Positions 1 through 64,000 of a stretch of DNA of 64,000 nucleotides are shown piece after piece. Origin of the DNA: Enterobacteria phage vB_EcoM_IME340; the sequence record MH051916; one strand, 5' to 3'. The notes beneath the pieces are model-generated. The model saw nothing but the letters and a program-made list of their open reading frames with translations. It made no database searches and was not told where the DNA came from. The position numbers were made by a program, and so were the translations under genes. Each line of letters starts with the position of its first letter. Positions within the stretch are counted from its first letter, which is position 1.

Positions 1-572
1 GACTATCCTTGCTTAACTCGTAGAGAGTTTGAAGGAATTGACTATGATCGTGAGACTAATTTAAATCTGACTAAATTAGAAGTAATTACGATTATGGAAC
101 AAGCATTTTGCTATCTTAATAGTAAAAGCCCAATTAAAGGCGTGTTTGTTTTTGATGACGAAGGACAAGAATCAGTTAATTCCGTAGCATTTAACAAGAT
201 TATTGACGTTATAAATAATATTGAAGATCAATGGTCAGTCCGTCGTCTGATGCAAGCCCTAGGTACGGATTTGATTGTTAATAACTTCGACCGCATGTAT
301 TGGGTAAAATTATTTGCTTTAGATTATCTTGATAAATTTAACTCAGGTTATGATTATTATATCGTTCCTGATACTCGTCAAGATCATGAAATGGATGCGG
401 CTAGGGCGATGGGTGCTACAGTAATTCATGTAGTTCGTCCTGGTCAAAAATCCAATGATACTCATATTACAGAAGCTGGATTGCCAATTCGTGATGGCGA
501 TTTAGTAATTACAAACGATGGTTCTCTTGAAGAACTTTTTTCTAAAATTAAAAATACACTAAAGGTACTATA

Positions 573-573
<1 letters not shown>
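1..573 (+). CDS. 1: deoxynucleoside monophosphate kinase (gp1), 3' portion; 5' end lies upstream of window
   Basis: Open frame from base 1 to stop at 571-573; translation matches remembered C-terminal part of T4 gp1 (..EQAFCYLN..KNTLKVL). Confidence 0.85.
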
Positions 574-1270
<697 letters not shown>

Positions 1271-1282
1271 TTTCACAAAGTT

Positions 1283-1313
1283 ATTTACACGGGGTTTTAG
1301 TTGTGATACTATT
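1283..1313 (+). promoter_or_regulatory. sigma70-type early promoter (-35 ATTTAC, -10 GATACTAT)
   Basis: ATTTAC at 1283-1288 and TG-extended -10 about 16 bp downstream; upstream A/T tract. Confidence 0.5.
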
Positions 1314-1348
1314 ACCCTATCAAAACAAATGAGTGATTGGAGAATAAA

Positions 1349-1621
1349 ATGAAAACATTTAAAGAATTTATCAATGAAGCTACTTTTAACGAAAAAGTAA
1401 AAATTAGCAAAGCTGTCAAGACTTTGATTGCTGACATCAATTACCTATATGATATTGATTTAACTGACTATGTAACAGTTGGTAACAAACGTAACTTTTT
1501 CGTGTTTGACATCTCTGAACTTGACCAGAATCAAATTAACAACATTGAGCGTTTTGCTAATGATAAGGGTCTTCGTCATGAGTCAGCGGGTTATAAAAAA
1601 TACGCAATTTATTTAAAATGA
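1349..1621 (+). CDS. internal-protein-like protein with capsid-targeting N-terminus (MKTFKEFINEA)
   Basis: ATG at 1349 preceded by GGAGAATAAA; N-terminus matches T4 Ip capsid-targeting consensus; track ORF 1337 is an upstream TTG extension. Confidence 0.65.
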   Translation: MKTFKEFINEATFNEKVKISKAVKTLIADINYLYDIDLTDYVTVGNKRNFFVFDISELDQNQINNIERFANDKGLRHESAGYKKYAIYLK

Positions 1622-1652
1622 GTTTACTTTTAAATAGGGTTGTGGTACTATT
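1622..1652 (+). promoter_or_regulatory. sigma70-type early promoter
   Basis: GTTTAC 1622-1627, -10 GGTACTATT around 1644-1652. Confidence 0.5.
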
Positions 1653-1681
1653 ATCTCATCAAAATTAATTAGGAAAATAAA

Positions 1682-1990
1682 ATGAAAACATTTAAAGAAT
1701 TTATCAATGAAGCGGCTGCACCAAAGACATTCGTTATTAATACTCAAGCGAGTCTTGATGATGAGTACGCGGAGGCAATTCTGAGGTCACTTGCTAAGAA
1801 CGGCGTTGAAGTAATCGCCTCGGACTTTAAGAAAGGGGCTTCCGAGATGTTTATTTCTATAACTAAAGGATCTAAAGCTAAAATCAAATCATCATTCGGT
1901 GTTGCTCGTACCGATCAAATCGACAATCATGACTTTAAACAAACTGGTGTTAAACGGCAGAACATAATTGCATCACGCGGAATAAAATAG
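1682..1990 (+). CDS. internal-protein-like protein (MKTFKEFINEA N-terminus)
   Basis: 102 aa ORF; same capsid-targeting N-terminus as previous gene; SD AGGAAAATAAA. Confidence 0.65.
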   Translation: MKTFKEFINEAAAPKTFVINTQASLDDEYAEAILRSLAKNGVEVIASDFKKGASEMFISITKGSKAKIKSSFGVARTDQIDNHDFKQTGVKRQNIIASRGIK

Positions 1991-2000
1991 TTTATAAACC

Positions 2001-2031
2001 GTTTACTTTTAGATGGGGTAGTGATATTATT
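2001..2031 (+). promoter_or_regulatory. sigma70-type early promoter
   Basis: GTTTAC 2001-2006, -10 TGATATTAT about 17 bp downstream. Confidence 0.5.
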
Positions 2032-2058
2032 ACCCTATCAACTACTGAGGAGAATAAA

Positions 2059-2241
2059 ATGAAACGTTGTGAATTAATTCGAAATGTTGCTATTGCAATT
2101 TCTGCTTCCGCTTTTAGTTTTTCAATGTTTGTTGGATTTATATGCGGATTATTAACTACAGCAGAAAATGTGTTTTCACTTGTAGTAGCATTTTTAATTG
2201 GTTTAATTGCTATCGTTATGGATAAAATTTCTAAAGGTTAA
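2059..2241 (+). CDS. small hydrophobic (membrane) protein
   Basis: 60 aa ORF, SD GGAGAATAAA, two hydrophobic stretches. Confidence 0.5.
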   Translation: MKRCELIRNVAIAISASAFSFSMFVGFICGLLTTAENVFSLVVAFLIGLIAIVMDKISKG

Positions 2242-2243
2242 TA

Positions 2244-2531
2244 ATGATTCTTTATGCTAAAGTATCATCCATTGAAAATGGATATAAATATGATCAAGAA
2301 GCAACTAAAGCCTTGATTGATGATTATGGCATTTTAACGTGTTTTGAAGTTGAAAAGGTTTACATTGACCGTTCATCTTCTCAGGTTAAATTAGTTAAGG
2401 AAGACCGTAAATTTAATACAGTAAATTTTGATTTCTTTATTGAAACAGAAAAAGGTCCTCTTGAATATGATATTTTCAAGAATCCTTTGGGTCTTGAATG
2501 CATCGTAAACATGTATTATCATAAATGGTAA
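2244..2531 (+). CDS. hypothetical protein
   Basis: 95 aa ORF immediately following previous stop. Confidence 0.5.
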   Translation: MILYAKVSSIENGYKYDQEATKALIDDYGILTCFEVEKVYIDRSSSQVKLVKEDRKFNTVNFDFFIETEKGPLEYDIFKNPLGLECIVNMYYHKW

Positions 2532-2628
2532 ATATGCTTTAAGAATTATTTGTTATTATTAACTCATATCGCACTGATTAATACCCTCTATCATCAAGGG
2601 TTCTTGCTTGAGAGCCTTTGTTAATAAT

Positions 2629-2701
2629 TGGGAATTAGCCAAGTTGGTAAGGCACTGGATTTTGATTCCAGGATGCAAAGGTTCGAGTCCTTTATTCCCA
2701 G
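2629..2701 (+). tRNA. tRNA-Gln (anticodon UUG), CCA not encoded
   Basis: Manual fold: acceptor TGGGAAT/ATTCCCA, anticodon stem CTGGA/TCCAG with loop TTTTGAT, T-loop GGTTCGAGTCC. Confidence 0.8.
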
Positions 2702-2702
2702 C

Positions 2703-2789
2703 GCGAGAATGGTCAAATTGGTAAAGGCACAGCACTTAAAATGCTGCGGAATGATTTCCTTGTGGGTTCGAGTCCCACTTCTCGCACCA
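2703..2789 (+). tRNA. tRNA-Leu (anticodon UAA), long variable arm, CCA encoded
   Basis: Acceptor GCGAGAA/TTCTCGC, anticodon loop CTTAAAA, T-loop GGTTCGAGTCC, 3' ACCA. Confidence 0.8.
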
Positions 2790-2794
2790 AATTT

Positions 2795-2868
<74 letters not shown>

Positions 2869-2878
2869 ATTTAATTTA

Positions 2879-2952
2879 CTCCGTGTAGCTCAGTTTGGTA
2901 GAGCGTCTGCTTTGGGAGCAGAATGTCGCAGGTTCAAATCCTGCCGCGGAGA
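2879..2952 (+). tRNA. tRNA-Pro (anticodon UGG), CCA not encoded
   Basis: Acceptor CTCCGTG/CGCGGAG, D-arm GCTCAGTTTGGTAGAGC, anticodon loop TTTGGGA, T-loop GGTTCAAATCC. Confidence 0.8.
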
Positions 2953-2954
2953 CT

Positions 2955-3044
2955 GGAGGCGTGGCAGAGTGGTTTAATGCACCGGTCTTGAAAACCGGCA
3001 GTCGCTCCGGCGACTCATAGGTTCAAATCCTATCGCCTCCGCCA
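2955..3044 (+). tRNA. tRNA-Ser (anticodon UGA), long variable arm
   Basis: Acceptor GGAGGCG/CGCCTCC, anticodon loop CTTGAAA, T-loop GGTTCAAATCC, 3' GCCA. Confidence 0.8.
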
Positions 3045-3049
3045 GTTTT

Positions 3050-3125
3050 GCTGATTTAGCTCAGTAGGTAGAGCACCTCACTTGTAATGAGGACGTCGGC
3101 GGTTCGATTCCGTCAATCAGCACCA
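3050..3125 (+). tRNA. tRNA-Thr (anticodon UGU)
   Basis: Acceptor GCTGATT/AATCAGC, D-arm GCTCAGTAGGTAGAGC, anticodon loop CTTGTAA, T-loop GGTTCGATTCC, 3' ACCA. Confidence 0.8.
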
Positions 3126-3126
3126 A

Positions 3127-3201
3127 GGCCCTGTAGCTGGAAGGTTCAAGCAAGCGACTCATAATCGCCAGATGGTGGTTCAATTCCACCCAGGGCCACC
3201 A
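3127..3201 (+). tRNA. tRNA with CAU anticodon (Ile2/lysidine type as in T4, or Met-like)
   Basis: Acceptor GGCCCTG/CAGGGCC, anticodon loop CTCATAA, T-loop GGTTCAATTCC, 3' ACCA; T4 carries an Ile tRNA with this anticodon. Confidence 0.7.
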
Positions 3202-3210
3202 AATTAATTT

Positions 3211-3297
3211 GGGGAGTTATCCCGTAGAGGTAGCGGTGTGGACTGTAAATTCATTGTCATTGCGACTCGGGTGGTTCGACTCCATCACTCCCCACCA
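3211..3297 (+). tRNA. tRNA-Tyr-like (anticodon GUA), class II with long variable arm
   Basis: Acceptor GGGGAGT/ACTCCCC, anticodon stem GTGGA/TTCAT with loop CTGTAAA, T-arm GGTGG-TTCGACT-CCATC, 3' ACCA; D-stem is only 3 bp so the call is less secure. Confidence 0.55.
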
Positions 3298-3301
3298 ATT
3301 T

Positions 3302-3376
3302 GGATGTGTAGCTCAATGGCAGAGCGATCGCCTGTTAAGCGATTGGTTATAGGTTCGAATCCTATCACGTCCGCCA
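3302..3376 (+). tRNA. tRNA-Asn (anticodon GUU)
   Basis: Acceptor GGATGTG/CACGTCC, D-arm GCTCAATGGCAGAGC, anticodon loop CTGTTAA, T-loop GGTTCGAATCC, 3' GCCA. Confidence 0.75.
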
Positions 3377-3380
3377 AATC

Positions 3381-3456
3381 CGAGGCATAGCTCAGAAGGA
3401 AGAGCAAGGACCTTCTAAGTCCTAGGTCGTAGGTTCGATCCCTACTGCCTCGACCA
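3381..3456 (+). tRNA. tRNA-Arg (anticodon UCU)
   Basis: Acceptor CGAGGCA/TGCCTCG, D-arm GCTCAGAAGGAAGAGC, anticodon loop CTTCTAA, T-loop GGTTCGATCCC, 3' ACCA. Confidence 0.8.
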
Positions 3457-3472
3457 ATTAAGTGAGGAAAAT

Positions 3473-3823
3473 ATGAAAGGTAATGTTTATTTAGTAGTTC
3501 ATGATTTAACATTCTATTTTAATCACAATGACACTGTTATTTCTGAACGTGTAATTAATTTACTTTATCAGCATGCAGATTATGTTTATGTCGAAAACGA
3601 ATACGGTCATTGGCAATTTCTCAAAAATCGTTCATTTGGTTTAGATGGTTACGAATACTTTGAACGTAAAGACCTTTTAGATAAAATTCCATTATCTACA
3701 CAATATCAAAATCACAAGTCTTTACATAAATGTCGGCTAATTCGAAATGCTGAATCTGCTTATGAAGCAATTGATTTATGGCGTAAACGCCGTGAACAGA
3801 TTGATGCTTTAAAAGAATACTAA
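3473..3823 (+). CDS. hypothetical protein
   Basis: 116 aa ORF starting 17 bp after tRNA-Arg with SD GAGGAAAATATG. Confidence 0.55.
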   Translation: MKGNVYLVVHDLTFYFNHNDTVISERVINLLYQHADYVYVENEYGHWQFLKNRSFGLDGYEYFERKDLLDKIPLSTQYQNHKSLHKCRLIRNAESAYEAIDLWRKRREQIDALKEY

Positions 3824-3829
3824 GAAACC

Positions 3830-4129
3830 GGGTCGCTACCGGTAAGTCGTCGGACTGATGTTCCCTGGAGTATAGTTTCTCCCACAGTTTTACTGTGTTC
3901 TGATTCTTTACTATCACAGCAGAAACGGCGCACAGAATTATCGATTCGAGGAAATATCTTTGCCGTAAGCCGAGTAGCGTTTTTGACGGAACGTTCGGAT
4001 ATGGTCGAGATATGGCCTTTTAAAAATATTAAGTAGCGTCAACTGCTTAATAACCGGGTTCGAATCCCGGCGTTTCGTACAAACACTTGCCTTAGCAGGT
4101 GGAACCCCGACAAGGTTGCCGCAAGGCTT
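3830..4129 (+). ncRNA. candidate structured stable RNA(s); contains a tRNA-like T-arm
   Basis: About 300 nt with no credible ORF in a dense genome; CCGGG-TTCGAAT-CCCGG T-arm motif at 4054-4072; ends at an intrinsic terminator; T4 encodes stable RNAs (species 1 and 2) beside its tRNAs. Confidence 0.35.
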
Positions 4130-4156
4130 AGCCCCGACCGAAAGGTTGGGGCTTTT
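4130..4156 (+). terminator. rho-independent terminator
   Basis: GCCCCGACC-GAAA-GGTTGGGGC hairpin followed by TTTTT. Confidence 0.7.
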
Positions 4157-4247
4157 TAGTTTGAATCACATAGAGAATGCTGTTACGGATAATAACAAAG
4201 TAATAAATAATTAATAACCAACCGATAAATTATTTCAAGGATTTTAA

Positions 4248-4811
4248 ATGAAAACCTATGCCGAGTTTTTAACCGAAGCAGCAAAATTACCATCTGAAGC
4301 AGATCTTACTAAAGTATTCTTCCACTTGGACCCAAAAGACCGCGGCGATTTTCTTAAGTGGAAAGCTAAAGCTATTGAAATGTATAACATTGATAATAGT
4401 TCTTTTACGATGAGTCAAGAAAATAAATTCAATAAAGCATTTTTCAAAATTTCTAAGAAACTGGCATCTGGCGCTCAGGTTCCTAAATCTGCCTTAGCTA
4501 CTCCTGAACGTGCACCTGTCAAAATTTCTAAGAATATGTTCGACACTAAAAAATACGTTAATGCTTTGAATAAAGCTCTTGATGCATTGGATGATGCAAA
4601 GAAGGCAGCCCGTGATCTTCAAGATGTGTACACCGATTTTGATCGTAAAACTAAAGGTTCTATTTCAAATAGCGAACGCAATAGTGTAAGTGTTTATTCT
4701 GATAGTCTTGATGTTCTTGGCGATGCGTATACTGAAATTAAAAATCGTATTAACACCGCATCTAAGCTAAAAGCTGCCGCAGAAGCTATAATAACTAAAC
4801 TAGATAAATAA
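4248..4811 (+). CDS. internal-protein-like protein (MKTYAEFLTEA N-terminus), 187 aa
   Basis: Capsid-targeting N-terminus; size similar to T4 IpIII but location differs. Confidence 0.6.
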   Translation: MKTYAEFLTEAAKLPSEADLTKVFFHLDPKDRGDFLKWKAKAIEMYNIDNSSFTMSQENKFNKAFFKISKKLASGAQVPKSALATPERAPVKISKNMFDTKKYVNALNKALDALDDAKKAARDLQDVYTDFDRKTKGSISNSERNSVSVYSDSLDVLGDAYTEIKNRINTASKLKAAAEAIITKLDK

Positions 4812-4819
4812 TTTTAAAT

Positions 4820-4845
4820 CCCTATCTAAATGATAGGGCTTTTTG
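4820..4845 (+). terminator. rho-independent terminator
   Basis: CCCTATC-TAAAT-GATAGGG hairpin followed by CTTTTT. Confidence 0.65.
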
Positions 4846-4954
4846 GTATCTAGGCCTTTCCGGGCCTCTCTAGGCATCATTTAGTTTATATCCTTTATAA
4901 TATATTATCCTACCTTTTAATTGCCCCTCCCCGCCCTAGAATTCCCCAAAACTT

Positions 4955-5051
4955 TTTAAAAATTTTTTCACAAAACTGTTTACATCCCTGTTCTTCCATG
5001 GTACTATACAACTATCAACTACTGATACAGAAAAACAACTTGGAGAATAAA
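4955..5051 (+). repeat. repeated early promoter-leader cassette (PeSL-like), copy A
   Basis: AATTTTTTCACAAAACTGTTTAC...GGTACTATACAACTATCAACT...GGAGAATAAAATG shared with copies at 20805 and 47226. Confidence 0.75.
4978..5009 (+). promoter_or_regulatory. sigma70-type early promoter
   Basis: GTTTAC 4978-4983, -10 TACTAT 5002-5007, upstream A/T-rich element. Confidence 0.65.
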
Positions 5052-5315
5052 ATGGATAATTACGGCGAACTGTTCAACTTCTTTATGAAATGTGTTTCAG
5101 AAGATTTTGGTCGTACAGTGAATGATATTAAAGTTATCGGTCCTGATCATCCGATGTTTGAAACTTACGCAGTAATGGGTAATGAAGATGGTCAGTGGTA
5201 TACTGTAAAGGTTGTGATTAACATGTTCACTGCTGAAGGTTATGTTAAACTGTCTTCTAAAGTTTACCATGATAACGATGAAATCGCAGAAGAATATTTC
5301 AATAATATGAAATAA
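5052..5315 (+). CDS. hypothetical protein
   Basis: ATG at 5052 after GGAGAATAAA; track ORF 4998 is an upstream extension through the promoter. Confidence 0.55.
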   Translation: MDNYGELFNFFMKCVSEDFGRTVNDIKVIGPDHPMFETYAVMGNEDGQWYTVKVVINMFTAEGYVKLSSKVYHDNDEIAEEYFNNMK

Positions 5316-5383
5316 TTGTGTACAAACACCAAGGACGGTGTTATTATAGACTTATCAAAACAAATACAGAAACGGAGAAATAA

Positions 5384-5560
5384 ATGACTACTTTAATTAT
5401 TTGGTTTGACGAAAATGAAGAAACATACTGCGTGAACATTGGCGAAAGCCCAATGCCAGAATTTGAATCTTCGGATAAAAACTCGGTTGTATCTTGGGCT
5501 GAAGGTTATAAAGCAGCAAAAGGCGATGTTGAAATAGTTTACAAACTATCCGGAGTATAA
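5384..5560 (+). CDS. small hypothetical protein (58 aa)
   Basis: ATG preceded by SD GGAGAAATAA; below the track length cutoff. Confidence 0.4.
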   Translation: MTTLIIWFDENEETYCVNIGESPMPEFESSDKNSVVSWAEGYKAAKGDVEIVYKLSGV

Positions 5561-5603
5561 TACTTTCATGGATTTTAAATCTTAATTAACCTAAGGAAAT
5601 ACT

Positions 5604-6197
5604 ATGAACACACTGAAGAAAATTGTTGAGTTTATTCGCACTAAACTTGGTTCTGCTATGGCTAAAAATCTATCTGTTGAAGAACAGTATACTGCCGCAG
5701 CAGCAAAACTGCTTGATAAAATTAAAGACCTAAAAACTGCTTCTGTTAAATCTATTAATGAAGAAAAACGTATTCGTGAACTTATTGTTGAAAAGAATAA
5801 ACAGGCTGAATCAAAAGAGCGTGAAATTCGCAAGCTTCTTTCCGAAGGTCAAGATGTAACAATGCATGCTAAACTCGGTTTGCTATATCGTCGAACAGCT
5901 GAACAGCTGACTACTAAAGCTGATGGTTATGCTGAAATGCGAATTGAAATCGCTAAGAAAGTAGTTGAGTTAGATGATGCTCGCCAAGAACTTGCAGTTA
6001 AATTGGAATATATCCGTGAAACTCGTGCAGCAAATGCCCTTGGAATTAGTACTGCTGATGATGTAGTTGAAATTGCAGCACTGACTAAGGTTGATATTGA
6101 AGATACTCTTGCTCGAGTTGAAACCTTTAATGGTAATATTTCTGGGGTTGAAACTACCTCTGCCGATGTTCAGGAATATATTAATTCTCTGAAATAA
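5604..6197 (+). CDS. coiled-coil protein (weak resemblance to PspA/IM30-type helical proteins)
   Basis: 197 aa, SD AAGGAAAT, strongly helical composition with heptad-like charge pattern; family assignment not established. Confidence 0.5.
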
Positions 6198-6202
6198 TGA
6201 TA

Positions 6203-6220
6203 AGGGGCTTCGGCCCCTAT
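6203..6220 (+). terminator. GC hairpin with UUCG loop (terminator/RNA-stability element)
   Basis: AGGGGC-TTCG-GCCCCT; the downstream T-run is weak. Confidence 0.45.
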
Positions 6221-6238
6221 TACTTGGAGTAAATAGGA

Positions 6239-6847
6239 ATGAAAATGCAAAGTGATTTCAATTCAATGTTTGAAGAGTTCCAAAGACAGATTGATGTTCC
6301 AGACCAATTACTACATGCTCTTAAACGCATGGCAGAAGGACGTAATTATTATTGGGGTTCTTCATATGAAACTGATGAAAGTCTTTCTGGAAGATTTTCT
6401 AGAGGTAAAAAGTCTTTAATACGTCCTGGAATACTTATTAACAGTATTGAATCAATTCATTCATTGACATGTGATTTTGATGTTGAATTTACTGATTTTG
6501 TTTCTCCTGAATGGACGGTCTGTTATTTAAACGACGATTTTGATTATCTTGGTGTTTATAGTTTAAGTGACGCATGGTTTAAACGTAATTTACAAAAGTC
6601 AAATTTATTCTATATTGATACTACAGTAAAATTTCAGGGAAAGAAATATTTCTTTACTCTTATAGTTGATTCTGAAACGAAGCATGAAAATAAACGTATT
6701 CTTAGTAAAAGAAATATCTTGAATATTGTTGATGATCTTTTTGATAAATTAGTGGAAAATCCTAATTTTGAAAGTGATTTATTACTAGAAAAATTTGTGA
6801 AGGAATGCAGAGAATATGTCAAAGCCATCAATGTATCTTCCAAGTAA
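6239..6847 (+). CDS. hypothetical protein
   Basis: 202 aa ORF with SD AGGAATG. Confidence 0.55.
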   Translation: MKMQSDFNSMFEEFQRQIDVPDQLLHALKRMAEGRNYYWGSSYETDESLSGRFSRGKKSLIRPGILINSIESIHSLTCDFDVEFTDFVSPEWTVCYLNDDFDYLGVYSLSDAWFKRNLQKSNLFYIDTTVKFQGKKYFFTLIVDSETKHENKRILSKRNILNIVDDLFDKLVENPNFESDLLLEKFVKECREYVKAINVSSK

Positions 6848-7208
6848 ACCGTTGAAGTATGAATTAAAGCGCCAGCTAATTTCTACTGATGTATTAATAG
6901 GTCCTGTTATACTTATATCATTTGTAATTCTATTGATTATTGGAGGTGTTTTAGATGTTATGACTGATATTGATTCTGGCGAAATACTTGTGTTAATGCT
7001 AATTCTTCCATTGGTAGTTCCACTTTTATTAGTACCCGTAAATTGGGTAGGATACTGGTATCAAGGAAGACATTATCGTAAACGCGTACGTGATTGGAAA
7101 GCACAGTGTAAAAAGATTAAAAAGGAACATCAGCTTAAACTTGCTGCGTATGAATTTGATGAAATTATGAAATTTGTTAAGGAATCACGATGCAAAAGCC
7201 AAAACTAA
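6816..7208 (+). CDS. membrane protein
   Basis: 130 aa ORF overlapping previous 3' end; long hydrophobic segments. Confidence 0.5.
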   Translation: MSKPSMYLPSKPLKYELKRQLISTDVLIGPVILISFVILLIIGGVLDVMTDIDSGEILVLMLILPLVVPLLLVPVNWVGYWYQGRHYRKRVRDWKAQCKKIKKEHQLKLAAYEFDEIMKFVKESRCKSQN

Positions 7209-7548
7209 ATAAAGTCAAATATTCGTTTCCTGAGTCATTTTTAATTTTTGCTGTGGCGTTGGCTGCAGCTCTTGCGGGTAGTCTTTTTGGATTGTTAATT
7301 GACTGTCTTATTTTAAACATCGACGGCACAGTAAATATAACAGAAGTTTGGAGTGAACTTCGCTATACTAAAATTATTTCATTATTTTCATTCTTTGGTA
7401 CCATGTTATATTTTCATTATGATAATTTTAAAATAAATTGGCAAAGAAAAAAAGATTACAAAATACAATTAAAAGAATATAATAGCTACATGTCTTATAT
7501 TGAAAATGAATCAATGAAAGAGTTTGTGAGTGATTGCAGGAAATTAAA

Positions 7549-7552
<4 letters not shown>
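7190..7552 (+). CDS. membrane protein
   Basis: 120 aa ORF with N-terminal hydrophobic helices. Confidence 0.5.
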
Positions 7553-8795
<1,243 letters not shown>

Positions 8796-8853
8796 TGTTT
8801 ACTTCCTCCAAGGACTTTGATACTATACATTCATCAACTACTTGGAGGAAATT

Positions 8854-9267
8854 ATGACTCGTATCAATTTAACACTTGTTTCTGAACTGACCGACCAACA
8901 TCTTATGGCTGAGTATCGTGAATTACCACGCGTATTTGGTGCAGTCCGTAAACATGTTCAAAACGGTAAACGTGTAAAGGATTTTAAAATCTCTCCAACA
9001 TTTATCTTAGGCACAGGTCACGTAACATTCTTTTATGACAAACTCGAATTTTTACGTTTACGTCAAATCGAGCTAATCGCTGAATGCTTGAAACGTGGTT
9101 TCAAAATCAAGGACACGACTGTCCAGGATATTTCCGACATCCCTGTCGAATTTCGTAATAATTATGTCCCGTCCGAAGCGTCCATTGCGATAAGTCAAGC
9201 TCGCTTAGATGAAAAAATTGCTCAACGCCCTACTTGGTACAAATACTATGGTAAATCAATTTACTAA
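8854..9267 (+). CDS. denV: endonuclease V (pyrimidine-dimer DNA glycosylase)
   Basis: [28 protein letters not shown].. matches remembered T4 DenV; SD GGAGGAAATT. Confidence 0.9.
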
Positions 9268-9273
9268 GGAAAA

Positions 9274-9534
9274 ATGAAAATGTATCAAGAATTTATCGCT
9301 GAAGCAGATGCCAAAGGCCCCAAATTTAAAGTTAAAGCTTTCGTTGGTGATGCCGAAGATTTTGGCTCATTAAAACGTAATGGGTATTTTTTCTTAGGTG
9401 GTGATGGTAAAGAAATCAACACCTATGCAAAACGTAGTGAAATTGCTTATGTTGCTGCAAGTCCTAAAGTAGATGTTGACGATATTGGATACGATTTTAA
9501 CAACTTCGGAATTATTTCTGGCGGTGAAGCTTAA
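9274..9534 (+). CDS. internal-protein-like protein (MKMYQEFIAEA N-terminus)
   Basis: 86 aa ORF with capsid-targeting N-terminus. Confidence 0.6.
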   Translation: MKMYQEFIAEADAKGPKFKVKAFVGDAEDFGSLKRNGYFFLGGDGKEINTYAKRSEIAYVAASPKVDVDDIGYDFNNFGIISGGEA

Positions 9535-9537
9535 ACG

Positions 9538-9570
9538 GTTTACGCTTAAGTATTAATATGGTATAATTAC
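9538..9570 (+). promoter_or_regulatory. sigma70-type early promoter
   Basis: GTTTAC 9538-9543, -10 TGGTATAAT ending 9568. Confidence 0.55.
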
Positions 9571-9597
9571 TCTATCAAAACAAACAAGGAAACAAAA

Positions 9598-9912
9598 ATG
9601 AAAACATATAAAGAATTTATTGCAGAATCCGCCAACCAACGCGTTGAAGGTGGTTATATTTGGATTGAACAAGTTGAGCCACCGAGCCGCACTTCTACAG
9701 GTAAATGGAAAATTACTGTTGATGGTCCTGGTGGTAAACGTAGGACTCTTAAAGAAATTAATGGGTACTATGAAGAAGCTCTTTCGGATGCAGGAACTTA
9801 CATGATGCAAATCATGATTAAAAACCCTGAAAACCGTTTTGCAGCTAAAGTCTTCCGACGCATCGGTAATAAACTTTATGACGCATACTCTAAAAACTTC
9901 CCTAAAGAATAA
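9598..9912 (+). CDS. internal-protein-like protein (MKTYKEFIAESA N-terminus)
   Basis: 104 aa ORF with capsid-targeting N-terminus. Confidence 0.6.
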   Translation: MKTYKEFIAESANQRVEGGYIWIEQVEPPSRTSTGKWKITVDGPGGKRRTLKEINGYYEEALSDAGTYMMQIMIKNPENRFAAKVFRRIGNKLYDAYSKNFPKE

Positions 9913-9938
9913 CATGAATTAAAACAATAGGAACAAAA

Positions 9939-10517
9939 ATGAAAACGTATCAAGAATTTATTGCTGAAGCTTCTGTAGTAAAGGCCAAAGGCATTAATAA
10001 GGACGAGTGGAACTATCGTGGTGGAAACGGCTTTGACCCTAAAACAGCCCCTATTGAACGATACTTAGCTACAAAAGCTTCCGATTTTAAAGCTTTCGCT
10101 TGGGAAGGACTTCGCTGGCGTACCGATTTAAATATTGAAGTTGACGGACTTAAATTTGCTCATATTGAAGATGTTGTTGCTAGTAACTTAGACGCAGCTT
10201 TTGTTAAAGCCGACAGTGATCTTCGTCGCTGGAATTTAAAACTGTTCTCTAAACAAAAAGGCCCGAAGTTTGTGCCTAAAGCCGGTAAATGGGTCATTGA
10301 TAATAAATTAGCTAAGGCTGTCAACTACGCTGGTCTTGAATTCGCCAAGCACAAATCATCATGGAAAGGTCTTGATGCAATGGCTTTCCGTAAAGAATTT
10401 GCCGATGTTATGGCTAAAGGCGGCTTTAAGGCAGAAATAGATACCTCTAAAGGTACGTTTAAGGACGCTAATGTTCAGTACGCTTACGCCGTTGCTAATG
10501 CAGCCCGTGGTAATTAA
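9939..10517 (+). CDS. internal-protein-like protein (MKTYQEFIAEA N-terminus), 192 aa
   Basis: N-terminus identical to the canonical T4 Ip targeting peptide. Confidence 0.65.
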   Translation: MKTYQEFIAEASVVKAKGINKDEWNYRGGNGFDPKTAPIERYLATKASDFKAFAWEGLRWRTDLNIEVDGLKFAHIEDVVASNLDAAFVKADSDLRRWNLKLFSKQKGPKFVPKAGKWVIDNKLAKAVNYAGLEFAKHKSSWKGLDAMAFRKEFADVMAKGGFKAEIDTSKGTFKDANVQYAYAVANAARGN

Positions 10518-10694
10518 TAAGGCCGATACTTAGGCCTATTTACATTCAAATAACATGGGAACAACCTGGACCTCATGATTCTATGAGGGATTCCCGCCAA
10601 CCTGTAATAAGGTCGAGCCCAAGTGCGGTAATGGGTAAATACAGAAATGGACAATTCACGCGCCATGGAATGGCCCAAATTTAGAGAGAATAAA

Positions 10695-11237
10695 ATGAGA
10701 ACATTTTTAACTGGTCCTTATCTATCCCTGATGAATGCTTTTACACACCATTCTGATGCTAGAGTAGAAGAAATTTGTAATAGTGGATTTTATGTACCTG
10801 ATTCGCCACATTTATTTAAAGAATACTGCACACTTCGATTAGATGGTGGACGTCAATCCGGTAAATCAACTGCAGTAACTAATTTTGCCGCTAATTGGTT
10901 GTATGACGGTGGAACAGTTATTGTTCTTTCTAATACTTCAGCTTACGCTAAAATTTCTGCGGGCCACATTAAAAAAGAATTTTCACGCTATTCTAATGAT
11001 GATATTCGATTCCGTTTATTTACTGATTCTGTCCGTAGTTTTGTTGGTAATAGAGGTAGCAAGTTCAGAGGTTTATCGCTTTCGCGGATTTTGTATATAA
11101 TCGATGAGCCTGTTAAATCTCCTGATATGGATAAAATTTACGATATTCATATTGAAACTGTGCAATACTGCTGCAATAGTAAATGTTGCATTGGTGGTAT
11201 TACTCGTCCACAGTTTTTCGTAATTGGAATGCAATGA
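10695..11237 (+). CDS. small P-loop NTPase-like protein
   Basis: ATG 10695 after GAGAATAAA; Walker A GGRQSGKST and Walker B-like ILYIIDEP. Confidence 0.55.
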   Translation: MRTFLTGPYLSLMNAFTHHSDARVEEICNSGFYVPDSPHLFKEYCTLRLDGGRQSGKSTAVTNFAANWLYDGGTVIVLSNTSAYAKISAGHIKKEFSRYSNDDIRFRLFTDSVRSFVGNRGSKFRGLSLSRILYIIDEPVKSPDMDKIYDIHIETVQYCCNSKCCIGGITRPQFFVIGMQ

Positions 11238-11563
11238 TGACAGATACGCAACTTTTCGAATATCTTTATTTTTCGCCAAAAACTATTAAAAATAAATTGG
11301 TGAATCATTTTGAAATTTTGGCAAATAACAACGTCTTGAGCGAATTTTATCCTAAGCAATACAAATTACAAAAAGGCGTATTCAAAGGATGCAGAGTTTT
11401 GTGTACTGCTCCTAATGCAAGATTAATGAATAAAATTCCATATTTTACCATGGAATTTATTGATGGACCTTTTAAAGGACTAATCACCCAAAGTTTAATG
11501 GCATATGATTCTGAGCCATTTTTAATTAAAGAACAATCTTGGATAAATTTATTTTCTAATTGA
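11234..11563 (+). CDS. hypothetical protein
   Basis: ATG 11234 overlapping previous stop; 109 aa. Confidence 0.5.
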   Translation: MMTDTQLFEYLYFSPKTIKNKLVNHFEILANNNVLSEFYPKQYKLQKGVFKGCRVLCTAPNARLMNKIPYFTMEFIDGPFKGLITQSLMAYDSEPFLIKEQSWINLFSN

Positions 11564-11569
11564 GGTTAT

Positions 11570-11932
11570 ATGAAAGCATATCAAATTCTTGAAGGCACGC
11601 ATAAAGGTACTATTTATTTTGAAGATGGTATTCAAGCACGAATTATTGTCTCTAAAACTTTTAAAGATGACTCTTTTGTAGACCCAGAAATTTTCTATGG
11701 TTTGCATGCCCGTGAAATTGAAATTGAAACACAACCTACAGTTAAAATTGAAGGTGGTCAACACCTGAACGTTAACGTTCTGCGTCGTGAAACTCTGGAA
11801 GATGCAGTTAAGCATCCGGAAAAATATCCGCAGCTGACCATCCGTGTATCCGGATATGCAGTTCGCTTTAACTCTCTGACTCCGGAACAGCAACGCGACG
11901 TTATTGCTCGTACCTTTACTGAGAGTTTGTAA
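11570..11932 (+). CDS. autonomous glycyl-radical cofactor (GrcA/YfiD-like), chimeric
   Basis: C-terminal ~60 aa (..[60 protein letters not shown]) match E. coli GrcA as I recall it; 3' half uses host-like codons (CTG, CGT, CCG). Confidence 0.8.
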
Positions 11933-12153
11933 TGGCAAAGATAATTATTGAAGGTTCTGAAGATGTGCTAAATGCTTTCGCCGAGTGGTTTAGTAATTCA
12001 GGCGAACAGCAATTTAATGAAGCGTGGAACATGGGTGATATTAGTGGAATTTATCCTACGACAGAAATTTCTGTTCAAGGATATGGAATTCATGAACCTA
12101 TTCGTTTAGTTGAATATGATTTGGGAACAGGTGAGGAAGTAAAATATGATTGA
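11932..12153 (+). CDS. hypothetical protein
   Basis: 73 aa ORF, start overlaps previous stop. Confidence 0.45.
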   Translation: MAKIIIEGSEDVLNAFAEWFSNSGEQQFNEAWNMGDISGIYPTTEISVQGYGIHEPIRLVEYDLGTGEEVKYD

Positions 12154-12412
12154 AGACATTAAAGGTTATAAGCCACATACTGACGATAAAATCAGTAAAG
12201 TGAATGCTATCAAAGACGCTGAAGTTCGTTTAGGACTTATCTTTGATGCTTTATACGATGAATTCTGGGAAGCACTAGATAATTGTGAAGACTGTGAATT
12301 CGCGAAGAATTATGCTGAAAGCCTCGATCAGTTAACTATTGCTAAAACGAAACTCAAAGAAGCCAGTATGTGGGCTTGTCGTGCTGTGTTCCAACCAGAG
12401 GAAAAATATTAA
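12146..12412 (+). CDS. hypothetical protein
   Basis: 88 aa ORF. Confidence 0.45.
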
Positions 12413-12690
12413 TGGCTCAATTAAGCGCAGGGTTTGGTTATGAGTATTATACTGCCCCTCGTCGTGTATCTGTTGCTCCTAAGAAAATTCAAAGTCTTGA
12501 TGACTTCCAGGAAGTAGTTCGTAAAGCTTTCCAGGACTATGCGAGTTATCTTAAAGAAGATTCACAGGACTGTCTCGAAGAAGATGAAATTGCTTACTAT
12601 GAGCAGCGTCTTGAACAGCTCAAAAACCTACATGAGGTTCGTGCAGAAGTTACAAAGTCTATGAATAAATTGATTAGATTTAAAGAATAA
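12412..12690 (+). CDS. hypothetical protein
   Basis: ATG 12412 overlaps previous stop (TAATG); 92 aa. Confidence 0.5.
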
Positions 12691-12692
12691 CT

Positions 12693-12724
12693 GTTTACTT
12701 TTCCTCTTGACTGTGGTATAATTT
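12693..12724 (+). promoter_or_regulatory. sigma70-type early promoter
   Basis: GTTTAC 12693-12698, -10 TGGTATAAT ending 12722. Confidence 0.6.
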
Positions 12725-12749
12725 TTCTATCAGTTAAGAGGAGAATAAC

Positions 12750-13211
12750 ATGACTATCAACACAGAAGTTTTTATCCGTCGAAATAAGCTTCGTCGTCAC
12801 TTTGAGTCGGAGTTTCGTCAAATTAACAATGAGATTCATGAGGCATCAAAAGCAGCAGGAGTCTCATCGTTTCATCTAAAATATTCTCAACATCTTCTTG
12901 ATCGTGCAATTCAACGGGAGATTGATGAGACATATGTTTTTGAATTATTCCACAAAATAAAAGACCATGTTTTAGAAGTTAATGAATTCCTGAGTATGCC
13001 TCCGCGTCCTGACATTGATGAGGATTTTATTGATGGAGTTGAATATCGCCCTGGACGTTTAGAAATTACAGATGGAAATCTTTGGCTTGGATTTACGGTT
13101 TGTAAGCCTAATGAGAAGTTCAAAAACCCGTCACTTCAATGCAGGATGGCAATTATCAACAGTCGTCGTTTACCAGGAAAGGCTTCTAAAGCAGTAATTA
13201 AAACTCAATGA
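12750..13211 (+). CDS. regB: endoribonuclease RegB
   Basis: 153 aa; MTINTEVFIRRNKLRRHFESEF.. matches remembered T4 RegB. Confidence 0.85.
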   Translation: MTINTEVFIRRNKLRRHFESEFRQINNEIHEASKAAGVSSFHLKYSQHLLDRAIQREIDETYVFELFHKIKDHVLEVNEFLSMPPRPDIDEDFIDGVEYRPGRLEITDGNLWLGFTVCKPNEKFKNPSLQCRMAIINSRRLPGKASKAVIKTQ

Positions 13212-13218
13212 GGTAAGC

Positions 13219-13764
13219 ATGAGAAAAGCACTACTCGCTGGTCTATTGGCCATTTCAATGATGGCACATAGCTCCGAGCATACTTTCAGTAATGTCCAAC
13301 TCGATAACATGCGTTACGCATATCAATTCGGGGAACAATTTTCTAAGGATGGAAAATATAAAACACACAAAAATATCCACAAGAGTGGATTAGGTCATAT
13401 AATGGCTGCTATTTTATGGCAAGAAAGCTCTGCCGGAGTTAATTTAAAATCTAAACCAAAGCATCATGCCTATGGAATGTTCCAAAATTATTTGCCGACC
13501 ATGCGAGCAAGAGTTAAGGAACTTGGTTATAATATGACCGATGCTGAAATAAAAAGAATGTTGAATAAACGGTCCAATTCAGCTTCCTGGGCGTACATTG
13601 AACTTTCTTATTGGTTAAATATACATAAGGGCGATATAAGAAAGGCAATATCCTCTTATAATTCGGGATGGAATGTTAAAGCAGGTTCTAAATATGCTTC
13701 TGAAGTCCTAGAAAAGGCTAACTACCTTAAAAATAATAAACTGTTGGAAATAGTAAATGACTAA
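13219..13764 (+). CDS. secreted protein with lytic-transglycosylase-like motif (position of T4 vs.1)
   Basis: N-terminal signal peptide; AILWQESS motif resembles transglycosylase catalytic region. Confidence 0.5.
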   Translation: MRKALLAGLLAISMMAHSSEHTFSNVQLDNMRYAYQFGEQFSKDGKYKTHKNIHKSGLGHIMAAILWQESSAGVNLKSKPKHHAYGMFQNYLPTMRARVKELGYNMTDAEIKRMLNKRSNSASWAYIELSYWLNIHKGDIRKAISSYNSGWNVKAGSKYASEVLEKANYLKNNKLLEIVND

Positions 13765-14104
13765 AATTTTGGTTTTATGTATAGGATTAATTTCATTTTC
13801 TGCTTATGCGTCAGCAGATACATCATATACTGAAATTAGGGAGTATGTGAACCGCACTGCAGCGGATTATTGTGGGAAAAATAAAGCATGCCAAGCTGAA
13901 TTTGCGCAGAAATTAATATATGCATATAAAGACGGAGAAAGAGATAAATCAAGCAGATACAAAAACGATACATTATTAAAACGATATGCTAAAAAGTGGA
14001 ATACCCTAGAATGTTCAGTTGCGGAGGAAAAAGATAAAGCCGCTTGTCATTCAATGGTTGACCGTTTAGTAGATTCTTATAATCGAGGATTGAGTACTAG
14101 ATGA
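13757..14104 (+). CDS. secreted small protein (position/size consistent with T4 vs)
   Basis: 115 aa with signal peptide; several Cys. Confidence 0.45.
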   Translation: MTKILVLCIGLISFSAYASADTSYTEIREYVNRTAADYCGKNKACQAEFAQKLIYAYKDGERDKSSRYKNDTLLKRYAKKWNTLECSVAEEKDKAACHSMVDRLVDSYNRGLSTR

Positions 14105-14580
14105 TTGTAAAATATATCAAGGGCGATATTGTCGCCCTCTTTCTTGAAGGTAATATTATTGCGCACGGGTGTAACTGTTTTCATACAATGGGCAGTGGTG
14201 TAGCTGGTCAATTAGCAAGAGCCTATCCCAAAATTTTAGAAATAGATAAAACCACTACTGAGTACGGTTCTCGTGATAAATTAGGCGATATGTCTATTGT
14301 TTTTAAACATAAACCTAATGGGTTTGGCATATGTTATAACTTGTATACGCAATACGAACCAGGTCCTAATCTTGATTATGGTGCTTTAGTAAACTGCATG
14401 ATAGAATTAAATCTACAGGCAGAAACCCTTTTGTTTAAACCGGTAATTTACATTCCACGCATAGGTTGTGGTATTGCTGGCGGCGATTGGGATAAGGTTT
14501 CTAAATTAATCGACATGTTTACTCCTGATATTGATTTAATAGTGGTGGATTATGAAAGTACATTACCCACATCCGTTTGA
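14101..14580 (+). CDS. macro-domain protein (ADP-ribose binding/hydrolase fold)
   Basis: Motifs GDIV..AHGCNCFHTMGSGVAGQLARAYP and PRIGCGIAGGDW are typical of macro domains. Confidence 0.7.
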   Translation: MIVKYIKGDIVALFLEGNIIAHGCNCFHTMGSGVAGQLARAYPKILEIDKTTTEYGSRDKLGDMSIVFKHKPNGFGICYNLYTQYEPGPNLDYGALVNCMIELNLQAETLLFKPVIYIPRIGCGIAGGDWDKVSKLIDMFTPDIDLIVVDYESTLPTSV

Positions 14581-14764
14581 TCCTAAAAACAAAGCAGTAA
14601 TTATTCGTCAATGGGAACGCATTTGCCGTACTAAATGTCCAATTAATAGTCCACATGATGTAGATAAAGACTACATTGGAACATTCGTTGAATATACATT
14701 TATTGATAAGAAAGGTCGTAAACAGCATGTAGAAGAATACTGCGTAAAGGTGACATGGTTATGA
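14552..14764 (+). CDS. small Cys-containing protein
   Basis: 70 aa ORF overlapping previous 3' end. Confidence 0.4.
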   Translation: MKVHYPHPFDPKNKAVIIRQWERICRTKCPINSPHDVDKDYIGTFVEYTFIDKKGRKQHVEEYCVKVTWL

Positions 14765-14967
14765 GCCAAACTAGTATTCTTAAAAATGCCCACTGTGAAA
14801 AGTGTAAGTGGCCGGTTGTTTTTGCTTTATGTAACGATGAAATGGCTTGTGATTTCGATTATTGGTGCTATTGTTCTAATAAAGGATGCATCAATCATAA
14901 AGGTGAAGGATTTTATTCGGGATTTTATCCTTATCCAGATTTCGTTAAAGAAGGTAAACCGAAATGA
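14755..14967 (+). CDS. small Cys-rich (probable zinc-binding) protein
   Basis: 70 aa with CEKCKW..C..C..CYC..GC pattern. Confidence 0.45.
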   Translation: MVMSQTSILKNAHCEKCKWPVVFALCNDEMACDFDYWCYCSNKGCINHKGEGFYSGFYPYPDFVKEGKPK

Positions 14968-15135
14968 ATAGTTCTGAGTTACAATATGAAGTGTTACGTG
15001 AACTTGATAATTTAATTGAACTCGCTGTTAATAAAGGTTTTGCCATTGGAATTGGTCAAAAAGATACTGATCATTTAACTGTGGAAATATTTAAGCAAAA
15101 GCGAATTATTTTAAAACTTCTGGAAATTAATATAT
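14964..15135 (+). CDS. small hypothetical protein (56 aa)
   Basis: ATG overlapping previous stop; below track cutoff. Confidence 0.35.
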
Positions 15136-15319
15136 GAGCCTAAGCAAAGAACAAAAAGACAAACTCTTTTCTCTTATCCACGAAATTATGGATAAAAATA
15201 GTGAATTGGAAAAAGTTTGTAATGAATGCGGTCCTTTTAGCGCAAATGAATATGAAGAACTTTCCAAAGAATTTGATAATAAAGAACAAGAACTCATTGA
15301 TTATATAAATTCCTTATGA
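15134..15319 (+). CDS. small helical protein, member of tandem paralog family
   Basis: 61 aa; shares S.EQK..LF.L..EI pattern with 15316, 17315, 17521, 18043. Confidence 0.5.
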   Translation: MSLSKEQKDKLFSLIHEIMDKNSELEKVCNECGPFSANEYEELSKEFDNKEQELIDYINSL

Positions 15320-15504
15320 TTACTCGCGAACAAAAGAACGAAATATTATTTTTAGTTGGTGAAATTATTAGTTTAGAAAAGGATTTGTCTTTTGAAATAT
15401 CTTCTGAATATGGAGATGCCGAAACATATTACGAATTAGTAAAATCTATCGATAAAGCTGAAAATGATTTAGAAACATATTTAGAAAATTTAACTAAGGA
15501 CTAA
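15316..15504 (+). CDS. small helical protein, member of tandem paralog family
   Basis: 62 aa; paralogous pattern. Confidence 0.5.
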   Translation: MITREQKNEILFLVGEIISLEKDLSFEISSEYGDAETYYELVKSIDKAENDLETYLENLTKD

Positions 15505-15505
15505 G

Positions 15506-16087
15506 ATGGCGAGTTTAATTTTTACTTATGCAGCAATGAATGCTGGAAAATCTGCTTCTCTTTTGACTGCTGCGCATAATTATAAAGAACGTGGAATGAG
15601 TGTATTAGTTCTTAAGCCTGCTATTGATACTCGCGATTCTGTCTGTGAAGTCGTTTCTCGCATTGGAATTAAACAGGAAGCGAATATTATTACAGATGAT
15701 ATGGATATTTTCGAGTTCTATAAATGGGCTGAAGCACAAAAAGATATTCATTGCGTATTTGTAGATGAAGCCCAGTTTTTAAAAACTGAACAAGTGCATC
15801 AATTGAGTCGAATTGTTGATACATATAATGTTCCTGTTATGGCTTATGGATTAAGGACTGATTTCGCTGGAAAATTGTTTGAAGGTTCTAAAGAACTTTT
15901 AGCGATTGCAGATAAACTTATTGAACTAAAGGCAGTTTGTCATTGCGGCAAAAAAGCGATTATGACAGCTCGATTGATGGAAGATGGAACACCAGTTAAA
16001 GAAGGTAATCAAATCTGTATTGGTGATGAAATTTATGTTTCTTTGTGTAGAAAACACTGGAACGAATTAACTAAAAAGCTCGGTTAG
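15506..16087 (+). CDS. tk: thymidine kinase
   Basis: 193 aa; P-loop AAMNAGKS, Zn-binding CHCGKKA; matches remembered T4 Tk. Confidence 0.9.
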   Translation: MASLIFTYAAMNAGKSASLLTAAHNYKERGMSVLVLKPAIDTRDSVCEVVSRIGIKQEANIITDDMDIFEFYKWAEAQKDIHCVFVDEAQFLKTEQVHQLSRIVDTYNVPVMAYGLRTDFAGKLFEGSKELLAIADKLIELKAVCHCGKKAIMTARLMEDGTPVKEGNQICIGDEIYVSLCRKHWNELTKKLG

Positions 16088-16096
16088 TGCAAAAGT

Positions 16097-16104
16097 TATA
16101 AATA
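16097..16104 (+). promoter_or_regulatory. late promoter motif TATAAATA
   Basis: Exact TATAAATA 26 bp upstream of next gene. Confidence 0.45.
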
Positions 16105-16129
16105 GGTTTATCTAACTAAAGGGGTATAT

Positions 16130-16342
16130 ATGCTACAATTAACTGAAAAGCAACTTCGCAATCTTACTGTGCTTCAATTAGATGAAATTCGTAGGGAAGT
16201 TGGAAATATCATTTCAGCTTTGCGTCGAGAAGTATCACTCAACCAATCTCCGGCAGACTATACTAGATTGCGAAATTTTGAAAAATACCTTGATAAAGTT
16301 AAGGCCGTGCATCGGCATAAAGTAAATACAGGACAAAAATGA
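16130..16342 (+). CDS. hypothetical protein (rI.1 position)
   Basis: 70 aa ORF. Confidence 0.5.
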
Positions 16343-16354
16343 TAGGAGGCCTTT

Positions 16355-16648
16355 ATGGCCTTAAAAGCAACGGCACTTTTTGCCACGCTAGGATTGTCAT
16401 TTGTTTTATCTCCATCGATTGAAGCGAATGTCGATCCTCATTTTGATAAATTTATGGAATCTGGTATTAGGCACGTTTATACACTTTTTGAAAATAAAAG
16501 CGTAGAATCGTCTGAACAATTCTATAGTTTTATGAGAACGACCTATAAAAATGACCCGTGCTCTTCTGATTTTGAATGTATAGAACGAGGCGCGGAGATG
16601 GCACAATCATACGCTAGAATTATGAACATTAAATTGGAGACTGAATGA
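16355..16648 (+). CDS. rI: lysis-inhibition regulator RI (antiholin)
   Basis: 97 aa; MALKATALFA..LGLSFVLSPSIEANVDPHFDKFMESG.. matches remembered T4 RI. Confidence 0.9.
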   Translation: MALKATALFATLGLSFVLSPSIEANVDPHFDKFMESGIRHVYTLFENKSVESSEQFYSFMRTTYKNDPCSSDFECIERGAEMAQSYARIMNIKLETE

Positions 16649-17031
16649 AATTCAGCGACTTTTCACAAAGTGGAAAACCTTCAAAGGCAGATGAATACTT
16701 AGGTTTATTAATGGCTGCACAAGCTTATTTTCATTCTGCACATTTTGAAACTAAAAGTTATGCTAGACACAAAGCATACGATTTTATTTTCTCCGAGTTG
16801 CCAGATTTAATTGATAAATTTGGTGAGCAATATTTGGGGTATTCTGGTAGAAAATACACACCTTCAATTCCAGATGCCAGTAAACTTCCTACCGACACAA
16901 TTAAAATGATTGATCGCATACTAGACCAATCTAACAGCATTTATAAAGAAATGCCTCCAGCCATCCAAAGCACGATAGATGATATTACTGGAATGTTTTA
17001 CCAGAGTAAGTATCTTCTTTCCCTCGAATAA
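16645..17031 (+). CDS. hypothetical protein (rI.-1 position)
   Basis: 128 aa ORF overlapping rI stop. Confidence 0.55.
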
Positions 17032-17035
17032 CATT

Positions 17036-17058
17036 AGTCTCCTTCGGGAGACTTTTTT
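17036..17058 (+). terminator. rho-independent terminator
   Basis: GTCTCC-TTCG-GGAGAC hairpin followed by TTTTTT. Confidence 0.75.
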
Positions 17059-17068
17059 CATTTTACCG

Positions 17069-17101
17069 GTTTACTTTCCGTTTGAGCTGTGGTACTATAC
17101 A
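17069..17101 (+). promoter_or_regulatory. sigma70-type early promoter (shares GGTACTATACAACTATC core with the repeated cassettes)
   Basis: GTTTAC 17069-17074, -10 TACTAT 17094-17099. Confidence 0.6.
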
Positions 17102-17126
17102 ACTATCGGATAAAGAGGAGAACATC

Positions 17127-17315
17127 ATGAAAATTGAAGCACTCAATCAAGAAGGAAATATCTACGTCATCATTAACGGTGATTTTTTCGTCGACATGGA
17201 TGAAGTTACCAGTGAAGAACTTGAAGAACTTCTTAAGAAACGTTATGATATGTGTGATGAAGCTGCAACTCATATGGCGTGTGCAATATTCTCTCTTTCA
17301 TATGTGGTGGAATAA
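17127..17315 (+). CDS. small acidic protein
   Basis: ATG 17127 after AGAGGAGAACATC; 62 aa. Confidence 0.5.
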
Positions 17316-17518
17316 TGATTAGTATCGAACAAGCAGATAAAATTAAAGAATTGGTAGCTTTAATTCGCAAAGCAGATGAGGAACTTAGTGACTTTGCTTG
17401 GTTTTCGGCAGGCATTGCAAATAAAGGTATTGAAGAATTTGAAGCTAAAGTTGATAATGCTGTAGAAGCTTTAGATATGTTTCTTGATGAAATTATCGAT
17501 CACAATACGAGAGTTTAA
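17315..17518 (+). CDS. small helical protein, tandem paralog family
   Basis: ATG overlapping previous stop (TAATG); 67 aa. Confidence 0.5.
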   Translation: MISIEQADKIKELVALIRKADEELSDFAWFSAGIANKGIEEFEAKVDNAVEALDMFLDEIIDHNTRV

Positions 17519-17520
17519 GT

Positions 17521-17715
17521 ATGCTGACACACGAACAGTTTGAAAAAATCATTAAATTAGCACGTGATGTTGAAATAGATTCATATCAATTAGCAGTTGA
17601 GCATTGTGAAGGATATTCATACGAAGGTATAGCAGCAGCTAAAAGAGATTTGGATAAATCTAAAGCTAAGTTAGTTCAATATCTTGAAATGATTAGGTGG
17701 AATAATGAAAACTGA
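17521..17715 (+). CDS. small helical protein, tandem paralog family
   Basis: 64 aa; MLTHEQFEKIIKLA.. Confidence 0.5.
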   Translation: MLTHEQFEKIIKLARDVEIDSYQLAVEHCEGYSYEGIAAAKRDLDKSKAKLVQYLEMIRWNNEN

Positions 17716-17878
17716 AAAGCAGATGTTTTTAATGAAGCTAATTGAAGAATATGCTAATGCAGTTTCTGACTATGAGTGTTCTTCTCGTGAAAGGGGTATA
17801 GCTTTCGCAAAAGAAGAAATGAAAATCATGGTTGATGCTCACACAAAGCTTCAGAATTTTATTGAAAACGTCATTTAA
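17705..17878 (+). CDS. small helical protein, tandem paralog family (57 aa)
   Basis: ATG 17705 overlapping previous 3' end; below track cutoff. Confidence 0.4.
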   Translation: MKTEKQMFLMKLIEEYANAVSDYECSSRERGIAFAKEEMKIMVDAHTKLQNFIENVI

Positions 17879-17880
17879 CG

Positions 17881-17912
17881 GTTTACAAGTTGGCAAGGTT
17901 ATGGTATAGTAA
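17881..17912 (+). promoter_or_regulatory. sigma70-type early promoter
   Basis: GTTTAC 17881-17886, -10 TATAGT 17905-17910. Confidence 0.55.
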
Positions 17913-18042
17913 TCTTGTCAACTGCTAAGGAGAAGAGAATGAAAATTTTGTTTGTTGTGTATGTGATGATTCAATATAATTACCCAATGTTTACGTATAA
18001 TTTGGTGAACAACATTATTGATATTATTCAAAGGAGTATGTA

Positions 18043-18228
18043 ATGACAAGTGAGCAGGCTTTTAAATTAAGAGAATTAATTGAGACGTATAGTAGAGCTG
18101 TTCATACATCAACAATTATTGATGAATCAGCTTTCTCCGGACATGCTAACAAGATTAAATACAAAACTCTTATGGAAGAAGCTAAAGTAAATCTTGATTC
18201 TTATATTGAAACTTTAATTGGTAAATAA
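18043..18228 (+). CDS. small helical protein, tandem paralog family
   Basis: 61 aa; MTSEQAFKLRELIETY.. Confidence 0.5.
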   Translation: MTSEQAFKLRELIETYSRAVHTSTIIDESAFSGHANKIKYKTLMEEAKVNLDSYIETLIGK

Positions 18229-18229
18229 T

Positions 18230-18772
18230 ATGAAAGCTGTAATTGAAACAACTGATTTGTTCGGTGACCTGGTTATCGAAAAACGTGATAATGTATACGT
18301 TCTGACGCAGGAAGACGATAATATTACTATTCTTCCTATGGAACTGGCTGCGATTTTATCTTATGCTCCCTCAGGAGTTACCGGTGTAACTAATATTACA
18401 GGCGACCTCCAAGTTCGTTTTTATCGTGGCCTTTACGGCGGTAATATTGAAACTGAATTTATGTGTCTTTCTATCAACAATTGGGCAACATTCGTTACCA
18501 AGGTGAAAGAATTCTTGGAATCTGAAACAATCGAAACACCCGAAAAGGCTAAACTTCAATGGGCTAAAGATCGCGGTGCTAGCATTATTAATCCAGTAGC
18601 TGCAAATTATACTACGACTTTGGATGTCAAGACTTCTTATGAAGATGGCGATGTCGTACTTGTTCGCCAAATTGATGATTCTCGAGCACATATTGTCACA
18701 TTTACCAAAGACGAAGCTATTGCACTAAAGACTTATCTTGATTCTGTCATTCCAACTATGATTTCAAAGTGA
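18230..18772 (+). CDS. hypothetical protein, paralog of 18779-19300
   Basis: ATG 18230; C-terminus ..KTYLDSVIPTMISK resembles ..IKYLTTVTPSMKG of next gene. Confidence 0.55.
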   Translation: MKAVIETTDLFGDLVIEKRDNVYVLTQEDDNITILPMELAAILSYAPSGVTGVTNITGDLQVRFYRGLYGGNIETEFMCLSINNWATFVTKVKEFLESETIETPEKAKLQWAKDRGASIINPVAANYTTTLDVKTSYEDGDVVLVRQIDDSRAHIVTFTKDEAIALKTYLDSVIPTMISK

Positions 18773-18778
18773 GGAAAT

Positions 18779-19300
18779 ATGTTTATTTCAAGTGGAAGTG
18801 GTTTAATTCGCGTTGAATTTAAAAATGACATCTTTCTTATTCAAGGAGATGATATTATTAAAATGAGTTATGACGAAATCAAGAAAATTTGTCATGCTCT
18901 TGAAAGTCATGGAAAAGTGAACGCTGTTATTGATATTGGCGATTTATGGGTGACACTTTATGAAGTATCCGAAGGATTTAACATTGAAGATGAAAATAAC
19001 ATTTTAGCTATTGATAAAAGAACTGATTTGTTTGATGTATTAAAAGCCTATGAGCAGTCAAATGGCGGAAGAAAAGCTGTATTGATTTATCAAAAACCGC
19101 ATTCATGTGGAACTGCTTCAATCATTTCAAATATTGAAGGCGAAGTTGATACTTATATGTGTGTTTTAAAAGCTGGTGGTGACCGTCATCCGGATTTTAT
19201 TTCTATTCGTCAAAACAATGAAGAAATTTCATTGTCAAAATCAGAAGCTGAAGCTATGATTAAGTATTTAACAACCGTTACGCCTTCAATGAAAGGATAA
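18779..19300 (+). CDS. hypothetical protein, paralog of 18230-18772
   Basis: 173 aa ORF with SD GAGGAAATATG. Confidence 0.55.
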   Translation: MFISSGSGLIRVEFKNDIFLIQGDDIIKMSYDEIKKICHALESHGKVNAVIDIGDLWVTLYEVSEGFNIEDENNILAIDKRTDLFDVLKAYEQSNGGRKAVLIYQKPHSCGTASIISNIEGEVDTYMCVLKAGGDRHPDFISIRQNNEEISLSKSEAEAMIKYLTTVTPSMKG

Positions 19301-19302
19301 TT

Positions 19303-19764
19303 ATGATTATTAATGAAAACTCTTGGCACTATAAATTATTCAAATTGTTTAACGATGAATGGCAACGACCTAAGACACTATGCGCATATTTTTGGTCTAT
19401 TGCCATACCTACATTTTTCGTTTCTATTTTTGGGTGTGCTATACTCGTAGGGTTAACAATTATTTGTGCAGAAAGCCTACAACGTTGGCTTATTTTCGGT
19501 AGTTTATGGACTCTTCTTCCATCGGCATTTATACTTGCGCTTTTGGTTGTTTTACTTATTATCGGTTCATTTGTTATTCCTGCACATTTGCGTGAAAAAT
19601 ATAAAGATTATAAATGGAAAAAGGATTATGCTTTACACGTAGAAAATATTGATAGGGCGTATAAAGGTTTACCTCCTATTCAACCCAAGAAATCGATTAT
19701 CGTTGAATTTTTAAAAGCTCGTAAAGCTAAAGTATGTCCTGTTATTGAATATAAGGCTGAATGA
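19303..19764 (+). CDS. membrane protein
   Basis: 153 aa with three hydrophobic helices. Confidence 0.55.
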   Translation: MIINENSWHYKLFKLFNDEWQRPKTLCAYFWSIAIPTFFVSIFGCAILVGLTIICAESLQRWLIFGSLWTLLPSAFILALLVVLLIIGSFVIPAHLREKYKDYKWKKDYALHVENIDRAYKGLPPIQPKKSIIVEFLKARKAKVCPVIEYKAE

Positions 19765-20774
19765 TGAAAACAGTAATGAAAAGCTATTTTGGTAGTCATC
19801 TTTATGGAATTTCTACTCCAGAATCTGATGTAGATTTTAAAGAAATCTTTGTTCCTCCTGCTCGCGATATTCTTATTGGAAACGTCAAAGAGCACATGAG
19901 TAAAAACACTAACAACACATCATCTAAAAACACTAAAGATGATATTGACCATGAACTATACAGTCTTAAGTATTTCTTTAAATTAGCAGCAGATGGTGAA
20001 ACTGTAGCATTGGATATGCTTCACACTCCACCTGAACTAGTGGTTAAATCTGATTTGCCTGATGTGTGGAAGTTTATTCAAGACAACCGTTCTCGTTTTT
20101 ATACGACTAACATGAAATCCTATTTAGGATATGTCCGCAAGCAAGCTTCTAAATATGGTGTTAAGGGTTCTCGTTTGGCCGCATTGCGTGATGTATTGAA
20201 AGTAGTTAATCAAATCCCCGATCAGTGGGTTGATTACCGAGAAGATGGAACACAAGGACAACGTCGTACTAAAATTGCAGATATTAAACACCGTCTTCCA
20301 GAAAACGAATTCTGCGAATGGGTATTTCATAATCATGAGAAAACAGGCCCGCAAACGTTCTATACTGTGTTGGGTCGTAAATATCAGACAACGCTTTCTC
20401 TTATTGAGCTTAAGCAGTCTTTGAATAAACTTGATGCTGAATATGGTGAACGCGCTCGTAAGGCTGAAGCTAATGAGGGCATTGACTGGAAAGCTCTGAG
20501 TCATGCTTGCCGTGGTGGACTCCAACTATTGGAAATTTACAAAACTGGTGACTTAGTCTATCCACTTCAAGACGCTCCATTTATTCTCGACGTGAAGTTG
20601 GGTAAACATCCATTTAAAACTGTTCAAGAGTTTTTGGAAGATGTGGTCGATCAAGTAGAAGCAGCATCCATTGAAGCTTCTAAGAACGGTATGCAGCAAA
20701 AAGTAGACATGGGTTTCTGGGATGACTTCCTTGAGAGGGTTTATCTTGAAAACCACCGAAGTTATTATAAATGA
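19761..20774 (+). CDS. Pol-beta-superfamily nucleotidyltransferase-like protein
   Basis: N-terminal GS-x10-DVD motif (YFGSHLYGISTPESDVDFKEIFV) followed by a helical C-terminal domain; 337 aa. Confidence 0.6.
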   Translation: MMKTVMKSYFGSHLYGISTPESDVDFKEIFVPPARDILIGNVKEHMSKNTNNTSSKNTKDDIDHELYSLKYFFKLAADGETVALDMLHTPPELVVKSDLPDVWKFIQDNRSRFYTTNMKSYLGYVRKQASKYGVKGSRLAALRDVLKVVNQIPDQWVDYREDGTQGQRRTKIADIKHRLPENEFCEWVFHNHEKTGPQTFYTVLGRKYQTTLSLIELKQSLNKLDAEYGERARKAEANEGIDWKALSHACRGGLQLLEIYKTGDLVYPLQDAPFILDVKLGKHPFKTVQEFLEDVVDQVEAASIEASKNGMQQKVDMGFWDDFLERVYLENHRSYYK

Positions 20775-20776
20775 TA

Positions 20777-20800
20777 GGGAGCCTTCGGGCTCCCTTTTTT
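20777..20800 (+). terminator. rho-independent terminator
   Basis: GGGAGCC-TTCG-GGCTCCC followed by TTTTTT. Confidence 0.8.
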
Positions 20801-20804
20801 ATTT

Positions 20805-20889
20805 CAAAATTTTTTTCACAAAACGGTTTACAAGCATAAAGCTTTATGGTACTATACAACTATCAACTGATACGGATTTGGAGAATAAA
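20805..20889 (+). repeat. repeated early promoter-leader cassette (PeSL-like), copy B
   Basis: Near-identical to 4955-5051 and 47226-47314 from the A/T tract through GGAGAATAAAATG. Confidence 0.75.
20825..20856 (+). promoter_or_regulatory. sigma70-type early promoter
   Basis: GTTTAC 20825-20830, -10 TACTAT 20849-20854. Confidence 0.65.
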
Positions 20890-21858
20890 ATGAAAACTGT
20901 AACTATCAATAAGGGTATCTACTTCGGTAAAGAAATCTCTGGAACTTTTGAGCTCTTAGGCGAATGGTTCCCAGATAATGCTCCGGTAGATGCACAAGGA
21001 GATGGTAAAGTTTTTGTTGAAATTGACGGTAAACGTCGCGGTGTTTGGGTTTACAAATCAGATATTTCATATGATGGTGTAAAAGTTGAAGAAGTTAAAG
21101 AATCGTATGAAGATATGAAAACCCGCATTAATAAAAGATTTAATGTTATGGGAATGATGACGAATGGTATTATTAATGGAAATATTCGTTCATTAATTAT
21201 CTCTGGCGCAGCAGGTATTGGTAAAACGTATTCTTTAGATAAAGCTTTAAATAAAGCAAATGATAATGGATACATTGAATATAAAAGCATTAATGGTAAA
21301 ATCTCTGGTATTGGTCTTTATGAGCAGCTTTGGAATAATCGTGAAGAGAATTCTGTCCTTTTGATTGATGATGTGGATGTTTTTTCTGATATGGACATTC
21401 TTAATCTTCTGAAAGCTGCTCTGGACACTGGAGAGACCCGTAAAGTCTGCTGGAGCACTGCATCTTCTTACTTAGAAGAAAAAGGCATTGACCGTGAGTT
21501 TGAATTTAAAGGAACGATTGTTTTTATCACAAACGTTGACATTGACCGCGAATTAGACCGTGGTACTAAACTTGCCCCACACTTACAAGCATTAGTGTCA
21601 CGCTCAGTTTATTTGGATTTGGGTGTTCACACTAATGAAGAAATTATGGTCAGGGTTGAAGATGTTATTCTTTCAACTGACATGATGCAAAAGCGCGGTC
21701 TTTCTGATGAAGAAACTTATAAAGCATTATCATGGATGAAAGTTAATGTTAATCGTTTACGCAATGTTTCACTGCGTACTGCTCTTTATCTTGCTGACTT
21801 TATTATGACCGACAAAAACGGTTGGGAAGAAATTGCTGAGGTTACTCTTCTGAAATAA
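20890..21858 (+). CDS. AAA+ ATPase-like protein
   Basis: ATG 20890 after GGAGAATAAA; Walker A GAAGIGKT, Walker B VLLIDDVD, sensor-like FITN; track ORF 20722 is a spurious extension through the promoter. Confidence 0.65.
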   Translation: MKTVTINKGIYFGKEISGTFELLGEWFPDNAPVDAQGDGKVFVEIDGKRRGVWVYKSDISYDGVKVEEVKESYEDMKTRINKRFNVMGMMTNGIINGNIRSLIISGAAGIGKTYSLDKALNKANDNGYIEYKSINGKISGIGLYEQLWNNREENSVLLIDDVDVFSDMDILNLLKAALDTGETRKVCWSTASSYLEEKGIDREFEFKGTIVFITNVDIDRELDRGTKLAPHLQALVSRSVYLDLGVHTNEEIMVRVEDVILSTDMMQKRGLSDEETYKALSWMKVNVNRLRNVSLRTALYLADFIMTDKNGWEEIAEVTLLK

Positions 21859-21959
21859 TTCATAAGAGGACTTCTATGACAAAAAGGCAGTTCAGAAATA
21901 GATTATATGGACTGCCATTAAAAAGATGACTAGAATTAAACTGGTAAATGGAGGTAGTG

Positions 21960-22262
21960 ATGTTATACTCAAAGGCTCGTGAAATTTACGAAACTAAGAT
22001 TAAAGAAGCTGTATTTCAATTTGCAACGACAATGCGATGGACAAATGACTGGGAGTATTCAAAAAATCATAAGAAGCCCATGGTGACAAGAAAGGCTCAC
22101 ATGTTAGTGTTAATAGACCGTGAGCAGATTAAAGCCCGAGAAGCCCTCCAGAATCATAAAAAGGCTGCCTTTGAATGGTTTATGGATAACACTGCTCCCG
22201 AGACTAAGAAAGCAGTGAGCGCATGGTTCAGTGGAAAAAATTGTGAAAGAAGTTTCTTTTAG
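21960..22262 (+). CDS. hypothetical protein
   Basis: ATG 21960 after GGAGGTAGTG; 100 aa. Confidence 0.5.
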   Translation: MLYSKAREIYETKIKEAVFQFATTMRWTNDWEYSKNHKKPMVTRKAHMLVLIDREQIKAREALQNHKKAAFEWFMDNTAPETKKAVSAWFSGKNCERSFF

Positions 22263-22264
22263 TG

Positions 22265-22296
22265 GTTTACAAGACTGTTCCTCTGTGGTACTATAC
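22265..22296 (+). promoter_or_regulatory. sigma70-type early promoter (partial PeSL-like cassette)
   Basis: GTTTAC 22265-22270, -10 TACTAT 22289-22294, followed by ACAACTATCAACT. Confidence 0.6.
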
Positions 22297-22322
22297 AACT
22301 ATCAACTACGGAGGAACACAAA

Positions 22323-22850
22323 ATGAACGCTAAAGATATTTTCAACTTGGTAAATTACAACGATGGTAAATTTAAATCTGAAGCACAAAGTAAGTTCTTT
22401 AATGACATCTCAATCGGAGGTGAAATCACTGTTGATGGAGGACAAATTTACAAATCCCGTTGGAATTGGATCGTTATTATCGATGAGATTGGTATTGTAG
22501 AAATTTACAAGAATACGAATAAAAATCGTACATTACACTGGTCTCGTGATACTAACGAACAGTACAAAAAGGATAAAGCATCTAAATTATCTCGTGTAAC
22601 TCAAGAAGATATTGAGTTCATCAAGAAAGATATTTTAATGTATGATAATTTAATTGCTGAAGAGCAAGCTGTTATTGATAAATTTGACGAGATTAAAGCT
22701 TCTCGTGAAATTCCTGATTTTATGAAAGAATCAGTGAATGAACGATACACTCTCATTTCAGAGCGTATTGAAACTTACAAAAAGCAAAGAGCTGAACGCC
22801 AAAATACTCTTCGGAAGTTTGAAGAACGGTTAAAGACGGTACTCGCATAA
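22323..22850 (+). CDS. hypothetical protein
   Basis: 175 aa ORF with SD GGAGGAACAC. Confidence 0.55.
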   Translation: MNAKDIFNLVNYNDGKFKSEAQSKFFNDISIGGEITVDGGQIYKSRWNWIVIIDEIGIVEIYKNTNKNRTLHWSRDTNEQYKKDKASKLSRVTQEDIEFIKKDILMYDNLIAEEQAVIDKFDEIKASREIPDFMKESVNERYTLISERIETYKKQRAERQNTLRKFEERLKTVLA

Positions 22851-22852
22851 CC

Positions 22853-22876
22853 GCTTTATACCAAGGATGGTATAAT
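22853..22876 (+). promoter_or_regulatory. possible MotA-dependent middle promoter
   Basis: GCTTTA (MotA-box-like) 12 bp upstream of TATAAT at 22871-22876. Confidence 0.35.
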
Positions 22877-22905
22877 GGTTCTAAGCCCTTTTAATTGAGA
22901 TTATT

Positions 22906-23313
22906 ATGAAACAGTTGATAATTAAAAGATTGAATTTATTGATATGTTGTTTATGTGTAGTAGTTGCATACGGTTATTACGCAATTAATGATTATATGCA
23001 CTATAAAGATTATGATGTTACTGTAGTTAATACTATTACAGGAACACAAGGAAAAGGGTCTAGTTTATCGTTTATTGCCGTATATGAACTCAAAGACGGT
23101 TATAGATTTAGTGAATATATTTCCCCAGAGATGTATTCTTCAATAGAAAAAGGTGATAATATTACTGTAAGTTTACGTCCTTTCGACGTAAAACAGACAC
23201 TGTTTGATAATATTATTTGGTTCTTTGGGATGGTATTAGTTCAATCTGTGTGTGGTGCTTACGTAGTCTGTTCCATCTTATTCTGTATATTTAGTAAAAT
23301 TGAAATTGAGTGA
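22906..23313 (+). CDS. membrane protein
   Basis: 135 aa with N- and C-terminal hydrophobic helices. Confidence 0.5.
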   Translation: MKQLIIKRLNLLICCLCVVVAYGYYAINDYMHYKDYDVTVVNTITGTQGKGSSLSFIAVYELKDGYRFSEYISPEMYSSIEKGDNITVSLRPFDVKQTLFDNIIWFFGMVLVQSVCGAYVVCSILFCIFSKIEIE

Positions 23314-23320
23314 GGAAAAT

Positions 23321-24211
23321 ATGTCAGTCGTAATTAATAATGTCAATGCAGTAATTAAATCTTTAGTTAATAAAAAAATGATGAATGAATGGACTGTATT
23401 TCGTCGTGGAGAGCCAGATAAATTTTTTCATAGATTTAACCCAACTTTGGATTTGAATGTTATTGACAGAGATGTTCATGCCGAAATTTTAGATAAGTTT
23501 AAAGTTGATATTGGCTTTGGATTAGAAAAACATTTACAGCGAACAAATGGGTCTGGAATGAGTTTATCTAATCGCATTATGAAAGCCCTTAATAAAATTG
23601 GAGCGTTGTCTCGTATTAATGCGAGTGAAATCCTTCGTAATTATAATAAAGGATATGACCTTTATGGTCGACTAATGCCGAAATTATCATTCGATCAAAT
23701 GATAGCGGATTTGTGGGAAAATCAACGACGATTATTAGCATTAGGCGCTCGATTAGCTAAAGGTCTAGATAAACAAATGATTTTTAAGACCAATAATACA
23801 GAAGACCTTAAATGCTTTAAATTTAGTATTCGTGGAGATGATTATTACATCAGAGCTCGCTCTACAGATTATGTTAATATGGGGCATCATCTCTGTTTGG
23901 CTTTTGAAGTTTTAAAAGAAGCTGGAACATTAGAATATTCATCTGGTGCAAAATGCCCTATTGGTTCAAGTTGTATTTTAATTTATCGCCCGGATGAATC
24001 CAGTTCAACTAAATTGCCTACGAAACCTGTACCAGTTCGTAGTAACGAAAAACATTCTGAACAAATTGATTATTTTAATAAACAGATTGAAGAGCTGAAT
24101 ATTTCTATTCAACAATATGACGATGAAATTTTCAGACTATCTGGATTGAGTAGTAAAGCTAAATCTGAGCGTGAAAAGTTAATTAAAATTGTTGATTTAC
24201 TTAAATCTTAA
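23321..24211 (+). CDS. hypothetical protein with C-terminal coiled coil (array member 1 of 4)
   Basis: ATG 23321 after GAGGAAAATATG; ~250 aa globular part plus heptad-rich tail. Confidence 0.55.
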   Translation: MSVVINNVNAVIKSLVNKKMMNEWTVFRRGEPDKFFHRFNPTLDLNVIDRDVHAEILDKFKVDIGFGLEKHLQRTNGSGMSLSNRIMKALNKIGALSRINASEILRNYNKGYDLYGRLMPKLSFDQMIADLWENQRRLLALGARLAKGLDKQMIFKTNNTEDLKCFKFSIRGDDYYIRARSTDYVNMGHHLCLAFEVLKEAGTLEYSSGAKCPIGSSCILIYRPDESSSTKLPTKPVPVRSNEKHSEQIDYFNKQIEELNISIQQYDDEIFRLSGLSSKAKSEREKLIKIVDLLKS

Positions 24212-24219
24212 GGAACACT

Positions 24220-25248
24220 ATGAAAACTCGTTCTCAAATTGAAGATATGGTTCGTAACGCTAGCGATACTCGTGATGTTATGACATTTTTGTGTGAAAAT
24301 AATTTAGATTTTGATAAAGTTAATCGTGCTATTCATCACTTTAAATATCTGAATAGCAGTGAATGGGTGCGTAATTTTAGTAAAGCAGGGTATATTACGC
24401 AAATGACTGCTCGTGAGCAGCTCACCGATTTCTGTAAAACTATTGATTATAAAAATCCTCTATTTGTTCAAGGCGTTGGTCAAAGTAAGGTCAATTTATC
24501 ATCTGGATTTTTCAATCCAAATCATTATCGTATTGAATGGAGATTTATTGCTCTGTTCCGTAGACAATTAAAGCAAATTTTATCAACTGCGAGTCGATTA
24601 AAAGGTTCTGATATTAACTTAAAGAATCTGAAATTTGATGGTTATACTCTTCAGATGGAAGTAAGACCATTAAAAGAAAATAATAGAACCGCACGAATTA
24701 GCTTTAAACCTAATACAAAAAATTCTCTTTCAATTTGTGAATGCCTTAAATCACAGTTGACAGAAGCATTTAAGTATATGGATGTTGTTGCTGGTGTTCA
24801 GTCTAAGATTTCAAAGCATTTCGAACGATTTAAATTAGACACAACAACATATGAACTTGATATGATCGTTTCATTTAAATACGATTTTTTGAGAAAGGAT
24901 GAAGTCACGCAAGAGAAAAAGCAGGAAGTGCAAGATAACTTAAATTTAAATTTATCCAATTACTCATCAAACGATCCTAAATTTTGGATGTATAGTTCAG
25001 GTAATAAGGATGCATGGAAATTCAATAAAGTGAATTTTCTTCCTGTTGAAAATCCGAGTCTTAAACCTGTTGAAAAATGGCATGCTGATGCGATTGAGAA
25101 GTCTATCAAGGCAGTAGATGATGAACTCGTTAAAGCAACTAATGAAGTGTTAGAAGCTGAAAAGATGTTAGAAAAAGCTCAAGAAAAAGTCAAAAATCTC
25201 ACGAAGCAACGTTCTAAACTGAACAATGCACTAAATGCACTGAACTAG
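24220..25248 (+). CDS. hypothetical protein with C-terminal coiled coil (array member 2 of 4)
   Basis: 342 aa; SD AAGGAACACTATG; C-terminal tail ..EKAQEKVKNLTKQRSKLNNALNALN. Confidence 0.55.
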   Translation: MKTRSQIEDMVRNASDTRDVMTFLCENNLDFDKVNRAIHHFKYLNSSEWVRNFSKAGYITQMTAREQLTDFCKTIDYKNPLFVQGVGQSKVNLSSGFFNPNHYRIEWRFIALFRRQLKQILSTASRLKGSDINLKNLKFDGYTLQMEVRPLKENNRTARISFKPNTKNSLSICECLKSQLTEAFKYMDVVAGVQSKISKHFERFKLDTTTYELDMIVSFKYDFLRKDEVTQEKKQEVQDNLNLNLSNYSSNDPKFWMYSSGNKDAWKFNKVNFLPVENPSLKPVEKWHADAIEKSIKAVDDELVKATNEVLEAEKMLEKAQEKVKNLTKQRSKLNNALNALN

Positions 25249-25279
25249 TTTACTTTACCACAAGGATGTGGTATAATGT
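25248..25279 (+). promoter_or_regulatory. sigma70-type early promoter
   Basis: GTTTAC 25248-25253, -10 TGGTATAAT ending 25277. Confidence 0.55.
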
Positions 25280-25305
25280 TCTTACTTTCTACTGAGGAGA
25301 TTAAT

Positions 25306-26307
25306 ATGACTCGTAACGAATATATCAAATCATTCAACAGCGTTATTGATGATAAAGCTATACCGATGTTTGGCCAAAATAGCGTTATTTCCATTATCAA
25401 TCAATGGCTCAATAGTGTTGACGCAAGTATTGTTTCTTCTGTTAAATTTATTCATGAAATTCGTAAAATTTCTAGCCGTGTAGATAAAGATGTTATCAAG
25501 AAAGCCTTTAAAGAGTCTCGTCTTCTTTCATATTTGGTTAATCGGGATATTCTTGGTAATTTTGGGAAAGAAATTAAACGAACCAAAGATGTAGTAGGAT
25601 ATAATTGGTTCGGTGATGTTAATTCTTATCATCTTAATGTCAAAGAAGACCCCGAGAATATTTTTACTCGTCGTTGGATTAGTAATTTCAGACTTTTCAA
25701 AGGACAGATTCTAAAATCAGCTTCTAAATTATGTTATGGCGATTATCGTCAAATTCATCCTTTGGCTTCTGATATGATTATCATAAAAGAATATGAACTT
25801 GATAAAAATAAAGTATCTATTTTTGTGAATTATGGATTTTTTACACCAGAAACTAATCAAAAGAACATTAATAAATTTTTCTCAATTGCTAGCACTATAA
25901 CTCGTCAATTAGAGACTGCACTACTTTGTATGGAAACGGTAGAAAATATTCATACTTATCCTTTTAAGAATATGTGCGGTTGGGAAGGATATAAAATTGT
26001 AGTTAGTCTTCGTGAAGTGAAATGTGCTTATTCACCGACTGATAAAGAAATTTACCAACAAAAATGTGATGAAATTGTGAATACTCCTAAAGAAGAAACT
26101 ACACTTGAGGAACTAATGGATAATCTTGATGATTCGCCTGAACCCGTAGAAATTCGTCCAGAAGTTATTGCACTAGAAAAAGCTTATAAAGAAGCTCTAG
26201 AAATTTCTAATAAAGCGCAGAAAGAATATGAGCAGGCTAAAAGGATTTGGGAAGAATCTGTTAATCGCCTTGATCGTTTAGAACAAGCTTTACAGTTAAT
26301 TAAGTAA
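25306..26307 (+). CDS. hypothetical protein with C-terminal coiled coil (array member 3 of 4)
   Basis: ATG 25306 after GAGGAGATTAAT; tail ..SVNRLDRLEQALQLIK. Confidence 0.55.
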   Translation: MTRNEYIKSFNSVIDDKAIPMFGQNSVISIINQWLNSVDASIVSSVKFIHEIRKISSRVDKDVIKKAFKESRLLSYLVNRDILGNFGKEIKRTKDVVGYNWFGDVNSYHLNVKEDPENIFTRRWISNFRLFKGQILKSASKLCYGDYRQIHPLASDMIIIKEYELDKNKVSIFVNYGFFTPETNQKNINKFFSIASTITRQLETALLCMETVENIHTYPFKNMCGWEGYKIVVSLREVKCAYSPTDKEIYQQKCDEIVNTPKEETTLEELMDNLDDSPEPVEIRPEVIALEKAYKEALEISNKAQKEYEQAKRIWEESVNRLDRLEQALQLIK

Positions 26308-26359
26308 TTTAAAGCCAAGGATGGCTCGGAGTATAAATCATTAACCAAGTGAGAAGAAC

Positions 26360-27289
26360 ATGAAAACTCGTAAACATTATATTGATTATTTTGATAGTCT
26401 TATTACTAAACACCGTAATTATCAAATCGGGCACAGAGCAGTAATCAATAATATTCTTCGTGATTTCCTTCAATATGTTGGCCAAGAAAATCATATCTGT
26501 AAAGATACACAGAACGCTTATTCTCATTCGTTGGGCAATTTGCTTGAATGGTTTAAACGTTCTCGTATGTTATCTTCTACTGTAGCTCGCGATAACATTA
26601 AAAACTTTATGAAGCCGAGCTTTATTAAATCTGAGACATCTATAACTGATTTGGTTGAATTTACTATTGTTAACGATGTTAAAAAGACTCATTTGGCTGA
26701 TTGGTTATCTACCATTCCTGAAACTAAATTTGCTGATAAATTTGCTTGTCAATTCAATGACCAAGTGAATATGCTTTTTAAGCATGCTCGCAAACTGTTT
26801 ACTGCGGGCGATGACCGTACAAATACAGTTCATGTTAAGGACTGGGTTATTGCTGATGAAGTAACACACAAGCCAGGTGGTTCATCAGTATTAATTAATA
26901 TCCAGGTTCCTTATTATTACTCACGTAATCTCGGCACCATGACAGCTAGAGAAATTAATAAGCACAACAAAACTATTCGTTCGTTATCTTATAAACTTCG
27001 CATGATGTTAAAAATCATGGACGTAGTAGAAATGTATGACGAAACCGAAAATAATGGTTCAATGTTATACAGTTCACGTATTCTAATTAAACTGAAGAAC
27101 CCTAATACATATAAGCCAGTTGTAAAAGAACCTAAAGTAGAAAAGGTTGATAACCTGAGCGAAGAACGCGAATATCTCAATGCTCGTTTGATTGAAGTTG
27201 AAGCCCAGATTGCCGAACACACCAAATTGTTAAAAGCTCTTAATGCAAAAGCAAATGGTTTACGCAATGCTATTGAGGTATTGAAATGA
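26360..27289 (+). CDS. hypothetical protein with C-terminal coiled coil (array member 4 of 4)
   Basis: 309 aa; tail ..[19 protein letters not shown]. Confidence 0.55.
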   Translation: MKTRKHYIDYFDSLITKHRNYQIGHRAVINNILRDFLQYVGQENHICKDTQNAYSHSLGNLLEWFKRSRMLSSTVARDNIKNFMKPSFIKSETSITDLVEFTIVNDVKKTHLADWLSTIPETKFADKFACQFNDQVNMLFKHARKLFTAGDDRTNTVHVKDWVIADEVTHKPGGSSVLINIQVPYYYSRNLGTMTAREINKHNKTIRSLSYKLRMMLKIMDVVEMYDETENNGSMLYSSRILIKLKNPNTYKPVVKEPKVEKVDNLSEEREYLNARLIEVEAQIAEHTKLLKALNAKANGLRNAIEVLK

Positions 27290-27603
27290 AAAAGCGTCTA
27301 TTAGAAGATATTGCAGCTTCAAGTAATTCCAGTCTAATTAAAATTATTATGGCTGGTGAAGAAGACGATCTGGAAATGCGTGGAAAGATTCATGGTTGCG
27401 ATGATTTAGACTTTAAACCTCCAGCCTGGGATGCCATTATGGTTATGGTTGAACGCCGCGAAAGGGCTTCTAAAAACGTTCCTAATTGCCCTGAATGTGG
27501 AACTGAACAGGTTCAATTAATTCATTGGCAGACTAGTAATCTTCGTTATAAATGCCGTCATTGCAAACATCGATTTGAGAGAGAAGAAAATGACCAAGCG
27601 TAA
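27286..27603 (+). CDS. zinc-ribbon protein
   Basis: 105 aa; CPECG..(17)..CRHCKH motif. Confidence 0.5.
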
Positions 27604-27832
27604 AGAATATATGGAGATTGCTGAAAAAGCAGTCCGTGAATTAGCAATAGCTTATTATAATGAACACGGTAAATTTCCTGATAGATACAGCGTGCTTAAA
27701 TCTGCTTTAACTCGTTCATATAAAAATATGCTATCAGAAGTAAGTGATATTATATACAAATATAAAGAACAAACTGGCCAAAGTCTTGATTATGACGAGA
27801 CTTTTAAACAAGTACTAGGAATTAAGGAATAA
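27590..27832 (+). CDS. hypothetical protein
   Basis: ATG 27590; 80 aa. Confidence 0.45.
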
Positions 27833-27833
27833 T

Positions 27834-28097
27834 ATGTTTAAAGTATATGGTTATGATAGCAACATCCATAAATGTGTGTATTGCGATAATGCAAAACGTC
27901 TTTTGACTGTGAAGAAACAGCCGTTTGAATTTATCAACATTATGCCGGAAAAAGGTGTTTTTGATGATGAGAAAATTGCTGAGCTTCTGACTAAACTAGG
28001 TCGTGATACTCAAATCGGATTGACGATGCCTCAGGTATTTGCTCCTGATGGAAGTCATATTGGTGGATTTGACCAATTGCGGGAATACTTTAAATGA
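27834..28097 (+). CDS. nrdC: thioredoxin/glutaredoxin NrdC
   Basis: 87 aa; CVYC active site; matches remembered T4 NrdC. Confidence 0.9.
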   Translation: MFKVYGYDSNIHKCVYCDNAKRLLTVKKQPFEFINIMPEKGVFDDEKIAELLTKLGRDTQIGLTMPQVFAPDGSHIGGFDQLREYFK

Positions 28098-28309
28098 TGC
28101 TCGAAGGAACTGATTATATCCATGACTACCGCGGAAGCGCGGTATATGTTGGTGATGAGGTTGCAGTTTATTATGGGTATGGAACTTTGATGACAGCAAA
28201 GGTTATTCAAATTAAAAATGGCCGCGCTAAACTTGAAGTTTATTATTCTAATGGTGAAAAGTCTATTTCTAAATGGAAATATGGCGATTGCATGGTTAAA
28301 CTGGGGTAA
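28094..28309 (+). CDS. hypothetical protein
   Basis: 71 aa ORF overlapping nrdC stop. Confidence 0.45.
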   Translation: MMLEGTDYIHDYRGSAVYVGDEVAVYYGYGTLMTAKVIQIKNGRAKLEVYYSNGEKSISKWKYGDCMVKLG

Positions 28310-28311
28310 AT

Positions 28312-28620
28312 ATGATTTACGATGTTGATGCAGTTTTGAGCGAAATAATCGAAGACCATGATGCATTTTCAGAAAATTATGATTTCGATTTTTCGGATTA
28401 TCTTAAACCTGTCGAAATAGAAGACTGGGTGCAAGACGGTAAATGTCAATATCGTCAGTGTGTTTATTTTAGTCCAAAACATAATGTACATGTTTCCGTA
28501 AATGAATGCCGTTCAGGTTCTTATCATTCTGACTGGTATTATGCAGTTCCTACTGTTGAACTAGTCGAACCTCGAGAACGTGTAGTAACTCAGACAATAC
28601 GAGAATGGATTACGCTATAA
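28312..28620 (+). CDS. hypothetical protein
   Basis: 102 aa ORF. Confidence 0.5.
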   Translation: MIYDVDAVLSEIIEDHDAFSENYDFDFSDYLKPVEIEDWVQDGKCQYRQCVYFSPKHNVHVSVNECRSGSYHSDWYYAVPTVELVEPRERVVTQTIREWITL

Positions 28621-28673
28621 AACCCTGGTGGGCGGCTAGATGGGAAACTGTAGAGCCAGAGCCGGAAGAATCG

Positions 28674-28704
28674 GTTTACACTGATGAAGAAACAGTATAT
28701 AATG
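28674..28704 (+). promoter_or_regulatory. sigma70-type early promoter
   Basis: GTTTAC 28674-28679, -10 TATATAAT about 18 bp downstream. Confidence 0.45.
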
Positions 28705-28743
28705 AACCTACAATAAATGACATAATTGATATGGAGATGGGAC

Positions 28744-29190
28744 ATGATTACAGTAGATAAGTGGTTTAGAATTAATCGTGCTGATAAAGAGCTGTGTAAT
28801 TACTGGCCAGAACTTAGTGCAGGTACTGTCTTTAAAGTTCGTGAACTTGTAAAAGAATGTGAAGATGATATAGAACCTGATACTGGAATTATTGAAATTG
28901 AACTTTCTGATGGAAAGATTATTAACATCTACGATAAGCCAATTACGTATTGGTGCTTATGGAATACTGAATCAGTAGAAAATGGCGAAATTGAAGAAGT
29001 TGTAGAACGAGTTGATCAAGCTATTCATAAACCTAAAGCCGCTTTTCAAGGTGAACGTATTTCATATGCATTAGCTAAATTAGCTGCGCAAGAAAATAAC
29101 GATGGTTATGAAGGAAATTTGATGCAAGCTGCGGCAGAATATATTGAATGGCTTGAAACTCAAATTTCTTTTTCTGACCGAGCGTTTTAA
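28744..29190 (+). CDS. hypothetical protein (location corresponds to T4 pin region)
   Basis: ATG 28744 after GGAGATGGG; 148 aa acidic protein. Confidence 0.5.
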   Translation: MITVDKWFRINRADKELCNYWPELSAGTVFKVRELVKECEDDIEPDTGIIEIELSDGKIINIYDKPITYWCLWNTESVENGEIEEVVERVDQAIHKPKAAFQGERISYALAKLAAQENNDGYEGNLMQAAAEYIEWLETQISFSDRAF

Positions 29191-29366
29191 TGAAAACTGA
29201 ATTGGTTTATACTGAAAAGTTAAATGGTGGTAAGGTTTGGAAACTTTTTATTAAAGGAAGTCCTACCGACTCTAATATGACCACTTGTGTAGGAACTTAT
29301 TCTCGTCCTACTAAAAAGATGATTCGGCAATATAAGCGATTGCATCGAATGTTTTACAATACTTGA
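29190..29366 (+). CDS. small basic protein (58 aa)
   Basis: ATG overlapping previous stop; below track cutoff. Confidence 0.35.
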   Translation: MKTELVYTEKLNGGKVWKLFIKGSPTDSNMTTCVGTYSRPTKKMIRQYKRLHRMFYNT

Positions 29367-29378
29367 AAATAATAAATA

Positions 29379-29401
29379 CCCTTATCTATTTAAGGTAAGG
29401 G
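29379..29401 (+). promoter_or_regulatory. hairpin sequestering the gene 49 ribosome-binding site
   Basis: CCCTTATC-TATTTAA-GGTAAGGG stem-loop covering the SD just 5' of ATG 29408; an equivalent structure is described for T4 gene 49. Confidence 0.55.
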
Positions 29402-29407
29402 TTTATT

Positions 29408-29881
29408 ATGTTATTGACTGGCAAATTATACAAAGAAGAAAAACAGAAATTTTATGATGCACAAAACGGTAAATGCTTAATTTGCCAACGAGAATTAAAT
29501 CCTGATGTTCAAGCTAATCACCTTGACCATGACCATGAATTAAATGGACCGAAAGCTGGAAAGGTACGTGGATTGCTTTGTAATCTATGCAATGCTGCGG
29601 AAGGTCAAATGAAGCATAAATTTAATCGTTCTGGCTTAAAGGGACAAGGTGTTGATTATCTTGAATGGTTAGAAAATTTACTTACTTATTTAAAATCCGA
29701 TTACACCCAAAATAATATTCACCCTAACTTTGTTGGAGATAAATCAAAGGAATTTTCTCGTTTAGGAAAAGAGGAAATGATGGCTGAGATGCTTCAAAGA
29801 GGATTTGAATATAATGAATCTGACACTAAAACACAATTAATAGCTTCATTTAAGAAGCAGCTTAGAAAGAGTTTAAAATGA
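29408..29881 (+). CDS. 49: recombination endonuclease VII (Holliday-junction resolvase)
   Basis: 157 aa; MLLTGKLYKEEKQKFYDAQNGKCLICQRELNPDVQANHLDHDHELNGPKAGKVRGLLCNLCN.. matches remembered T4 gp49. Confidence 0.9.
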   Translation: MLLTGKLYKEEKQKFYDAQNGKCLICQRELNPDVQANHLDHDHELNGPKAGKVRGLLCNLCNAAEGQMKHKFNRSGLKGQGVDYLEWLENLLTYLKSDYTQNNIHPNFVGDKSKEFSRLGKEEMMAEMLQRGFEYNESDTKTQLIASFKKQLRKSLK

Positions 29882-31695
29882 CAATTGAAAAAGAAATTGA
29901 AGGATTAATTCATAAAACTAATAAAGACCTTTTAAACGAGAATGCTAATAAAGATTCTCGTGTTTTTCCAACTCAACGGGACCTTATGGCTGGTATTGTG
30001 TCTAAACACATTGCCAAAAATATGGTCCCGTCTTTTATTATGAAAGCGCATGAAAGCGGAATTATCCATTTCCATGATATTGATTATTCTCCTGCTCTTC
30101 CATTTACTAATTGCTGTTTAGTAGATTTAAAAGGAATGCTTGAGAACGGATTTAAGCTCGGTAATGCACAGATTGAAACTCCTAAATCAATTGGCGTTGC
30201 TACTGCAATTATGGCACAAATTACTGCACAGGTTGCTTCTCATCAATATGGCGGAACGACTTTTGCGAATGTAGATAAAGTCCTTTCTCCTTATGTTAAA
30301 CGCACCTATGCAAAACATATTGAGGACGCGGAAAAATGGCAAATCGCTGATGCATTGAATTATGCCCAATCTAAAACAGAAAAAGACGTATACGATGCAT
30401 TCCAAGCTTATGAATATGAAGTAAATACTCTCTTTAGTTCAAACGGACAAACGCCCTTTGTAACAATTACATTTGGCACGGGAACTGACTGGACCGAACG
30501 AATGATTCAGAAAGCAATTCTGAAAAATCGTATTAAAGGTCTTGGTCGTGATGGGATAACTCCTATTTTCCCTAAACTTGTCATGTTCGTTGAAGAAGGT
30601 GTTAATCTTTATAAAGACGATCCGAATTATGATATTAAGCAGCTTGCTTTAGAGTGCGCAAGCAAAAGAATGTATCCTGACATCATTTCGGCTAAGAACA
30701 ATAAAGCTATCACCGGTTCATCTATTCCTGTTTCTCCAATGGGTTGCCGTAGTTTCTTGGGCGTATGGAAAGATTCGACTGGTAATGAAATTCTTGATGG
30801 ACGTAATAATCTTGGTGTTGTAACACTGAATCTTCCTCGCATTGCGCTAGATTCTTATATTGGAACACAGTTCAATGAACAGAAATTTGCCGAATTGTTC
30901 AATGAGCGAATGGATTTATGTTTTGAAGCATTGATGTGTAGAATTAGTTCCTTAAAAGGAGTTAAAGCTACTGTTGCTCCTATTCTTTACCAAGAAGGTG
31001 CATTCGGGGTTCGTCTTAAACCTGATGACGATATAATTGAGTTATTTAAAAACGGTAGAAGTTCAGTGTCCTTAGGATACATTGGTATTCACGAATTGAA
31101 TATTCTTGTCGGTCGTGATATTGGACAAGAAATTTTAACTAAAATGAATGCTCATCTTAAGCAGTGGACTGAAAGAACTGGTTTTGCTTTTAGCTTGTAT
31201 TCTACTCCTGCTGAAAACCTGTGCTATCGCTTCTGTAAACTTGATACCGAAAAATATGGAAGTGTAAAAGATGTTACCGATAAAGGCTGGTACACTAACA
31301 GTTTCCATGTTTCAGTAGAAGAAAATATTACTCCGTTTGAAAAGATTTCTCGCGAAGCCCCATATCATTTCATCGCGACAGGCGGTCACATTTCTTATGT
31401 TGAACTTCCTGATATGAAAAATAACCTAAAAGGCCTTGAGGCTGTATGGGATTATGCTGCACAACATTTAGATTATTTTGGCGTTAATATGCCAGTAGAT
31501 AAATGTTTTACGTGTGGAAGTACCCATGAAATGACTCCTACTGAAAACGGATTTGTTTGTTCTATTTGTGGAGAAACTGATCCTAAAAAGATGAACACAA
31601 TAAGAAGAACATGTGGCTATTTGGGAAATCCGAATGAACGCGGATTTAATCTTGGCAAAAATAAAGAAATCATGCATAGGGTTAAACACCAATGA
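29878..31695 (+). CDS. nrdD: anaerobic ribonucleoside-triphosphate reductase NrdD (intronless)
   Basis: 605 aa continuous ORF; C-terminal Zn ribbon CFTCGSTHE..CSICGET and glycyl-radical region RRTCGYLGNP. Confidence 0.9.
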   Translation: MTIEKEIEGLIHKTNKDLLNENANKDSRVFPTQRDLMAGIVSKHIAKNMVPSFIMKAHESGIIHFHDIDYSPALPFTNCCLVDLKGMLENGFKLGNAQIETPKSIGVATAIMAQITAQVASHQYGGTTFANVDKVLSPYVKRTYAKHIEDAEKWQIADALNYAQSKTEKDVYDAFQAYEYEVNTLFSSNGQTPFVTITFGTGTDWTERMIQKAILKNRIKGLGRDGITPIFPKLVMFVEEGVNLYKDDPNYDIKQLALECASKRMYPDIISAKNNKAITGSSIPVSPMGCRSFLGVWKDSTGNEILDGRNNLGVVTLNLPRIALDSYIGTQFNEQKFAELFNERMDLCFEALMCRISSLKGVKATVAPILYQEGAFGVRLKPDDDIIELFKNGRSSVSLGYIGIHELNILVGRDIGQEILTKMNAHLKQWTERTGFAFSLYSTPAENLCYRFCKLDTEKYGSVKDVTDKGWYTNSFHVSVEENITPFEKISREAPYHFIATGGHISYVELPDMKNNLKGLEAVWDYAAQHLDYFGVNMPVDKCFTCGSTHEMTPTENGFVCSICGETDPKKMNTIRRTCGYLGNPNERGFNLGKNKEIMHRVKHQ

Positions 31696-32162
31696 ATTAC
31701 GATAGATTTTATCCCTGCGATTTTGTGAATGGCCCTGGATGCAGGGTCGTTCTTTTCGTTACAGGTTGTTTGCATAAATGTGAAGGGTGTTATAATAAAT
31801 CAACATGGAATGCTAGAAATGGCGTTCCATTCACTGGTGAAACACTAGAACAATTAATTGAATGTTTGAATAATGATTATATAGAAGGATTAACTATAAC
31901 TGGAGGAGACCCTCTTTATCCTGATAACCGAGATGATGTTCATTGCATTGTTCAAACGGTAAAAAATCTTTATCCGAATAAAAGCATTTGGTTGTGGACA
32001 GGATATAAATTTGAAGATATTAAACAACTAGAAATGCTTAAATATGTTGATGTTATTATTGATGGGAAGTATGAGAAAAATCTTCCGACCAAAAAGCTGT
32101 GGCGAGGTTCAGATAATCAGCGACTTTGGTCAAATACCGATGGGGTGTGGAAACATGATTAA
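31692..32162 (+). CDS. nrdG: anaerobic RNR activating protein NrdG (radical SAM)
   Basis: 156 aa; CLHKCEGC cluster motif; ATG overlaps nrdD stop (ATGA). Confidence 0.9.
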   Translation: MNYDRFYPCDFVNGPGCRVVLFVTGCLHKCEGCYNKSTWNARNGVPFTGETLEQLIECLNNDYIEGLTITGGDPLYPDNRDDVHCIVQTVKNLYPNKSIWLWTGYKFEDIKQLEMLKYVDVIIDGKYEKNLPTKKLWRGSDNQRLWSNTDGVWKHD

Positions 32163-32277
32163 ACTGAATTATATTATTGATACTATAAATGATATGATTT
32201 TTCATTTTGGTCCAGAATTTTATTCGCAGTATAGTTTAGTACTTATCAATGCTTGGTTAATCAATTAAGGGTAAAAT

Positions 32278-32493
32278 ATGTATAAATTTCGTAAAGGTTT
32301 AGCTGATTTTCTTACAACTGTAACGTTCTTTTTGTTTATGGCAGTTGGAGCTATTTTTCTTATTCCTTTTATTGCTATATTTTTCGTGATTAGTTTGATT
32401 TCTCCAGAAAAAGGCTTATCTTCTAGTGAGTTCAATGAGCGTCTGGATAAAATTACTAACAAACTGAATGCGGTTCTTGATAAAAAGGCTTAA
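32278..32493 (+). CDS. small membrane protein
   Basis: 71 aa with central hydrophobic helix pair. Confidence 0.45.
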   Translation: MYKFRKGLADFLTTVTFFLFMAVGAIFLIPFIAIFFVISLISPEKGLSSSEFNERLDKITNKLNAVLDKKA

Positions 32494-32495
32494 TT

Positions 32496-32807
32496 ATGAT
32501 TAGTTTTGAGCGGTATGTGGTAGAGAGTTGGAAGGGTTTTGATATGTTCGGTAATGACTATTATTTTTATGAATGCAGTCTAAATCCTAGTTTTTGGGCT
32601 GGGCGTGAACGAGAACTTGAAGAAATTAATAACCGCGCTGAATTGTTAGGTGAATTACCTACGGTTTATTTTACCTTTGATGCATCTGGATTTGTTATCC
32701 AGGTTTATTTTCCTGAAGAAAATTCTGGCGATGATTCTGTTAACCCGCCATACTGGGCTTATCAAGGAATTATTTCTCGTGGAACAAAACTCGAACTTAA
32801 AGAATAA
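32496..32807 (+). CDS. hypothetical protein
   Basis: 103 aa ORF. Confidence 0.5.
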   Translation: MISFERYVVESWKGFDMFGNDYYFYECSLNPSFWAGRERELEEINNRAELLGELPTVYFTFDASGFVIQVYFPEENSGDDSVNPPYWAYQGIISRGTKLELKE

Positions 32808-33102
32808 GATTGAAATCTATGGCATCCCCGAAGAAGTAGGTCGTTGTCCTGGATGTCAATCAGTTACAAAACTTCTAAAGGAGCTCAATGCTCCTTTTAC
32901 TTTCTATAAAGTTCTTACAAATAATGGCAAGATTGAGTATGATCGTCCACTGATTGTATCTCTTGCTAAACGCGCTGGATTCACATCTCTTAACATTCGT
33001 TATCCAGTCATTTTCATTAATGATTCTAGACAAAAGAACATTAAACACTTCAAAGAAACTCTCATTTCACTTGGATATGATAGAGATATCATAGAAGACT
33101 AA
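32779..33102 (+). CDS. nrdH: glutaredoxin-like protein (NrdH-like); start uncertain
   Basis: CPGC redox motif (IEIYGIPEEVGRCPGCQSV); chosen GTG 32779 has AAGGA upstream; ATG 32734 is an alternative start. Confidence 0.6.
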   Translation: MEQNSNLKNKIEIYGIPEEVGRCPGCQSVTKLLKELNAPFTFYKVLTNNGKIEYDRPLIVSLAKRAGFTSLNIRYPVIFINDSRQKNIKHFKETLISLGYDRDIIED

Positions 33103-33105
33103 GAC

Positions 33106-33127
33106 GGGCCCTCTGGGCCTTTCTTTC
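33106..33127 (+). terminator. GC hairpin plus T-rich tract (probable terminator)
   Basis: GGGCCC-TCT-GGGCCT followed by TTCTTTCTC. Confidence 0.45.
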
Positions 33128-33199
33128 TCACATTCTGTATATTACCATTCTAACTATCATTCACTTCTTATCATTCCCTAAAATAATTTTCACAAAGTT

Positions 33200-33231
33200 G
33201 TTTACAAGAAGTTCAAACTGTGGTATTATTA
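33200..33231 (+). promoter_or_regulatory. sigma70-type early promoter
   Basis: GTTTAC 33200-33205, -10 TGGTATTAT ending 33229; upstream TTTCACAAAG as in the repeated cassettes. Confidence 0.6.
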
Positions 33232-33259
33232 ACATATGAATTGCCTTTGAGGATTTGAT

Positions 33260-33442
33260 ATGGTTGTGGTTGATAAAGAAATTAAAAAGGGACAATATTA
33301 TTTTATTAATGGTAATGTTGTTCGTGTTACTTATGTAAACGGTTTTGAAGTTTATTATCTTATACTTAAGTTACATAAACAGATGATTTGTGATCGTGCT
33401 GTATTTAGTTCAGTTGCTAAGGAAATTAAACTCCATGGGTAA
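33260..33442 (+). CDS. hypothetical protein
   Basis: 60 aa ORF. Confidence 0.4.
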   Translation: MVVVDKEIKKGQYYFINGNVVRVTYVNGFEVYYLILKLHKQMICDRAVFSSVAKEIKLHG

Positions 33443-33728
33443 AACGTATCGTCGTAAAGATTTAAAAGTGCGTGATTATGACTATTTCGGAAAGCGTAAA
33501 GCTCCTGATGGTGTAAGTCATAAAGATATGGTTGAAAACATTTTTCGCTCTGATAAATGGCGTAGAATGAAAGGCATTGATTCAGAAGTTAAAGATGAGC
33601 TAAATCGTCAATTACGTAGTGAAGTAAGAAAGTTGAAAAAATCAGTTTACATTGACGATGATTTTGATTACAATACTTCTCAACGAGTTGCTAAGCGCAA
33701 ATCAAACGAGTGCTATCGTTACAGCTGA
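33435..33728 (+). CDS. small basic protein
   Basis: ATG 33435; 97 aa, Lys/Arg-rich. Confidence 0.5.
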   Translation: MGKTYRRKDLKVRDYDYFGKRKAPDGVSHKDMVENIFRSDKWRRMKGIDSEVKDELNRQLRSEVRKLKKSVYIDDDFDYNTSQRVAKRKSNECYRYS

Positions 33729-33735
33729 GGAAAAT

Positions 33736-33867
33736 ATGAATATCAAACGAATGCTTTTTAAACAAGGATTATACACTTTAAATGTTGCTCCAAAAGGCGA
33801 TACGACCAAGTGGTCAGTAAATGACTGGATTAAATTCATTGATGAAAATGGTAACTGGAAAATTTAA
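33736..33867 (+). CDS. small hypothetical protein (43 aa)
   Basis: ATG 33736 after GAGGAAAATATG. Confidence 0.35.
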   Translation: MNIKRMLFKQGLYTLNVAPKGDTTKWSVNDWIKFIDENGNWKI

Positions 33868-34068
33868 ATGAATCCTGAATCTAAATTATCGCAACGAATT
33901 GCCGAAGCTCGTCGTCAGTTCTTTGAAAATATGATAGCCCAAGGTATTGATGACGAAGTTTTTCTGAACTGGTTTTGGAATCACAAATATTCAAAATGCG
34001 CAGGAGCAATATTAATATCAGCCGCAATGATGTACGAAGGCTGGAAGGGCGCCAAACAGTTTAGCTAA
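33868..34068 (+). CDS. hypothetical protein
   Basis: 66 aa ORF, start abuts previous stop. Confidence 0.45.
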   Translation: MNPESKLSQRIAEARRQFFENMIAQGIDDEVFLNWFWNHKYSKCAGAILISAAMMYEGWKGAKQFS

Positions 34069-34085
34069 GGGCTTCGGCCCTTTTT
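34068..34085 (+). terminator. rho-independent terminator
   Basis: AGGGC-TTCG-GCCCT followed by TTTTT. Confidence 0.7.
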
Positions 34086-34120
34086 GGATAATAAAATTTT
34101 AACGCAATTGAGGATAATGT

Positions 34121-34447
34121 ATGACTATTCAAATTAAAAACGCCATCAATTCTTATGCATATGATAAAGTAGTTTCTCTGCTAGAAAAAGGCGATATTGT
34201 AACTCCTCAAATTTTGGATAAATGGGAAAAAGAGCTTCATCAGATGATGAAACAGAATGATCAGAAAATTGGACGAAATACTGTCCGTGAATTGTTAGTT
34301 CAATATATCTTGTCAGAATTTGATGTTAAAGCTTTTGGCGTAGAATCTAAAGCTTATCAAAAGCATGAAATTTCTGATAAAACTATTCGTCGTATGAAAA
34401 ATCAACGCAAGAAAAAATTTGCTGACCTGAAAATTACTAAGGCATAA
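34121..34447 (+). CDS. hypothetical protein
   Basis: 108 aa ORF with SD GAGGATAATG. Confidence 0.5.
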   Translation: MTIQIKNAINSYAYDKVVSLLEKGDIVTPQILDKWEKELHQMMKQNDQKIGRNTVRELLVQYILSEFDVKAFGVESKAYQKHEISDKTIRRMKNQRKKKFADLKITKA

Positions 34448-34449
34448 TT

Positions 34450-34665
34450 ATGAATGAAGCTCTTATTAACGATTTACGTCTTGCCGGATATGAAGTAAAT
34501 ACAAACGGCATTGGTTTAACTCAAATTGAAGGAAACGGATTTATCCTTGAGTATGAATTTAGCCAATGGTGGTTATATGCTAATTACGGCAAACTGATTG
34601 AATATGTCGATCAGTTTGATTCACTAGATGCAGCTCTTGAAGCGGCTAAGTTGATGAATGTATGA
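34450..34665 (+). CDS. hypothetical protein
   Basis: 71 aa ORF. Confidence 0.45.
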   Translation: MNEALINDLRLAGYEVNTNGIGLTQIEGNGFILEYEFSQWWLYANYGKLIEYVDQFDSLDAALEAAKLMNV

Positions 34666-34931
34666 AATTTATTAATATTTCTATTACTATTGAAAATTAT
34701 GGAATTTTCTATGTTGACCAATATATGAAAATTTCATTTTTCCCAAATAAGACTGGTGTTGGATATTGGGAAAGCCATGTTTCTGAATTAAATGAAAGTG
34801 AATATGTTAGCACACATGAAAAGTTTTTAGACTTTTTATATCATGCTGATTTAACTAGTCATTACATAGATATTCATGAATTTAAAAAGATGATGGAGAA
34901 AGTGTTCCAAGCATACTGTTTACTTAGATAA
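34662..34931 (+). CDS. hypothetical protein
   Basis: 89 aa ORF overlapping previous stop. Confidence 0.45.
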   Translation: MKFINISITIENYGIFYVDQYMKISFFPNKTGVGYWESHVSELNESEYVSTHEKFLDFLYHADLTSHYIDIHEFKKMMEKVFQAYCLLR

Positions 34932-35009
34932 CTGATATCCTCTATGCTTTAAGATAGATCTTCAAATATTATGATATAATAGATCTATGAATTGAGCTAA
35001 GAGGTGAAA

Positions 35010-35567
35010 ATGTCAGAAACTAAGCCTAAATATAATTACGTAAACAATAAAGAGCTTTTACAAGCTATTATTGATTGGAAAACAGAATTAGCAAATAATA
35101 AAGACCCAAATAAAGTAGTTCGTCAGAATGATACTATCGGATTAGCCATTATGCTTATTGCAGAAGGCTTATCTAAACGTTTCAACTTTTCAGGATACAC
35201 CCAGTCTTGGAAACAAGAAATGATTGCAGATGGTATAGAAGCTTCTATTAAGGGGCTTCATAATTTTGATGAAACGAAATATAAAAACCCACATGCATAT
35301 ATAACTCAAGCTTGTTTTAATGCATTCGTCCAACGTATTAAAAAAGAACGTAAGGAAGTTGCAAAGAAATATAGTTACTTCGTTCACAATGTCTATGACA
35401 GTCGTGACGACGATATGGTTGCGTTAGTAGATGAAACTTTTATTCAAGACATCTACGATAAAATGACGCATTACGAAGAATCAACCTATAGAACACCGGG
35501 GGCTGAAAAGAAAAGTGTTGTAGACGATTCTCCTAGTTTGGATTTTTTATATGAGGCTAACGATTAA
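35010..35567 (+). CDS. 55: late-transcription sigma factor gp55
   Basis: ATG 35010 after GAGGTG; [26 protein letters not shown].. matches remembered T4 gp55. Confidence 0.9.
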
Positions 35568-35769
35568 CCTCTCCGGATTCTTGGAAGAAATACCTGAAGT
35601 TGAAGCTATTCCCTATTTACTTAAAATGTATCTCAGGGAAGTTTTAGCTCTTGACATTGATATTGATCCAGAAAATCCGTATGATACCGCTTTTAAATCT
35701 AATGGTGTAGAATTAAACTATCGGTATCATTTAACAGATGATGATTTTTATTTTATATTAGAGAAATAA
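35551..35769 (+). CDS. hypothetical protein
   Basis: 72 aa ORF overlapping 55 3' end. Confidence 0.45.
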
Positions 35770-35770
35770 T

Positions 35771-36088
35771 ATGACTGATAAACCCGAAATTAATGATGAA
35801 GTGGAAAAGCTTATTTCTTCTATTGAAGAAAAGAACCGTCTTGAAGCAGAAAGAAAAGCAAATAAGTTATTGTCTAAAAATAAACGCGAACTGAACCGTC
35901 TTTATAAACACGCTCAGATTGCAGCTGAAAACAATAATTTTGCTCAATACGAATATGCTATCAAGAAAAGTCGGGATATTCTAAAACAGCCATATAACGA
36001 TGAACTCATTAGTATTCTTTGGAAGACTACTAGATCGCAGATTGAGGATATGATTGATGCTTACACACGTAAAATTCAAGCGTCTTAA
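35771..36088 (+). CDS. hypothetical protein
   Basis: 105 aa ORF. Confidence 0.5.
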   Translation: MTDKPEINDEVEKLISSIEEKNRLEAERKANKLLSKNKRELNRLYKHAQIAAENNNFAQYEYAIKKSRDILKQPYNDELISILWKTTRSQIEDMIDAYTRKIQAS

Positions 36089-36260
36089 AATTAATGCAGG
36101 ATTTACTGAATCTTTGAATGGTCATCTTTGTGTTAAAATTTCTGAAAAAGAATACCATGATAGTTCAATTAAAGAAGTTAATCCTCCTATTGTAAGAGCA
36201 GACCCTAATATGAAAGTGTGGGTTGATTCTTATCAAGTCAAAAAATGGTGGCAACTGTGA
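36057..36260 (+). CDS. hypothetical protein
   Basis: ATG 36057; 67 aa. Confidence 0.4.
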   Translation: MLTHVKFKRLKINAGFTESLNGHLCVKISEKEYHDSSIKEVNPPIVRADPNMKVWVDSYQVKKWWQL

Positions 36261-36433
36261 AAGATGAACACCCAGACTTCTGAAAAGATTATAATAAAAT
36301 TCGTTCCTCTAAAGTAGAAATGATGAGACGCTTTAAAGAGGCTCACGATAAAGCTAAAGCAGAAGGAACTATAACGTATAAGCGCATAAAATTTAGAAGC
36401 TCTAATGAGCCTCTGTATGGTGTATTATGCGGA

Positions 36434-36452
36434 TAGGAGCTTCGGCTCCTAT
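36434..36452 (+). terminator. GC hairpin with UUCG loop (terminator/processing element)
   Basis: GGAGC-TTCG-GCTCC; the T-run is weak. Confidence 0.4.
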
Positions 36453-36502
36453 ATTGCTTTATAAATTTTTGGTAAAATAAACCAAAACAATGAGGATATT
36501 AA

Positions 36503-37705
36503 ATGAAAGTATGCATTTTTATGGCTCGAGGTCTTGAAGGTTGCGGTGTAACTAAATTTTCTCTTGAGCAGCGTGATTGGTTTATTAAAAATGGTCATGA
36601 AGTAACTTTGGTTTATGCTAAAGATAAATCATTTACTCGTAATTGCGCGCATGATTATAAGTCATTTTCAATTCCAGTTTTATTGGCAAAAGAATACGAT
36701 AAAACACTTAAGCTGGTAAATGATTGTGATATTCTAATTATCAATTCAGTTCCTGCTACTTCAGTAGAAGAAGACACCATTAATAACTATAAAAAAATTA
36801 TTGATAACATTAAACCTTCGGTTCGTGTTGTAGTTTATCAGCATGACCATTCTTCTCTTTCTTTACGCCGAAATTTGGGATTAGAAGAAACTGTTCGTCG
36901 AGCTGATGTTATTTTTAGCCATTCTGATAATGGTGATTTTAATAAAGTTTTAATGAAAGAATGGTATCCGGAAACTGTTTCTTTGTTTGATGATATTGAA
37001 GAAGCACCGACCGTATATAACTTTCAGCCTCCTATGGATATTGCGAAGGTTCGATCAACCTACTGGAAAGATGTTTCTGAAATTAACATGAATGTTAACC
37101 GTTGGATTGGTCGTACTACTACATGGAAAGGTTTTTATCAGATGTTTGATTTTCACGAAAAACATCTTAAACCTGCAGGACTAAGTACTATTATGGAAGG
37201 TCTGGAACGTTCTCCAGCGTTCATTCCTATTAAAGAAAAAGGAATTCCATACGAGTATTATCGTCTTCATCAAGTAGACCAAATTAAAATTGCTCCTAAT
37301 TTGCCAACGCAAATTCTCGACCGCTATGTAAATAGCGAAATGCTTGAACGCATGAGTAAATCCGGATTTGGTTATCAGCTAAGCAAGTTGGACAAAAAAT
37401 ATCTACAACGTTCTTTAGAATATACTCATCTCGAGCTTGGTGCATGTGGAACAATTCCGGTATTTTGGAAATCTACTGGCGAAAATTTAAAATTCCGTGT
37501 TGATAATACTCCTTTGACCTCACATGATAGCGGTATCATTTGGTTTGATGAAAATGATATGGAATCAACATTTGAACGTATTAAAGAACTGTCATCTGAC
37601 CGAGCTCTTTATGACCGTGAGCGAGAAAAAGCATATGAATTTTTGTATCAGCATCAAGATTCAAGCTTCTGCTTTAAAGAACAGTTTGACATTATTACAA
37701 AATAA
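36503..37705 (+). CDS. a-gt: DNA alpha-glucosyltransferase
   Basis: 400 aa; ..ICIFMARGLEGCGVTKFSLEQRDWFIKNGHEVTLVYAKDKSFTR.. matches remembered T4 alpha-gt. Confidence 0.9.
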   Translation: MKVCIFMARGLEGCGVTKFSLEQRDWFIKNGHEVTLVYAKDKSFTRNCAHDYKSFSIPVLLAKEYDKTLKLVNDCDILIINSVPATSVEEDTINNYKKIIDNIKPSVRVVVYQHDHSSLSLRRNLGLEETVRRADVIFSHSDNGDFNKVLMKEWYPETVSLFDDIEEAPTVYNFQPPMDIAKVRSTYWKDVSEINMNVNRWIGRTTTWKGFYQMFDFHEKHLKPAGLSTIMEGLERSPAFIPIKEKGIPYEYYRLHQVDQIKIAPNLPTQILDRYVNSEMLERMSKSGFGYQLSKLDKKYLQRSLEYTHLELGACGTIPVFWKSTGENLKFRVDNTPLTSHDSGIIWFDENDMESTFERIKELSSDRALYDREREKAYEFLYQHQDSSFCFKEQFDIITK

Positions 37706-37725
37706 AGGGCTTCGGCCCTTTAGCT
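37705..37725 (+). terminator. GC hairpin with UUCG loop (probable terminator)
   Basis: AAGGGC-TTCG-GCCCTT followed by a T-rich tract. Confidence 0.55.
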
Positions 37726-37744
37726 TTATACGGAGTTTGATATA

Positions 37745-37885
37745 ATGATATTTCTTGGATATGTGATACTTTTTCTTGCATTTTATCTATTCACTAGAGC
37801 ATGTTGGATTGGGTTCTTTAGCACTCCAGATGGATTTATTTCAATAATTTTATTTTGCATTTCAATGACGGTTCTTGATATATGA
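37745..37885 (+). CDS. small membrane protein (46 aa)
   Basis: ATG after SD GGAG; hydrophobic; stop overlaps gene 47 start. Confidence 0.35.
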   Translation: MIFLGYVILFLAFYLFTRACWIGFFSTPDGFISIILFCISMTVLDI

Positions 37886-38901
37886 AAATTTTAAATTTAG
37901 GTGATTGGCATTTAGGCGTTAAAGCTGATGATGAGTGGATTCGCGGTATTCAAATTGATGGAATTAAGCAAGCGATAGAATATTCTAAGAAAAATGGAAT
38001 TACGGTATGGATTCAATACGGTGATATTTTTGATGTGCGAAAAGCGATCACGCATAAAACTATGGAGTTTGCCCGTGAAATAGTTCAAATGCTTGATGAT
38101 GCTGGTATTACCCTGCATACTGTTGTAGGAAACCATGATATGCACTTTAAAAATACTTTAACTCCAAATGCTTCTACTGAGCTTTTGGCTAAATATCCTA
38201 ATGTTAAAGTATATGATAAGCCTACTACAGTAGATTTTGACGGATGTTTGATTGATTTAATTCCTTGGATGTGCGAAGAAAATACTGGTGAAATTCTTGA
38301 ACACATTAAAACTTCATCTGCTTCCTTTTGTGTCGGTCACTGGGAACTGAATGGATTTTATTTTTATAAAGGAATGAAATCTCACGGTCTTGAACCTGAT
38401 TTCCTTAAGACTTATAAAGAAGTGTGGTCTGGTCACTTCCATACTATCTCTGAGGCTGCTAACGTCAGATATATTGGGACACCATGGACACTAACTGCAG
38501 GTGACGAGAATGACCCTCGTGGGTTCTGGATGTTTGATACAGAAACAGAACGAATGGAATTTATTCCAAACAACACTACCTGGCATCGTCGAATTCAATA
38601 TCCATTTAAGGGAAAAATTGACTATAAAGATTTTACAAATCTATCAGTACGTGTTATAGTAACTGAGGTAGACAAAAATCTGACGAAGTTCGAATCTGAA
38701 CTAGAAAAAGTTGTGCATTCATTACGAGTTGTGTCAAAGATTGATAACTCTGTCGAGTCAGATGATAGTGAAGAAGTTGAAGTTCAATCTCTTCAGACGT
38801 TGATGGAAGAATACATTAATGCAATTCCAGACATCACTGATTCTGATCGCGAAGCACTTATTCAATATGCAAATCAGTTATATGTAGAGGCAACACAATG
38901 A
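37882..38901 (+). CDS. 47: recombination nuclease subunit gp47 (Mre11-like)
   Basis: 339 aa; phosphoesterase motifs DWHLG, GDIFD, GNHD; T4 gene order. Confidence 0.9.
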   Translation: MKILNLGDWHLGVKADDEWIRGIQIDGIKQAIEYSKKNGITVWIQYGDIFDVRKAITHKTMEFAREIVQMLDDAGITLHTVVGNHDMHFKNTLTPNASTELLAKYPNVKVYDKPTTVDFDGCLIDLIPWMCEENTGEILEHIKTSSASFCVGHWELNGFYFYKGMKSHGLEPDFLKTYKEVWSGHFHTISEAANVRYIGTPWTLTAGDENDPRGFWMFDTETERMEFIPNNTTWHRRIQYPFKGKIDYKDFTNLSVRVIVTEVDKNLTKFESELEKVVHSLRVVSKIDNSVESDDSEEVEVQSLQTLMEEYINAIPDITDSDREALIQYANQLYVEATQ

Positions 38902-39161
38902 CTTTTGATGAATTTAAAAATGTTATGATGAGTCAGCATTTTGAATGCGAAGTAAAAGATGATATTGGGCATAAAGAAATTATTGAATACTGGTTTGAAC
39001 CACTAGAGGTTGAAGATAAGTGTATTAAAAAGGTTACGGTCTGCACTGACTGGGCTGTATCTTTTAACTTCAACATTTTAGATAATGACACACCTAAATC
39101 ATTACAAGATATGGCTGTATCTTGTATTAAGGATGCATACTGTGAAGTTTTCGACATTTGA
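38898..39161 (+). CDS. hypothetical protein (46.x/47.x position)
   Basis: 87 aa ORF overlapping 47 stop. Confidence 0.5.
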   Translation: MTFDEFKNVMMSQHFECEVKDDIGHKEIIEYWFEPLEVEDKCIKKVTVCTDWAVSFNFNILDNDTPKSLQDMAVSCIKDAYCEVFDI

Positions 39162-39348
39162 CATTAACGATGAATTCATAGCAAATATTGATTACACCGA
39201 AGAAGATTCTAGATATGTTGGAATAATTTATATCACATCAAAAGCAGCACAAGGTGTTGTTTGCATGGCTGAATTTGATGAATACTTTTTAGATTATGAT
39301 GATATGATAGAATGGTCTAAAAGATACATTAAAAGGAATCTTTTGTGA
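39133..39348 (+). CDS. hypothetical protein; start uncertain
   Basis: ATG 39133 or in-frame GTG 39142. Confidence 0.4.
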   Translation: MHTVKFSTFDINDEFIANIDYTEEDSRYVGIIYITSKAAQGVVCMAEFDEYFLDYDDMIEWSKRYIKRNLL

Positions 39349-41027
39349 AGAATTTTAAACTAAACCGAGTTAGGTATCAAAATATAATGTCAGTAGGTGG
39401 AAATCCTATTGACATTCAACTAGATAAGGTTCAAAAAACTCTTATTACTGGGCGAAATGGCGGTGGTAAGTCTACTATGTTAGAAGCCATCACATTTGGG
39501 CTTTTTGGCAAGCCATTTCGTGATGTAAAGAAAGGCCAATTAATAAACAGTACAAATAAGAAAGAACTTTTAGTTGAACTGTGGATGGAATATGATGAGA
39601 AAAAGTACTATATCAAAAGAGGACAAAAACCAAATGTTTTCGAAATCACCGTTAACGGTACACGTCTTAATGAATCTGCCAGCAGTAAAGATTTCCAAGC
39701 AGAATTTGAACAGCTTATCGGAATGTCATACGCCAGTTTCAAACAGATCGTCGTACTCGGCACGGCTGGATATACCCCTTTCATGGGCCTATCCACTCCT
39801 GCAAGAAGAAAACTCGTCGAAGACCTGCTCGAGGTAGGAACATTAGCTGAAATGGATAAGCTTAATAAAGCACTAATACGTGAATTAAATTCACAAAATC
39901 AAGTGCTTGATGTTAAAAAAGATAGTATTATCCAACAAATTAAAATATATAACGATAATGTTGAACGCCAGAAAAAATTAACTGGTGATAACCTTACTCG
40001 TCTGCAGAATATGTATGATGATTTGGCAAAAGAAGCTAGAACGCTAAAATCGGAAATAGAAGAAGCTAATGAAAGATTAGTTAATATTGTTTTGGATGAA
40101 GACCCGACTGATGCATTTAATAAAATCGGTCAAGAAGCATTTTTAATTAAATCAAAAATTGACTCGTATAATAAAGTCATTAATATGTATCACGAAGGTG
40201 GATTATGTCCAACCTGTTTGTCACAATTAAGTTCCGGTGATAAAGTTGTTTCTAAAATTAAAGATAAAGTTTCTGAATGTACGCATTCATTTGAACAGCT
40301 TTCAACACACCGTGATAATTTAAAAGTTCTTGTTGATGAATACCGAGATAATATTAAAACCCAGCAGACGTTGGCAAATGATATTCGCAATAAAAAGCAA
40401 TCCTTAATCACGACGGTAGATAAAGCTAAAAAAGTTAAAGCGGCTATAGAAAAAGCATCATCCGAGTTTATTGACCATGCTGATGAAATAGCACTGCTTC
40501 AAGAAGAACTTGATAAAATTGTTAAGACAAAAACTAATTTAGTAATGGAAAAATACCATAGAGGAATTTTGACTGATATGCTCAAAGATTCTGGTATTAA
40601 AGGTGCTATTATTAAAAAGTACATTCCATTATTTAATAAGCAGATTAACCATTATCTTAAAATAATGGAAGCGGATTATGTGTTTACATTAGATGAAGAA
40701 TTTAATGAGACAATTAAATCCCGTGGTCGTGAAGATTTTAGTTATGCTTCATTTAGTCAAGGTGAAAAAGCACGAATTGATATTGCTCTTTTATTTACTT
40801 GGCGTGATATTGCTGAAAAAGTTTCAGGTGTTAAAATAAACACACTAATTCTTGATGAAGTTTTTGATTCAGCAACTGATGTTGAAGGTGTAAAAGCTAT
40901 TTCAACTATTTTAGATAGTTTAAAAAATACTAATGTTTTTGTTATTTCGCATAGAGACCATGACCCACAAGCATATGGTCAGCATCTTCAAATGAAAAAA
41001 GTTGGTCGATTTACTGTAATGGTTTAA
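39345..41027 (+). CDS. 46: recombination ATPase gp46 (Rad50/SbcC-like)
   Basis: GTG start; Walker A GRNGGGKST, central coiled coil with CPTC zinc hook, C-terminal signature/Walker B LILDEVFD. Confidence 0.9.
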   Translation: MKNFKLNRVRYQNIMSVGGNPIDIQLDKVQKTLITGRNGGGKSTMLEAITFGLFGKPFRDVKKGQLINSTNKKELLVELWMEYDEKKYYIKRGQKPNVFEITVNGTRLNESASSKDFQAEFEQLIGMSYASFKQIVVLGTAGYTPFMGLSTPARRKLVEDLLEVGTLAEMDKLNKALIRELNSQNQVLDVKKDSIIQQIKIYNDNVERQKKLTGDNLTRLQNMYDDLAKEARTLKSEIEEANERLVNIVLDEDPTDAFNKIGQEAFLIKSKIDSYNKVINMYHEGGLCPTCLSQLSSGDKVVSKIKDKVSECTHSFEQLSTHRDNLKVLVDEYRDNIKTQQTLANDIRNKKQSLITTVDKAKKVKAAIEKASSEFIDHADEIALLQEELDKIVKTKTNLVMEKYHRGILTDMLKDSGIKGAIIKKYIPLFNKQINHYLKIMEADYVFTLDEEFNETIKSRGREDFSYASFSQGEKARIDIALLFTWRDIAEKVSGVKINTLILDEVFDSATDVEGVKAISTILDSLKNTNVFVISHRDHDPQAYGQHLQMKKVGRFTVMV

Positions 41028-41082
41028 TTTATAAGAGATTATGCTTTAATTTATTAGAGTATAATCTCTATGGAGGAAAAAC

Positions 41083-41271
41083 ATGGAATATTCAACTGGA
41101 CAGCATCTATTAACTATTCCTGAAATAAAACGATATATTCTGAGAAATAATTTTTCTAATGAAGAGCATATAGTTACTGAATCTATGCTTAAGAATGCAT
41201 TTAAAGCAGAATATACGAAAATAATGTCCAATAGAAATGAAGCTTGGACTGTTACTGATTATTATGACTAA
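41083..41271 (+). CDS. hypothetical protein (45.2 position)
   Basis: 62 aa ORF with SD GGAGGAAAAACATG. Confidence 0.5.
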   Translation: MEYSTGQHLLTIPEIKRYILRNNFSNEEHIVTESMLKNAFKAEYTKIMSNRNEAWTVTDYYD

Positions 41272-41280
41272 AGGTGTATT

Positions 41281-41670
41281 ATGACTAAAATTACTGTGAA
41301 TTATACTGTTGATGTAAAAGATATTCAGCCAAAACACGTGCGTTCTGAATCAAATCCGCAAAACCAAAATAAAATTCGTCGAGCATGGGTTTTGTCTCTT
41401 TCTGATAACGCAATGGAAGTTATTCAGAACAAAATTAAATCTGCACCTGCTCGTCATGCATATTATGAAGCTATCGATCGTGAAGTGAGTGATAAATGGA
41501 TTGAACTGATGCGCAAACATACGACAGAATCTCTAAATGCTGGTGCTAAATTTATTATGACTTCATGTGGTGAACGCCTTGAAGATGATTATTGCGGTAA
41601 TGCAGATGAACGTCTAATTGTTGCTGCTCAAATTGTTGCGGAAACAATTGCTGCTGATTTTAATCGTTAA
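41281..41670 (+). CDS. rpbA: RNA polymerase-binding protein RpbA
   Basis: 129 aa; size and position between 46 and 45 match T4 rpbA. Confidence 0.7.
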
Positions 41671-41671
41671 T

Positions 41672-41694
41672 TGCTTTATTAAATTAGTTATAAA
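41672..41694 (+). promoter_or_regulatory. MotA-dependent middle promoter upstream of gene 45
   Basis: TGCTTTA MotA box at 41672-41678 and TATAAA -10 at 41689-41694. Confidence 0.5.
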
Positions 41695-41725
41695 ATTAAA
41701 TCTCATTTGAATTGAAGGAAATTAC

Positions 41726-42412
41726 ATGAAACTGTCTAAAGATACTACTGCTCTGCTTAAAAATTTCGCTACTATTAACTCTGGTATTATGCTTAAATCC
41801 GGTCAATTTATTATGACTCGCGCGGTTAATGGTACAACTTATGCAGAAGCAAATATTTCTGACACTATTGATTTTGATGTAGCAATTTATGATTTGAACG
41901 GTTTTCTCGGTATTCTGTCTCTAGTTAATGACGATGCAGAAATTTCCCAGTCAGAAGACGGTAATATTAAAATTGCTGATGCTCGTTCAACAATTTTTTG
42001 GCCAGCAGCCGATCCGAGTACAGTAGTTGCTCCTAATAAACCAATTCCATTCCCAGTAGCATCTGTTGTTACTGAAATTAAAGCTGAAGACCTTCAACAG
42101 CTATTGCGTGTATCTCGTGGTCTGCAGATTGATACAATCGCTATCACAGTAAAAGAAGGTAAAATCGTAATTAACGGTTTTAATAAAGTAGAAGATTCTG
42201 CTTTGACCCGTGTTAAATATTCTTTGACTCTTGGTGATTATGATGGTGAAAACACATTTAATTTCATTATCAATATGGCAAATATGAAAATGCAACCAGG
42301 AAATTATAAACTTCTGCTCTGGGCAAAAGGTAAACAAGGTGCTGCTAAATTTGAAGGTGAACACGCGAATTATGTAGTAGCTCTTGAAGCTGATTCTACC
42401 CACGATTTTTAA
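41726..42412 (+). CDS. 45: sliding clamp gp45
   Basis: 228 aa; T4 gene order and size. Confidence 0.9.
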   Translation: MKLSKDTTALLKNFATINSGIMLKSGQFIMTRAVNGTTYAEANISDTIDFDVAIYDLNGFLGILSLVNDDAEISQSEDGNIKIADARSTIFWPAADPSTVVAPNKPIPFPVASVVTEIKAEDLQQLLRVSRGLQIDTIAITVKEGKIVINGFNKVEDSALTRVKYSLTLGDYDGENTFNFIINMANMKMQPGNYKLLLWAKGKQGAAKFEGEHANYVVALEADSTHDF

Positions 42413-42414
42413 TA

Positions 42415-42435
42415 GAGGGCTTCGGCCCTTTATAA
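42415..42435 (+). terminator. GC hairpin with UUCG loop (terminator)
   Basis: GAGGGC-TTCG-GCCCTT followed by TATAATTT. Confidence 0.5.
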
Positions 42436-42463
42436 TTTACACTAAAACTTGAATGAGGAAATT

Positions 42464-43423
42464 ATGATTACTGTAAATGAAAAAGAACACATTCTTGAAC
42501 AGAAATATCGTCCATCTACTATCGATGAATGTATTCTTCCCGCCTTTGATAAAGAAACCTTTAAATCTATTACAAGTAAAGGTAAGATTCCGCATATTAT
42601 TCTTCATTCTCCTTCTCCAGGAACAGGTAAAACAACTGTAGCAAAAGCATTGTGTCATGACGTAAATGCTGATATGATGTTTGTGAATGGATCAGATTGT
42701 AAAATTGATTTCGTTCGCGGTCCTTTGACCAATTTTGCTAGTGCAGCTTCATTTGATGGTCGTCAAAAAGTAATCGTCATTGATGAATTTGACCGTTCAG
42801 GATTAGCAGAGTCTCAGCGACATCTTCGTTCCTTTATGGAAGCTTATAGTTCAAACTGTAGTATTATTATTACTGCTAACAATATTGATGGTATTATTAA
42901 ACCGCTTCAGTCACGCTGCCGAGTTATTACGTTCGGTCAACCGACCGATGAAGATAAAATTGAAATGATGAAGCAGATGATTCGTCGATTGACTGAAATC
43001 TGTAAGCATGAAGGAATTGCTATAGCTGATATGAAAGTTGTAGCAGCTTTGGTTAAAAAGAATTTTCCTGATTTTCGTAAAACTATTGGCGAGCTCGATA
43101 GTTATTCATCTAAAGGTGTTTTGGATGCTGGTATTTTATCACTGGTTACTAACGATCGTGGTGCTATTGATGATGTTCTTGAGTCTCTCAAAAATAAAGA
43201 TGTTAAACAACTCAGAGCTTTAGCACCAAAATATGCGGCTGATTATTCGTGGTTCGTTGGTAAACTTGCTGAAGAAATCTATACACGCGTAACTCCGCAA
43301 AGTATTATTCGTATGTATGAAATTGTTGGTGAAAATAACCAGTATCATGGAATTGCGGCTAATACTGAATTACATTTAGCATATCTTTTCATTCAATTAG
43401 CGTGTGAAATGCAGTGGAAGTGA
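42464..43423 (+). CDS. 44: clamp-loader large subunit gp44
   Basis: ATG 42464 after GAGGAAATT; Walker [18 protein letters not shown] motif. Confidence 0.9.
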
Positions 43424-43424
43424 T

Positions 43425-43988
43425 ATGAGCTTATTTGAAGATGATATTCAATTAAACGAGCATCAAGTTGCTTGGTATTCAAAAGATTGGACAGCTGTCC
43501 AATCTGCTGCTGATTCTTTTAAAGAAAAAGCTGAAAATGAATTTTTTGAAATAATTGGAGCTATTAATAATAAAACTAAATGCTCTATTGCTCAAAAAGA
43601 TTATTCAAAATACATGGTTGAGAATGCATTATCACAATTTCCTGAGTGCATGCCAGCTGTATATGCTATGAATTTAATTGGATCAGGTTTAAGTGATGAA
43701 GCCCATTTTAATTATCTGATGGCTGCTGTTCCTCGGGGTAAAAGATATGGTAAATGGGCAAAACTGGTTGAAGATTCTACCGAAGTATTGATTATTAAGT
43801 TACTTGCTAAGCGGTATCAAGTTAATACAAATGATGCAATTAACTATAAATCAATTCTTACTAAAAATGGAAAACTTCCTTTAGTATTAAAAGAACTAAA
43901 AGGTTTAGTCACGGATGATTTTTTGAAAGAAGTGACTAAGAATGTAAAAGAACAGAAACAACTCAAAAAACTAGCATTGGAATGGTAA
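43425..43988 (+). CDS. 62: clamp-loader small subunit gp62
   Basis: ATG 43425 immediately after gp44 stop; 187 aa. Confidence 0.85.
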
Positions 43989-43989
43989 A

Positions 43990-44358
43990 ATGATTGAAAT
44001 TACTCTTAAAAAACCTGAAGATTTTCTGAAAGTAAAAGAAACTTTGACTCGTATGGGAATTGCTAATAATAAAGATAAAGTTCTGTATCAGTCCTGCCAC
44101 ATTCTTCAGAAAAAAGGACTATACTATATCGTTCATTTTAAAGAAATGCTTCGTATGGATGGTCGCCAGGTTGAAATGACAGAAGAAGATGAAGTTCGTC
44201 GTGATTCGATTGCATGGCTGTTAGAAGATTGGGGACTGATTGAAATCGTTCCTGGTCAAAGAACTTTTATGAAAGATTTAACCAATAACTTCCGAGTTAT
44301 TTCTTTTAAACAAAAACATGAATGGAAACTCGTTCCTAAATATACGATTGGCAATTAA
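43990..44358 (+). CDS. regA: translational repressor RegA
   Basis: 122 aa; MIEITLKKPEDFLKVKETLTRMGIANNKDKVLYQSCHILQKKGLYYIVHFKEM.. Confidence 0.9.
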   Translation: MIEITLKKPEDFLKVKETLTRMGIANNKDKVLYQSCHILQKKGLYYIVHFKEMLRMDGRQVEMTEEDEVRRDSIAWLLEDWGLIEIVPGQRTFMKDLTNNFRVISFKQKHEWKLVPKYTIGN

Positions 44359-44380
44359 GCAAGGGGCTTCGGCCCCTTAT
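44359..44380 (+). terminator. rho-independent terminator
   Basis: AAGGGGC-TTCG-GCCCCTT followed by ATTT. Confidence 0.6.
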
Positions 44381-44436
44381 TTGGAGTATAATATATCAAG
44401 AGCCTAATAACTCGGGCTATAAACTAAGGAATATCT

Positions 44437-47133
44437 ATGAAAGAATTTTATATCTCTATTGAAACAGTCGGAAATAACATTGTTGAACGTTATATTGATG
44501 AAAACGGAAAGGAACGTACTCGTGAAGTAGAATATCTTCCGACTATGTTTAGACACTGTAAGGAAGAATCAAAATACAAAGACATTTACGGTAAAAACTG
44601 CGCTCCTCAAAAATTTCCATCAATGAAAGATGCCCGAGATTGGATGAAACGAATGGAAGACATCGGTCTCGAAGCTCTCGGTATGAACGATTTTAAACTC
44701 GCTTATATCAGTGATACATATGGTTCAGAAATTGTTTATGACCGAAAATTTGTTCGTGTAGCTAATTGTGACATTGAGGTTACTGGCGATAAATTTCCTG
44801 ACCCAATGAAAGCAGAATATGAAATTGATGCTATCACTCATTATGATTCAATTGACGACCGTTTTTACGTCTTTGATTTGTTGAATTCAATGTACGGTTC
44901 AGTATCAAAATGGGATGCAAAGTTAGCTGCTAAACTTGACTGTGAAGGTGGTGATGAAGTTCCTCAAGAAATTCTTGACCGAGTAATTTATATGCCATTT
45001 GATAATGAGCGTGATATGCTCATGGAATATATTAATCTCTGGGAACAGAAACGACCTGCTATTTTTACTGGTTGGAATATTGAGGGATTTGACGTTCCGT
45101 ATATCATGAATCGTGTTAAAATGGTTCTCGGCGAACGTAGTATGAAACGCTTCTCTCCAATCGGTCGAGTAAAATCTAAACTAATTCAAAATATGTACGG
45201 TAGCAAAGAAATTTATTCTATTGATGGCGTATCTATTCTTGATTATTTAGATTTGTACAAGAAATTCGCATTTACTAATTTGCCATCATTCTCTTTGGAA
45301 TCAGTTGCTCAGCACGAAACCAAAAAAGGTAAATTACCATATGATGGTCCTATTAATAAACTTCGCGAGACTAATCATCAACGATACATTAGTTATAACA
45401 TTATTGACGTAGAATCAGTTCAAGCAATTGATAAAATTCGTGGGTTTATCGATCTAGTTTTAAGTATGTCTTATTATGCTAAAATGCCTTTTTCTGGCGT
45501 AATGAGTCCTATTAAAACTTGGGATGCTATTATTTTTAACTCACTGAAAGGTGAACATAAGGTTATTCCTCAACAAGGTTCGCACGTTAAACAAAGTTTT
45601 CCAGGTGCATTTGTGTTTGAACCTAAACCGATTGCTCGTCGATACATTATGAGTTTTGACTTGACGTCTCTGTATCCTAGCATTATTCGTCAGGTTAACA
45701 TTAGTCCTGAGACTATTCGTGGGCAGTTTAAAGTTCATCCAATTCATGAATACATCGCAGGAACAGCTCCTAAGCCAAGTGATGAATATTCTTGTTCTCC
45801 GAATGGATGGATGTATGATAAGCATCAAGAAGGTATCATTCCAAAGGAAATCGCTAAAGTATTTTTCCAACGTAAAGATTGGAAAAAGAAAATGTTCGCC
45901 GAAGAAATGAATGCCGAAGCTATTAAAAAGATTATTATGAAAGGCGCAGGGTCTTGTTCAACTAAACCAGAAGTTGAACGATATGTTAAGTTCAATGATG
46001 ATTTCTTAAACGAATTATCGAATTACACCGAATCTGTTCTTAATAGTCTGATTGAAGAATGTGAAAAAGCAGCTACACTTGCTAACACAAATCAGCTAAA
46101 CCGTAAAATTCTTATCAACAGTCTTTATGGTGCTCTTGGTAACATTCATTTCCGTTACTATGATTTGCGAAATGCTACTGCTATCACAATTTTTGGTCAA
46201 GTCGGTATTCAGTGGATTGCTCGTAAAATTAATGAATACCTGAATAAGGTGTGTGGAACTGATGGTGAAGATTTCATCGCAGCAGGTGATACTGATTCTG
46301 TATATGTTTGCGTAGATAAAGTTATTGAAAAAGTAGGTCTTGACCGCTTTAAAGAACAAAATGATTTAGTTGAATTCATGAATCAGTTCGGTAAGAAAAA
46401 GATGGAACCTATGATTGATGTTGCATATCGTGAGTTATGTGATTATATGAATAACCGCGAGCATCTGATGCATATGGACCGTGAAGCTATTTCTTGTCCA
46501 CCGCTTGGTTCAAAGGGTGTTGGTGGATTTTGGAAAGCGAAAAAACGTTATGCTCTGAACGTTTATGATATGGAAGATAAACGATTTGCTGAACCGCATC
46601 TAAAAATCATGGGTATGGAAACTCAACAAAGTTCAACACCAAAAGCAGTACAAGAAGCTCTCGAAGAAAGTATTCGTCGTATTCTTCAGGAAGGTGAAGA
46701 GTCTGTCCAAGAATACTACAAGAACTTTGAGAAAGAATATCGTCAGCTTGACTATAAAGTTATTGCTGAAGTAAAAACCGCGAACGATATAGCTAAATAT
46801 GATGATAAAGGTTGGCCAGGATTTAAATGCCCGTTCCACATTCGTGGTGTGCTAACTTATCGTCGAGCTGTTAATGGTTTAGGTGTAGCTCCAATTTTGG
46901 ATGGAAATAAGGTAATGGTTCTTCCATTACGTGAGGGAAATCCATTTGGTGACAAGTGCATTGCTTGGCCATCGGGTACGGAACTTCCAAAAGAAATTCG
47001 TTCTGATGTACTGTCTTGGATTGACTACTCAACTTTGTTCCAAAAATCGTTTGTTAAACCGCTTGCGGGTATGTGTGAATCGGCAGGTATGGACTATGAG
47101 GAAAAAGCTTCGTTAGACTTCCTGTTTGGCTGA
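44437..47133 (+). CDS. 43: DNA polymerase gp43 (family B)
   Basis: 898 aa; exonuclease motifs (..NCDIEV..), polymerase motifs DLTSLYPSII, KILINSLYG, GDTDSV. Confidence 0.95.
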   Translation: MKEFYISIETVGNNIVERYIDENGKERTREVEYLPTMFRHCKEESKYKDIYGKNCAPQKFPSMKDARDWMKRMEDIGLEALGMNDFKLAYISDTYGSEIVYDRKFVRVANCDIEVTGDKFPDPMKAEYEIDAITHYDSIDDRFYVFDLLNSMYGSVSKWDAKLAAKLDCEGGDEVPQEILDRVIYMPFDNERDMLMEYINLWEQKRPAIFTGWNIEGFDVPYIMNRVKMVLGERSMKRFSPIGRVKSKLIQNMYGSKEIYSIDGVSILDYLDLYKKFAFTNLPSFSLESVAQHETKKGKLPYDGPINKLRETNHQRYISYNIIDVESVQAIDKIRGFIDLVLSMSYYAKMPFSGVMSPIKTWDAIIFNSLKGEHKVIPQQGSHVKQSFPGAFVFEPKPIARRYIMSFDLTSLYPSIIRQVNISPETIRGQFKVHPIHEYIAGTAPKPSDEYSCSPNGWMYDKHQEGIIPKEIAKVFFQRKDWKKKMFAEEMNAEAIKKIIMKGAGSCSTKPEVERYVKFNDDFLNELSNYTESVLNSLIEECEKAATLANTNQLNRKILINSLYGALGNIHFRYYDLRNATAITIFGQVGIQWIARKINEYLNKVCGTDGEDFIAAGDTDSVYVCVDKVIEKVGLDRFKEQNDLVEFMNQFGKKKMEPMIDVAYRELCDYMNNREHLMHMDREAISCPPLGSKGVGGFWKAKKRYALNVYDMEDKRFAEPHLKIMGMETQQSSTPKAVQEALEESIRRILQEGEESVQEYYKNFEKEYRQLDYKVIAEVKTANDIAKYDDKGWPGFKCPFHIRGVLTYRRAVNGLGVAPILDGNKVMVLPLREGNPFGDKCIAWPSGTELPKEIRSDVLSWIDYSTLFQKSFVKPLAGMCESAGMDYEEKASLDFLFG

Positions 47134-47146
47134 TAGAATAAATCTA

Positions 47147-47167
47147 GGGACCTCCGGGTCCCTTTTT
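47147..47167 (+). terminator. rho-independent terminator
   Basis: GGGACC-TCCG-GGTCCC followed by TTTTT. Confidence 0.8.
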
Positions 47168-47225
47168 CATACAAGTAATATAAATCTATACTTAGGAAAA
47201 ATAGGTGATTCTGGACTTCTGGAAT

Positions 47226-47314
47226 TCATTAAAATTTTTTTCACAAAACTGTTTACAAGACTGTTCTTCCGTGGTACTATACAACTATCAACTGATACGG
47301 ATTTGGAGAATGAA
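47226..47314 (+). repeat. repeated early promoter-leader cassette (PeSL-like), copy C
   Basis: Matches copies at 4955 and 20805 including GGTACTATACAACTATCAACTGATACGGATTTGGAGAAT. Confidence 0.75.
47251..47282 (+). promoter_or_regulatory. sigma70-type early promoter
   Basis: GTTTAC 47251-47256, -10 TACTAT 47275-47280. Confidence 0.65.
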
Positions 47315-47695
47315 ATGAAAATCGCTATTTTGGTTATTACATTGGGTCTTACTGGTTGTGTAGCTCAAGGACCGGTAGTAAATCAATCTGATGTAGGAAA
47401 AATTGTAAACTGTTCAAGCAAATTTTATAATCCTAATGTTAAGTGTTATAAAGAAGCTCCAAAACAGACAGTAGAACAAATGCAGGCGAATTTTGACGAA
47501 GCTATTCGTCCAGATGAATCTGCCCAAGCATATCGTAATTCAGATGTAATTACACGCGAAGAAAAAATTGAAAGCTACTGCGCTGAACTTTGGGCAAATT
47601 GGGCTAATAATTACCAATGGCGTACTGGTAAAAATGCTCCGATGGAGTATGTAGTGAATTCTTATAATTCATGTGTAAAAAATTTGACTAAGTGA
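47315..47695 (+). CDS. lipoprotein
   Basis: ATG 47315; signal peptide with lipobox LTGC; track ORF 47126 is a spurious extension through the promoter. Confidence 0.6.
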   Translation: MKIAILVITLGLTGCVAQGPVVNQSDVGKIVNCSSKFYNPNVKCYKEAPKQTVEQMQANFDEAIRPDESAQAYRNSDVITREEKIESYCAELWANWANNYQWRTGKNAPMEYVVNSYNSCVKNLTK

Positions 47696-47702
47696 GGAAA
47701 AC

Positions 47703-47954
47703 ATGGAAACTTTAGTAGCAGGTTCAATTTTTATGGTTTTAGTTTCAGGCGTGTTGGCTATTATTATATACATGCTTCCGTGGTTCATCGCCTTGATGCG
47801 CGGGTCAAAATCGACAGTAGGAATCTTTTTCACATCTTTACTGTTTAACTGGTCAATCATTGGTTGGTTTATTACATTTATTTGGTCAATTGCGGGTGAA
47901 ACTAAAAAATCTGTACAGCAAAATCAAGTAATTATCATCAGAGAGAAGGAATGA
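47703..47954 (+). CDS. imm: superinfection immunity protein Imm (membrane)
   Basis: 83 aa two-helix membrane protein between 43 and 42, as for T4 imm. Confidence 0.65.
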   Translation: METLVAGSIFMVLVSGVLAIIIYMLPWFIALMRGSKSTVGIFFTSLLFNWSIIGWFITFIWSIAGETKKSVQQNQVIIIREKE

Positions 47955-48100
47955 AAAGCAAAATTTTAGCAGTATTGCTTTTAATCTTGATGATTATAAT
48001 AAGTATATACTATAGCGTAGCAGTTCCTTGTATGATTCCAACGCTTATTATAGGTTGGAGTTTATTACTGTTACAAGTTAAATATGAATGTATCAATTGA
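47951..48100 (+). CDS. small membrane protein (49 aa)
   Basis: ATG overlapping imm stop; hydrophobic. Confidence 0.35.
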   Translation: MKSKILAVLLLILMIIISIYYSVAVPCMIPTLIIGWSLLLLQVKYECIN

Positions 48101-48107
48101 GGTTTAA

Positions 48108-48848
48108 ATGATTAATGACTCTATGACAGTTGAAGAAATCCGTCTTCATTTGGGAATTGCATTAAAGGAAAAAGATTTCGTAATTGATAAAACCGGTGTT
48201 AAAACTATTGAAATTATTGGCGCATCATTTGTAGCAGATGAACCTTTTATTTTTGGTGCTCTTAATGACGAATACATTCAGCGTGAACTTGAATGGTATA
48301 AGTCTCAAAGTTTGTTTGTTAAAGATATTCCAGGTGAAACACCAAAGATTTGGCAGCAGGTAGCATCTTCTAAAGGCGAAATTAACTCGAATTATGGTTG
48401 GGCCATCTGGTCAGAAGATAACTATGCCCAGTATGATATGTGTTTAGCTGAACTTGGTCAAAATCCTGATTCTCGACGTGGTATCATGATTTATACTCGT
48501 CCATCCATGCAGTTTGACTACAACAAAGATGGTATGTCAGATTTCATGTGTACGAATACAGTACAGTACCTGATTCGTGATAAGAAAGTCAATGCAGTGG
48601 TTAACATGCGTTCAAATGACGTGGTCTTCGGATTCCGTAATGATTATGCATGGCAAAAATACGTAATAGATAAATTAGTATCTGATTTGAATGCAGGTGA
48701 TTCAACTCGCCAGTATAAAGCAGGTTCTATTATATGGAATGTCGGAAGCCTTCATGTGTATTCTCGTCATTTTTATTTGGTTGACCATTGGTGGAAAACT
48801 GGCGAAACTCATATTGCGAAAAAAGATTATAACGGTGAGTGGAAATGA
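48108..48848 (+). CDS. 42: dCMP hydroxymethylase
   Basis: 246 aa; MI.DSMTVEEIRLHLG..KTGVKTIEIIGASFVADEPFIFGALNDEYIQRELEWYKS.. matches remembered T4 gp42. Confidence 0.9.
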   Translation: MINDSMTVEEIRLHLGIALKEKDFVIDKTGVKTIEIIGASFVADEPFIFGALNDEYIQRELEWYKSQSLFVKDIPGETPKIWQQVASSKGEINSNYGWAIWSEDNYAQYDMCLAELGQNPDSRRGIMIYTRPSMQFDYNKDGMSDFMCTNTVQYLIRDKKVNAVVNMRSNDVVFGFRNDYAWQKYVIDKLVSDLNAGDSTRQYKAGSIIWNVGSLHVYSRHFYLVDHWWKTGETHIAKKDYNGEWK

Positions 48849-49687
48849 TTCAATTCGTAATTCCAAGCTATCAACGCGTAGGGGCAGTTTCTGCCCTTGA
48901 TATGTTTCCGACTGATTATGAACCTCATATTGTAGTACGTGAACACGAAGAAAAAGCTTATTATGACGCTTATGGGTCTAGAGCTAAAATTGTAGTTATT
49001 CCCGATGATGTAAATGGAATTGCTGGAACTCGTAAAGCAATTACTGATATGTATGCAGGTCAACGAATTTGGATGATTGATGATGATACTACTATTCGTA
49101 TGAGTTCAATGCGAAAGAAAGATGATCGTCGCTGCGTAGATAAAATTAATCAGTTAACCCGTGAGCAGTTCTATGAATTGATTCAATACGTTGAAGATGC
49201 CATGGATTGCGGGTATTATCATGGTCATGCTCGTCTACCAATTTTTAAAATTACTTCATCTTGGGGTAATTATCGTGAAAATTCATATGGATTCACGAAT
49301 ACATGGTATGATTTAGGAAAACTTACAACAGAACAAATTGGGTATGGAAAAATTGATTTATGCGAAGATATGTATGCATTTCTCAATTTAATTAATCAAG
49401 GTTATCCACATTTGGCCTTGTTCAAATATCTGGTTGTATCCGGAAAAGCACAAGCTCCTGGCGGATGCAGCTCAATTCGTAGTAATTCTAAACATAATAG
49501 AGCGCTTGAGCAAATCAATAGAGAATTTCCAGAGCAAGCTCGTTGGAAAACATCGAATATTGAAAAGAGAAAATCGTTGGGTGAAGAAGATGAGCCATTA
49601 AAGGTTCTTCGCATGTGTGTTTCGCGCAAAGAAAAATCAGAAGCGTTTCATAAGTTTAATGCTATTCATCCAATAGCAGTTGATTAA
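48845..49687 (+). CDS. putative DNA-modifying glycosyltransferase occupying the T4 beta-gt locus (not T4 beta-gt-like)
   Basis: ATG 48845 overlaps gene 42 stop (ATGA); 280 aa with DDD motif (IWMIDDDTT); position between 42 and uvsX; sequence unlike remembered T4 beta-gt. Confidence 0.5.
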   Translation: MIQFVIPSYQRVGAVSALDMFPTDYEPHIVVREHEEKAYYDAYGSRAKIVVIPDDVNGIAGTRKAITDMYAGQRIWMIDDDTTIRMSSMRKKDDRRCVDKINQLTREQFYELIQYVEDAMDCGYYHGHARLPIFKITSSWGNYRENSYGFTNTWYDLGKLTTEQIGYGKIDLCEDMYAFLNLINQGYPHLALFKYLVVSGKAQAPGGCSSIRSNSKHNRALEQINREFPEQARWKTSNIEKRKSLGEEDEPLKVLRMCVSRKEKSEAFHKFNAIHPIAVD

Positions 49688-49764
49688 TGCCTAAATTTAT
49701 TGTGTTATAATTACCCTATCTTTAACCAGTGAGGAAAATATAATGATGCCTATGGAAAAAATGA

Positions 49765-50946
49765 ATGTCTATTGCAGATTTAAAATCCCGTTTGATTAAA
49801 GCTTCCACTTCTAAAATGACTGCTGAACTGACTACATCTAAATTCTTTAATGAAAAGGATGTAATCCGTACAAAAATCCCAATGCTTAATATTGCTATTT
49901 CCGGTGCGATTGATGGTGGTATGCAGTCTGGTTTAACCATTTTTGCAGGTCCTTCTAAACACTTTAAATCAAATATGTCTTTGACTATGGTTGCGGCGTA
50001 TTTGAACAAATATCCTGATGCAGTTTGTCTATTTTATGATAGCGAATTTGGTATCACTCCAGCTTATTTGCGATCCATGGGAGTTGACCCGGAACGAGTA
50101 ATTCATACACCAATTCAGTCAGTTGAACAACTGAAAATTGATATGGTGAATCAGCTTGAAGCTATCGAGCGTGGTGAAAAAGTTATTGTATTCATCGACT
50201 CAATCGGTAATATGGCTTCTAAGAAAGAAACGGAAGATGCCTTGAATGAAAAATCTGTGGCAGATATGACTCGTGCTAAATCACTGAAGTCATTATTCCG
50301 TATTGTTACTCCTTATTTTAGTATTAAAAACATTCCATGTGTTGCGGTTAACCATACAATTGAAACAATTGAAATGTTTAGTAAAACCGTGATGACAGGC
50401 GGTACAGGCGTAATGTATTCGGCTGATACTGTATTCATTATCGGTAAGCGCCAGATTAAAGATGGTTCTGATCTTCAGGGGTATCAATTTGTTCTAAATG
50501 TAGAAAAATCTCGTACCGTTAAAGAAAAAAGTAAATTCTTTATTGATGTTAAATTTGACGGTGGTATCGATCCTTATTCTGGATTGTTAGATATGGCTCT
50601 TGAATTAGGATTTGTAGTAAAACCTAAAAATGGTTGGTATGCTCGTGAATTTCTTGATGAAGAAACCGGCGAGATGATTCGCGAAGAAAAATCTTGGCGC
50701 GCAAAAGATACTAATTGCACTACATTCTGGGGTCCTTTATTTAAACATCAGCCATTCCGAGATGCTATTAAACGTGCTTATCAATTAGGTGCTATTGATA
50801 GTAATGAAATTGTTGAAGCTGAAGTTGATGAATTGATTAACTCAAAGGTTGAAAAATTTAAATCTCCAGAAAGTAAAAGTAAATCAGCAGCTGATTTAGA
50901 AACTGACCTAGATCAGTTAAGTGATATGGAAGAATTTAATGAATAA
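49765..50946 (+). CDS. uvsX: recombinase UvsX (RecA-like)
   Basis: 393 aa; Walker A GPSKHFKS; long stretches match remembered T4 UvsX. Confidence 0.95.
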   Translation: MSIADLKSRLIKASTSKMTAELTTSKFFNEKDVIRTKIPMLNIAISGAIDGGMQSGLTIFAGPSKHFKSNMSLTMVAAYLNKYPDAVCLFYDSEFGITPAYLRSMGVDPERVIHTPIQSVEQLKIDMVNQLEAIERGEKVIVFIDSIGNMASKKETEDALNEKSVADMTRAKSLKSLFRIVTPYFSIKNIPCVAVNHTIETIEMFSKTVMTGGTGVMYSADTVFIIGKRQIKDGSDLQGYQFVLNVEKSRTVKEKSKFFIDVKFDGGIDPYSGLLDMALELGFVVKPKNGWYAREFLDEETGEMIREEKSWRAKDTNCTTFWGPLFKHQPFRDAIKRAYQLGAIDSNEIVEAEVDELINSKVEKFKSPESKSKSAADLETDLDQLSDMEEFNE

Positions 50947-51277
50947 AGATGATTTAGATTTAGAAATTATCGACGAATCCCCCTCTTCGGAGGGGGAAGA
51001 AGAAAGAAAAGAACGTCTTTTTAATGAATCTCTTAAGATAATTAAATCTGCCATGGAAAATGTTATCCAGGAGATTGTCATTAAACTAGAAGATGGTTCT
51101 ACACACATTGTGTATGTGACAAAATTAGATTGGGTTGATGGAAAAGTCGTAATGGACTTTGCTGTTCTTGACCAAGAAAGAAAAGCTGAGTTAGCTCCTC
51201 ATGTAGAAAAATGTATTACAATGCAACTACAAGATGCATTTAATAAAAGGTCAAAGAAAAAATTTAAATTCTTTTAA
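50939..51277 (+). CDS. 40: head vertex assembly chaperone gp40
   Basis: ATG 50939 overlapping uvsX 3' end; position between uvsX and 41. Confidence 0.65.
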   Translation: MNKDDLDLEIIDESPSSEGEEERKERLFNESLKIIKSAMENVIQEIVIKLEDGSTHIVYVTKLDWVDGKVVMDFAVLDQERKAELAPHVEKCITMQLQDAFNKRSKKKFKFF

Positions 51278-51286
51278 GGAGTAAGT

Positions 51287-52714
51287 GTGGTAGAAATTAT
51301 TCTTTCTCATCTCATATTTGATCAAGCTTATTTTTCAAAAGTTTGGCCATATATGGATTCAGAATATTTTGAAAGTGGTCCAGCTAAAAATACATTCAAA
51401 TTAATTAAATCTCATGTTAATGAGTATCATAGCGTTCCATCTATTAATGCGTTAAATGTTGCATTAGAAAATAGTTCATTTACTGAAACAGAATATTCTG
51501 GTGTAAAAACACTTATTTCAAAACTAGCCGATTCTCCAGAAGACCACAGCTGGTTAGTAAAAGAAACAGAAAAATATGTTCAGCAAAGGGCGATGTTTAA
51601 TGCTACGTCTAAAATAATTGAAATTCAAACTAATGCTGAGCTTCCTCCGGAAAAACGAAATAAGAAAATGCCGGATGTTGGTGCTATTCCTGACATCATG
51701 CGCCAAGCATTATCAATTTCATTTGATAGCTATGTTGGCCATGATTGGATGGATGACTATGAAGCACGTTGGCTATCTTATATGAATAAAGCTCGTAAGG
51801 TTCCATTTAGACTCAAAATTCTAAATAAAATTACTAAAGGCGGAGCTGAGACTGGAACACTGAACGTTTTAATGGCTGGTGTTAACGTCGGTAAGTCATT
51901 AGGTCTGTGTTCATTGGCAGCAGATTATTTACAGCTCGGTCATAATGTTCTTTACATTTCAATGGAAATGGCAGAAGAAGTCTGTGCTAAACGTATTGAC
52001 GCTAATATGCTCGATGTTTCTCTTGATGACATTGATGATGGGCATATTTCTTACGCTGAATATAAAGGAAAAATGGAAAAATGGCGTGAGAAATCTACTC
52101 TCGGCCGTTTAATCGTTAAACAGTATCCTACTGGTGGAGCAGACGCTAATACATTTCGATCGCTTTTAAACGAATTGAAGCTCAAGAAGAATTTTGTTCC
52201 AACAATCATTATTGTCGACTATCTAGGTATATGTAAATCTTGCCGCATCAGAGTTTACTCAGAAAATAGTTACACAACTGTTAAAGCTATCGCAGAGGAA
52301 TTGCGTGCTCTGGCTGTTGAAACCGAAACTGTTCTTTGGACTGCAGCACAGGTTGGTAAGCAAGCTTGGGATTCTTCTGATGTTAACATGAGCGATATTG
52401 CAGAATCCGCCGGTCTTCCAGCAACAGCCGATTTTATGCTTGCGGTCATTGAAACCGAGGAGTTAGCAGCTGCTGAACAACAACTCATTAAGCAAATTAA
52501 ATCACGATATGGTGATAAGAATAAATGGAATAAGTTTTTGATGGGTGTTCAAAAAGGAAATCAGAAATGGGTAGAAATTGAACAAGATTCTACTCCAACT
52601 GAAGTGAACGAAGTAGCAGGTTCACAACAGATACAAGCTGAGCAGAATCGCTATCAAAGAAATGAATCTACTCGAGCTCAGTTAGATGCTTTAGCAAATG
52701 AATTAAAATTTTAG
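51287..52714 (+). CDS. 41: replicative DNA helicase gp41 (DnaB-like)
   Basis: GTG start after AAGGAG; Walker A GVNVGKS; 475 aa. Confidence 0.9.
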   Translation: MVEIILSHLIFDQAYFSKVWPYMDSEYFESGPAKNTFKLIKSHVNEYHSVPSINALNVALENSSFTETEYSGVKTLISKLADSPEDHSWLVKETEKYVQQRAMFNATSKIIEIQTNAELPPEKRNKKMPDVGAIPDIMRQALSISFDSYVGHDWMDDYEARWLSYMNKARKVPFRLKILNKITKGGAETGTLNVLMAGVNVGKSLGLCSLAADYLQLGHNVLYISMEMAEEVCAKRIDANMLDVSLDDIDDGHISYAEYKGKMEKWREKSTLGRLIVKQYPTGGADANTFRSLLNELKLKKNFVPTIIIVDYLGICKSCRIRVYSENSYTTVKAIAEELRALAVETETVLWTAAQVGKQAWDSSDVNMSDIAESAGLPATADFMLAVIETEELAAAEQQLIKQIKSRYGDKNKWNKFLMGVQKGNQKWVEIEQDSTPTEVNEVAGSQQIQAEQNRYQRNESTRAQLDALANELKF

Positions 52715-52745
52715 TTTACAAGCTGACAAGACTATGGTATAGTAG
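52714..52745 (+). promoter_or_regulatory. sigma70-type early promoter
   Basis: GTTTAC 52714-52719, -10 TATAGT 52738-52743. Confidence 0.55.
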
Positions 52746-52772
52746 TCTTGTTGGTTAAATGTGGAGATTGTT

Positions 52773-52964
52773 ATGGAATTAGCAAAGATTGTTTTTATTG
52801 GCTGGTTTGAAAATGGTAATATGTTTACCAAAGAAATTACTATGGATGTGTCTGATAAAGATCAAATTCTATGGGTCACTTCACAACTTGCTGAAGTTAA
52901 TAAAGCTTTAGTTAAAGCATTTGTTAATGATAAAAAAGTTTTTGAATCTGATTGGCGAGGGTAA
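52773..52964 (+). CDS. dmd: Dmd (discriminator of mRNA degradation; antitoxin against RnlA/LsoA)
   Basis: ATG 52773; small protein immediately after gene 41 as in T4; MELAKIVFIGWFENG.. Confidence 0.7.
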   Translation: MELAKIVFIGWFENGNMFTKEITMDVSDKDQILWVTSQLAEVNKALVKAFVNDKKVFESDWRG

Positions 52965-52965
52965 T

Positions 52966-53208
52966 ATGCATACGGTTTTATTTAAACCTACTCCGTATAA
53001 CGTCAGGAAAAATACTCAATTCAAAGCACTTATTGCAGATACGTGGGAATTGGTGTTAGATATTCCAGCAGAAGAAAGTCCTCCATTTGGTCGAGTGGAA
53101 TTTATTAAGTTTGCTGTGCGCCCTACGAAGCGACAGATTCGTCAATGCAAAAGATACTTTCGTAAAATAGTCAAGTTAGAGAAACAGTTATTGATGCTAG
53201 TAAAATAG
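52966..53208 (+). CDS. hypothetical protein (61.4 position)
   Basis: ATG 52966 after GAGGGTAAT; 80 aa. Confidence 0.5.
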   Translation: MHTVLFKPTPYNVRKNTQFKALIADTWELVLDIPAEESPPFGRVEFIKFAVRPTKRQIRQCKRYFRKIVKLEKQLLMLVK

Positions 53209-53210
53209 TA

Positions 53211-53242
53211 GTTTACAAGCTGATAGAGTTGTGTTATAGTAA
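53211..53242 (+). promoter_or_regulatory. sigma70-type early promoter
   Basis: GTTTAC 53211-53216, -10 TATAGT 53235-53240. Confidence 0.55.
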
Positions 53243-53271
53243 TTCTATCAGCTAATCGCGGAGAAAAGAAA

Positions 53272-53526
53272 ATGATGCTAGTTAATAGAGAATATCAGTT
53301 TAAATCAGAAGAAGATTTGGAAAAATTCGCAAGTGGTTGTGAACTGAATAGACGCACAGCTAAAGTCATAGGATTAAAACCCTTTACAGTTCTAGATTGT
53401 GAAGTTTCTAAATTCCGCAGAGGGTGTTCTATTAGCGGTCATGCTCTGGTTGATGGGAACACATTTTTCTTTGTTTTTAGCGTCAGAGAACTTTTATTGA
53501 TTAACGAACTTGAGGAAATAAAATAG
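53272..53526 (+). CDS. hypothetical protein
   Basis: 84 aa ORF. Confidence 0.5.
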   Translation: MMLVNREYQFKSEEDLEKFASGCELNRRTAKVIGLKPFTVLDCEVSKFRRGCSISGHALVDGNTFFFVFSVRELLLINELEEIK

Positions 53527-53557
53527 TTTACTTTTGTTAGAAATTGAGATACTATAT
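53526..53557 (+). promoter_or_regulatory. sigma70-type early promoter
   Basis: GTTTAC 53526-53531, -10 TACTAT 53550-53555. Confidence 0.5.
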
Positions 53558-53583
53558 AAACATAAACTACTGGGGAGATTATC

Positions 53584-53877
53584 ATGAAAAAATTTGTTTT
53601 TGCTGCAATTTTTGCTTTAGCTTCTTGTGCTGCTCAGCCTGCTATGGCAGGTTATGATAAAGATTTGTGCGAATGGTCTATGACTGCAGATCAGACTGAG
53701 GTTGAAACTCAGATTGAAGCAGATATTATGAATATCGTTGAGCGTGATCGCCCTGAAATGAAAGCTGAAGTACAAAAACAGCTTAAGTCTGGTGGTGTAA
53801 TGCAGTATAATTACGTTCTGTATTGTGATAAAAACTTCAATAATAAAAATATCATCGCTGAAGTGGTAGGTGAATAA
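53584..53877 (+). CDS. sp: Spackle (Sp) periplasmic superinfection-exclusion protein
   Basis: 97 aa with signal peptide; MKKF.FA.IFALASCAAQPAMAGYDKDLCEWSMTADQTEVETQIEADIMNIV.. matches remembered T4 Sp. Confidence 0.85.
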   Translation: MKKFVFAAIFALASCAAQPAMAGYDKDLCEWSMTADQTEVETQIEADIMNIVERDRPEMKAEVQKQLKSGGVMQYNYVLYCDKNFNNKNIIAEVVGE

Positions 53878-53889
53878 TTAGAGGTTAGT

Positions 53890-54246
53890 ATGTATAGTTC
53901 TGAATTTTCATATTTAAAAATGGAAAAAATTTCATACGATTTTATAGATGAAAAGGTTTATTACAGTTTCCATGAACCACGTTTTAATAGTGAGGTTGGG
54001 TTTATTGTAGTAAAAGACAATTTTATTTTAAAAATATATTCGGCGTTAAAGGATTTTCACTACGAAAATATTAACCTAAAATTTGATAAAGAAAACGTTC
54101 GAAATTGTGCAGTAACAATTACAGGAAATAAAGATACATGTGTTATGCTATCTGATGAAATTAATGATTTGCTAAATGACGCAGAAAGGGTTGCTATTCC
54201 ATCAATTGATGACCAAATTTTTAATGCTTTTATGAATAGAGGTTAA
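53890..54246 (+). CDS. hypothetical protein (61.2 position)
   Basis: 118 aa ORF. Confidence 0.5.
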   Translation: MYSSEFSYLKMEKISYDFIDEKVYYSFHEPRFNSEVGFIVVKDNFILKIYSALKDFHYENINLKFDKENVRNCAVTITGNKDTCVMLSDEINDLLNDAERVAIPSIDDQIFNAFMNRG

Positions 54247-54247
54247 T

Positions 54248-54412
54248 ATGAAAACATATAAAGAATTTATCAAAGAAGATATGGTAGCTGGAGATTCAGG
54301 TGGTAATCCTGAAAATATCTCTACTGGAACAACGTCAGGTGCTGTAGTAAATAAAGGTCCTGAACAGATTCCTAAAAAGAAAAAAGAGGAATCTAAAGAA
54401 AAAGAAGAGTAA
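54248..54412 (+). CDS. small protein with internal-protein-like N-terminus (MKTYKEFIKE), 54 aa
   Basis: ATG after GAGGTTAAT; capsid-targeting-like N-terminus; Gly/Lys-rich tail. Confidence 0.4.
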   Translation: MKTYKEFIKEDMVAGDSGGNPENISTGTTSGAVVNKGPEQIPKKKKEESKEKEE

Positions 54413-54414
54413 AA

Positions 54415-55443
54415 ATGTCATCAATACCTTGGATTGATAATGAGTTTGCATACCGTGCATTAGCTCATTTACCTAAATTCACACAAGTAAATAATAGTTC
54501 AACTTTTAAATTACGGTTTAGATGTCCTGTTTGTGGAGATTCAAAAACCGACCAAAATAAAGCCCGTGGATGGTATTACGGTGATAATAATGAAGGAAAT
54601 ATTCATTGTTATAACTGTAACTATCATGCACCAATCGGAATATATTTAAAGGAGTTTGAACCTGATTTATATCGTGAGTATATCTTTGAAATAAGAAAAG
54701 AAAAAGGTAAAAGTCGTCCAGTAGAAAAACCTAAAGAACTTCCTAAACAACCCGAGAAGAAAATAATTAAATCTCTTCCGTCATGCATTAGATTAGATAA
54801 ACTGACGGAAGACCATCCAATTATAAAATACGTAAAAGCTCGCTGTATTCCAAAGGATAAATGGAAATATCTTTGGTTTACAACTGAATGGCCTAAATTA
54901 GTTAATAGTATAGCACCAGGAACATATAAAAAGGAAATACCTGAGTCTCGTCTTGTTATTCCAATTTATAATGTTAATGGAAAAGCTGAGTCTTTTCAAG
55001 GACGTGCATTAAAGAAAGATGCTCCTCAAAAATATATCACCATCAAAGCTTATCCTGAGGCAACAAAAATCTATGGTGTTGAACGGGTTAAAGACGGTGA
55101 TGTATATGTTCTAGAAGGACCTATAGATTCGCTTTTTATTGAAAATGGTATAGCTATTACAGGCGGTCAATTAGACCTAGAAATTGTTCCATTTAAAGAT
55201 AGACGTGTATGGGTTTTAGATAATGAACCTCGTCATCCTGACACTATTAAGCGAATGACTAAATTAGTTGATGCAGGAGAAAGAGTTATGTTTTGGGATA
55301 AATCTCCCTGGAAATCAAAAGATGTTAATGATATGATTAGAAAGGAAGGTGCAACCCCTGAACAAATTATGGAATATATGAAAAATAATATTGCCCAGGG
55401 GTTGATGGCTAAAATGCGGTTATCTAAATATGCTAAGATTTAA
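54415..55443 (+). CDS. 61: DNA primase gp61
   Basis: 342 aa; N-terminal zinc ribbon CPVCGDS..CYNCNYH; Toprim-like core. Confidence 0.9.
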   Translation: MSSIPWIDNEFAYRALAHLPKFTQVNNSSTFKLRFRCPVCGDSKTDQNKARGWYYGDNNEGNIHCYNCNYHAPIGIYLKEFEPDLYREYIFEIRKEKGKSRPVEKPKELPKQPEKKIIKSLPSCIRLDKLTEDHPIIKYVKARCIPKDKWKYLWFTTEWPKLVNSIAPGTYKKEIPESRLVIPIYNVNGKAESFQGRALKKDAPQKYITIKAYPEATKIYGVERVKDGDVYVLEGPIDSLFIENGIAITGGQLDLEIVPFKDRRVWVLDNEPRHPDTIKRMTKLVDAGERVMFWDKSPWKSKDVNDMIRKEGATPEQIMEYMKNNIAQGLMAKMRLSKYAKI

Positions 55444-55640
55444 ATTAACCCAACTAAAGCAAATGCTAAATCTACGAATGTATCAAGAGTAACTACTGGA
55501 ATATTAATACCATGCGCAATAGCAACTGGCGATAAAACAAAATTCCAAAGTAAAATTCCTATCATAGCAGAAATAGTAAAAGCTATACGTTTTTTATTAC
55601 CTTTGATGGCATTAACAAGTGCCATTAATTTTTGTACCAT
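55440..55640 (-). CDS. small membrane protein on the opposite strand
   Basis: 66 aa, two hydrophobic helices; strong SD (AGGAGG 5 nt upstream of ATG on minus strand); converges on gene 61. Confidence 0.6.
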   Translation of the reverse strand: MVQKLMALVNAIKGNKKRIAFTISAMIGILLWNFVLSPVAIAHGINIPVVTLDTFVDLAFALVGLI

Positions 55641-55710
55641 ATGTCCTCCTTATTGCTTTATATATTTATTGTATAATTAATCTACTAATCCATGAATTGA
55701 AAGGATATAT

Positions 55711-56361
55711 GTGAATTACCAAAAAATTTACTCGGCTTTAATTACAAAAGCTAAATGCCGGCATCTTGGCGGATATAAAGAACGCCATCATATAATTCCT
55801 AGATGTATGGGAGGAACAGATGGCAAAAACAATCTTGTTGAGTTAACTGCGCGTGAGCATTTTATAGCTCATAGATTATTAACTAAAATATATCCAGATG
55901 TGAGAGGATTGCATTATGCTGTAAATTTAATGCGATATAATAAAGGTGTTAAATTAACAAGTAGATTAATAGAAACCCTTAAAATCCAAAACTCCGTTCT
56001 TTTCTCGGGTGAAAATAATCCTAGATATGGCAAGCCGTCATGGATTAAAGGCAAAAAGACCCCAGAAGAAACTAAAGCCAAAATGCGTCTAGCTCATAAA
56101 GGTAAAATTATATCCGATGAAGCCAAGGCTAATATGAGTAAAGCCCGAAAAGGAAGATTTAGCGGTAAAAATTCACCTCGATATGGTTTACCAAATCCTA
56201 GGCGAGGAGAAATATGGAATAGTTATGATGCGCTTTATGAATTATGGGTTTATAATAATAGACCTAAACGCACAAAATTTAATAAAATAGCTGTCAAGGC
56301 AGGTTATCCTAATATCTGCTATAGACATATGATAGAAAACTTCATAAGAAAGGAAAAATAA
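55711..56361 (+). CDS. HNH homing-endonuclease-like protein
   Basis: GTG start after AAGGA; HNH motif ERHHIIPRCMGGTDGKNNLVELTAREHFIAH; repeated GxNNPRYGK DNA-binding modules. Confidence 0.75.
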   Translation: MNYQKIYSALITKAKCRHLGGYKERHHIIPRCMGGTDGKNNLVELTAREHFIAHRLLTKIYPDVRGLHYAVNLMRYNKGVKLTSRLIETLKIQNSVLFSGENNPRYGKPSWIKGKKTPEETKAKMRLAHKGKIISDEAKANMSKARKGRFSGKNSPRYGLPNPRRGEIWNSYDALYELWVYNNRPKRTKFNKIAVKAGYPNICYRHMIENFIRKEK

Positions 56362-56362
56362 C

Positions 56363-56881
56363 ATGCCACATTTCAACGAATGTAGTCAACTGATCGCTGG
56401 TGCAGATAAAGCTCAAAATGAATATTGGGATATTCTCGGTGACGAAAAAGACCCGCTGCAGGTTATGCTTGATATGCAGAAATCTCTACAGGTTCGTTTA
56501 GCTAAAGATAAACCTGAATATAATCGTCATCCTGATGATTTGGCTACTGCTGGTGAAGTTGTTGATTGGCTGCGTAATCAGAAAGATTATATTGACGATG
56601 AATTCCGTGAACTTCTGACATCTCTTGGTGGTATGAGCAATGGCGAAAAAGATGCATCTGCTGTATGGAAGCCTTGGAAAGCTCAACATGGTGAACGTCG
56701 TGAAACTCTGATTACTGATTTGTCTCCACAAGACCAGTTGGAAATTAAATTCGAAATGATTGATATTCTTCATTTCGTTCTGAACATGTTCCAAGGTCTT
56801 GGTCTTACGGCTGAAGAAATCTTTAAACTTTATTATCTGAAAAATGCTGAAAACTTCGCTCGTCAAGACCGAGGTTATTAA
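56363..56881 (+). CDS. 56: dCTPase/dUTPase gp56
   Basis: 172 aa; ..NEYWDILGDEKDPLQVMLDMQ.. and C-terminal ..EEIFKLYYLKN.ENFARQDRGY match remembered T4 gp56. Confidence 0.9.
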   Translation: MPHFNECSQLIAGADKAQNEYWDILGDEKDPLQVMLDMQKSLQVRLAKDKPEYNRHPDDLATAGEVVDWLRNQKDYIDDEFRELLTSLGGMSNGEKDASAVWKPWKAQHGERRETLITDLSPQDQLEIKFEMIDILHFVLNMFQGLGLTAEEIFKLYYLKNAENFARQDRGY

Positions 56882-56925
56882 TAGCTCGTTTATTTAAACG
56901 ACGACTTAAAAGCCGCGAGAATTAT

Positions 56926-56933
56926 TATAAATA
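56926..56933 (+). promoter_or_regulatory. late promoter TATAAATA upstream of soc
   Basis: Exact TATAAATA 31 bp upstream of soc ATG. Confidence 0.65.
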
Positions 56934-56963
56934 ATCATGTAATTTAAATAAAAGGAGAATTAC

Positions 56964-57209
56964 ATGGCTAGTACTCGCGGTTATGTTAATATCAAAACGT
57001 TTGAGCAGAAATTAGATGGAAATAAGAAAATTGAAGGAAAGGAAATTTCTGTAGCTTTCCCTCTTTATTCTGACGTTCACAAAATTTCTGGCGCTCATTA
57101 CCAGACATTCCCTTCAGAAAAAGCAGCATATACTACTGTATATGAAGAAAATCAACGTACTGAATGGATTGCTGCAAACGAAGATTTGTGGAAAGTAACT
57201 GGCGGTTAA
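56964..57209 (+). CDS. soc: small outer capsid protein Soc
   Basis: 81 aa; MASTRGYVNIKTFEQKLDGNKKIEGKEISVAFPLYSDVHKISGAHYQTFPSEKAAYTTVYEENQRTEWIAANEDLWKVTGG. Confidence 0.95.
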   Translation: MASTRGYVNIKTFEQKLDGNKKIEGKEISVAFPLYSDVHKISGAHYQTFPSEKAAYTTVYEENQRTEWIAANEDLWKVTGG

Positions 57210-57215
57210 TAATTC

Positions 57216-57243
57216 AAGGACTCCTGAAGGAGTCCTTTTTTTT
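57216..57243 (+). terminator. rho-independent terminator
   Basis: AAGGACTCC-TGAA-GGAGTCCTT followed by a 7-8 T run. Confidence 0.85.
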
Positions 57244-57253
57244 CATTTAAACG

Positions 57254-57285
57254 GTTTACTTTCCAAAACAAGTATGGTATAATAA
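57254..57285 (+). promoter_or_regulatory. sigma70-type early promoter
   Basis: GTTTAC 57254-57259, -10 TGGTATAAT ending 57283. Confidence 0.6.
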
Positions 57286-57309
57286 AATTATCTTATAGAG
57301 GAGAGCACC

Positions 57310-57516
57310 ATGTTAAATCGTTGGATTAAACCAAATGAAGATTTAGATATTATCATTTCACGGCATGTAATGAAGAAATATGAACTACAACCATGGTCTA
57401 CAGAAGTTGTTGTGCATTCATTTATGATGTACGCAGATGGTTCTGTCGAATTTAATGCAGAGATTCGATATGATTATGGTGAGAAGCAAGTTGAATTCAA
57501 GAGAGGCTTTTTGTAA
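57310..57516 (+). CDS. hypothetical protein
   Basis: 68 aa ORF with SD GAGGAGAGCACC. Confidence 0.5.
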   Translation: MLNRWIKPNEDLDIIISRHVMKKYELQPWSTEVVVHSFMMYADGSVEFNAEIRYDYGEKQVEFKRGFL

Positions 57517-57857
57517 TGTTTATCTTTAATTGGTTTAAAAATTTCTTTACGGATTTTTTCTTTACAGCTCCTGGAGAAGGTGTAGTTCCTATTTCAAATG
57601 ACTACCTTCCTTTAACTGTAGTTGAATATGTTTATATGGGAGATGGAACAGTAGAAGCGGTTACTATGACTTATGAAGAAGCCCAGGAATATTATAAAAA
57701 TCCTTGGCGCTGGTCAACACCTACTACATCATCTAATACAAAGAATACACAGTCTAATTCTGATTCATATGACACTAATGTTCCTGTTCATGTATGGGCG
57801 GGCGATTCATGTGGAAGTTCTTGTGATTCTAGTTGTTCATCTACATCTTGTGATTGA
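57516..57857 (+). CDS. hypothetical protein with Cys/Ser-rich C-terminal tail
   Basis: 113 aa; hydrophobic/aromatic N-terminus; tail ..[17 protein letters not shown]. Confidence 0.5.
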
Positions 57858-57865
57858 GGAAAATT

Positions 57866-58351
57866 ATGGAAGCGATTTTGTTTGAAATGTATATTAGCAG
57901 TAATAGTATGTCGTTTGCTAAAGACGTTCCAATTACTGTAGCAGTAATGATTGATAAGGGTTATTGTGACCCAATGTATCTCGTAGAAAATTTCGTTTCA
58001 ATGCCAGTTCCAGAAGATGCTGAAATAAAACTTAAAAAGATTGGTATCATTGAAACTGTACCAAATATTCCATTTAGAGCAATTGAAGCATTTACTAAAT
58101 CCGAATACATTAATGTTAGCGCAGAACAATATAATGATAAACCTTTATCTTTCTATTCGTATGATTCATTATATAGTTGGAAAATAGATAAAGGAAATAA
58201 ATTTATAATTGCGAGTGAAGATGCGTTATCATACTTTATTTCTTCTGTATGGAATAGTTTACATCCAAATTTGCTAAAAATTCATGAATTTGATGATGCT
58301 CCTACTGTTGTTTTGGGTAAAGTAAATGAAAGTTCTGAAGAAAATGCTTGA
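57866..58351 (+). CDS. hypothetical protein (size/position compatible with T4 mrh)
   Basis: ATG 57866 after GAGGAAAATT; 161 aa. Confidence 0.5.
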
Positions 58352-58529
58352 ATGGTTCAATAGACCAAACTCAATGTACATTGACGATGGTTGGGTTGAA
58401 CAAGCAAATAAAGAAATGCAGAACGAATCAGAAGAATGGATGAAATCAATGATTAATGCTGAGAAAGAAAAGAAATTAGAACGCTCAGCGCTTAAATTGA
58501 TGAGAGACATCTATGGGGATAAATCATGA
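58326..58529 (+). CDS. hypothetical protein
   Basis: 67 aa ORF overlapping previous 3' end. Confidence 0.45.
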
Positions 58530-58689
58530 ACAGAGATATGACGCTAGAAGAGGCCAAGGCTAAAGCAAATGAAGCATTGGATTTGCTTCTTAAAATTGGC
58601 AGTAAAATGATGGAAGAGAATGAAAAATATATCCAGGAAAACAAAATTCCTGACGGCCCATTAGTAGGCAAAAGGAAATCACATGATTG
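58526..58689 (+). CDS. small hypothetical protein (54 aa)
   Basis: ATG overlapping previous stop. Confidence 0.35.
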
Positions 58690-59153
58690 AAGTAGCAAAA
58701 CATTATTCAATAGAATTTATGTCTAAAGAAGGTAAATCAGTAAATACGCTTGATAAAAAGTGCTCATTAATTATTCCTTTAGCAGAAAATCCGGATCTTT
58801 TAATTAAAGATATAAAAGAAAGAAAATACCCAGAAAATGTTATCCTAATTATAAAGCATACTGAAGATATTTTGCAGAATACTGATTCACCATTTTCTTC
58901 TTCTGAAGCTTTAACTATTAAAGGATATAAAAGAGCTCATGAATATGGTCTTTTTGACCTGTTTGAAGATGATAACGTTAAATTAGCGAGTCAACCTTCT
59001 AAAAGTAAAACATTCATTATTGAAGATATTAAAGACATAAATGCATTTGTTAAGATGGTCTGGGCTCATTTTGATGTTGGACTACGCTGGAGAATGTCCG
59101 AAGAAGAAAGAAAAATTATTGAAGCTAATCGTTATTTTGGTTTTTATCGCTAG
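58683..59153 (+). CDS. hypothetical protein
   Basis: 156 aa ORF. Confidence 0.5.
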
Positions 59154-59161
59154 GAATTAAT

Positions 59162-59344
59162 ATGGATTTATTTGAGATGTTAGAAGATAATCATTCTACG
59201 AATATCCAGAATGATTCTAGTGATTATAAGAAAGAGTACCGTATAGTATTACAGAATTATGGAATTGAAGCCCCAGATGCTCTTCTAGAAGAACTAGCTT
59301 CATACCATCTTGACCCTCCGCCCTGGGCTCCCTGGGCAAAATAA
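59162..59344 (+). CDS. hypothetical protein
   Basis: 60 aa ORF. Confidence 0.4.
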   Translation: MDLFEMLEDNHSTNIQNDSSDYKKEYRIVLQNYGIEAPDALLEELASYHLDPPPWAPWAK

Positions 59345-59355
59345 TTCAAAAAGTT

Positions 59356-59388
59356 GTTTACTTTCCTTCCTAACAATGATATGATAGC
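59356..59388 (+). promoter_or_regulatory. sigma70-type early promoter
   Basis: GTTTAC 59356-59361 and -10-like GATATGATA. Confidence 0.45.
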
Positions 59389-59399
59389 TTCTGAAGTAT

Positions 59400-60035
59400 A
59401 TGGAGGCTATCATGATTATTAATCTTGCAGATGTTGAACAGTTATCTATAAAAGCTGAAAGCGTTGATTTTCAACATGATATGTATAAAAAGGTCTGTGA
59501 AAAATTTACTGACTTTGAACAATCAGTTCTTTGGCAATGTATGGAAGCCAAAAAGAATGAAGCTCTTCATCGGCAGTTGAATAAAATCATTAAAAAGCAT
59601 TTAACTGAATCACCTTATCAGTTATATCGTGGTATATCAAAATCGACAAAAGAACTCATTAAAGATTTACAAGTCGGAGAAGTGTTTTCAACGAACAGAG
59701 TAGATTCATTTACTACTAGTTTGCACACAGCGTGTTCTTTTTCTTATGCTGAATATTTCACTGAAATAATATTTCGCTTAAAAACTGATAAAGCTTTTAA
59801 TTATTCTGACCATATCAGCGATATTATACTTTCTTCTCCTAATACTGAGTTTAAGTATACATATGAAGATACTGATGGATTAGATTCAGAACGTACTGAT
59901 AACTTAATGATGATTGTACGTGAACAAGAATGGATGATTCCAATTGGAAAGTATAAAATAACTTCTATTTCAAAAGAAAAATTACACGATTCATTTGGAA
60001 CATTTAAAGTGTATGATATTGAGGTAGTTGAATGA
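59400..60035 (+). CDS. modB: ADP-ribosyltransferase (ModB-like)
   Basis: R-S-E motif set: YRG, FTTS, REQEWMIP; first of two tandem ARTs as in T4 modB-modA. Confidence 0.65.
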   Translation: MEAIMIINLADVEQLSIKAESVDFQHDMYKKVCEKFTDFEQSVLWQCMEAKKNEALHRQLNKIIKKHLTESPYQLYRGISKSTKELIKDLQVGEVFSTNRVDSFTTSLHTACSFSYAEYFTEIIFRLKTDKAFNYSDHISDIILSSPNTEFKYTYEDTDGLDSERTDNLMMIVREQEWMIPIGKYKITSISKEKLHDSFGTFKVYDIEVVE

Positions 60036-60634
60036 AATATTCAGCAATGCAATTAAAAGATTTTAAAATCAAATCAATGGATGCATCGGTGCGTGCTTCT
60101 ATTCGTGAAGAATTACTTTCTGAAGGATTTAATTTATCTGAAATTGAACTTTTAATTCATTGTATTACTAATAAGCCAGACGACCACTCTTGGTTAAATG
60201 AAATAATCAAATCTCGTTTGGTTCCAAACGATAAACCTCTTTGGAGAGGTGTTCCAGTTGAGACTAAGCAAGTGTTAAATCAAGGAATTGATATTATTAC
60301 ATTTGATAAAGTAGTATCAGCTTCATATGATAAAAATATAGCTCTACATTTTGCTTCTGGATTAGAATACAATACACAAGTTATTTTTGAATTCAAAGCT
60401 CCTATGGTATTTAATTTTCAGGAGTATGCTATAAAAGCTCTACGTTGTAAAGAATATAGTCCAAGTTTTAAGTTTCCAGATAGCCATCGCTATCGTAATA
60501 TGGAATTAGTTTCAGATGAACAAGAAGTAATGATACCAGCTGGAAGTGTATTTAGAATTGCGGATAGATACGAGTATAAAAAGTATTCAACATACACTAT
60601 CTATACTCTTGACTTTGAAGGATTTAATCTATAA
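60032..60634 (+). CDS. modA: ADP-ribosyltransferase (ModA-like)
   Basis: 200 aa; LWRG, SASYD, EQEVMIP motifs; paralog of previous gene. Confidence 0.65.
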   Translation: MKYSAMQLKDFKIKSMDASVRASIREELLSEGFNLSEIELLIHCITNKPDDHSWLNEIIKSRLVPNDKPLWRGVPVETKQVLNQGIDIITFDKVVSASYDKNIALHFASGLEYNTQVIFEFKAPMVFNFQEYAIKALRCKEYSPSFKFPDSHRYRNMELVSDEQEVMIPAGSVFRIADRYEYKKYSTYTIYTLDFEGFNL

Positions 60635-60690
60635 TGGAAGGACTTAGATTCATTATACCATGAAAGTTTTAAAGCATTTTTCATAAAGTT

Positions 60691-60722
60691 GTTTACAAGC
60701 TGAAGTAAAAATGTTATAGTAT
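60691..60722 (+). promoter_or_regulatory. sigma70-type early promoter
   Basis: GTTTAC 60691-60696, -10 TATAGT 60715-60720. Confidence 0.55.
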
Positions 60723-60749
60723 AAGTAGTTAACCGTCCGTGAGAAAAAT

Positions 60750-61496
60750 ATGAAACTGTCTAAAAATCAAATTCGTAAAATTACACGTCGTCTAGAGCAT
60801 ACTCAGGCATCTGCTAAAAGACGTTCTAAAGATTTTAACTTAGACTTCAATTACATTAAGAACATTTTAGATCAGAAAGTTTGCGCTTACTCGGGAGAAC
60901 CTTTTGATAATCATATTGAAGGAGAGAAATTATCATTAGAACGTTTTGATAATAACGTTGGATACATTAAAGGGAATGTTATTGCAGTAAAGAAAAAGTA
61001 TAATACATTTCGTTCTGATTATACTTTAGAAGAGTTGATTGAAAAGCGTGATTTATTTGCTTTGCGAATTGGTCGTTCATCTGCGAAAAAAGTTCATAAA
61101 CTAAATTTAGATGAAAAGAAATGGGCTAAAATCAAAAAGACTTATAATCAAATTAAAGCTATACAGAAAAAACGCGAAAACCGAATTGAGCACATTTCTC
61201 AGCTTTCTAAATCAAAACAAACCTCTGACGTTAAGCTAACGATTATAGCACTTAAAGCTCGTATTGATGGTTCTCGTATAGCAGAAGGCGCTGAAGTTGT
61301 TAAACTAAACGTTCTTCTTAAAGGCTCGGATTGGAAAACTGTGAAAAAATTGTCAGAAGCAGAAATGCAATATGATATGTGTGATAAAATTATTCAAGGT
61401 GTAGAGCGGTATCAAAACTTGTCTTTTATTGATAAACTTAAACTGAAAAGAGGATACCCGCTAAATTGTTCAATTTTTAAACTTATCCGAGGATAA
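60750..61496 (+). CDS. srd: Srd-like protein
   Basis: 248 aa basic protein located between mod genes and dda as T4 srd. Confidence 0.55.
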   Translation: MKLSKNQIRKITRRLEHTQASAKRRSKDFNLDFNYIKNILDQKVCAYSGEPFDNHIEGEKLSLERFDNNVGYIKGNVIAVKKKYNTFRSDYTLEELIEKRDLFALRIGRSSAKKVHKLNLDEKKWAKIKKTYNQIKAIQKKRENRIEHISQLSKSKQTSDVKLTIIALKARIDGSRIAEGAEVVKLNVLLKGSDWKTVKKLSEAEMQYDMCDKIIQGVERYQNLSFIDKLKLKRGYPLNCSIFKLIRG

Positions 61497-61497
61497 T

Positions 61498-61809
61498 ATG
61501 TTTTATGTATATGCGATAGTGTATAGAGATAAAGATGGATTTGCGGTGCCTGTTCCGCTTGATGAACATCGTCCTGCTGTATTTTTTGAAAGGGAGATTG
61601 CTGATAAAGTATTTACTACTCTTAAAGAGCAGTATCAACTAGCTTTAGGTATGGGAATTCCGAGATTAGTTGAGACTCCACGCAAGTTTTGGTTTAATAA
61701 AATAGAAGTTAAACACGTTAAGCCTGATGTAGACACACAAAGATTATATCGGCGAATTTTAGATACTGGGCGTATTGTTAGTATACCAATTGCAGGGAAT
61801 TTACGATGA
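61498..61809 (+). CDS. hypothetical protein (dda.1 position)
   Basis: 103 aa ORF. Confidence 0.5.
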   Translation: MFYVYAIVYRDKDGFAVPVPLDEHRPAVFFEREIADKVFTTLKEQYQLALGMGIPRLVETPRKFWFNKIEVKHVKPDVDTQRLYRRILDTGRIVSIPIAGNLR

Positions 61810-63125
61810 CATTTGATGATTTGACCGAAGGCCAGAAAAATGCCTTTAACATCGTTATGAGGGCTATTAAAGAAAAGAAACATCATGTAACTATTAATGG
61901 ACCTGCTGGTACTGGTAAGACTACTCTTACTAAGTTCATCATTGAAGCTTTAATATCTACGGGCGAAACTGGAATTATTTTAGCAGCTCCTACACATGCA
62001 GCTAAAAAGATTCTTTCAAAACTATCAGGGAAAGAAGCGAGTACTATTCACAGTATTCTTAAAATTAACCCAGTAACATACGAAGAAAACGTTCTTTTTG
62101 AACAAAAAGAAGTACCGGATTTAGCTAAATGCAGAGTATTAATCTGCGACGAAGTATCAATGTATGATAGAAAGCTATTTAAAATTCTGCTTTCAACTAT
62201 TCCACCTTGGTGTACTATAATTGGAATAGGCGATAATAAGCAAATTAGACCTGTTGACCCAGGAGAAAACATTGCTTATATCAGTCCATTCTTTACGCAC
62301 AAAGATTTTTATCAATGTGAACTCACTGAAGTTAAACGCAGTAATGCTCCTATTATTGATGTAGCTACTGATGTTCGCAACGGTAAGTGGATTTATGATA
62401 AAATTGTTGACGGGCATGGAGTACGTGGATTTACTGGTGATACCGCTTTACGCGATTTTATGGTAAATTATTTTTCAATCGTCAAATCGCTAGATGATTT
62501 GTTTGAAAATCGCGTAATGGCATTTACGAATAAATCTGTTGATAAGTTAAATAGCATTATTCGCAAAAAGATTTTTGAAACTGATAAAGATTTTATCGTT
62601 GGTGAAATTATTGTAATGCAGGAACCATTAATTAAAACATATAAAATTGATGGAAAGCCTGTGTCAGAAATTATTTTTAATAATGGACAATTAGTTCGTA
62701 TTATAGAAGCAGAGTATACATCAACATTTGTTAAAGCTCGTGGTGTTCCTGGAGAATATCTAATTCGTCATTGGGATTTAACAGTAGAAACTTACGGCGA
62801 TGATGAATATTATCGTGAAAAGATTAAAATAATTTCATCTGATGAAGAGCTGTATAAGTTTAACTTATTTTTAGGTAAAACGGCAGAAACTTATAAAAAT
62901 TGGAATAAAGGTGGAAAAGCTCCATGGAGTGATTTTTGGGATGCTAAATCACAGTTTAGTAAAGTGAAAGCACTTCCTGCATCAACATTCCACAAAGCTC
63001 AGGGCATGTCTGTAGATCGTGCTTTCATCTATACGCCTTGTATTCATTATGCAGATGCTGAACTAGCACAGCAGCTTCTTTATGTTGGTGTCACTCGTGG
63101 TCGTTATGATGTGTTTTATGTATGA
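61806..63125 (+). CDS. dda: DNA helicase Dda (SF1B)
   Basis: 439 aa; Walker A GPAGTGKTT, Walker B LICDEVSM. Confidence 0.9.
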   Translation: MTFDDLTEGQKNAFNIVMRAIKEKKHHVTINGPAGTGKTTLTKFIIEALISTGETGIILAAPTHAAKKILSKLSGKEASTIHSILKINPVTYEENVLFEQKEVPDLAKCRVLICDEVSMYDRKLFKILLSTIPPWCTIIGIGDNKQIRPVDPGENIAYISPFFTHKDFYQCELTEVKRSNAPIIDVATDVRNGKWIYDKIVDGHGVRGFTGDTALRDFMVNYFSIVKSLDDLFENRVMAFTNKSVDKLNSIIRKKIFETDKDFIVGEIIVMQEPLIKTYKIDGKPVSEIIFNNGQLVRIIEAEYTSTFVKARGVPGEYLIRHWDLTVETYGDDEYYREKIKIISSDEELYKFNLFLGKTAETYKNWNKGGKAPWSDFWDAKSQFSKVKALPASTFHKAQGMSVDRAFIYTPCIHYADAELAQQLLYVGVTRGRYDVFYV

Positions 63126-63131
63126 TTAAAT

Positions 63132-63392
63132 TTGAGGAAGCTATTCGTGGAAATAACTAAAGACCAGTTTTATCTACTTCAAGATAAAGTGAGCGAAATT
63201 TATGAAATAGCTTATAGTAAAAATCGCAAAAACGTGAAAATTGAATCAGGCAAGTTAATGCTTCAATTGGAAGAAATTGAACGAGATTTGATTGCGTTAG
63301 AATTCTTTTGCGGTGAAGTGAAAACTGTTACAATTAGTGATTATATTTTAGGTGAAATTAGCCATCTTTATAAGGCGATTATTAATGATTGA
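63132..63392 (+). CDS. hypothetical protein, paralog of next gene; start uncertain
   Basis: 86 aa; shares EEIE.D...ISDY..GEI..L pattern with 63385-63627. Confidence 0.45.
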   Translation: MRKLFVEITKDQFYLLQDKVSEIYEIAYSKNRKNVKIESGKLMLQLEEIERDLIALEFFCGEVKTVTISDYILGEISHLYKAIIND

Positions 63393-63627
63393 ATTAAGTT
63401 TACACCAATTTAAATCTCTTATGGCAAATGTTAAAGCTGTCATTGAGGAAAATCCAGGACCTGATAATGTTACTATTCGCGAAAAAGCTTCAAAGATAGT
63501 ATACAGTCTTGAAGAGATACAAAAAGATATTGAATCTATTGCAAAATTTATTGATGAGCCCATTAATAAAGTTTATATCCAAGATTATACTGTAGGTCAA
63601 ATTCGCGATTTAGCAAGGAAAATTTAA
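63385..63627 (+). CDS. hypothetical protein, paralog of previous gene
   Basis: ATG 63385; 80 aa. Confidence 0.45.
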   Translation: MIELSLHQFKSLMANVKAVIEENPGPDNVTIREKASKIVYSLEEIQKDIESIAKFIDEPINKVYIQDYTVGQIRDLARKI

Positions 63628-64000
63628 TGTTTGATTTTATTATAGATTTTGAAACAATGGGAAGCGGTGAAAAGGCAGCTGTTATTGATTTGGCTGTTAT
63701 TGCCTTTGACCCTAATCCAGAAGTAGTTGAAACATTTGATGAATTAGTTTCACGCGGCATTAAAATCAAGTTTGATTTAAAAAGCCAAAAAGGACATCGT
63801 CTTTTTACTAAAAGCACTATTGAATGGTGGAAAAATCAGTCTCCTGAAGCTCGAAAAAATATTGCACCATCAGATGAAGATGTAAGCACTATCGATGGTA
63901 TTGTAAAATTTAATGATTACATCAATGCACATAACATCGATCCTTGGAAATCTCATGGCTGGTGCCGTGGAATGTCGTTTGATTTTCCAATTTTAGTCGA
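63627..64000 (+). CDS. dexA: exonuclease A (DexA), 5' portion; 3' end beyond window
   Basis: MFDFIIDFETMGSGEKAAVIDLAVIAF.. (DEDD exonuclease motif I); position after dda as in T4. Confidence 0.8.
   Translation, partial: MFDFIIDFETMGSGEKAAVIDLAVIAFDPNPEVVETFDELVSRGIKIKFDLKSQKGHRLFTKSTIEWWKNQSPEARKNIAPSDEDVSTIDGIVKFNDYINAHNIDPWKSHGWCRGMSFDFPILV

Follow-up and report, generated by a model that had tools for sequence, protein, structure and literature searches.

Do the two small genes between gene 57B and the tRNA genes of this phage encode internal head proteins, are they new, and what would their products do? We analyzed a 64-kb part of a Tequatrovirus genome, extending from gene 1 to about gene 61 and referred to here as the window. 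A first, sequence-only reading of this DNA had described two adjacent genes with the common N-terminus MKTFKEFINEA. Both open reading frames (ORFs) were found at the positions given in that reading, 1349-1621 and 1682-1990, on the + strand. Their proposed location between 57B and the tRNA array was also correct: 57B ends at 1270, and a tRNA.4 homologue, tRNA.2, and ten tRNAs lie downstream (Table 1). In T4 it is ipI, named in the same reading, that sits between 57B and trna.4, and the two genes occupy this ip hot-spot, with 57B on the left and the tRNA.4 homologue on the right. The placement of 57B agrees with that of 57B in T4, RB32, and SF2-1 when positions are compared.

Table 1. Features of the window and Ip9-body homologues in other phage records (L005 to L007)
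Feature	Position	Strand	Remarks
Gene 1 (dNMP kinase), end	to 573	+	
57A	573-815	+	
57B (Acb1 family)	812-1270	+	conserved left border of ip hot-spot; Pfam Acb1, E = 2.7e-60
Early promoter motif before ip9, T4-type, ATTTACA...TGATACTAT	1283-1312	+	1 mismatch
Repeat copy 1: Shine-Dalgarno GGAG, ATG, ip9 leader codons	1339-1380	+	reference copy
ip9 CDS	1349-1621	+	90 aa; ATG start, TGA stop
ip9 capsid-targeting leader MKTFKEFINE	1349-1378	+	codons 1-10
Predicted mature Ip9	1379-1618	+	80 aa, 9.3 kDa, pI 8.2
Early promoter motif before ip7, T4-type, GTTTAC...TGGTACTAT	1622-1651	+	exact; within direct repeats D2/D3
Repeat copy 2: Shine-Dalgarno, ATG, ip7 leader codons	1672-1713	+	
ip7 CDS	1682-1990	+	102 aa; ATG start, TAG stop
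ip7 leader	1682-1711	+	
Predicted mature Ip7	1712-1987	+	92 aa, 9.9 kDa, pI 9.7
Third early-promoter repeat, before tRNA.4 homologue	2001-2030	+	exact; right recombination border of array
tRNA.4 homologue, 60-aa hydrophobic protein	2059-2241	+	conserved right border; phrog_1692; placed as trna.4 in T4, RB32
tRNA.2	2244-2531	+	96% identical to T4
Ten tRNA genes	2629-3456	+	
187-aa leader-bearing protein	4248-4811		phrog_2280
Ip5-like protein	8514-8795		48% identical to RB15 Ip5; in e/ipIII region, not beside 57B
86-aa leader-bearing protein	9274-9534		
104-aa leader-bearing protein	9598-9912		
IpIII	9939-10517		
DNA alpha-glucosyltransferase	36503-37705		E = 3.9e-237
Thymidylate-synthase-family protein	48108-48848		at gene 42 (dCMP hydroxymethylase) position
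Second glycosyltransferase, TAGT-like	48839-49687		282 aa; next to gene 42, where T4 has beta-gt
Seuratvirus SHIN8: leaderless stand-alone 74-aa Ip9 homologue	L006 2992-3216		44% identity
44-kb coliphage EC3-1: Ip9-body ORF at end of record	L005 1-210		52% identity
Kuttervirus maane: Ip9 body as last ~75 residues of 755-aa protein	L007 967-3234		phrog_3867; 35-36% identity

Two features of the borders were observed in addition. In many records 57B is annotated as an 'RNA ligase'; its Pfam match is to Acb1, an anti-CBASS phosphodiesterase, and an anti-defence gene therefore directly adjoins the ip cassette array. On the right, trna.3 is absent between tRNA.4 and tRNA.2, unlike in T4, and the tRNA array (Gln, Leu, Gly, Pro, Ser, Thr, Met/Ile-CAT, Tyr, Asn, Arg) comprises ten tRNAs without an internal segB homing endonuclease gene, whereas T4 has eight tRNAs plus segB.

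As judged by sequence comparison, the upstream ORF is almost certainly ip9 and the downstream ORF ip7. Ip9 is 92% and 94% identical to the Ip9 proteins of RB15 and RB32 and 100% identical to gp14 of SF2-1. Ip7 is 98% and 97% identical to the Ip7 proteins of RB15 and RB32, with two or three substitutions only, and shares its length of 102 aa and its leader with Ip7 of RB15, RB32, T2, and K3 (CAA84464; YP_803081; phrog_2667). Full-length PHROG matches were obtained to phrog_7673 for Ip9 (E = 1e-54) and to phrog_2667 for Ip7 (E = 2.7e-40), both of which carry the annotation 'internal head protein'. Together with T4 ipI in the same slot, these families bear out the internal-protein-like identity assigned by the sequence-only reading. 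Its further suggestion that the genes add to the Ip repertoire has to be dropped, as both are already named and present in dozens of sequenced Tequatroviruses; Ip7 and Ip9 were reportedly named by Repoila et al. in 1994. They are known genes and not a new finding, and the tandem is annotated in many genomes.

Over the 788 bases around ip9-ip7, identity to Shigella phage SF2-1 and Escherichia phage LYE-01 is 99.9%, and some match to this region is present in 627 phage records. Among 50,697 phage records, the Ip9 body was found in 192, the Ip7 body in 282, and the whole Ip9-Ip7 tandem in 48. One unusual form occurs in the UNVERIFIED record of Escherichia phage OLB35 (MH992122), where a 77-aa ORF annotated 'ip7 protein' (L010 1875-2108) is chimeric, consisting of the middle of Ip7 and the C-terminal ~33 residues of Ip9, with a GTG start and no leader. 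This chimera may reflect either true recombination or faulty assembly of the record.

The identity of the two N-termini extends to the DNA level. A direct repeat of 42 nt spans the Shine-Dalgarno sequence and the first 11 codons; 41 of 42 bases match, which is far beyond chance, and the ten leader codons of ip9 are nucleotide-identical to those of ip7. Both ORFs begin with MKTFKEFINE, of the form MKT(Y/F)xEF(I/L)xE, and across 11 Ip9 and 11 Ip7 homologues the positions M1, K2, E6, F7, I8, and E10 were invariant. Strongly diverged members of the Ip9 family also retain the leader pattern (MKSFKEYLTES, MKTFQEFLNEA, MKSFKEFVTES). In an alignment with the T4 proteins, MKTFKEF also begins IpI, and the sequence I-x-E followed by A agrees with IpII and IpIII. 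During T4 head maturation, the prohead protease gp21 recognizes (L/I)-x-E followed by a small residue, and the leader is removed after the glutamate. This motif is present in both proteins as I-N-E followed by A at residues 8 to 11; elsewhere in the two proteins, (L/I)-x-E occurs only once, at residue 55 of Ip9.

The leader of ip9 in the window is not the one found in its closest named relatives. Ip9 of RB15 and RB32 resembles the protein described here in its length of 90 aa, its locus, and its place directly upstream of ip7, but differs at leader residues 4, 5, 9, and 12 (MKTFKEFINEAT here vs MKTYQEFISEAA). In RB32 and G4498 the ip9 leader reads MKTYQEFI(S/A)E, and 7 of 30 bases differ from the leader in the window, both flanks of which are ip9-like. 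The ip9 leader of the window looks like a short gene-conversion tract between neighboring cassettes. As part of the recombination repeat, the leader may owe a share of its conservation to gene conversion and not to selection.

The sequence-only reading had also placed each gene behind its own early promoter. When the window was searched with the early promoter pattern GTTTAC-N15-TGnTAnnAT, 21 matches were obtained, all on the + strand, compared to 0.6 expected from shuffled sequences, and T4-type motifs indeed precede both ip9 (one mismatch) and ip7 (exact). The ip9 promoter was also recovered by a sigma-70 scan with TG, and in the alignment it coincides with the region of the T4 ipI promoter. 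Many early-motif matches have the common extended form GTTTACAAG...TGGTA(C/T)(T/A)AT. The two intergenic regions contain no exact late-promoter core. Such a core, TATAAATA, is located at 210-217, and as no terminator was predicted on the + strand from gene 1 to 3883, late read-through is possible. Early transcription is compatible with packaging, since T4 ipI is preceded by the same promoter sequence.

A comparison of the segment between 57B and tRNA.4 shows how the two genes belong together. T4 carries ipI in this segment, T2 carries Ip5-Ip7, RB32 Ip5-Ip9-Ip7, RB15 Ip5-Ip9-Ip7-Ip8, and G4498 Ip9-Ip7-Ip8, and the window carries Ip9-Ip7. Accordingly arranged, ip9 here directly follows 57B and ip5 is absent from the locus, whereas RB15 and RB32 have ip5 at this place; ip7 is the last cassette before tRNA.4 as in RB32 and T2, whereas RB15 and G4498 add ip8 after it. 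In an alignment of the window with G4498, RB32, T2, and T4, the differences were insertions or deletions of whole cassettes with breakpoints within the repeated promoter and leader. The boundaries lie inside the repeated unit AATTTCACAAAGTTGTTTACA...GTGATACTATTACC...GGAGAATAAAATGAAAAC, which corresponds to the promoter, Shine-Dalgarno sequence, and leader common to all cassettes, and the five sequences rejoin at the third promoter copy. Recombination between repeats would be expected to leave such a pattern, and this model was reportedly proposed in 1994. The genes ip9 and ip7 are two cassettes of the polymorphic T-even internal-protein locus between 57B and tRNA.4. In each, an early promoter and a ribosome-binding site precede a conserved leader of 10 codons, the capsid-targeting sequence (CTS), which is joined to a body without relationship to other Ips.

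Transfer of cassettes from one ip locus to the other, namely, between 57B-tRNA.4 and denV-e, occurs as well. A distant relative of Ip7 (about 45% identity) adjoins denV in Gaprivervirus SP18, and in the window an Ip5-like protein is encoded in the e/ipIII region. Five ORFs of the window in addition to ip9 and ip7 begin with an MKT(Y/F)xEF-type leader (4248-4811, 8514-8795, 9274-9534, 9598-9912, and 9939-10517), giving a total of seven candidate internal proteins by this feature. Assignment of ORF 9274-9534 to the Ip7 family, indicated by a PHROG match, was unsupported when the mature regions were compared directly (E = 0.17). Distant from both ip loci, a 54-aa ORF at 54248-54412 (phrog_1823) begins with the CTS-like sequence MKTYKEFIKE, followed by a Gly/Ser-rich part and a Lys/Glu-rich tail; closely downstream follows a 342-aa ORF, probably gene 61 (primase) judging solely from its length and location.

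Beyond the leader, the two proteins have nothing in common. The divergence of the bodies noted in the sequence-only reading was confirmed by hhalign with leader-trimmed family alignments, which gave a probability of 0.6% and ruled out homology between the Ip9 and Ip7 bodies. That reading had also called for a homology search of the mature regions against IpI; none was found, only the leader being alignable, and the same holds true for IpII and IpIII of T4, for Ip5 and Ip8 of RB15, and for the 187-aa ORF at 4248. The absent homology to IpI leaves the assignment as internal proteins unweakened, because these characteristically share only the leader (PMC12373910, PMC3012670). The mature parts showed no sequence or fold similarity to Ip1, Ip2, or Ip3, neither body gave a Pfam or NCBIfam match above threshold, and profile searches with both bodies gave no match below E = 0.6 among PDB sequences. 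A Foldseek search against viral models yielded one significant match, to a 535-aa protein at 31% identity. AlphaFold2 modeling, at moderate confidence, predicts generic small alpha/beta domains, with the order alpha-beta-beta-alpha-beta-beta for Ip9 (pLDDT 78) and a beta-alpha-beta-beta-alpha core followed by a disordered basic tail from residue 84 for Ip7 (pLDDT 68).

By analogy to T4, Ip9 and Ip7 are very probably packaged in the head and processed. The leader MKTFKEFINE would target the precursor to the scaffolding core of the prohead, and the prohead protease gp21 would cleave after Glu10, leaving the predicted mature N-termini ATFNEKVK... for Ip9 and AAAPKTFVINTQ... (AAAPK...) for Ip7. 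As far as is known, gene 21 is carried by all Tequatroviruses; genes 21 and 22 fall beyond the 64-kb window, the nearest relatives of which are complete Tequatrovirus genomes. The mature, mildly basic proteins of ~9 to 10 kDa would remain with the DNA in the head and be injected together with it. In T4, a 10-residue CTS directs proteins into the prohead core and injection with the DNA follows (PMC3012670, PMC9391042, PMC12373910); the CTS work of Mullaney and Black is cited in PMC9391042. In the searchable literature, neither Ip7 nor Ip9 was found as the subject of proteomic or functional work, and no direct evidence placed either protein in virions or showed its cleavage or injection; internal proteins were unmentioned in a paper on Yersinia T4-like phages and in the BrxU paper.

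What might the injected proteins do? The T4 proteins Ip1, Ip2, and Ip3 show no relationship to one another, and each of them inhibits its own GmrSD variant, without cross-protection (PMC12373910). T4 IpI (IPI*), which is injected and inhibits the GmrSD of E. coli CT596, has the slot, the promoter sequence, and the MKTFKEF start in common with the genes described here, and its mature form is similar to Ip9 and Ip7 in size and charge (pI 9.0). IpII and IpIII, injected inhibitors of the ECOR21 and ECOR17 GmrSD variants, resemble them in the 10-residue leader ending in I-x-E before A and in being encoded by small, non-essential accessory genes with a body common to no other Ip (PMC12373910); unlike those of Ip9 and Ip7, their genes belong to the second ip locus, next to denV and e. 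By this analogy, each mature protein would neutralize one specific first-line host defence, and on balance we favor such an anti-defence role for Ip9 and Ip7. As an explanation of the locus as a whole, ip cassettes whose products are packaged, processed, injected, and directed against host defences appear likely.

The likeliest target would be a variant of the GmrSD-family type IV nucleases, which attack glucosyl-hmC DNA, an assignment that we regard as tentative. Because the window encodes an alpha-glucosyltransferase, another glycosyltransferase, and a thymidylate-synthase-family protein at the position of gene 42, the phage DNA should contain glucosylated hmC and be a GmrSD substrate. The combination of the alpha-glucosyltransferase with a TAGT-like enzyme suggests T2/T6-style glycosylation of hmC.

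The distribution of the Ip9 body bears on the nature of the target. Searches by tblastn and PHROG scans identified this body in Seuratvirus SHIN8, in the 44-kb coliphage EC3-1, and at the C-terminus of Kuttervirus proteins of 755 to 861 aa. In the literature searched, which did not include the 1994 naming paper, no report of the Ip9 body outside T4-like phages was found. An exhaustive profile search of 1.84 billion cluster representatives returned only 19 clusters (50% identity) with an Ip9 body, some with the leader and most without; the leaderless metagenomic members lie on 2-kb contigs that contain only small unannotated genes. One hit, the 340-aa repeat protein P0047 (35.8 bits in three stretches), was treated as a chance match, because nothing in its sequence resembles Ip9.

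Tentatively, the Ip9 body might be a portable domain of ~70 aa in which N-I-E-R and E-P-x-G-x-K-K motifs are conserved; it would circulate among enterobacterial phages that are not related to one another and would have been captured by T4-like phages through leader fusion. In this reading, fusion to the leader lets the domain arrive with the DNA, and the SHIN8 and EC3-1 versions are leaderless stand-alone early proteins. The existence of leaderless homologues indicates that the domain can be useful without packaging and that the target is not necessarily peculiar to hmC phages. IPIII without its CTS is still functional when expressed in the host (PMC9391042), which is compatible with Ip9 being a circulating domain plus an added leader.

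These homologues support the alternative that Ip7 and Ip9 are packaged and injected but inhibit another early-acting defence or host function that is not of the GmrSD type, a proposal we consider possible though doubtful. To our knowledge, neither the Seuratvirus nor the 44-kb coliphage nor the Kutterviruses with an Ip9 body carry glucosyl-hmC DNA, and a target common to them would therefore not be hmC-specific. The lack of resemblance of either body to Ip1, Ip2, or Ip3 points in the same direction, but these three are themselves mutually dissimilar and yet all target GmrSD variants (PMC12373910). Moreover, diversity within the GmrSD family is very high, and its member BrxU is called promiscuous in the title of a paper (PMC13390438).

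Alternatively, Ip7 and Ip9 could be packaged and processed but serve a generic head-filling or DNA-associated function, such as charge neutralization or help in ejection, without a specific host target. Both mature proteins are small and basic like IpI*, about 1000 internal-protein molecules are embedded in the DNA of T4 heads (PMC3012670), and neither Ip7 nor Ip9 has a known target. However, all three T4 Ips that were tested proved to be specific inhibitors (PMC12373910), and a generic role would leave unexplained both the cassette-wise turnover of unrelated bodies and the leaderless Ip9-domain proteins in phages without a T4-type head. We therefore consider it improbable. Still less probable is that Ip7 and Ip9 are early cytoplasmic accessory proteins that are packaged little or not at all and keep the leader mainly as part of the recombination repeat, for although both genes follow early promoter motifs with no late core between them, the ip9 leader looks converted to the ip7 sequence, and the Ip9 body has leaderless homologues, T4 ipI shows the same early promoter arrangement and its product is known to be packaged, and the leader pattern persists in Ip9-family members too diverged for gene conversion to explain.

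We return to packaged, injected anti-defence proteins as the preferred explanation. As a discovery, ip7 and ip9 matter little, and their relevance is practical. Work from 2022 to 2025 showed that all three internal proteins of T4 act as specific inhibitors of host defences, and the 2025 results assigned distinct GmrSD restriction enzymes to them. About ten further Ip families, Ip7 and Ip9 among them, are therefore candidates for new inhibitor-target pairs. They are also candidates for explaining host range among therapeutic T4-like phages. If the Ip9 body is indeed a portable domain, the defence inhibited by Ip9 would not be one directed specifically at glucosyl-hmC DNA, and the Ip9 family would allow a comparison of injected and newly synthesized delivery of one inhibitor. 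The locus itself illustrates how small anti-defence cassettes are swapped via repeated promoter and leader sequences.

Follow-up and report, generated by a model that had tools for sequence, protein, structure and literature searches.

The species 1 and species 2 RNAs of bacteriophage T4 are textbook features of this phage and have been known since the 1970s. In the T4 genome (NC_000866), they are annotated as two misc_RNA features (T4s001/T4s002) located straight after the tRNA-Arg gene: rnaD (species 2 RNA) and rnaC (species 1 RNA). Both were detected by Northern blot in T4 infection and were classed as late RNAs in an omics study of 2022 (PMC9697503); this study and a review of 2010 (PMC3014915) give the function of the T4 stable RNAs as unknown. 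In an evolution study of 2025, a T4-like phage grew better on strain ECOR34 owing to a single convergent SNP, which mapped to rnaD; in three lines, the RBG virulence score on this host rose from 0.17 to 0.98 (PMC12685909).

Here, we examined the corresponding region of a T4-like phage within a 64-kb window, i.e., the whole stretch of DNA that was analysed. As judged from the sequence comparison, the interval between the stop codon of an ORF at 3473–3823 and position 4156 is the distal end of the phage tRNA operon, and it consists of orthologues of rnaD and rnaC, a structured trailer, and the operon terminator. Both RNAs are already known entities, and their presence in a T4 relative is expected; the added part is a comparative structural model, which makes the old question of their function experimentally concrete. 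The components of the model are a tRNA-like top half, an invariant discriminator-like U, a CCA in some clades, a covarying loop–loop contact that would seal the opposite end, and the gain or loss of each RNA independently of the other. We consider it highly probable that the identity of the two RNAs as the counterparts of the T4 species, the architecture of rnaC, and its tRNA-like maturation hold jointly. The model was found neither in Rfam nor in the literature searched, a search whose scope did not extend to the structure papers of the 1970s.

The locus and its T4 counterpart

Upstream of the interval, and on the same strand, ARAGORN and matches to the Rfam tRNA model identified a tRNA array with genes for Gln, Leu, Gly, Pro, Ser, Thr, 'Met' CAU, Tyr, Asn, and Arg, ten in all (2629–3456, plus strand). 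The ORF at 3473–3823 (116 aa) stands between the array and the interval. The sequence-only reading had described the interval as one with no credible reading frame, and this description holds: the ORFs located entirely within it, on either strand, encode just 24–37 aa. Two ORFs cross its edges, one of 73 aa on the minus strand (3696–3917) and one of 32 aa on the plus strand (4116–4214). The flanking ORFs belong to phrog_3355 and phrog_2280, and neither family gave a functional clue. Small protein-coding genes spread over the interval would agree with the automated annotations in several records; however, the shortness of the internal ORFs, a covariation pattern that is that of RNA helices, and the annotation of RNAs at this place in T4 leave this explanation with next to no probability.

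A megablast search found the interval in 759 phage records. When it was aligned with T4, near-identity was seen except in the central hairpin of rnaD, and the trailer and the terminator also matched those of T4. The earlier suggestion of a counterpart of the T4 stable RNAs is thus borne out by the alignment to the annotated rnaD and rnaC, although not in the form of a single tRNA-like RNA: the interval carries two RNAs followed by the trailer and the terminator, and the likeness to tRNA applies to rnaC alone. The rnaD orthologue extends from about 3820 to 3934 on the plus strand, with boundaries inferred from the T4 annotation. Its homology opens about 10 nt before position 3830, where the structured RNA had been thought to start, and overlaps the stop codon of the 116-aa ORF. 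A 7-nt spacer, GAAUUAU (3935–3941), separates it from the rnaC orthologue (3942–4081, plus strand), which is 140 nt long when counted from C1 through the ACA that occupies the CCA position. In direct alignment, rnaC is identical to that of T4 at 137 of these 140 positions; the T4 annotation starts 1 nt upstream of C1 and ends at U73–A74. Our own covariance model of rnaC (R1) gave 164 bits at 3942–4081 as its sole strong match in the window. No second copy was found in the 64 kb; a match of 17.6 bits at 51418–51538 (E = 0.087) was taken as noise. Rfam contains no family for rnaC or rnaD.

The two loci share the order, strand, position, and neighbours of rnaD and rnaC, downstream of an array that ends in tRNA-Arg. 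They differ in two respects. One is that rnaD abuts tRNA-Arg in T4, whereas the 116-aa ORF intervenes here; the other is that the central hairpin of rnaD is of another sequence type, and the overall identity of rnaD to that of T4 is about 78%. As for a promoter directly 5′ of rnaD, neither a late-promoter motif nor a MotA-box motif was found in 2533–4300.

The conserved 3′ trailer (4082–4129, plus strand) is structured. It contains a hairpin, CACUUGC/GCAGGUG (4084–4101), and two small hairpins, its fold has a z-score of −3.79, and it is conserved also in phages without rnaC. It is followed by the intrinsic terminator of the tRNA and stable-RNA transcription unit (4130–4158, plus strand), which was detected by a terminator scan and is conserved in relatives. 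The strength ascribed to this terminator from the sequence is evident in its 10-bp stem with seven G–C pairs and a GAAA loop (4130–4153), after which TTTTT follows.

Structure and covariation of rnaC

The fold of rnaC has a z-score of −4.07, and none of 200 shuffled sequences was equally stable. Its topology is that of a cloverleaf, in which an acceptor stem, an arm of about 65 nt, a linker, a 10-bp hairpin, and a T-arm follow one another. The same architecture was obtained in every clade by RNAalifold and by folding of single sequences, except for the unconstrained fold of one Klebsiella-phage sequence. In a MAFFT alignment of 19 distinct sequences, 92–94% of the cells were paired, as compared with about 40% when the pairing partners were slid, and 13 of the 25 core pairs showed compensatory changes; none of 500 shuffles reached these values. 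A second alignment, based on the model, comprised 26 distinct sequences, with six or more named genera represented: 93.8% of its cells were paired (35–45% with the partners slid by 1–3 columns), and compensatory changes, drawn from few independent lineages, were found at 22 of the 38 modelled pairs, a result matched by none of 500 shuffles. The alignment A6 was fitted to the model; the plain MAFFT alignments A3 and A5 gave the same picture. The sequence-only reading had named folding and covariance analysis against relatives as a check on its proposal, and the structure of rnaC came through it as conserved; the tRNA-likeness that had been proposed is seen in its acceptor stem, its T-arm, and the cloverleaf topology.

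The acceptor stem (7 bp) is formed by the two ends of rnaC, with CGAUUCG (3942–3948) as the 5′ strand and CGUUUCG (4071–4077) as the 3′ strand. Compensatory changes occur at pairs 1:72, 3:70, and 5:68; the alternatives among the clades include C1–G72 or A1–U72 and A3–U70 or G3–C70. U·U mismatches are present at 4:69 and 5:68 in the window and in most clades. In TG1 and PM2, Watson–Crick pairs replace both, and the stem is wholly Watson–Crick or GU; only there is the 4:69 pair a Watson–Crick one (U–A). The T-arm does exist as the sequence-only reading had noticed, but its end had been set 2 nt too far, at 4072: it spans 4054–4070 and comprises CCGGG (4054–4058), the 7-nt loop UUCGAAU (4059–4065), and CCCGG (4066–4070). 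Its 5-bp stem is 100% paired in the 26-sequence alignment, and two of the five pairs covary. Ten copies of the T-loop motif GGTTCRANYCC were found in the 64 kb, always on the plus strand, as against a chance expectation of 0.22; nine of the occurrences fall within tRNA genes and the remaining one in rnaC.

The dinucleotide GG at 4014–4015, just 5′ of the CCU strand described below, is a candidate analogue of G18/G19 of tRNA. In the Q7622 lineage, which has a non-canonical T-loop (UGCAUGC), GG is changed to CG alongside a change of the T-loop U55 to G; this single event suggests that the GG may contact the T-loop as G18/G19 do.

After the acceptor stem, a discriminator-like U (4078 in the window) and a CA are invariant in the 26 sequences, giving the pattern U-NCA. 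The triplet reads ACA in the window (4079–4081) and UCA in TG1; the Klebsiella group and PM2 carry a genuine CCA. The rnaC of the window has no encoded CCA. In T4-type phages, a mature CCA end may not exist, and the T4 annotation stops at U73–A74. The tRNA-like top half would let the host RNase P and 3′ exonucleases cut rnaC from the precursor, and such an excision would give it a tRNA-like stability. Enzymes that add CCA or modify the T-loop would possibly act on it too; a precedent is provided by T4 tRNAs without an encoded CCA, which are repaired by the host (PMC11143913). Cleavage by RNase P at C1 of rnaC would also help to define the 3′ end of rnaD.

If rnaC was trimmed, given a CCA, and then aminoacylated, it would be a chargeable tRNA-like RNA, resembling the tRNA domain of tmRNA or serving as an amino-acid donor, with a role at the ribosome or in a transfer reaction. 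The 7-bp acceptor stem, the invariant discriminator-like U, the T-arm, and the CCA encoded in two clades are in keeping with this idea. In E. coli, both tRNACys and tRNAGly have U73 as their discriminator, and some synthetases are able to charge acceptor minihelices. However, rnaC has no anticodon loop, no tag frame, and, in the window, no G3·U70, and it received no tmRNA call from ARAGORN or Rfam; the U·U mismatches stand in tandem in the acceptor stem of most clades; and T4-type phages have ACA instead of CCA, with the T4 annotation ending before the CCA position. A chargeable rnaC is very unlikely on this balance.

The remaining half of rnaC consists of the long arm, the linker, and the second hairpin. 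The helix formed by AGG (3949–3951) and CCU (4016–4018), which is UGG/CCA in PM2, closes the irregular arm of about 65 nt in the D-arm position (3949–4018), as defined by alignments and covariation. All five pairs of its 5-bp apical stem (3978–3982 with 3989–3993) covary, and this stem carries the hexaloop UUGACG (3983–3988). The helices of the long arm are 96.7% paired, with three double changes within the T4-type group. The single-stranded junction linker UUUAAAAA (4019–4026; alignments A3 and A6) provides, together with U4027, a conserved AAAAU. The 10-bp hairpin (4027–4052) has the hexaloop CGUCAA (4037–4042), and eight of its ten pairs covary. As an anticodon mimic, the CUUUUAA at the linker, which equals the anticodon loop of tRNA-Lys(UUU), was considered and rejected: its CCU pairs with AGG (UGG/CCA in PM2), there is no closing stem, and the U33-equivalent varies.

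A further feature is that the two hexaloops are exact complements. Their pairs are 99.4% paired overall, and compensatory changes were found in two clades: UUGAUG/CAUCAA in Tegunavirus and UUGGCG/CGCCAA in the Klebsiella group. The 'anticodon end' of rnaC is probably closed on itself by a kissing of these complementary, covarying loops; the contact could instead be intermolecular, forming a dimer. Lacking an anticodon loop, and with a lower end that is probably sealed, rnaC would be unable to decode. The hairpin, the kiss, and the apical stem add up to a helical length of about 21 bp, as compared with about 20 bp for the proximal long arm; these near-equal lengths suggest a model in which rnaC forms two parallel rods closed into a ring. 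The proximal long arm occurs in two sequence types that cross genus boundaries, which suggests that it is a strut and not a site recognised by its sequence.

Distribution, rnaD, and candidate roles

The distribution of rnaC was examined by BLAST searches iterated with divergent members. At least 95% identity was found in 682 of 749 records. Six or more genera of Tevenvirinae have rnaC, always inside the tRNA cluster; the genera and groups in which the searches found it are Kanagawavirus, Moonvirus, Tegunavirus, Gelderlandvirus, Mosugukvirus, the Klebsiella-phage group, and an unclassified Citrobacter phage. Several clades have it in a tRNA slot, located 6–8 nt 3′ of the CCA of the preceding tRNA, or with the next tRNA within about 7 nt, or both. 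The 7-nt spacer between rnaD and rnaC matches the 6–8-nt spacer found in several other clades after the CCA of the preceding tRNA in both length and A/U-richness. In Moonvirus, Gelderlandvirus, and Tegunavirus, rnaC takes a central place in the array instead of a terminal one. As for wider homologues, a metagenome scan returned just T4-like copies and chance matches, and a genome scan returned one match in Patescibacteria, which is probably due to chance and had no score with the rnaC model.

Several GenBank records annotate the interval as two or three 'hypothetical protein' genes, and one record (H83) labels rnaC as tRNA-Lys. Mis-annotation of the interval, as hypothetical proteins or as tRNA-Lys, affects many GenBank records.

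These data also bear on the view that the RNAs are decaying tRNA pseudogenes without function. Their position in the tRNA array, the partial tRNA features, a tRNA-Sec match of 17.3 bits, and the tRNA-Lys label would fit such a view; nevertheless, the high identity in most of the 749 records, the retention of rnaC in at least six genera, and the compensatory changes in every helix and in the loop–loop contact are opposed to it. A recognisable parent tRNA is also missing, since the comparison of the acceptor stem and T-arm of rnaC with 86 phage tRNAs gave no convincing match. Decay is accordingly disfavoured as extremely improbable.

In contrast to rnaC, rnaD is confined to T4-like genomes. Its frame is conserved, and its tip is hypervariable. 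The 5′ 45 nt and the 3′ 25 nt are essentially identical to those of T4. The frame contains a 5′ hairpin (3827–3843) with the loop GUCGCUA, whose closing pair covaries (A–U, G–C, and G–U), and a long hairpin closed by GUCGUCG (3846–3852) with CGGCG-C-AC (3926–3933), whose closing 7-bp stem is invariant. The distal part (about 3866–3915) differs in sequence type from that of T4, and it still folds as a hairpin, as found in the folds of 23 variants. RNAalifold gave five covarying pairs, including one U–A/A–U pair and the base of the variable tip; the folding energy by itself is unexceptional (z = −0.93). The identity of rnaD is low, at 60–80% in 515 of 740 records, because four or more unrelated sequence types of the central hairpin are found. 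A scan with 15-mers of rnaD gave mostly chance matches. We regard rnaD as a structured RNA in its own right, and its hypervariable tip suggests a host-specific interaction.

Dhakavirus-like contigs retain rnaD, the trailer, and the terminator, and rnaC is precisely absent from them; conversely, genera outside the T4-like group have rnaC without rnaD. Because each occurs without the other, rnaC and rnaD are, on these comparative grounds, independent modules that were independently gained and lost. The absence of rnaC from some relatives also means that it is not essential.

Four further proposals concern the role of these RNAs. One is purely cis-acting: within the tRNA operon, rnaC and rnaD would be modules for processing and stability, which guide cleavage by RNase P or RNase E, protect the 3′ end of the precursor, and then persist as stable by-products that do nothing in trans. 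They are co-transcribed with the tRNAs and, in T4-type phages, adjoin the terminator of the operon; the features of rnaC are exactly those that recruit tRNA-processing enzymes. However, rnaC is placed mid-array in the three genera mentioned above; its closed lower body (the apical stem, the hexaloops, and the AAAAU) covaries across genera and is unneeded by a processing handle; and Dhakavirus-like phages lost rnaC alone. We therefore regard a purely cis-acting role as rather improbable.

Another proposal is that of base-pairing sRNAs, in which rnaD, the trailer, or the exposed loops of rnaC would pair with host or phage mRNAs. The combination of a conserved frame and a hypervariable tip in rnaD, the trailer hairpin followed by the terminator and a U-tail (a layout typical of 3′-end-derived sRNAs), and the altered growth on one host caused by the rnaD SNP (PMC12685909) are consistent with it, but the conserved loops of rnaC complement each other and covary together, and we consider this role unlikely. 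For an intermolecular duplex between rnaD and rnaC, the calculated energy was within the range of the shuffles, by a method ill-suited to the purpose.

The proposal that we prefer, though tentatively and at less than even probability, is that rnaC would act in trans without decoding: shaped like a tRNA, it would serve as the ligand of, or a decoy for, some host or phage protein with specificity for the half composed of the acceptor stem and T-arm. Such a role would be accessory and host-dependent. The decoy idea is argued from shape alone; as a possible parallel, immune nucleases that read the acceptor stem, the T-arm, and the CCA tail exist (PMC12851939). The last and more specific proposal is that rnaC would be a purpose-built, 'locked' tRNA mimic: its acceptor stem, T-arm, and elbow would offer the face of a genuine tRNA, its anticodon end would be shut by the internal loop–loop helix, and Tevenvirinae phages would bind and neutralise with it a host reader of the tRNA top half or 3′ tail, with the tip of rnaD as a second, host-specific surface. 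As candidate targets, an immune nuclease or a toxin that attacks tRNA, or a protein that senses uncharged tRNA, would come into question. We give this version little probability, below that of the cis-acting role and above that of base pairing; if true, it would supply a function for RNAs of the 1970s and a new class of RNA-based anti-defence.

Comparison with tRNA, tmRNA, and other tRNA-shaped RNAs

rnaC resembles tRNA in its 7-bp end-to-end acceptor stem, its T-arm joined to the acceptor strand without a linker, its four-way junction, its position in a tRNA slot of the operon, and the NCA or CCA after one discriminator-like base; its T-arm has the 5-bp stem and the 7-nt loop UUCRANY by which a tRNA T-arm is recognised. 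It differs from tRNA in that it is 140 nt long and that its junction contains the arm of about 65 nt and an 8-nt linker. Where a tRNA has its D-arm, the 3-bp AGG/CCU with GG before its 3′ strand fits a tRNA, but the 'loop' is the long arm. Instead of an anticodon arm with a 5-bp stem and a 7-nt loop carrying U33, rnaC has a 10-bp stem, and the 6-nt loop of this stem pairs with the loop of the long arm.

ARAGORN called neither a tRNA nor a tmRNA on rnaC, and nothing in Rfam reached the threshold, the sole match there being tRNA-Sec with 17.3 bits (gathering score, 47; E = 1.9); the assignment of rnaC to tmRNA or to a known Rfam family was thus rejected. An alternative acceptor stem implied by the weak tRNA-Sec match, ACGGAACG (3986–3993) with CGUUUCGU, was also rejected: its G·U becomes an A·C mismatch in other clades, and compensatory changes of the proper kind are seen when CGAUUCG, at the true 5′ end, is paired instead. 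With tmRNA (SsrA), rnaC shares a tRNA top half, that is, an acceptor stem and a T-arm, without an anticodon. The two differ in that rnaC lacks G3·U70 (A3–U70 in the window), a tag reading frame, and the series of pseudoknots, and in that rnaC is much shorter. The 5′ end of tmRNA is processed by RNase P (PMC3985003).

The tRNA shape is borrowed by other RNAs as well, and its use in rnaC can be set beside theirs. mascRNA of MALAT1, the gammaherpesvirus tRNA-like RNAs, the tRNA-like domains of bacterial Y RNA (YrlA), and the 3′ tRNA-like structures of plant viruses do not decode, and the shape borrowed in the processed mimics serves processing, stability, or protein binding. For mascRNA, a tRNA-like architecture has been described. 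rnaC has no sequence or model similarity to any of these RNAs, its ends lie at the pole opposite to that of a Y RNA, and its two-arm body closed by a loop–loop contact is in none of them.

In respect of this two-arm body, a likeness to the T-box may be drawn. Stem I of the T-box is a long arm that runs along the anticodon-side helix of a tRNA, pairs with its loop, and lies beside the elbow. Although rnaC differs from it in that both partners are in one molecule, with neither a riboswitch context nor a downstream regulated gene, its long arm would lie alongside the hairpin and pair with the loop in the manner of stem I bound to tRNA, a likeness to be read as an architectural analogy only.

Loss and variation of rnaC

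The rnaC segment, the orthologue of the T4 species 1 RNA (3942-4081), behaves like a gene cassette. It is precisely deleted, from the spacer through the ACAAA tail, in five Dhakavirus-like IMG/VR contigs (L043, L087, L088, L095 and L104), all of which retain rnaD (the T4 species 2 RNA orthologue, approximately 3820-3934), the trailer and the terminator. In the model-based alignment A6, the long arm of rnaC falls into two sequence types that do not follow the genus boundaries (L002 versus L111 and L114; L003 versus L112), and both types are present in Kanagawavirus and likewise in Moonvirus. This distribution of the aligned sequences across genera suggests either that rnaC alleles have been horizontally exchanged or that two old paralogous lineages exist.

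Within rnaC, the motif (G/A)AGUAGCGU occurs twice: one copy (3972-3980) lies where the long arm has its bulge and apical stem, and the other (4031-4039) lies at the 3′ end of the 5′ strand in the second hairpin and continues into that hairpin's loop. The T4 counterpart is GAGUAGCGU, also found twice. Since the type-2 clades do not conserve this repeat, it may be a coincidence.

A separate observation concerns L063, L087 and L088, in which an extra short element containing …GUCGUAUGAAGACUGAUUACCAGCAUUCACCGGCGCAAC… follows tRNA-Arg, about 60 nt upstream of rnaD. It resembles a miniature rnaD: its ends are likewise stem-B-like, but the variable hairpin is missing.

Transcription and the trailer

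A T4 late-promoter consensus, TATAAATA, is located at 2283 and a MotA-box-like sequence, ATATGCTTTA, at 2532, both upstream of the tRNA array, and neither motif was found between the array and rnaD. Judging from these motif positions, rnaD and rnaC are probably co-transcribed with the tRNAs. In the array, the + strand tRNA at 3127-3201, labeled Met (CAU) by ARAGORN, sits after tRNA-Thr, the position of tRNA-Ile in T4; it is therefore probably the tRNA-Ile that reads AUA through a modified CAU anticodon.

The trailer (4082-4129), between rnaC and the terminator, contains a conserved 7-bp hairpin (4084-4101, + strand) and a conserved single-stranded GGAACCCCGACAAGG, and phages without rnaC still keep it. 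Since trailer and terminator together have the layout of a 3′-end-derived small RNA, the trailer, with the terminator, could be the source of a third RNA product.

Annotation and gene neighborhood

In many genomes deposited in GenBank (hits H1-H3, H25, H83, H261-H284 and others), one to four "hypothetical proteins" are annotated across rnaD and rnaC, and one record (MK327946) annotates rnaC as tRNA-Lys; these labels are probably annotation artefacts. In other genera, the tRNA arrays are interrupted by gaps of 260-600 nt that carry no annotation (L002 1152-1414, L105 1974-2420 and L106 1268-1865). The rnaC model matched none of these three gaps; small ORFs or stable RNAs of another kind might be encoded there.

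In the window's lineage, a 116-aa ORF (3473-3823, + strand; phrog_3355, function unassigned), for which no Pfam match was found, lies between tRNA-Arg and rnaD, with the beginning of the rnaD homology overlapping its stop codon. In T4, by contrast, no gene separates tRNA-Arg from rnaD, and the homing endonuclease gene segB is located upstream of tRNA-Arg.

Follow-up and report, generated by a model that had tools for sequence, protein, structure and literature searches.

The repeated regulatory units analysed here belong to an already known phenomenon, that of the promoter-early stem-loop (PeSL) elements, which was published in 2010 and 2014 with T4 and PST included. The PeSL concept is that of Arbiol et al. 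2010 (PMC2839356) and Comeau et al. 2014 (PMC4122927), the latter covering the T4/PST pair with the same promoter form as found here, namely TTTACW N17 TAYWAT with AT-rich sequence upstream and a Shine-Dalgarno sequence and ATG behind it. For RB49 and phi1, the crossovers were placed by the PeSL authors either between the -10 hexamer and the ATG or in the AT-rich tract (PMC2839356, PMC4122927). The promoters of such units are those of T4 early genes in general, with GTTTAC at -36 to -31 (PMC1524935, Nolan et al. 2006), and have been described as the 'uber' UP/-35/TGn/-10 type with extra consensus regions (PMC2988021, Hinton 2010). The consensus of a strong RegB site is GGAGRAYARAA, or GG*AGRAYARAA with the cut marked (PMC3014915, Uzan and Miller 2010). 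Two further comparisons are found in the PeSL papers: shuffling at the IP locus of T-even phages (Repoila et al. 1994, as cited in PMC4122927 and PMC2839356), and the gene cassettes of integrons together with the lambdoid 'morons', which are given as analogies in PMC2839356.

The 64-kb stretch of DNA analysed as a whole (hereafter the window) is the early-gene region of a T4-like phage (Tequatrovirus), the closest records to which, at about 95-96% identity, are UFV13 and SF2-1. Early transcription in it runs along the + strand, and its gene order leads from 1/57A/57B/ipI and the tRNAs over e.8 to e, regB, tk, rI, mobD.x and nrdC.11 to nrdC; beyond nrdC it continues by way of gene 43 and imm as far as dda/dexA. 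In this region one extended unit of early promoter and leader is present five times, before e.8 (cassette A), nrdC.10 (B), imm.1 (C), nrdC.8 (D) and mobD.5 (E). The 21-mer GGTACTATACAACTATCAACT, which spans the -10 hexamer and the start site, is exact at 5000, 20848, 22287 and 47273 (A, B, D and C respectively) and recurs with 3 mismatches at 17091 (E), while 100 shuffles gave none. Upstream of it, TTTCACAAAACNGTTTAC is exact at 4966, 20814 and 47239 and present with 2-3 mismatches at 1271, 33188 and 60679. The original prediction had listed the main copies at 4955-5051, 20805-20889 and 47226-47314, and all three were found there. Its partial copies (1270-1348, 17069-17126, 22265-22322 and 33185-33240) are all real early-promoter units, but the one before nrdC.8 turned out to be a full member of the family with an exact 21-mer, extending over 22243-22322, and an upstream-half copy at 60670-60699 had been missed. 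The features concerned are the following.

1261..1351, + strand: related early promoter unit, with the upstream half TTTCACAAAGTTATTTACA and the 3' end GGAGAATAAAATG (1339-1351) as in the family and a different middle
4820..4844, + strand: terminator-like hairpin (stem-loop 4820-4838), CCCTATC-TAAAT-GATAGGG then CTTTTT, which ends the inserted ORF 4248-4811
4955..5051, + strand: cassette A, before e.8; A/T-rich UP region, TTTCACAAAAC at 4966-4976, -35 TTTACA at 4979-4984, TGn at 4999-5001, -10 TACTAT at 5002-5007, 21-mer at 5000-5020, putative start near A5014
5042-5052, + strand: 3' end of cassette A, GGAGAATAAAA, a Shine-Dalgarno sequence and RegB consensus match; ATG at 5052
5052..5315, + strand: e.8, 87 aa, conserved T-even gene of unknown function, behind cassette A
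17037..17126, + strand: cassette E, before mobD.5; UUCG-loop hairpin (17037-17052) then a T run, directly upstream; -35 at 17070-17075, -10 at 17093-17098, 21-mer core with 3 mismatches at 17091-17111, GGAGAAC at 17117-17123, ATG at 17127
20776..20801, + strand: UUCG-loop intrinsic terminator after nrdC.11 (hairpin 20776-20795), 6-9 nt upstream of cassette B
20802..20889, + strand: cassette B, before nrdC.10; TTTCACAAAAC at 20814-20824, -35 at 20827-20832, -10 at 20850-20855, 21-mer at 20848-20868
20880-20890, + strand: 3' end of cassette B, GGAGAATAAAA; ATG at 20890
20890..21858, + strand: nrdC.10, 322 aa, conserved, with P-loop NTPase matches below the Pfam threshold
22243..22322, + strand: cassette D, before nrdC.8; -35 at 22266-22271, -10 at 22289-22294, exact 21-mer at 22287-22307, GGAGGAAC at 22310-22317, ATG at 22323
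33178..33242, + strand: related early promoter, in which only the upstream half TTTTCACAAAGTTGTTTACA is common to the family
47146..47168, + strand: UCCG-loop terminator after gene 43 (DNA polymerase; hairpin 47146-47163), 62 nt upstream of cassette C
47226..47314, + strand: cassette C, before imm.1; TTTCACAAAAC at 47239-47249, -35 at 47252-47257, -10 at 47275-47280, 21-mer at 47273-47293
47305-47315, + strand: 3' end of cassette C, GGAGAATGAAA, with 1 mismatch to the RegB consensus; ATG at 47315
47315..47695, + strand: imm.1, 126 aa, with a lipobox (LTGC) and a DUF5481 match, followed by imm and gene 42
60670..60720, + strand: further early promoter with the same upstream half (copy at 60670-60699), TTTTCATAAAGTTGTTTACA

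The stem-loop of the PeSL units is thus present to different degrees: it is directly attached in B and E and lies 62 nt upstream of C and 117 nt upstream of A, for which 4820-4838 is the nearest hairpin, and none was found upstream of D. Both B and C had been predicted to follow UUCG-loop terminators directly, which holds for B and not for the UCCG-loop terminator behind gene 43. The hairpin upstream of A marks the left edge of an e.8 block common to T4 and T2. At D, the nrdC.9 ORF (21948-22262) stops 4 nt before the -35 hexamer and, consequently, overlies the upstream part of the cassette.

In order to compare the cassettes with one another, they were aligned on the -35 hexamer from -26 to +49 (75 nt), and the identities obtained were 0.83 for A-C, 0.80 for B-C, 0.73 for A-B, 0.69 for both A-D and C-D, and 0.65 for B-D, against 0.46 +/- 0.06 (maximum 0.63) for the 105 pairs formed by 15 other early promoters of the window. 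Such identities, far above those of the other early promoters, indicate that the similarity exceeds generic hexamers, and the near-identical extended modules of the original prediction are therefore upheld. The sharing is mosaic: the UP region is common to A, B and C, the spacer to C, D and roughly A, and the leader to B and C. In the 17-nt spacer, C and D are 0.88 identical and A and C 0.76; over the 20 nt past the -10 hexamer, B and C are identical at 20/20 positions and their match runs on to ATGAAAA. Three sub-motifs recur at several loci, namely the upstream half TTTTTTCACAAAAC-GTTTAC, the 21-mer, and the 3' end GGAGAATAAAATGAAAA. A loose scan of the window returned about 20 promoters of the early type, every one of them on the + strand and just 5' of an ATG, and a scan of IMG/VR for exact GGTACTATACAACTATCAACT gave 20 loci only, on few T4-like contigs.

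Resemblance of this kind could also arise by functional convergence or constraint, selection having acted on each copy independently for very high early-promoter strength and an effective ribosome-binding site, and no exchange having taken place. Much of the common sequence is indeed functional consensus (UP element, GTTTAC, TGn, -10, the CTATCAA after the -10 and GGAG). The excess identity, on the other hand, sits partly where general promoter function makes no demand, as it spans the spacer (C-D) and a B-C leader of no known function at a level far above the 15 other early promoters.

Each unit is built in the order UP element, GTTTACA, 17-nt spacer ending in TGG (TGn), TACTAT, conserved ACAACTATCAACT, leader of 20-35 nt, GGAG and ATG. 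TTTACA-17 nt-TACTAT with an upstream TG is found in A, B and C, and D and E are built alike; the UP element, TTAAAAATTTTTTCACAAAAC 5' of the -35 hexamer, is common to A, B and C, with a weaker version in D. All sequence features of a T4-type early promoter are present, from GTTTAC at -36 to -31, spacer, TGn, -10 and UP element to the start-site consensus, and the units stand at positions orthologous to T4 sites and in the early orientation, while the T4 GenBank and RefSeq records themselves are without promoter features. Unlike the general T4 early consensus, the five copies form a tighter subfamily with a common exact 21-mer, common spacers and common leaders.

A structured leader or riboregulator was also sought in the cassettes, and folding was no better than that of shuffled sequence (z from -0.4 to +0.8), with predicted folds of 0 to -3 kcal/mol, like those of the shuffles, in which GGAG is unpaired; around copy A, Rfam returned only tRNAs. 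In A (5042-5052) and B (20880-20890), GGAGAATAAAA is an exact match to the RegB consensus, while C has 1 mismatch and D and E have GGAG only. Exact matches to GGAGRAYARAA number 4 in the 64 kb against 0.47 expected, and all four, A and B among them, stand directly before the ATG of an early unit. As in known RegB/S1 sites, GGAGAATAAAA of A and B is intergenic, located at the ribosome-binding site of an early gene and predicted to be unpaired, a likeness by sequence. The leader ends of A and B are consequently predicted to be strong RegB/S1 cleavage sites.

On the established T4 model, a cassette of this kind would work as follows. The terminator, where present, would insulate it from the upstream unit, and the UP element, GTTTACA, 17-nt spacer ending in TGn and TACTAT would recruit the host sigma-70 RNA polymerase immediately after infection. 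Transcription would start in the conserved ACAACTATCAACT and give a short unstructured leader, the end of which would provide the GGAG Shine-Dalgarno sequence and ATG and, in A and B, also a RegB/S1 site, GG^AGAATAAAA. A RegB cut in the ribosome-binding site would then be expected to inactivate the A and B messages minutes later.

The same five cassettes were found at the same loci in T4, T2, T6 and UFV13, the one departure being the imm.1 site of T2, at which an additional ORF, T2_046, has been inserted under the control of the cassette and is followed by imm.1. Identity is 0.88-0.99 between orthologous cassettes and, on average, 0.66 between paralogs of the same genome. Judged from these alignments, all five cassettes are old, with orthologous copies in this phage, T4, T2, T6 and UFV13, a stability at orthologous loci that convergence also accounts for.

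The genes behind cassettes A, B and C had been taken for recently acquired cargo, such that the cassettes would mark newly mobilised promoter-plus-gene units with e.8, nrdC.10 and imm.1 as late acquisitions. The near-identical cassettes do precede genes whose proteins have no Pfam family in common, in agreement with the prediction that they are unrelated, and small inserted modules do occur at such sites in other phages. Variable presence of the three genes among relatives was not borne out, however: most of each query (the e.8, nrdC.10 and imm.1 regions) is found in 297-495 phage records (Tequatrovirus), in T4, T2, T6 and UFV13 each of the three genes occupies the same locus and follows the same cassette, and T4-like phages at a greater distance, e.g. 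JS10 and moha, still have a recognisable nrdC.10 with a DNA identity of about 80%. The truly variable modules of the window lie elsewhere, at 4161-4819 and 53190-53518. Since the three genes are present in about 500 sequenced relatives, they are not recent cargo; gene distribution rules out this reading for e.8, nrdC.10 and imm.1, and it is left very improbable. Of the functions suggested for their products, the lipoprotein is backed by the lipobox of imm.1, while AAA+ for nrdC.10 finds P-loop matches, all of them below the Pfam threshold.

A different annotation is found in the T6 RefSeq record, in which a misc_feature 'attL' lies on the imm.1 cassette, as if the repeats were att sites of an integrated element. 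The repeat is, however, a promoter before conserved early genes of a virulent phage, in five direct copies with no integrase context, and the CDS notes of the T6 record ('similar to PHAGE_…') resemble automatic prophage-finder output, which would pair any direct repeats. The att-site reading was rejected on promoter identity and the lack of integrase context, and its probability is negligible.

While the genes behind the cassettes are stable, the junctions at B and C are not. At site B (nrdC.11|nrdC.10), at least 5 length classes or alleles are present among the sampled genomes. T2 has there a 161-aa modA-like ORF, both flanks of which consist of terminator, TTTTATTTCAAAAATTTTT(T)CACAAA and promoter; the window has the upstream terminator of T2 joined to the downstream promoter, an arrangement that a crossover within the AT-rich tract would be expected to leave behind. 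DalCa carries two small ORFs (orfX and a DUF4031 gene), AV122 a 66-aa ORF, and slur14 both the DalCa and the AV122 modules, stacked in tandem and each with its own promoter. In these three phages the B promoter of the site has been preserved as far as CTATCAA, with the insert now under its control; nrdC.10 has kept GGAGAATAAAATGAAAACTG, and the early promoter ahead of it is another one, which came with the module. In phiC600P9, 49 bp comprising the UP element, -35 and spacer are lost from site B.

Site C (43|imm.1) shows three downstream states. In the empty one, that of the window and T4, imm.1 lies directly behind the cassette, in what looks like a fusion at ATGAAAAT; in the second, an 83-aa ORF of the T2_046 type is present (31/516 records, including the closest relative UFV13); and in the third, which is the commonest among the sampled rows, a different 78-aa ORF of the HY03 type. 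In the occupied alleles, imm.1 retains a plain GAGGAAATTATTATG ribosome-binding site. Read against these genomes, the window carries the empty allele at both B and C, insertion sites that other phages have filled.

The cassette of the imm.1 site was then compared between 9 genomes. Its spacer is of the C type, AAGACTGTTCTTCC, in the window, T4 and RB27, identical to that of A, ATCCCTGTTCTTCCA, in T6 and PST and nearly so in HY03 and ime09, and identical to that of D, AAGACTGTTCCTCTG, in T2 and GEP001. The leader is of the B type in the window, T6, PST, ime09, GEP001 and HY03, an A/B hybrid in T4, and of the D type in T2 and RB27. Most combinations of spacer type, leader type and the three downstream states occur in these 9 genomes, with the 21-mer as the switch point, and the T4 paralogs A and C are more identical to each other (0.91) than the T4 C copy is to its C orthologs in the window and T6 (0.87-0.88). 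Exact A-type or D-type spacers with different leaders at the imm.1 locus are not predicted by convergence, which is accordingly held to be improbable as an account of the family.

Genome comparison shows that exchange within the sub-motifs gave mosaic cassettes and that small promoter-plus-ORF modules were inserted, stacked, replaced and deleted at nrdC.11|nrdC.10 and likewise at 43|imm.1. The recurring sub-motifs would then act as portable homology for the phage's own recombination system, by the mechanism proposed in the PeSL literature, in which extrachromosomal mini-circles formed during infection (PMC2839356) would be possible intermediates.

Regarding the reach of this exchange, recombination at the cassettes is supported at B and C only, where the aligned junctions lie inside cassette sub-motifs. 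Indel boundaries, scored with crude gene calls in four relatives (T4, T2, part of T6 and part of UFV13), fell at 8/19 promoter-bearing junctions and 35/106 other gene junctions, a difference that is not significant (Fisher p=0.30), as convergence would also have it; no claim is therefore made that the cassettes are the dominant indel sites. Site D, with its exact 21-mer but without stem-loop or intergenic slack, is invariant in 28 sampled full-length matches, and loss of the nrdC.10-nrdC.9 segment between B and D, the 21-mers of which are 1,439 bp apart, was seen in no sampled genome. The flanks of site A vary between relatives. From these comparisons the cassettes are demonstrably exchange points at B and C, and that they are the main driver of plasticity is not established. 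The original prediction of PeSL-type units as substrates of shuffling thus named the right type of element and is in line with the modules inserted, replaced and deleted at B and C, but neither the window-wide junction test nor the invariance of D extends it further.

It could also be that the indels at B and C are the work of homing endonucleases or of microhomology-mediated illegitimate recombination and landed in intergenic DNA by chance, with the cassettes as bystanders. Homing-endonuclease genes account for many of the other indels in the window (mobD, segB and, in T6 and RB14, an endonuclease ORF behind nrdC.10), the junction test is not significant, and some junctions share only 7-9 nt of identity (ATGAAAAT, GGGCTTTTT), so that microhomology-mediated illegitimate recombination fits them as well as homologous exchange. 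No insert at B or C, however, has an endonuclease annotation, and when the insert products were compared by tblastn with the window, T4, T2, T6 and UFV13, no second locus was found, with only a weak modA match for T2_097. Moreover, independent alleles repeatedly have their left junctions at one and the same point of the cassette (CTATCAA), a long direct repeat made up of terminator tail and UP element stands on either side of the T2 insert, and the slur14 modules follow one another in tandem, each with its own promoter. Chance landing is consequently unlikely. As no insert ORF was found at a second locus, the relocation of one ORF between cassette sites is not demonstrated.

A more specific proposal would make the 21-mer itself the preferred crossover point, for example if breaks or strand invasion were favoured where RNA polymerase opens the DNA, which would uncouple the upstream half from the leader-plus-gene half. 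There is rather little probability in this proposal; if it were true, gene modules would dock at a defined subclass of early promoters in a quasi-site-specific manner. The reassortment of spacer and leader at imm.1 and the repeated CTATCAA junctions at nrdC.10 are compatible with such a crossover point and equally with ordinary homologous recombination.

Compared with the systems described above, the closest likeness is to PeSL, in the optional stem-loop, AT-rich tract, TTTACW N17 TAYWAT promoter, Shine-Dalgarno sequence and ATG, in the hyperplastic early regions, in the small ORFs beside cassettes that are inserted, replaced and deleted in close relatives, in crossovers at CTATCAA and the UP tract, and in the chimeric cassettes. 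Unlike in PeSL, the genes behind these copies are conserved and are not ORFans; the likeness is known here from sequence. The pattern of the IP locus is itself seen in the window, where variable small genes are bordered by repeats of promoter and 5' coding sequence, the latter encoding capsid-targeting N-termini (families D2/D3). Homology at that locus reaches into the coding sequence, while that of cassettes A to E ends at about ATGAAAA. With integron cassettes and morons the units have in common that small self-contained gene modules gather at defined intergenic sites. Unlike in those systems, the promoter travels with the module or is common to it, and, unlike in integrons, there is no integrase and no attC, exchange appearing to depend on the homology of regulatory sequences.

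Taken together, the cassettes are very probably complete immediate-early expression units of T-even phages, present as old orthologous copies, the sub-motifs of which can serve as homology patches, with exchange at B and C. The reach of this finding is limited, in that it concerns the known architecture of T-even early regulatory cassettes and no new kind of element. It offers a worked example of docking sites with several alleles, nrdC.11|nrdC.10 and 43|imm.1, at which small early genes have been stacked, exchanged or lost, and it may be of use for the annotation of Tequatrovirus genomes, e.g. in avoiding false 'att' calls, for the choice of candidate neutral insertion sites in the engineering of T4-like phages, and for the design of a pan-genome test of the PeSL hypothesis.

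At the nrdC.11/nrdC.10 promoter, phage phiC600P9 carries a natural 49-bp deletion (position about 495-505 in the phiC600P9 sequence compared, counterpart of window 20797-20846), by which UP element, -35 and spacer are all lost and only the -10 and the leader are left. Just 3' of nrdC.10 (window 21839-21865), an insert of ~700 bp, whose product is a DNA endonuclease of the intron-like homing type, was found in T6, RB14, RB33, RB7 and IME537. This indel adjoins the cassette region but has a different cause, being endonuclease-driven. In the T6 RefSeq record (NC_054907), the feature annotated as 'attL' at 19507-19546 is the imm.1 promoter cassette, counterpart of the window copy at 47226-47314, and the annotation almost certainly arose as a false call by prophage-finding software, which paired the repeated promoter copies.

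The strong RegB consensus is matched exactly at only four places in the window, and in all four cases an early promoter unit has its ATG directly 3' of the match.

Exact matches to GGAGRAYARAA
1339-1349
2049-2059
5042-5052
20880-20890

Upstream of e.8, a 659-bp insert (4161-4819, with the ORF 4248-4811) is present in the window and in UFV13 and is missing in T4 and T2. It sits between the e.8 block and a terminator (4132-4157) which aligns to T4 sequence just 3' of rnaC. Each end of the insert is the 3' half of a terminator hairpin (hairpins at 4132-4157 and 4820-4844) with GGGCTTTTT as its final sequence, and the junction is therefore located in stem-loop sequence, not in the promoter. Terminator hairpins with a UUCG tetraloop form a family dispersed over the region, at the ends of gene blocks.

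Hairpins of the GGGGC-TTCG-GCCCC type
6200-6225
37702-37727
42412-42437
44359-44384
17037-17052
20776-20795

The tRNA genes of the window form a single cluster at 2629-3456, from which the homing-endonuclease gene segB is absent; they number ten, compared with eight in T4 (Gln, Leu, Gly, Pro, Ser, Thr, Met, Tyr, Asn and Arg in the window).

A second repeat family in the window consists of the 5' ends of small-gene coding sequences.

Members of the 5' coding repeat family
1346-1409
1679-1742
9271-9334
9595-9658
9936-9999
54245-54308

These repeats encode MKT(F/Y)xEF..EA, a motif similar to the N-terminus by which internal proteins of T4 are targeted to the capsid, and the product of ORF 4248-4811 likewise starts with MKTYAEFLTEA. 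The segments varying most relative to T4 and T2 (1370-2021 and 8510-10545) are flanked by repeats of this family.

At 53190-53518, a module made of a promoter (at 53212) and an 84-aa ORF (53272-53526) is lacking in T4, T2 and T6 alike, and it is inserted directly upstream of the -35 belonging to the early promoter that follows (53527). The original prediction had proposed recently acquired 'cargo' genes behind the cassettes; what a cassette-flanked 'cargo' gene actually looks like in the window is this promoter-plus-ORF module.

Follow-up and report, generated by a model that had tools for sequence, protein, structure and literature searches.

At positions 11570–11932 of a DNA stretch from Enterobacteria phage vB_EcoM_IME340 (sequence record MH051916; the window, meaning the whole 64,000 nucleotides analysed), a small gene changes character halfway along, from an AT-rich and phage-like 5′ half to a 3′ half resembling a gene of the bacterial host. 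How did host-type DNA come to lie inside a phage gene, and which enzyme does the product serve? A sequence-only reading of the locus had suggested recent capture from host grcA, and rescue by the product of either the phage enzyme NrdD or host PFL after oxygen damage. The near letter-for-letter identity of the 3′ half to grcA apparently reflects T4-like phages repeatedly copying the host chromosome. The features needed for the argument are listed below; the two halves are referred to as the head and the tail.

11570–11932, plus strand: ORF orthologous to vs.6/Y06I, 120 amino acids, occupying exactly the span first noted
11562–11565, plus strand: GAGG, Shine-Dalgarno-like, 4–5 nt before the ATG, as read from the sequence
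11183–11563: upstream vs.7-like ORF, whose stop codon overlaps the GAGG of vs.6
11570–11747, plus strand: phage-type 5′ half (residues 1–59 and the first base of codon 60), AT-rich
11748–11925, plus strand: host-templated tract, equivalent to E. coli grcA codons 68–125
11843–11857, plus strand: RVSGY glycyl-radical motif, residues 92–96
11852–11854, plus strand: GGA codon of the predicted radical residue Gly95, aligning with GrcA Gly102 and PflB Gly734
11926–11934, plus strand: phage-type 3′ end, codons AGT TTG (AGC CTG in the host) and stop TAA

The encoded protein is identical to Vs.6 of both T4 and T2 at 118 of 120 residues (98.3%), and the surrounding gene order (vs.7, vs.6, vs.5, vs.4, vs.3, regB) is that of T4, and likewise of T2. 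It matches PHROG 1209 over residues 1–120 (E = 1.5e-62), with neighbours belonging to phrog_2049 and phrog_1986. Judged by sequence and gene order, the ORF is T4 gene vs.6 (Y06I), the known gene for a glycyl-radical spare part. The first reading had mentioned a T4 counterpart; a T4 protein has indeed been described, but what lies here is not a counterpart so much as the T4 gene itself. Positions 4000–24000 of the window are ~96% identical to vB_EcoM-UFV13 and similar phages, placing it in Tequatrovirus. At megablast level vs.6 is found in >700 phage records, and a protein-level homologue occurs in ~1,590, T5-like and jumbo phages included. Both the gene and the biochemistry of its product are thus already known, and the chimeric structure is also present in T4 itself, in T2 and in hundreds of related phages, so that nothing about it is particular to this window. 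In the record of T4 strain 147 (KJ477685) vs.6 lies at 1501–1863 without a CDS annotation.

Profile searches bore out the proposal that the product is a GrcA-type spare part. Pfam PF01228 (Gly_radical) matched residues 60–101 (67.1 bits, cut-off 22.2; E = 2.2e-18), and the structure of YfiD (PDB 6OWR) was matched with E = 1.1e-41. The 120-residue frame is bounded by a stop on each side, making the product a stand-alone protein of the ~14-kDa class without a catalytic barrel. The top NCBIfam match was TIGR04365 (‘spare_glycyl’; residues 20–120), at 154.5 bits under the equivalog cut-off of 170 bits; the cut-off is missed because the head of the protein is divergent, a divergence that could alter the choice of partner.

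The vs.6 stop codon overlaps the ATG of the downstream vs.5-like ORF (TAATG), and the gene looks co-transcribed with, and translationally coupled to, both of its neighbours. A promoter and terminator scan of 10400–13300 gave counts no better than those in shuffled sequence, with no convincing element adjoining vs.6. An Rfam search of 9800–12600 (E ≤ 0.1) returned zero matches, and a functional RNA in that interval was rejected as the reason for nucleotide conservation. Two further observations were made nearby. Two genes 3′ of vs.6, at the position of T4 vs.4, an 88-residue ORF (12146–12412, plus strand) matches Pfam Acb2_Tad1_hairpin (1.2e-19) and is a predicted homologue of the anti-CBASS nucleotide sponge Acb2. 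On the 5′ side, a GC-rich patch (10520–10690; GC 0.44–0.49) runs from the end of an IpIII-like ORF (9939–10517) into the first ~40 nt of a 196-residue ORF (10647–11237); it includes a terminator-like hairpin at 10520–10537 and has no Rfam match.

We then located the host-like DNA by nucleotide alignment. Residues 61–120, RVSGY included, are identical to E. coli GrcA 68–127, as the sequence-only reading had proposed for the C-terminal ~60 residues. At the DNA level, 11748–11932 matches grcA in all 5,426 of the 5,426 complete E. coli genomes searched, the best match being 181/185 (97.8%; E = 4e-83), a close and not a distant similarity. In pairwise alignment the longest perfect run against E. 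coli grcA extends for 145 nt (11748–11892), and the four mismatches (11893, 11923, 11926 and 11927) are all synonymous and fall within the last 40 nt; over 11748–11925 the E. coli allele L001 differs only at 11893 and 11923. Just upstream of 11748 the identity collapses, standing at ~50% in the head, and it is here that the suspected sharp junction is found. Composition and codon use shift at the same place, giving the non-uniform profile expected of a chimeric gene: GC rises from 0.32 in the head to 0.48 in the tail and GC3 from 0.15 to 0.40. The tail lies in the top 0.9% of 180-nt segments of the 64 kb for GC, and the GC jump at the junction in the top 0.4%. E. coli-type codons (CTG, CCG) are confined to the 3′ half within vs.6; there they account for 5/6 Leu and 3/3 Pro residues, against 8% and 14% in the long ORFs of the window. 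The first reading was accurate on each of these points: an AT-rich, phage-like 5′ half, host-like codons in the 3′ half, and a host-derived sequence starting abruptly.

When the remaining 61.9 kb of the window was compared by megablast with all of the E. coli genomes, no chromosomal match common across strains was obtained; the host-like tract is unique within this phage stretch. Two lesser matches were recorded. The window has a tRNA cluster at 2629–3456 (plus strand; 10 genes: Gln, Leu, Gly, Pro, Ser, Thr, Met, Tyr, Asn, Arg), and 255 E. coli genomes have plasmids of ~100 kb, possibly phage-plasmids, with tRNA arrays 82–89% identical to its Tyr–Asn part (~3206–3362). In addition, 53 bp at ~20792–20844 are 96% identical to the chromosome of a single strain among the 5,426 genomes, E. 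coli BE104, where the stretch may be an engineered or phage-derived insert.

The tract also has a structural counterpart. It encodes the structured glycyl-radical domain, comprising a beta strand, the radical loop and the C-terminal helix. In YfiD, according to NMR work cited in PMC8683613, residues 61–127 form the structured radical domain, and residues 1–60 are disordered and aid both binding to cleaved PFL and activation. The host-templated tract and that structured domain are nearly coextensive.

Was this host segment joined to an unrelated phage sequence, as capture of a fragment would imply? The head on its own had no match in NCBIfam. However, profile–profile comparison (hhalign) of 10 phage heads with 10 bacterial GrcA heads gave a probability of 96.5% and E = 9.4e-10 over 61 columns at 25% identity, so at profile level the AT-rich head is a diverged N-terminal half of GrcA. 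The head being homologous to that of GrcA, the gene is an old phage-lineage homologue of grcA in which the 3′ half was replaced; the event is a gene-conversion replacement of that half and not the joining of host DNA to an ORF of other origin, and the capture model fails in this form. Homologues from Karamvirus, T5-like phages and jumbo phages have phage-like tails, with GC like that of the head and without a host-like tract; their tails are saturated at synonymous sites against every host (pS ~0.8), with pN ~0.1. The 5′ limit of the tract in vs.6 is the point at which nucleotide homology between phage and host starts. At the 3′ limit, in the last two codons, the phage-like bases were presumably kept by selection on the vs.5 start.

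To identify the donor, the vs.6 tail was compared with 80 bacterial grcA genes from different species. The best scores were those of E. coli (181/186) and another Escherichia species (177), followed by Citrobacter amalonaticus (166), with the remainder at 164 or less. The grcA DNA scores differ in this way although the bacterial GrcA proteins are nearly identical. The synonymous difference between the T4 tail and the E. coli allele (0.04) is at the level found between two E. coli alleles, compared with ~0.3 between E. coli and Citrobacter grcA, 0.4 for Klebsiella and 0.55 for Salmonella. By the criterion of synonymous divergence, the donor of the tail is Escherichia, and the age of the tract lies within species-level diversity. 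Since pflB DNA is only ~80% identical to the phage tail, the donor was grcA and not pflB.

The direction of transfer could be read from the host gene. E. coli grcA is uniform in composition (GC3 0.37 in the head and 0.42 in the tail), and its head and tail alike diverge from their counterparts in other enterobacteria to a degree that follows taxonomy, from which it follows that the sequence moved from host to phage. The opposite proposal, that E. coli acquired the 3′ half of grcA from a phage or that the tract is host contamination or misassembly, conflicts with these properties of the host gene and with the codons of the tract, which are of E. coli and not phage type. As an artefact the tract would have to recur in >700 independently sequenced phage genomes and also in the 8-kb T4 GenBank record X04567, which is separate from whole-genome assemblies. 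A rare E. coli allele, the 2013C type, has two variants in common with some phages, and for this allele an occasional phage-to-host conversion is conceivable. For the tract as a whole the reverse or artefactual explanation is already refuted, and we assign it a negligible probability.

We next asked whether the tract derives from one transfer or from many. Three sites at which E. coli alleles differ were sampled in the tract (11851 C/A, 11854 A/T and 11905 T/C), and at all three the phages vary too, between the same bases, an apparent sharing that is inflated by the host alleles compared having partly been picked as best phage matches. One of these sites, 11854 (GGA/GGT), lies within the codon of the radical residue Gly95. 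This phage and its nearest relative, SP21535, have A at 11854 and T at 11905, like the 2013C-type allele, which is rare (~1.8% of E. coli genomes); phage contig L099 has A at 11851, like the RM10042-type allele of E. coli; and the majority of the remaining phages have SK1144-type bases at the sampled sites. Between 11748 and the position equivalent to 11925, T4 does not differ from the SK1144-type allele at a single base (100% identity); over 173 nt, 374 phage records reach at least 99% identity with this allele, and several of them 100%.

A single capture in an ancestor of Tequatrovirus and Mosigvirus, followed by vertical descent and with the Klebsiella case described below as an isolated second event, was weighed against these data. 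It would account for the 5′ junction falling at one same base in every T-even examined, and Mosigvirus EP32a, with 10–13 mostly AT-ward synonymous changes, looks as an ageing insert should. Phages show each of the four possible pairings of the 11854 and 11905 variants, and under a single capture a few variants could have been shuffled by phage–phage recombination. However, tails are far less diverged between genera than heads (pS 0.067 in the tail and 0.305 in the head for Tequatrovirus against a Mosigvirus-like phage), many phages are identical over 173 nt to a living E. coli allele, and each of the three sampled host polymorphisms recurs in phages. The 3′ junction is not constant, the limit of the tract varying between phages at sites 11926, 11927 and 11929, and the fixed 5′ junction is equally predicted by recurrent conversion, with homology starting there. 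A single ancestral capture is accordingly unlikely in our estimate, although phage–phage recombination after few transfers, or an occasional phage-to-host transfer, could have contributed to the pattern.

Phages of another host genus were consistent with recurrent conversion. In Klebsiella phage Shinkou (Jiaodavirus, of the same subfamily) GC is 0.55 in the tail and 0.35 in the head. The Jiaodavirus tail is 96.0% identical to grcA of K. pneumoniae (the DNA of which was taken from PLSDB records labelled ‘plasmid’), 92% to that of K. aerogenes and 87% to that of E. coli, and its 3′ junction lies ~15 nt further upstream than that of the T-evens. On this pattern of identity, the Jiaodavirus tail is an independent, host-specific replacement. 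Several of the PLSDB ‘plasmid’ records are whole chromosomes, and grcA of K. aerogenes NCTC10006 (LR134122) is annotated as truncated, with an apparent frameshift.

Across the phages, tail identity is bimodal: tails are either identical to a host at 93% or more of their bases or lack host likeness. Taken as a whole, the evidence favours exchange between host and phage on repeated occasions and in several phage lineages over a single event here. Of the recent capture suggested from the sequence, the recency stands, the tract lying within the diversity of the species E. coli, and the single event in this phage gives way to repeated exchange.

Additional phage groups gave less uniform results. 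The tails of Slopekvirus KLB13 and Pseudotevenvirus specify the same protein as the GrcA of their respective host groups (Klebsiella-type LLDAVEH; E. coli/Citrobacter-type LEDAVKH), with pN = 0, whereas their synonymous sites are saturated in comparison with each of the host genes sampled. These tails may reflect an old conversion followed by amelioration, or selection for matching the host; conversion alone is insufficient as an explanation of their pattern. The grcA homologue of a 91-kb IMG/VR contig (L116) ends in a ~70-nt patch near-identical to Haemophilus parainfluenzae grcA; neither of its sibling contigs, L114 or L115, has this patch, which may represent another host-templated conversion, in an unrelated phage group. 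Two candidates were rejected: IMG/VR contig L124, considered as a phage tail templated by Yersinia, has a full-length, bacterial-type GrcA and is probably host DNA on a prophage contig, and phage EC.W14-2 (116 kb), considered as a T5-like phage with an E. coli-identical tail, is a Tequatrovirus record.

How might a phage repeatedly copy its host? T4 recombines efficiently with homologous cytosine DNA inside the cell, which is the basis of marker rescue and of engineering with plasmid donors, and plasmid donors are reported to have been used in one T4 engineering study. Early in infection T4 breaks up the DNA of its host, whose degradation should limit, without abolishing, recombination with it. 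In the mechanism that we propose, the starting point would be an old phage-lineage homologue of grcA, and in T-evens infecting E. coli the 3′ ~180 nt, specifying the conserved, structured radical domain, would have been replaced through homologous recombination with chromosomal grcA. The conversion would be bounded on the 5′ side by the start of homology and on the 3′ side by the last codons, which overlap the vs.5 start. A first, rare homeologous event between sequences ~75% identical would have created a perfect target of 180 nt, after which the host-identical tract could easily be reconverted by host fragments, in a self-reinforcing manner, and be renewed from whichever alleles the current host population holds. 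The bimodal tail identity is proposed to arise because the perfect target left by the first event eases later conversion. The same process would operate in T4-like phages of Klebsiella with Klebsiella grcA. With modest confidence, we lean towards the radical domain being in concerted evolution with the current enterobacterial host, by one-way conversion dependent on the T4 recombination machinery and fragments of host DNA.

To return to the enzyme that the product serves, YfiD and T4 Y06I are described in PMC8683613, citing Wagner et al. 2001, as the only two validated spare parts; PFL-AE installs the radical on them, and they return PFL to activity after oxygen has cleaved it at Gly734. The tail of vs.6 aligns with PflB 697–759 (E = 4.6e-26); in the phmmer alignment ~78% of the 63 residues are identical by visual count. 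Because the protein is 98% identical to Y06I and its radical domain does not differ from that of GrcA, we infer that it would likewise rescue PFL. We know of no in vivo phenotype for vs.6.

NrdD, the other client put forward at the outset, is encoded in the window at the position given for it (29878–31695), together with NrdG (31692–32162). In that case the product of vs.6, with its radical installed by NrdG, would stand in for the part of phage NrdD lost when oxygen cuts the enzyme at its glycyl radical. Involvement in nucleotide metabolism was an early speculation (Nolan et al. 2006), spare parts for other glycyl-radical enzymes are conceivable (Andorfer et al. 2021), and in some jumbo phages and an Aeromonas phage a grcA homologue lies between or beside nrdD and nrdG. 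However, BLASTP of vs.6 against the window's NrdD gave E = 6.3 with the radical loop unaligned, and an NrdD-like radical domain was not found; the radical domain is instead that of GrcA and is closest to PflB 697–759. Moreover, vs.6 tracks the grcA allele of the host and not nrdD, from which it is 18 kb distant in this phage, and the Y06I activity reported in PMC8683613, citing Wagner 2001, is with PFL and PFL-AE. As the BLASTP result was empty and synteny with nrdD and nrdG is limited to some jumbo and Aeromonas phages, NrdD was rejected as the primary client, and we regard it as highly improbable in that role; the suggested rescue of oxygen-damaged NrdD finds no support in the sequence. The phages listed for adjacency of a grcA homologue, nrdD and nrdG are Salmonella jumbo phage PHA46 (homologue at 295–657) and the records L122 and L143, and vs.6 adjoins nrdG in Aeromonas phage PX29. 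The tails of these nrdD/nrdG-adjacent jumbo and Aeromonas homologues are phage-like and not host-templated.

With PFL as the client, the host activase PflA would place the radical on Gly95 during anaerobic or microaerobic infection, and the C-terminal domain would plug into host PFL cleaved by oxygen at Gly734, restoring its activity. The supply of acetyl-CoA and ATP could then continue after the phage has shut off host expression, that of host grcA included; a phage copy of the spare part makes sense because T4 shuts off host transcription. It is less likely that the head, which is specific to the phage, gives the host-identical radical domain another client or another timing than those of host GrcA. 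Taken together, we consider it probable that vs.6 encodes a spare part for PFL and is an old phage homologue whose 3′ half has repeatedly been converted by host DNA.

As an object vs.6 is ordinary; its evolutionary behaviour is under-described and experimentally tractable. Among the papers covered by a literature search, none was found to describe a vs.6–grcA DNA mosaic or recurrent conversion, and an earlier mention elsewhere is possible. If the conversion reading is true, the synonymous sites of the tract record the recent host species of a virulent phage, and even the host allele, and in metagenomes the tract might serve to trace the hosts of T4-like phages. It would also represent natural, measurable gene flow from host to phage, among phages whose own DNA is modified and which destroy the genome of the host. 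If conversion is recurrent, the locus offers a simple experimental system for the rate at which a phage copies from its host. On the same reading, the working domain being the host's own suggests why a constant fit to the client is maintained.

Compared with known systems, the gene is nearest to T4 Vs.6 (Y06I), with which it shares length, neighbours, chimeric DNA and 5′ junction. The present protein and that of T4 differ by two substitutions in the head (D33 versus E, T54 versus P), and the tails by four synonymous changes, of which A at 11854 and T at 11905 in this phage match the rarer E. coli allele. E. coli GrcA (YfiD, PDB 6OWR) has the same small stand-alone architecture and a head homologous at profile level; the vs.6 head is ~25% identical to it and 7 residues shorter, and unlike GrcA, vs.6 is a gene of a virulent phage expressed from phage signals. 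PflB 697–759 (PDB 1H16, 2PFL), the piece that the spare part replaces, has the same fold element and RVSGY loop, but in PflB, unlike vs.6, the radical domain is fused to a 700-residue catalytic barrel.

The closest evolutionary analogue is cyanophage psbA, likewise a phage copy of a metabolic gene that exchanges patches with the host gene. Sullivan and colleagues are said to have described, in 2006, cyanophage psbA and psbD as host-derived metabolic genes that undergo intragenic recombination with host copies and form compositional mosaics. Unlike psbA and psbD, vs.6 confines the exchange to one domain of a very small gene, reaches up to 100% identity with living host alleles, and resides in T-even phages with hmC-DNA that degrade the DNA of their host.
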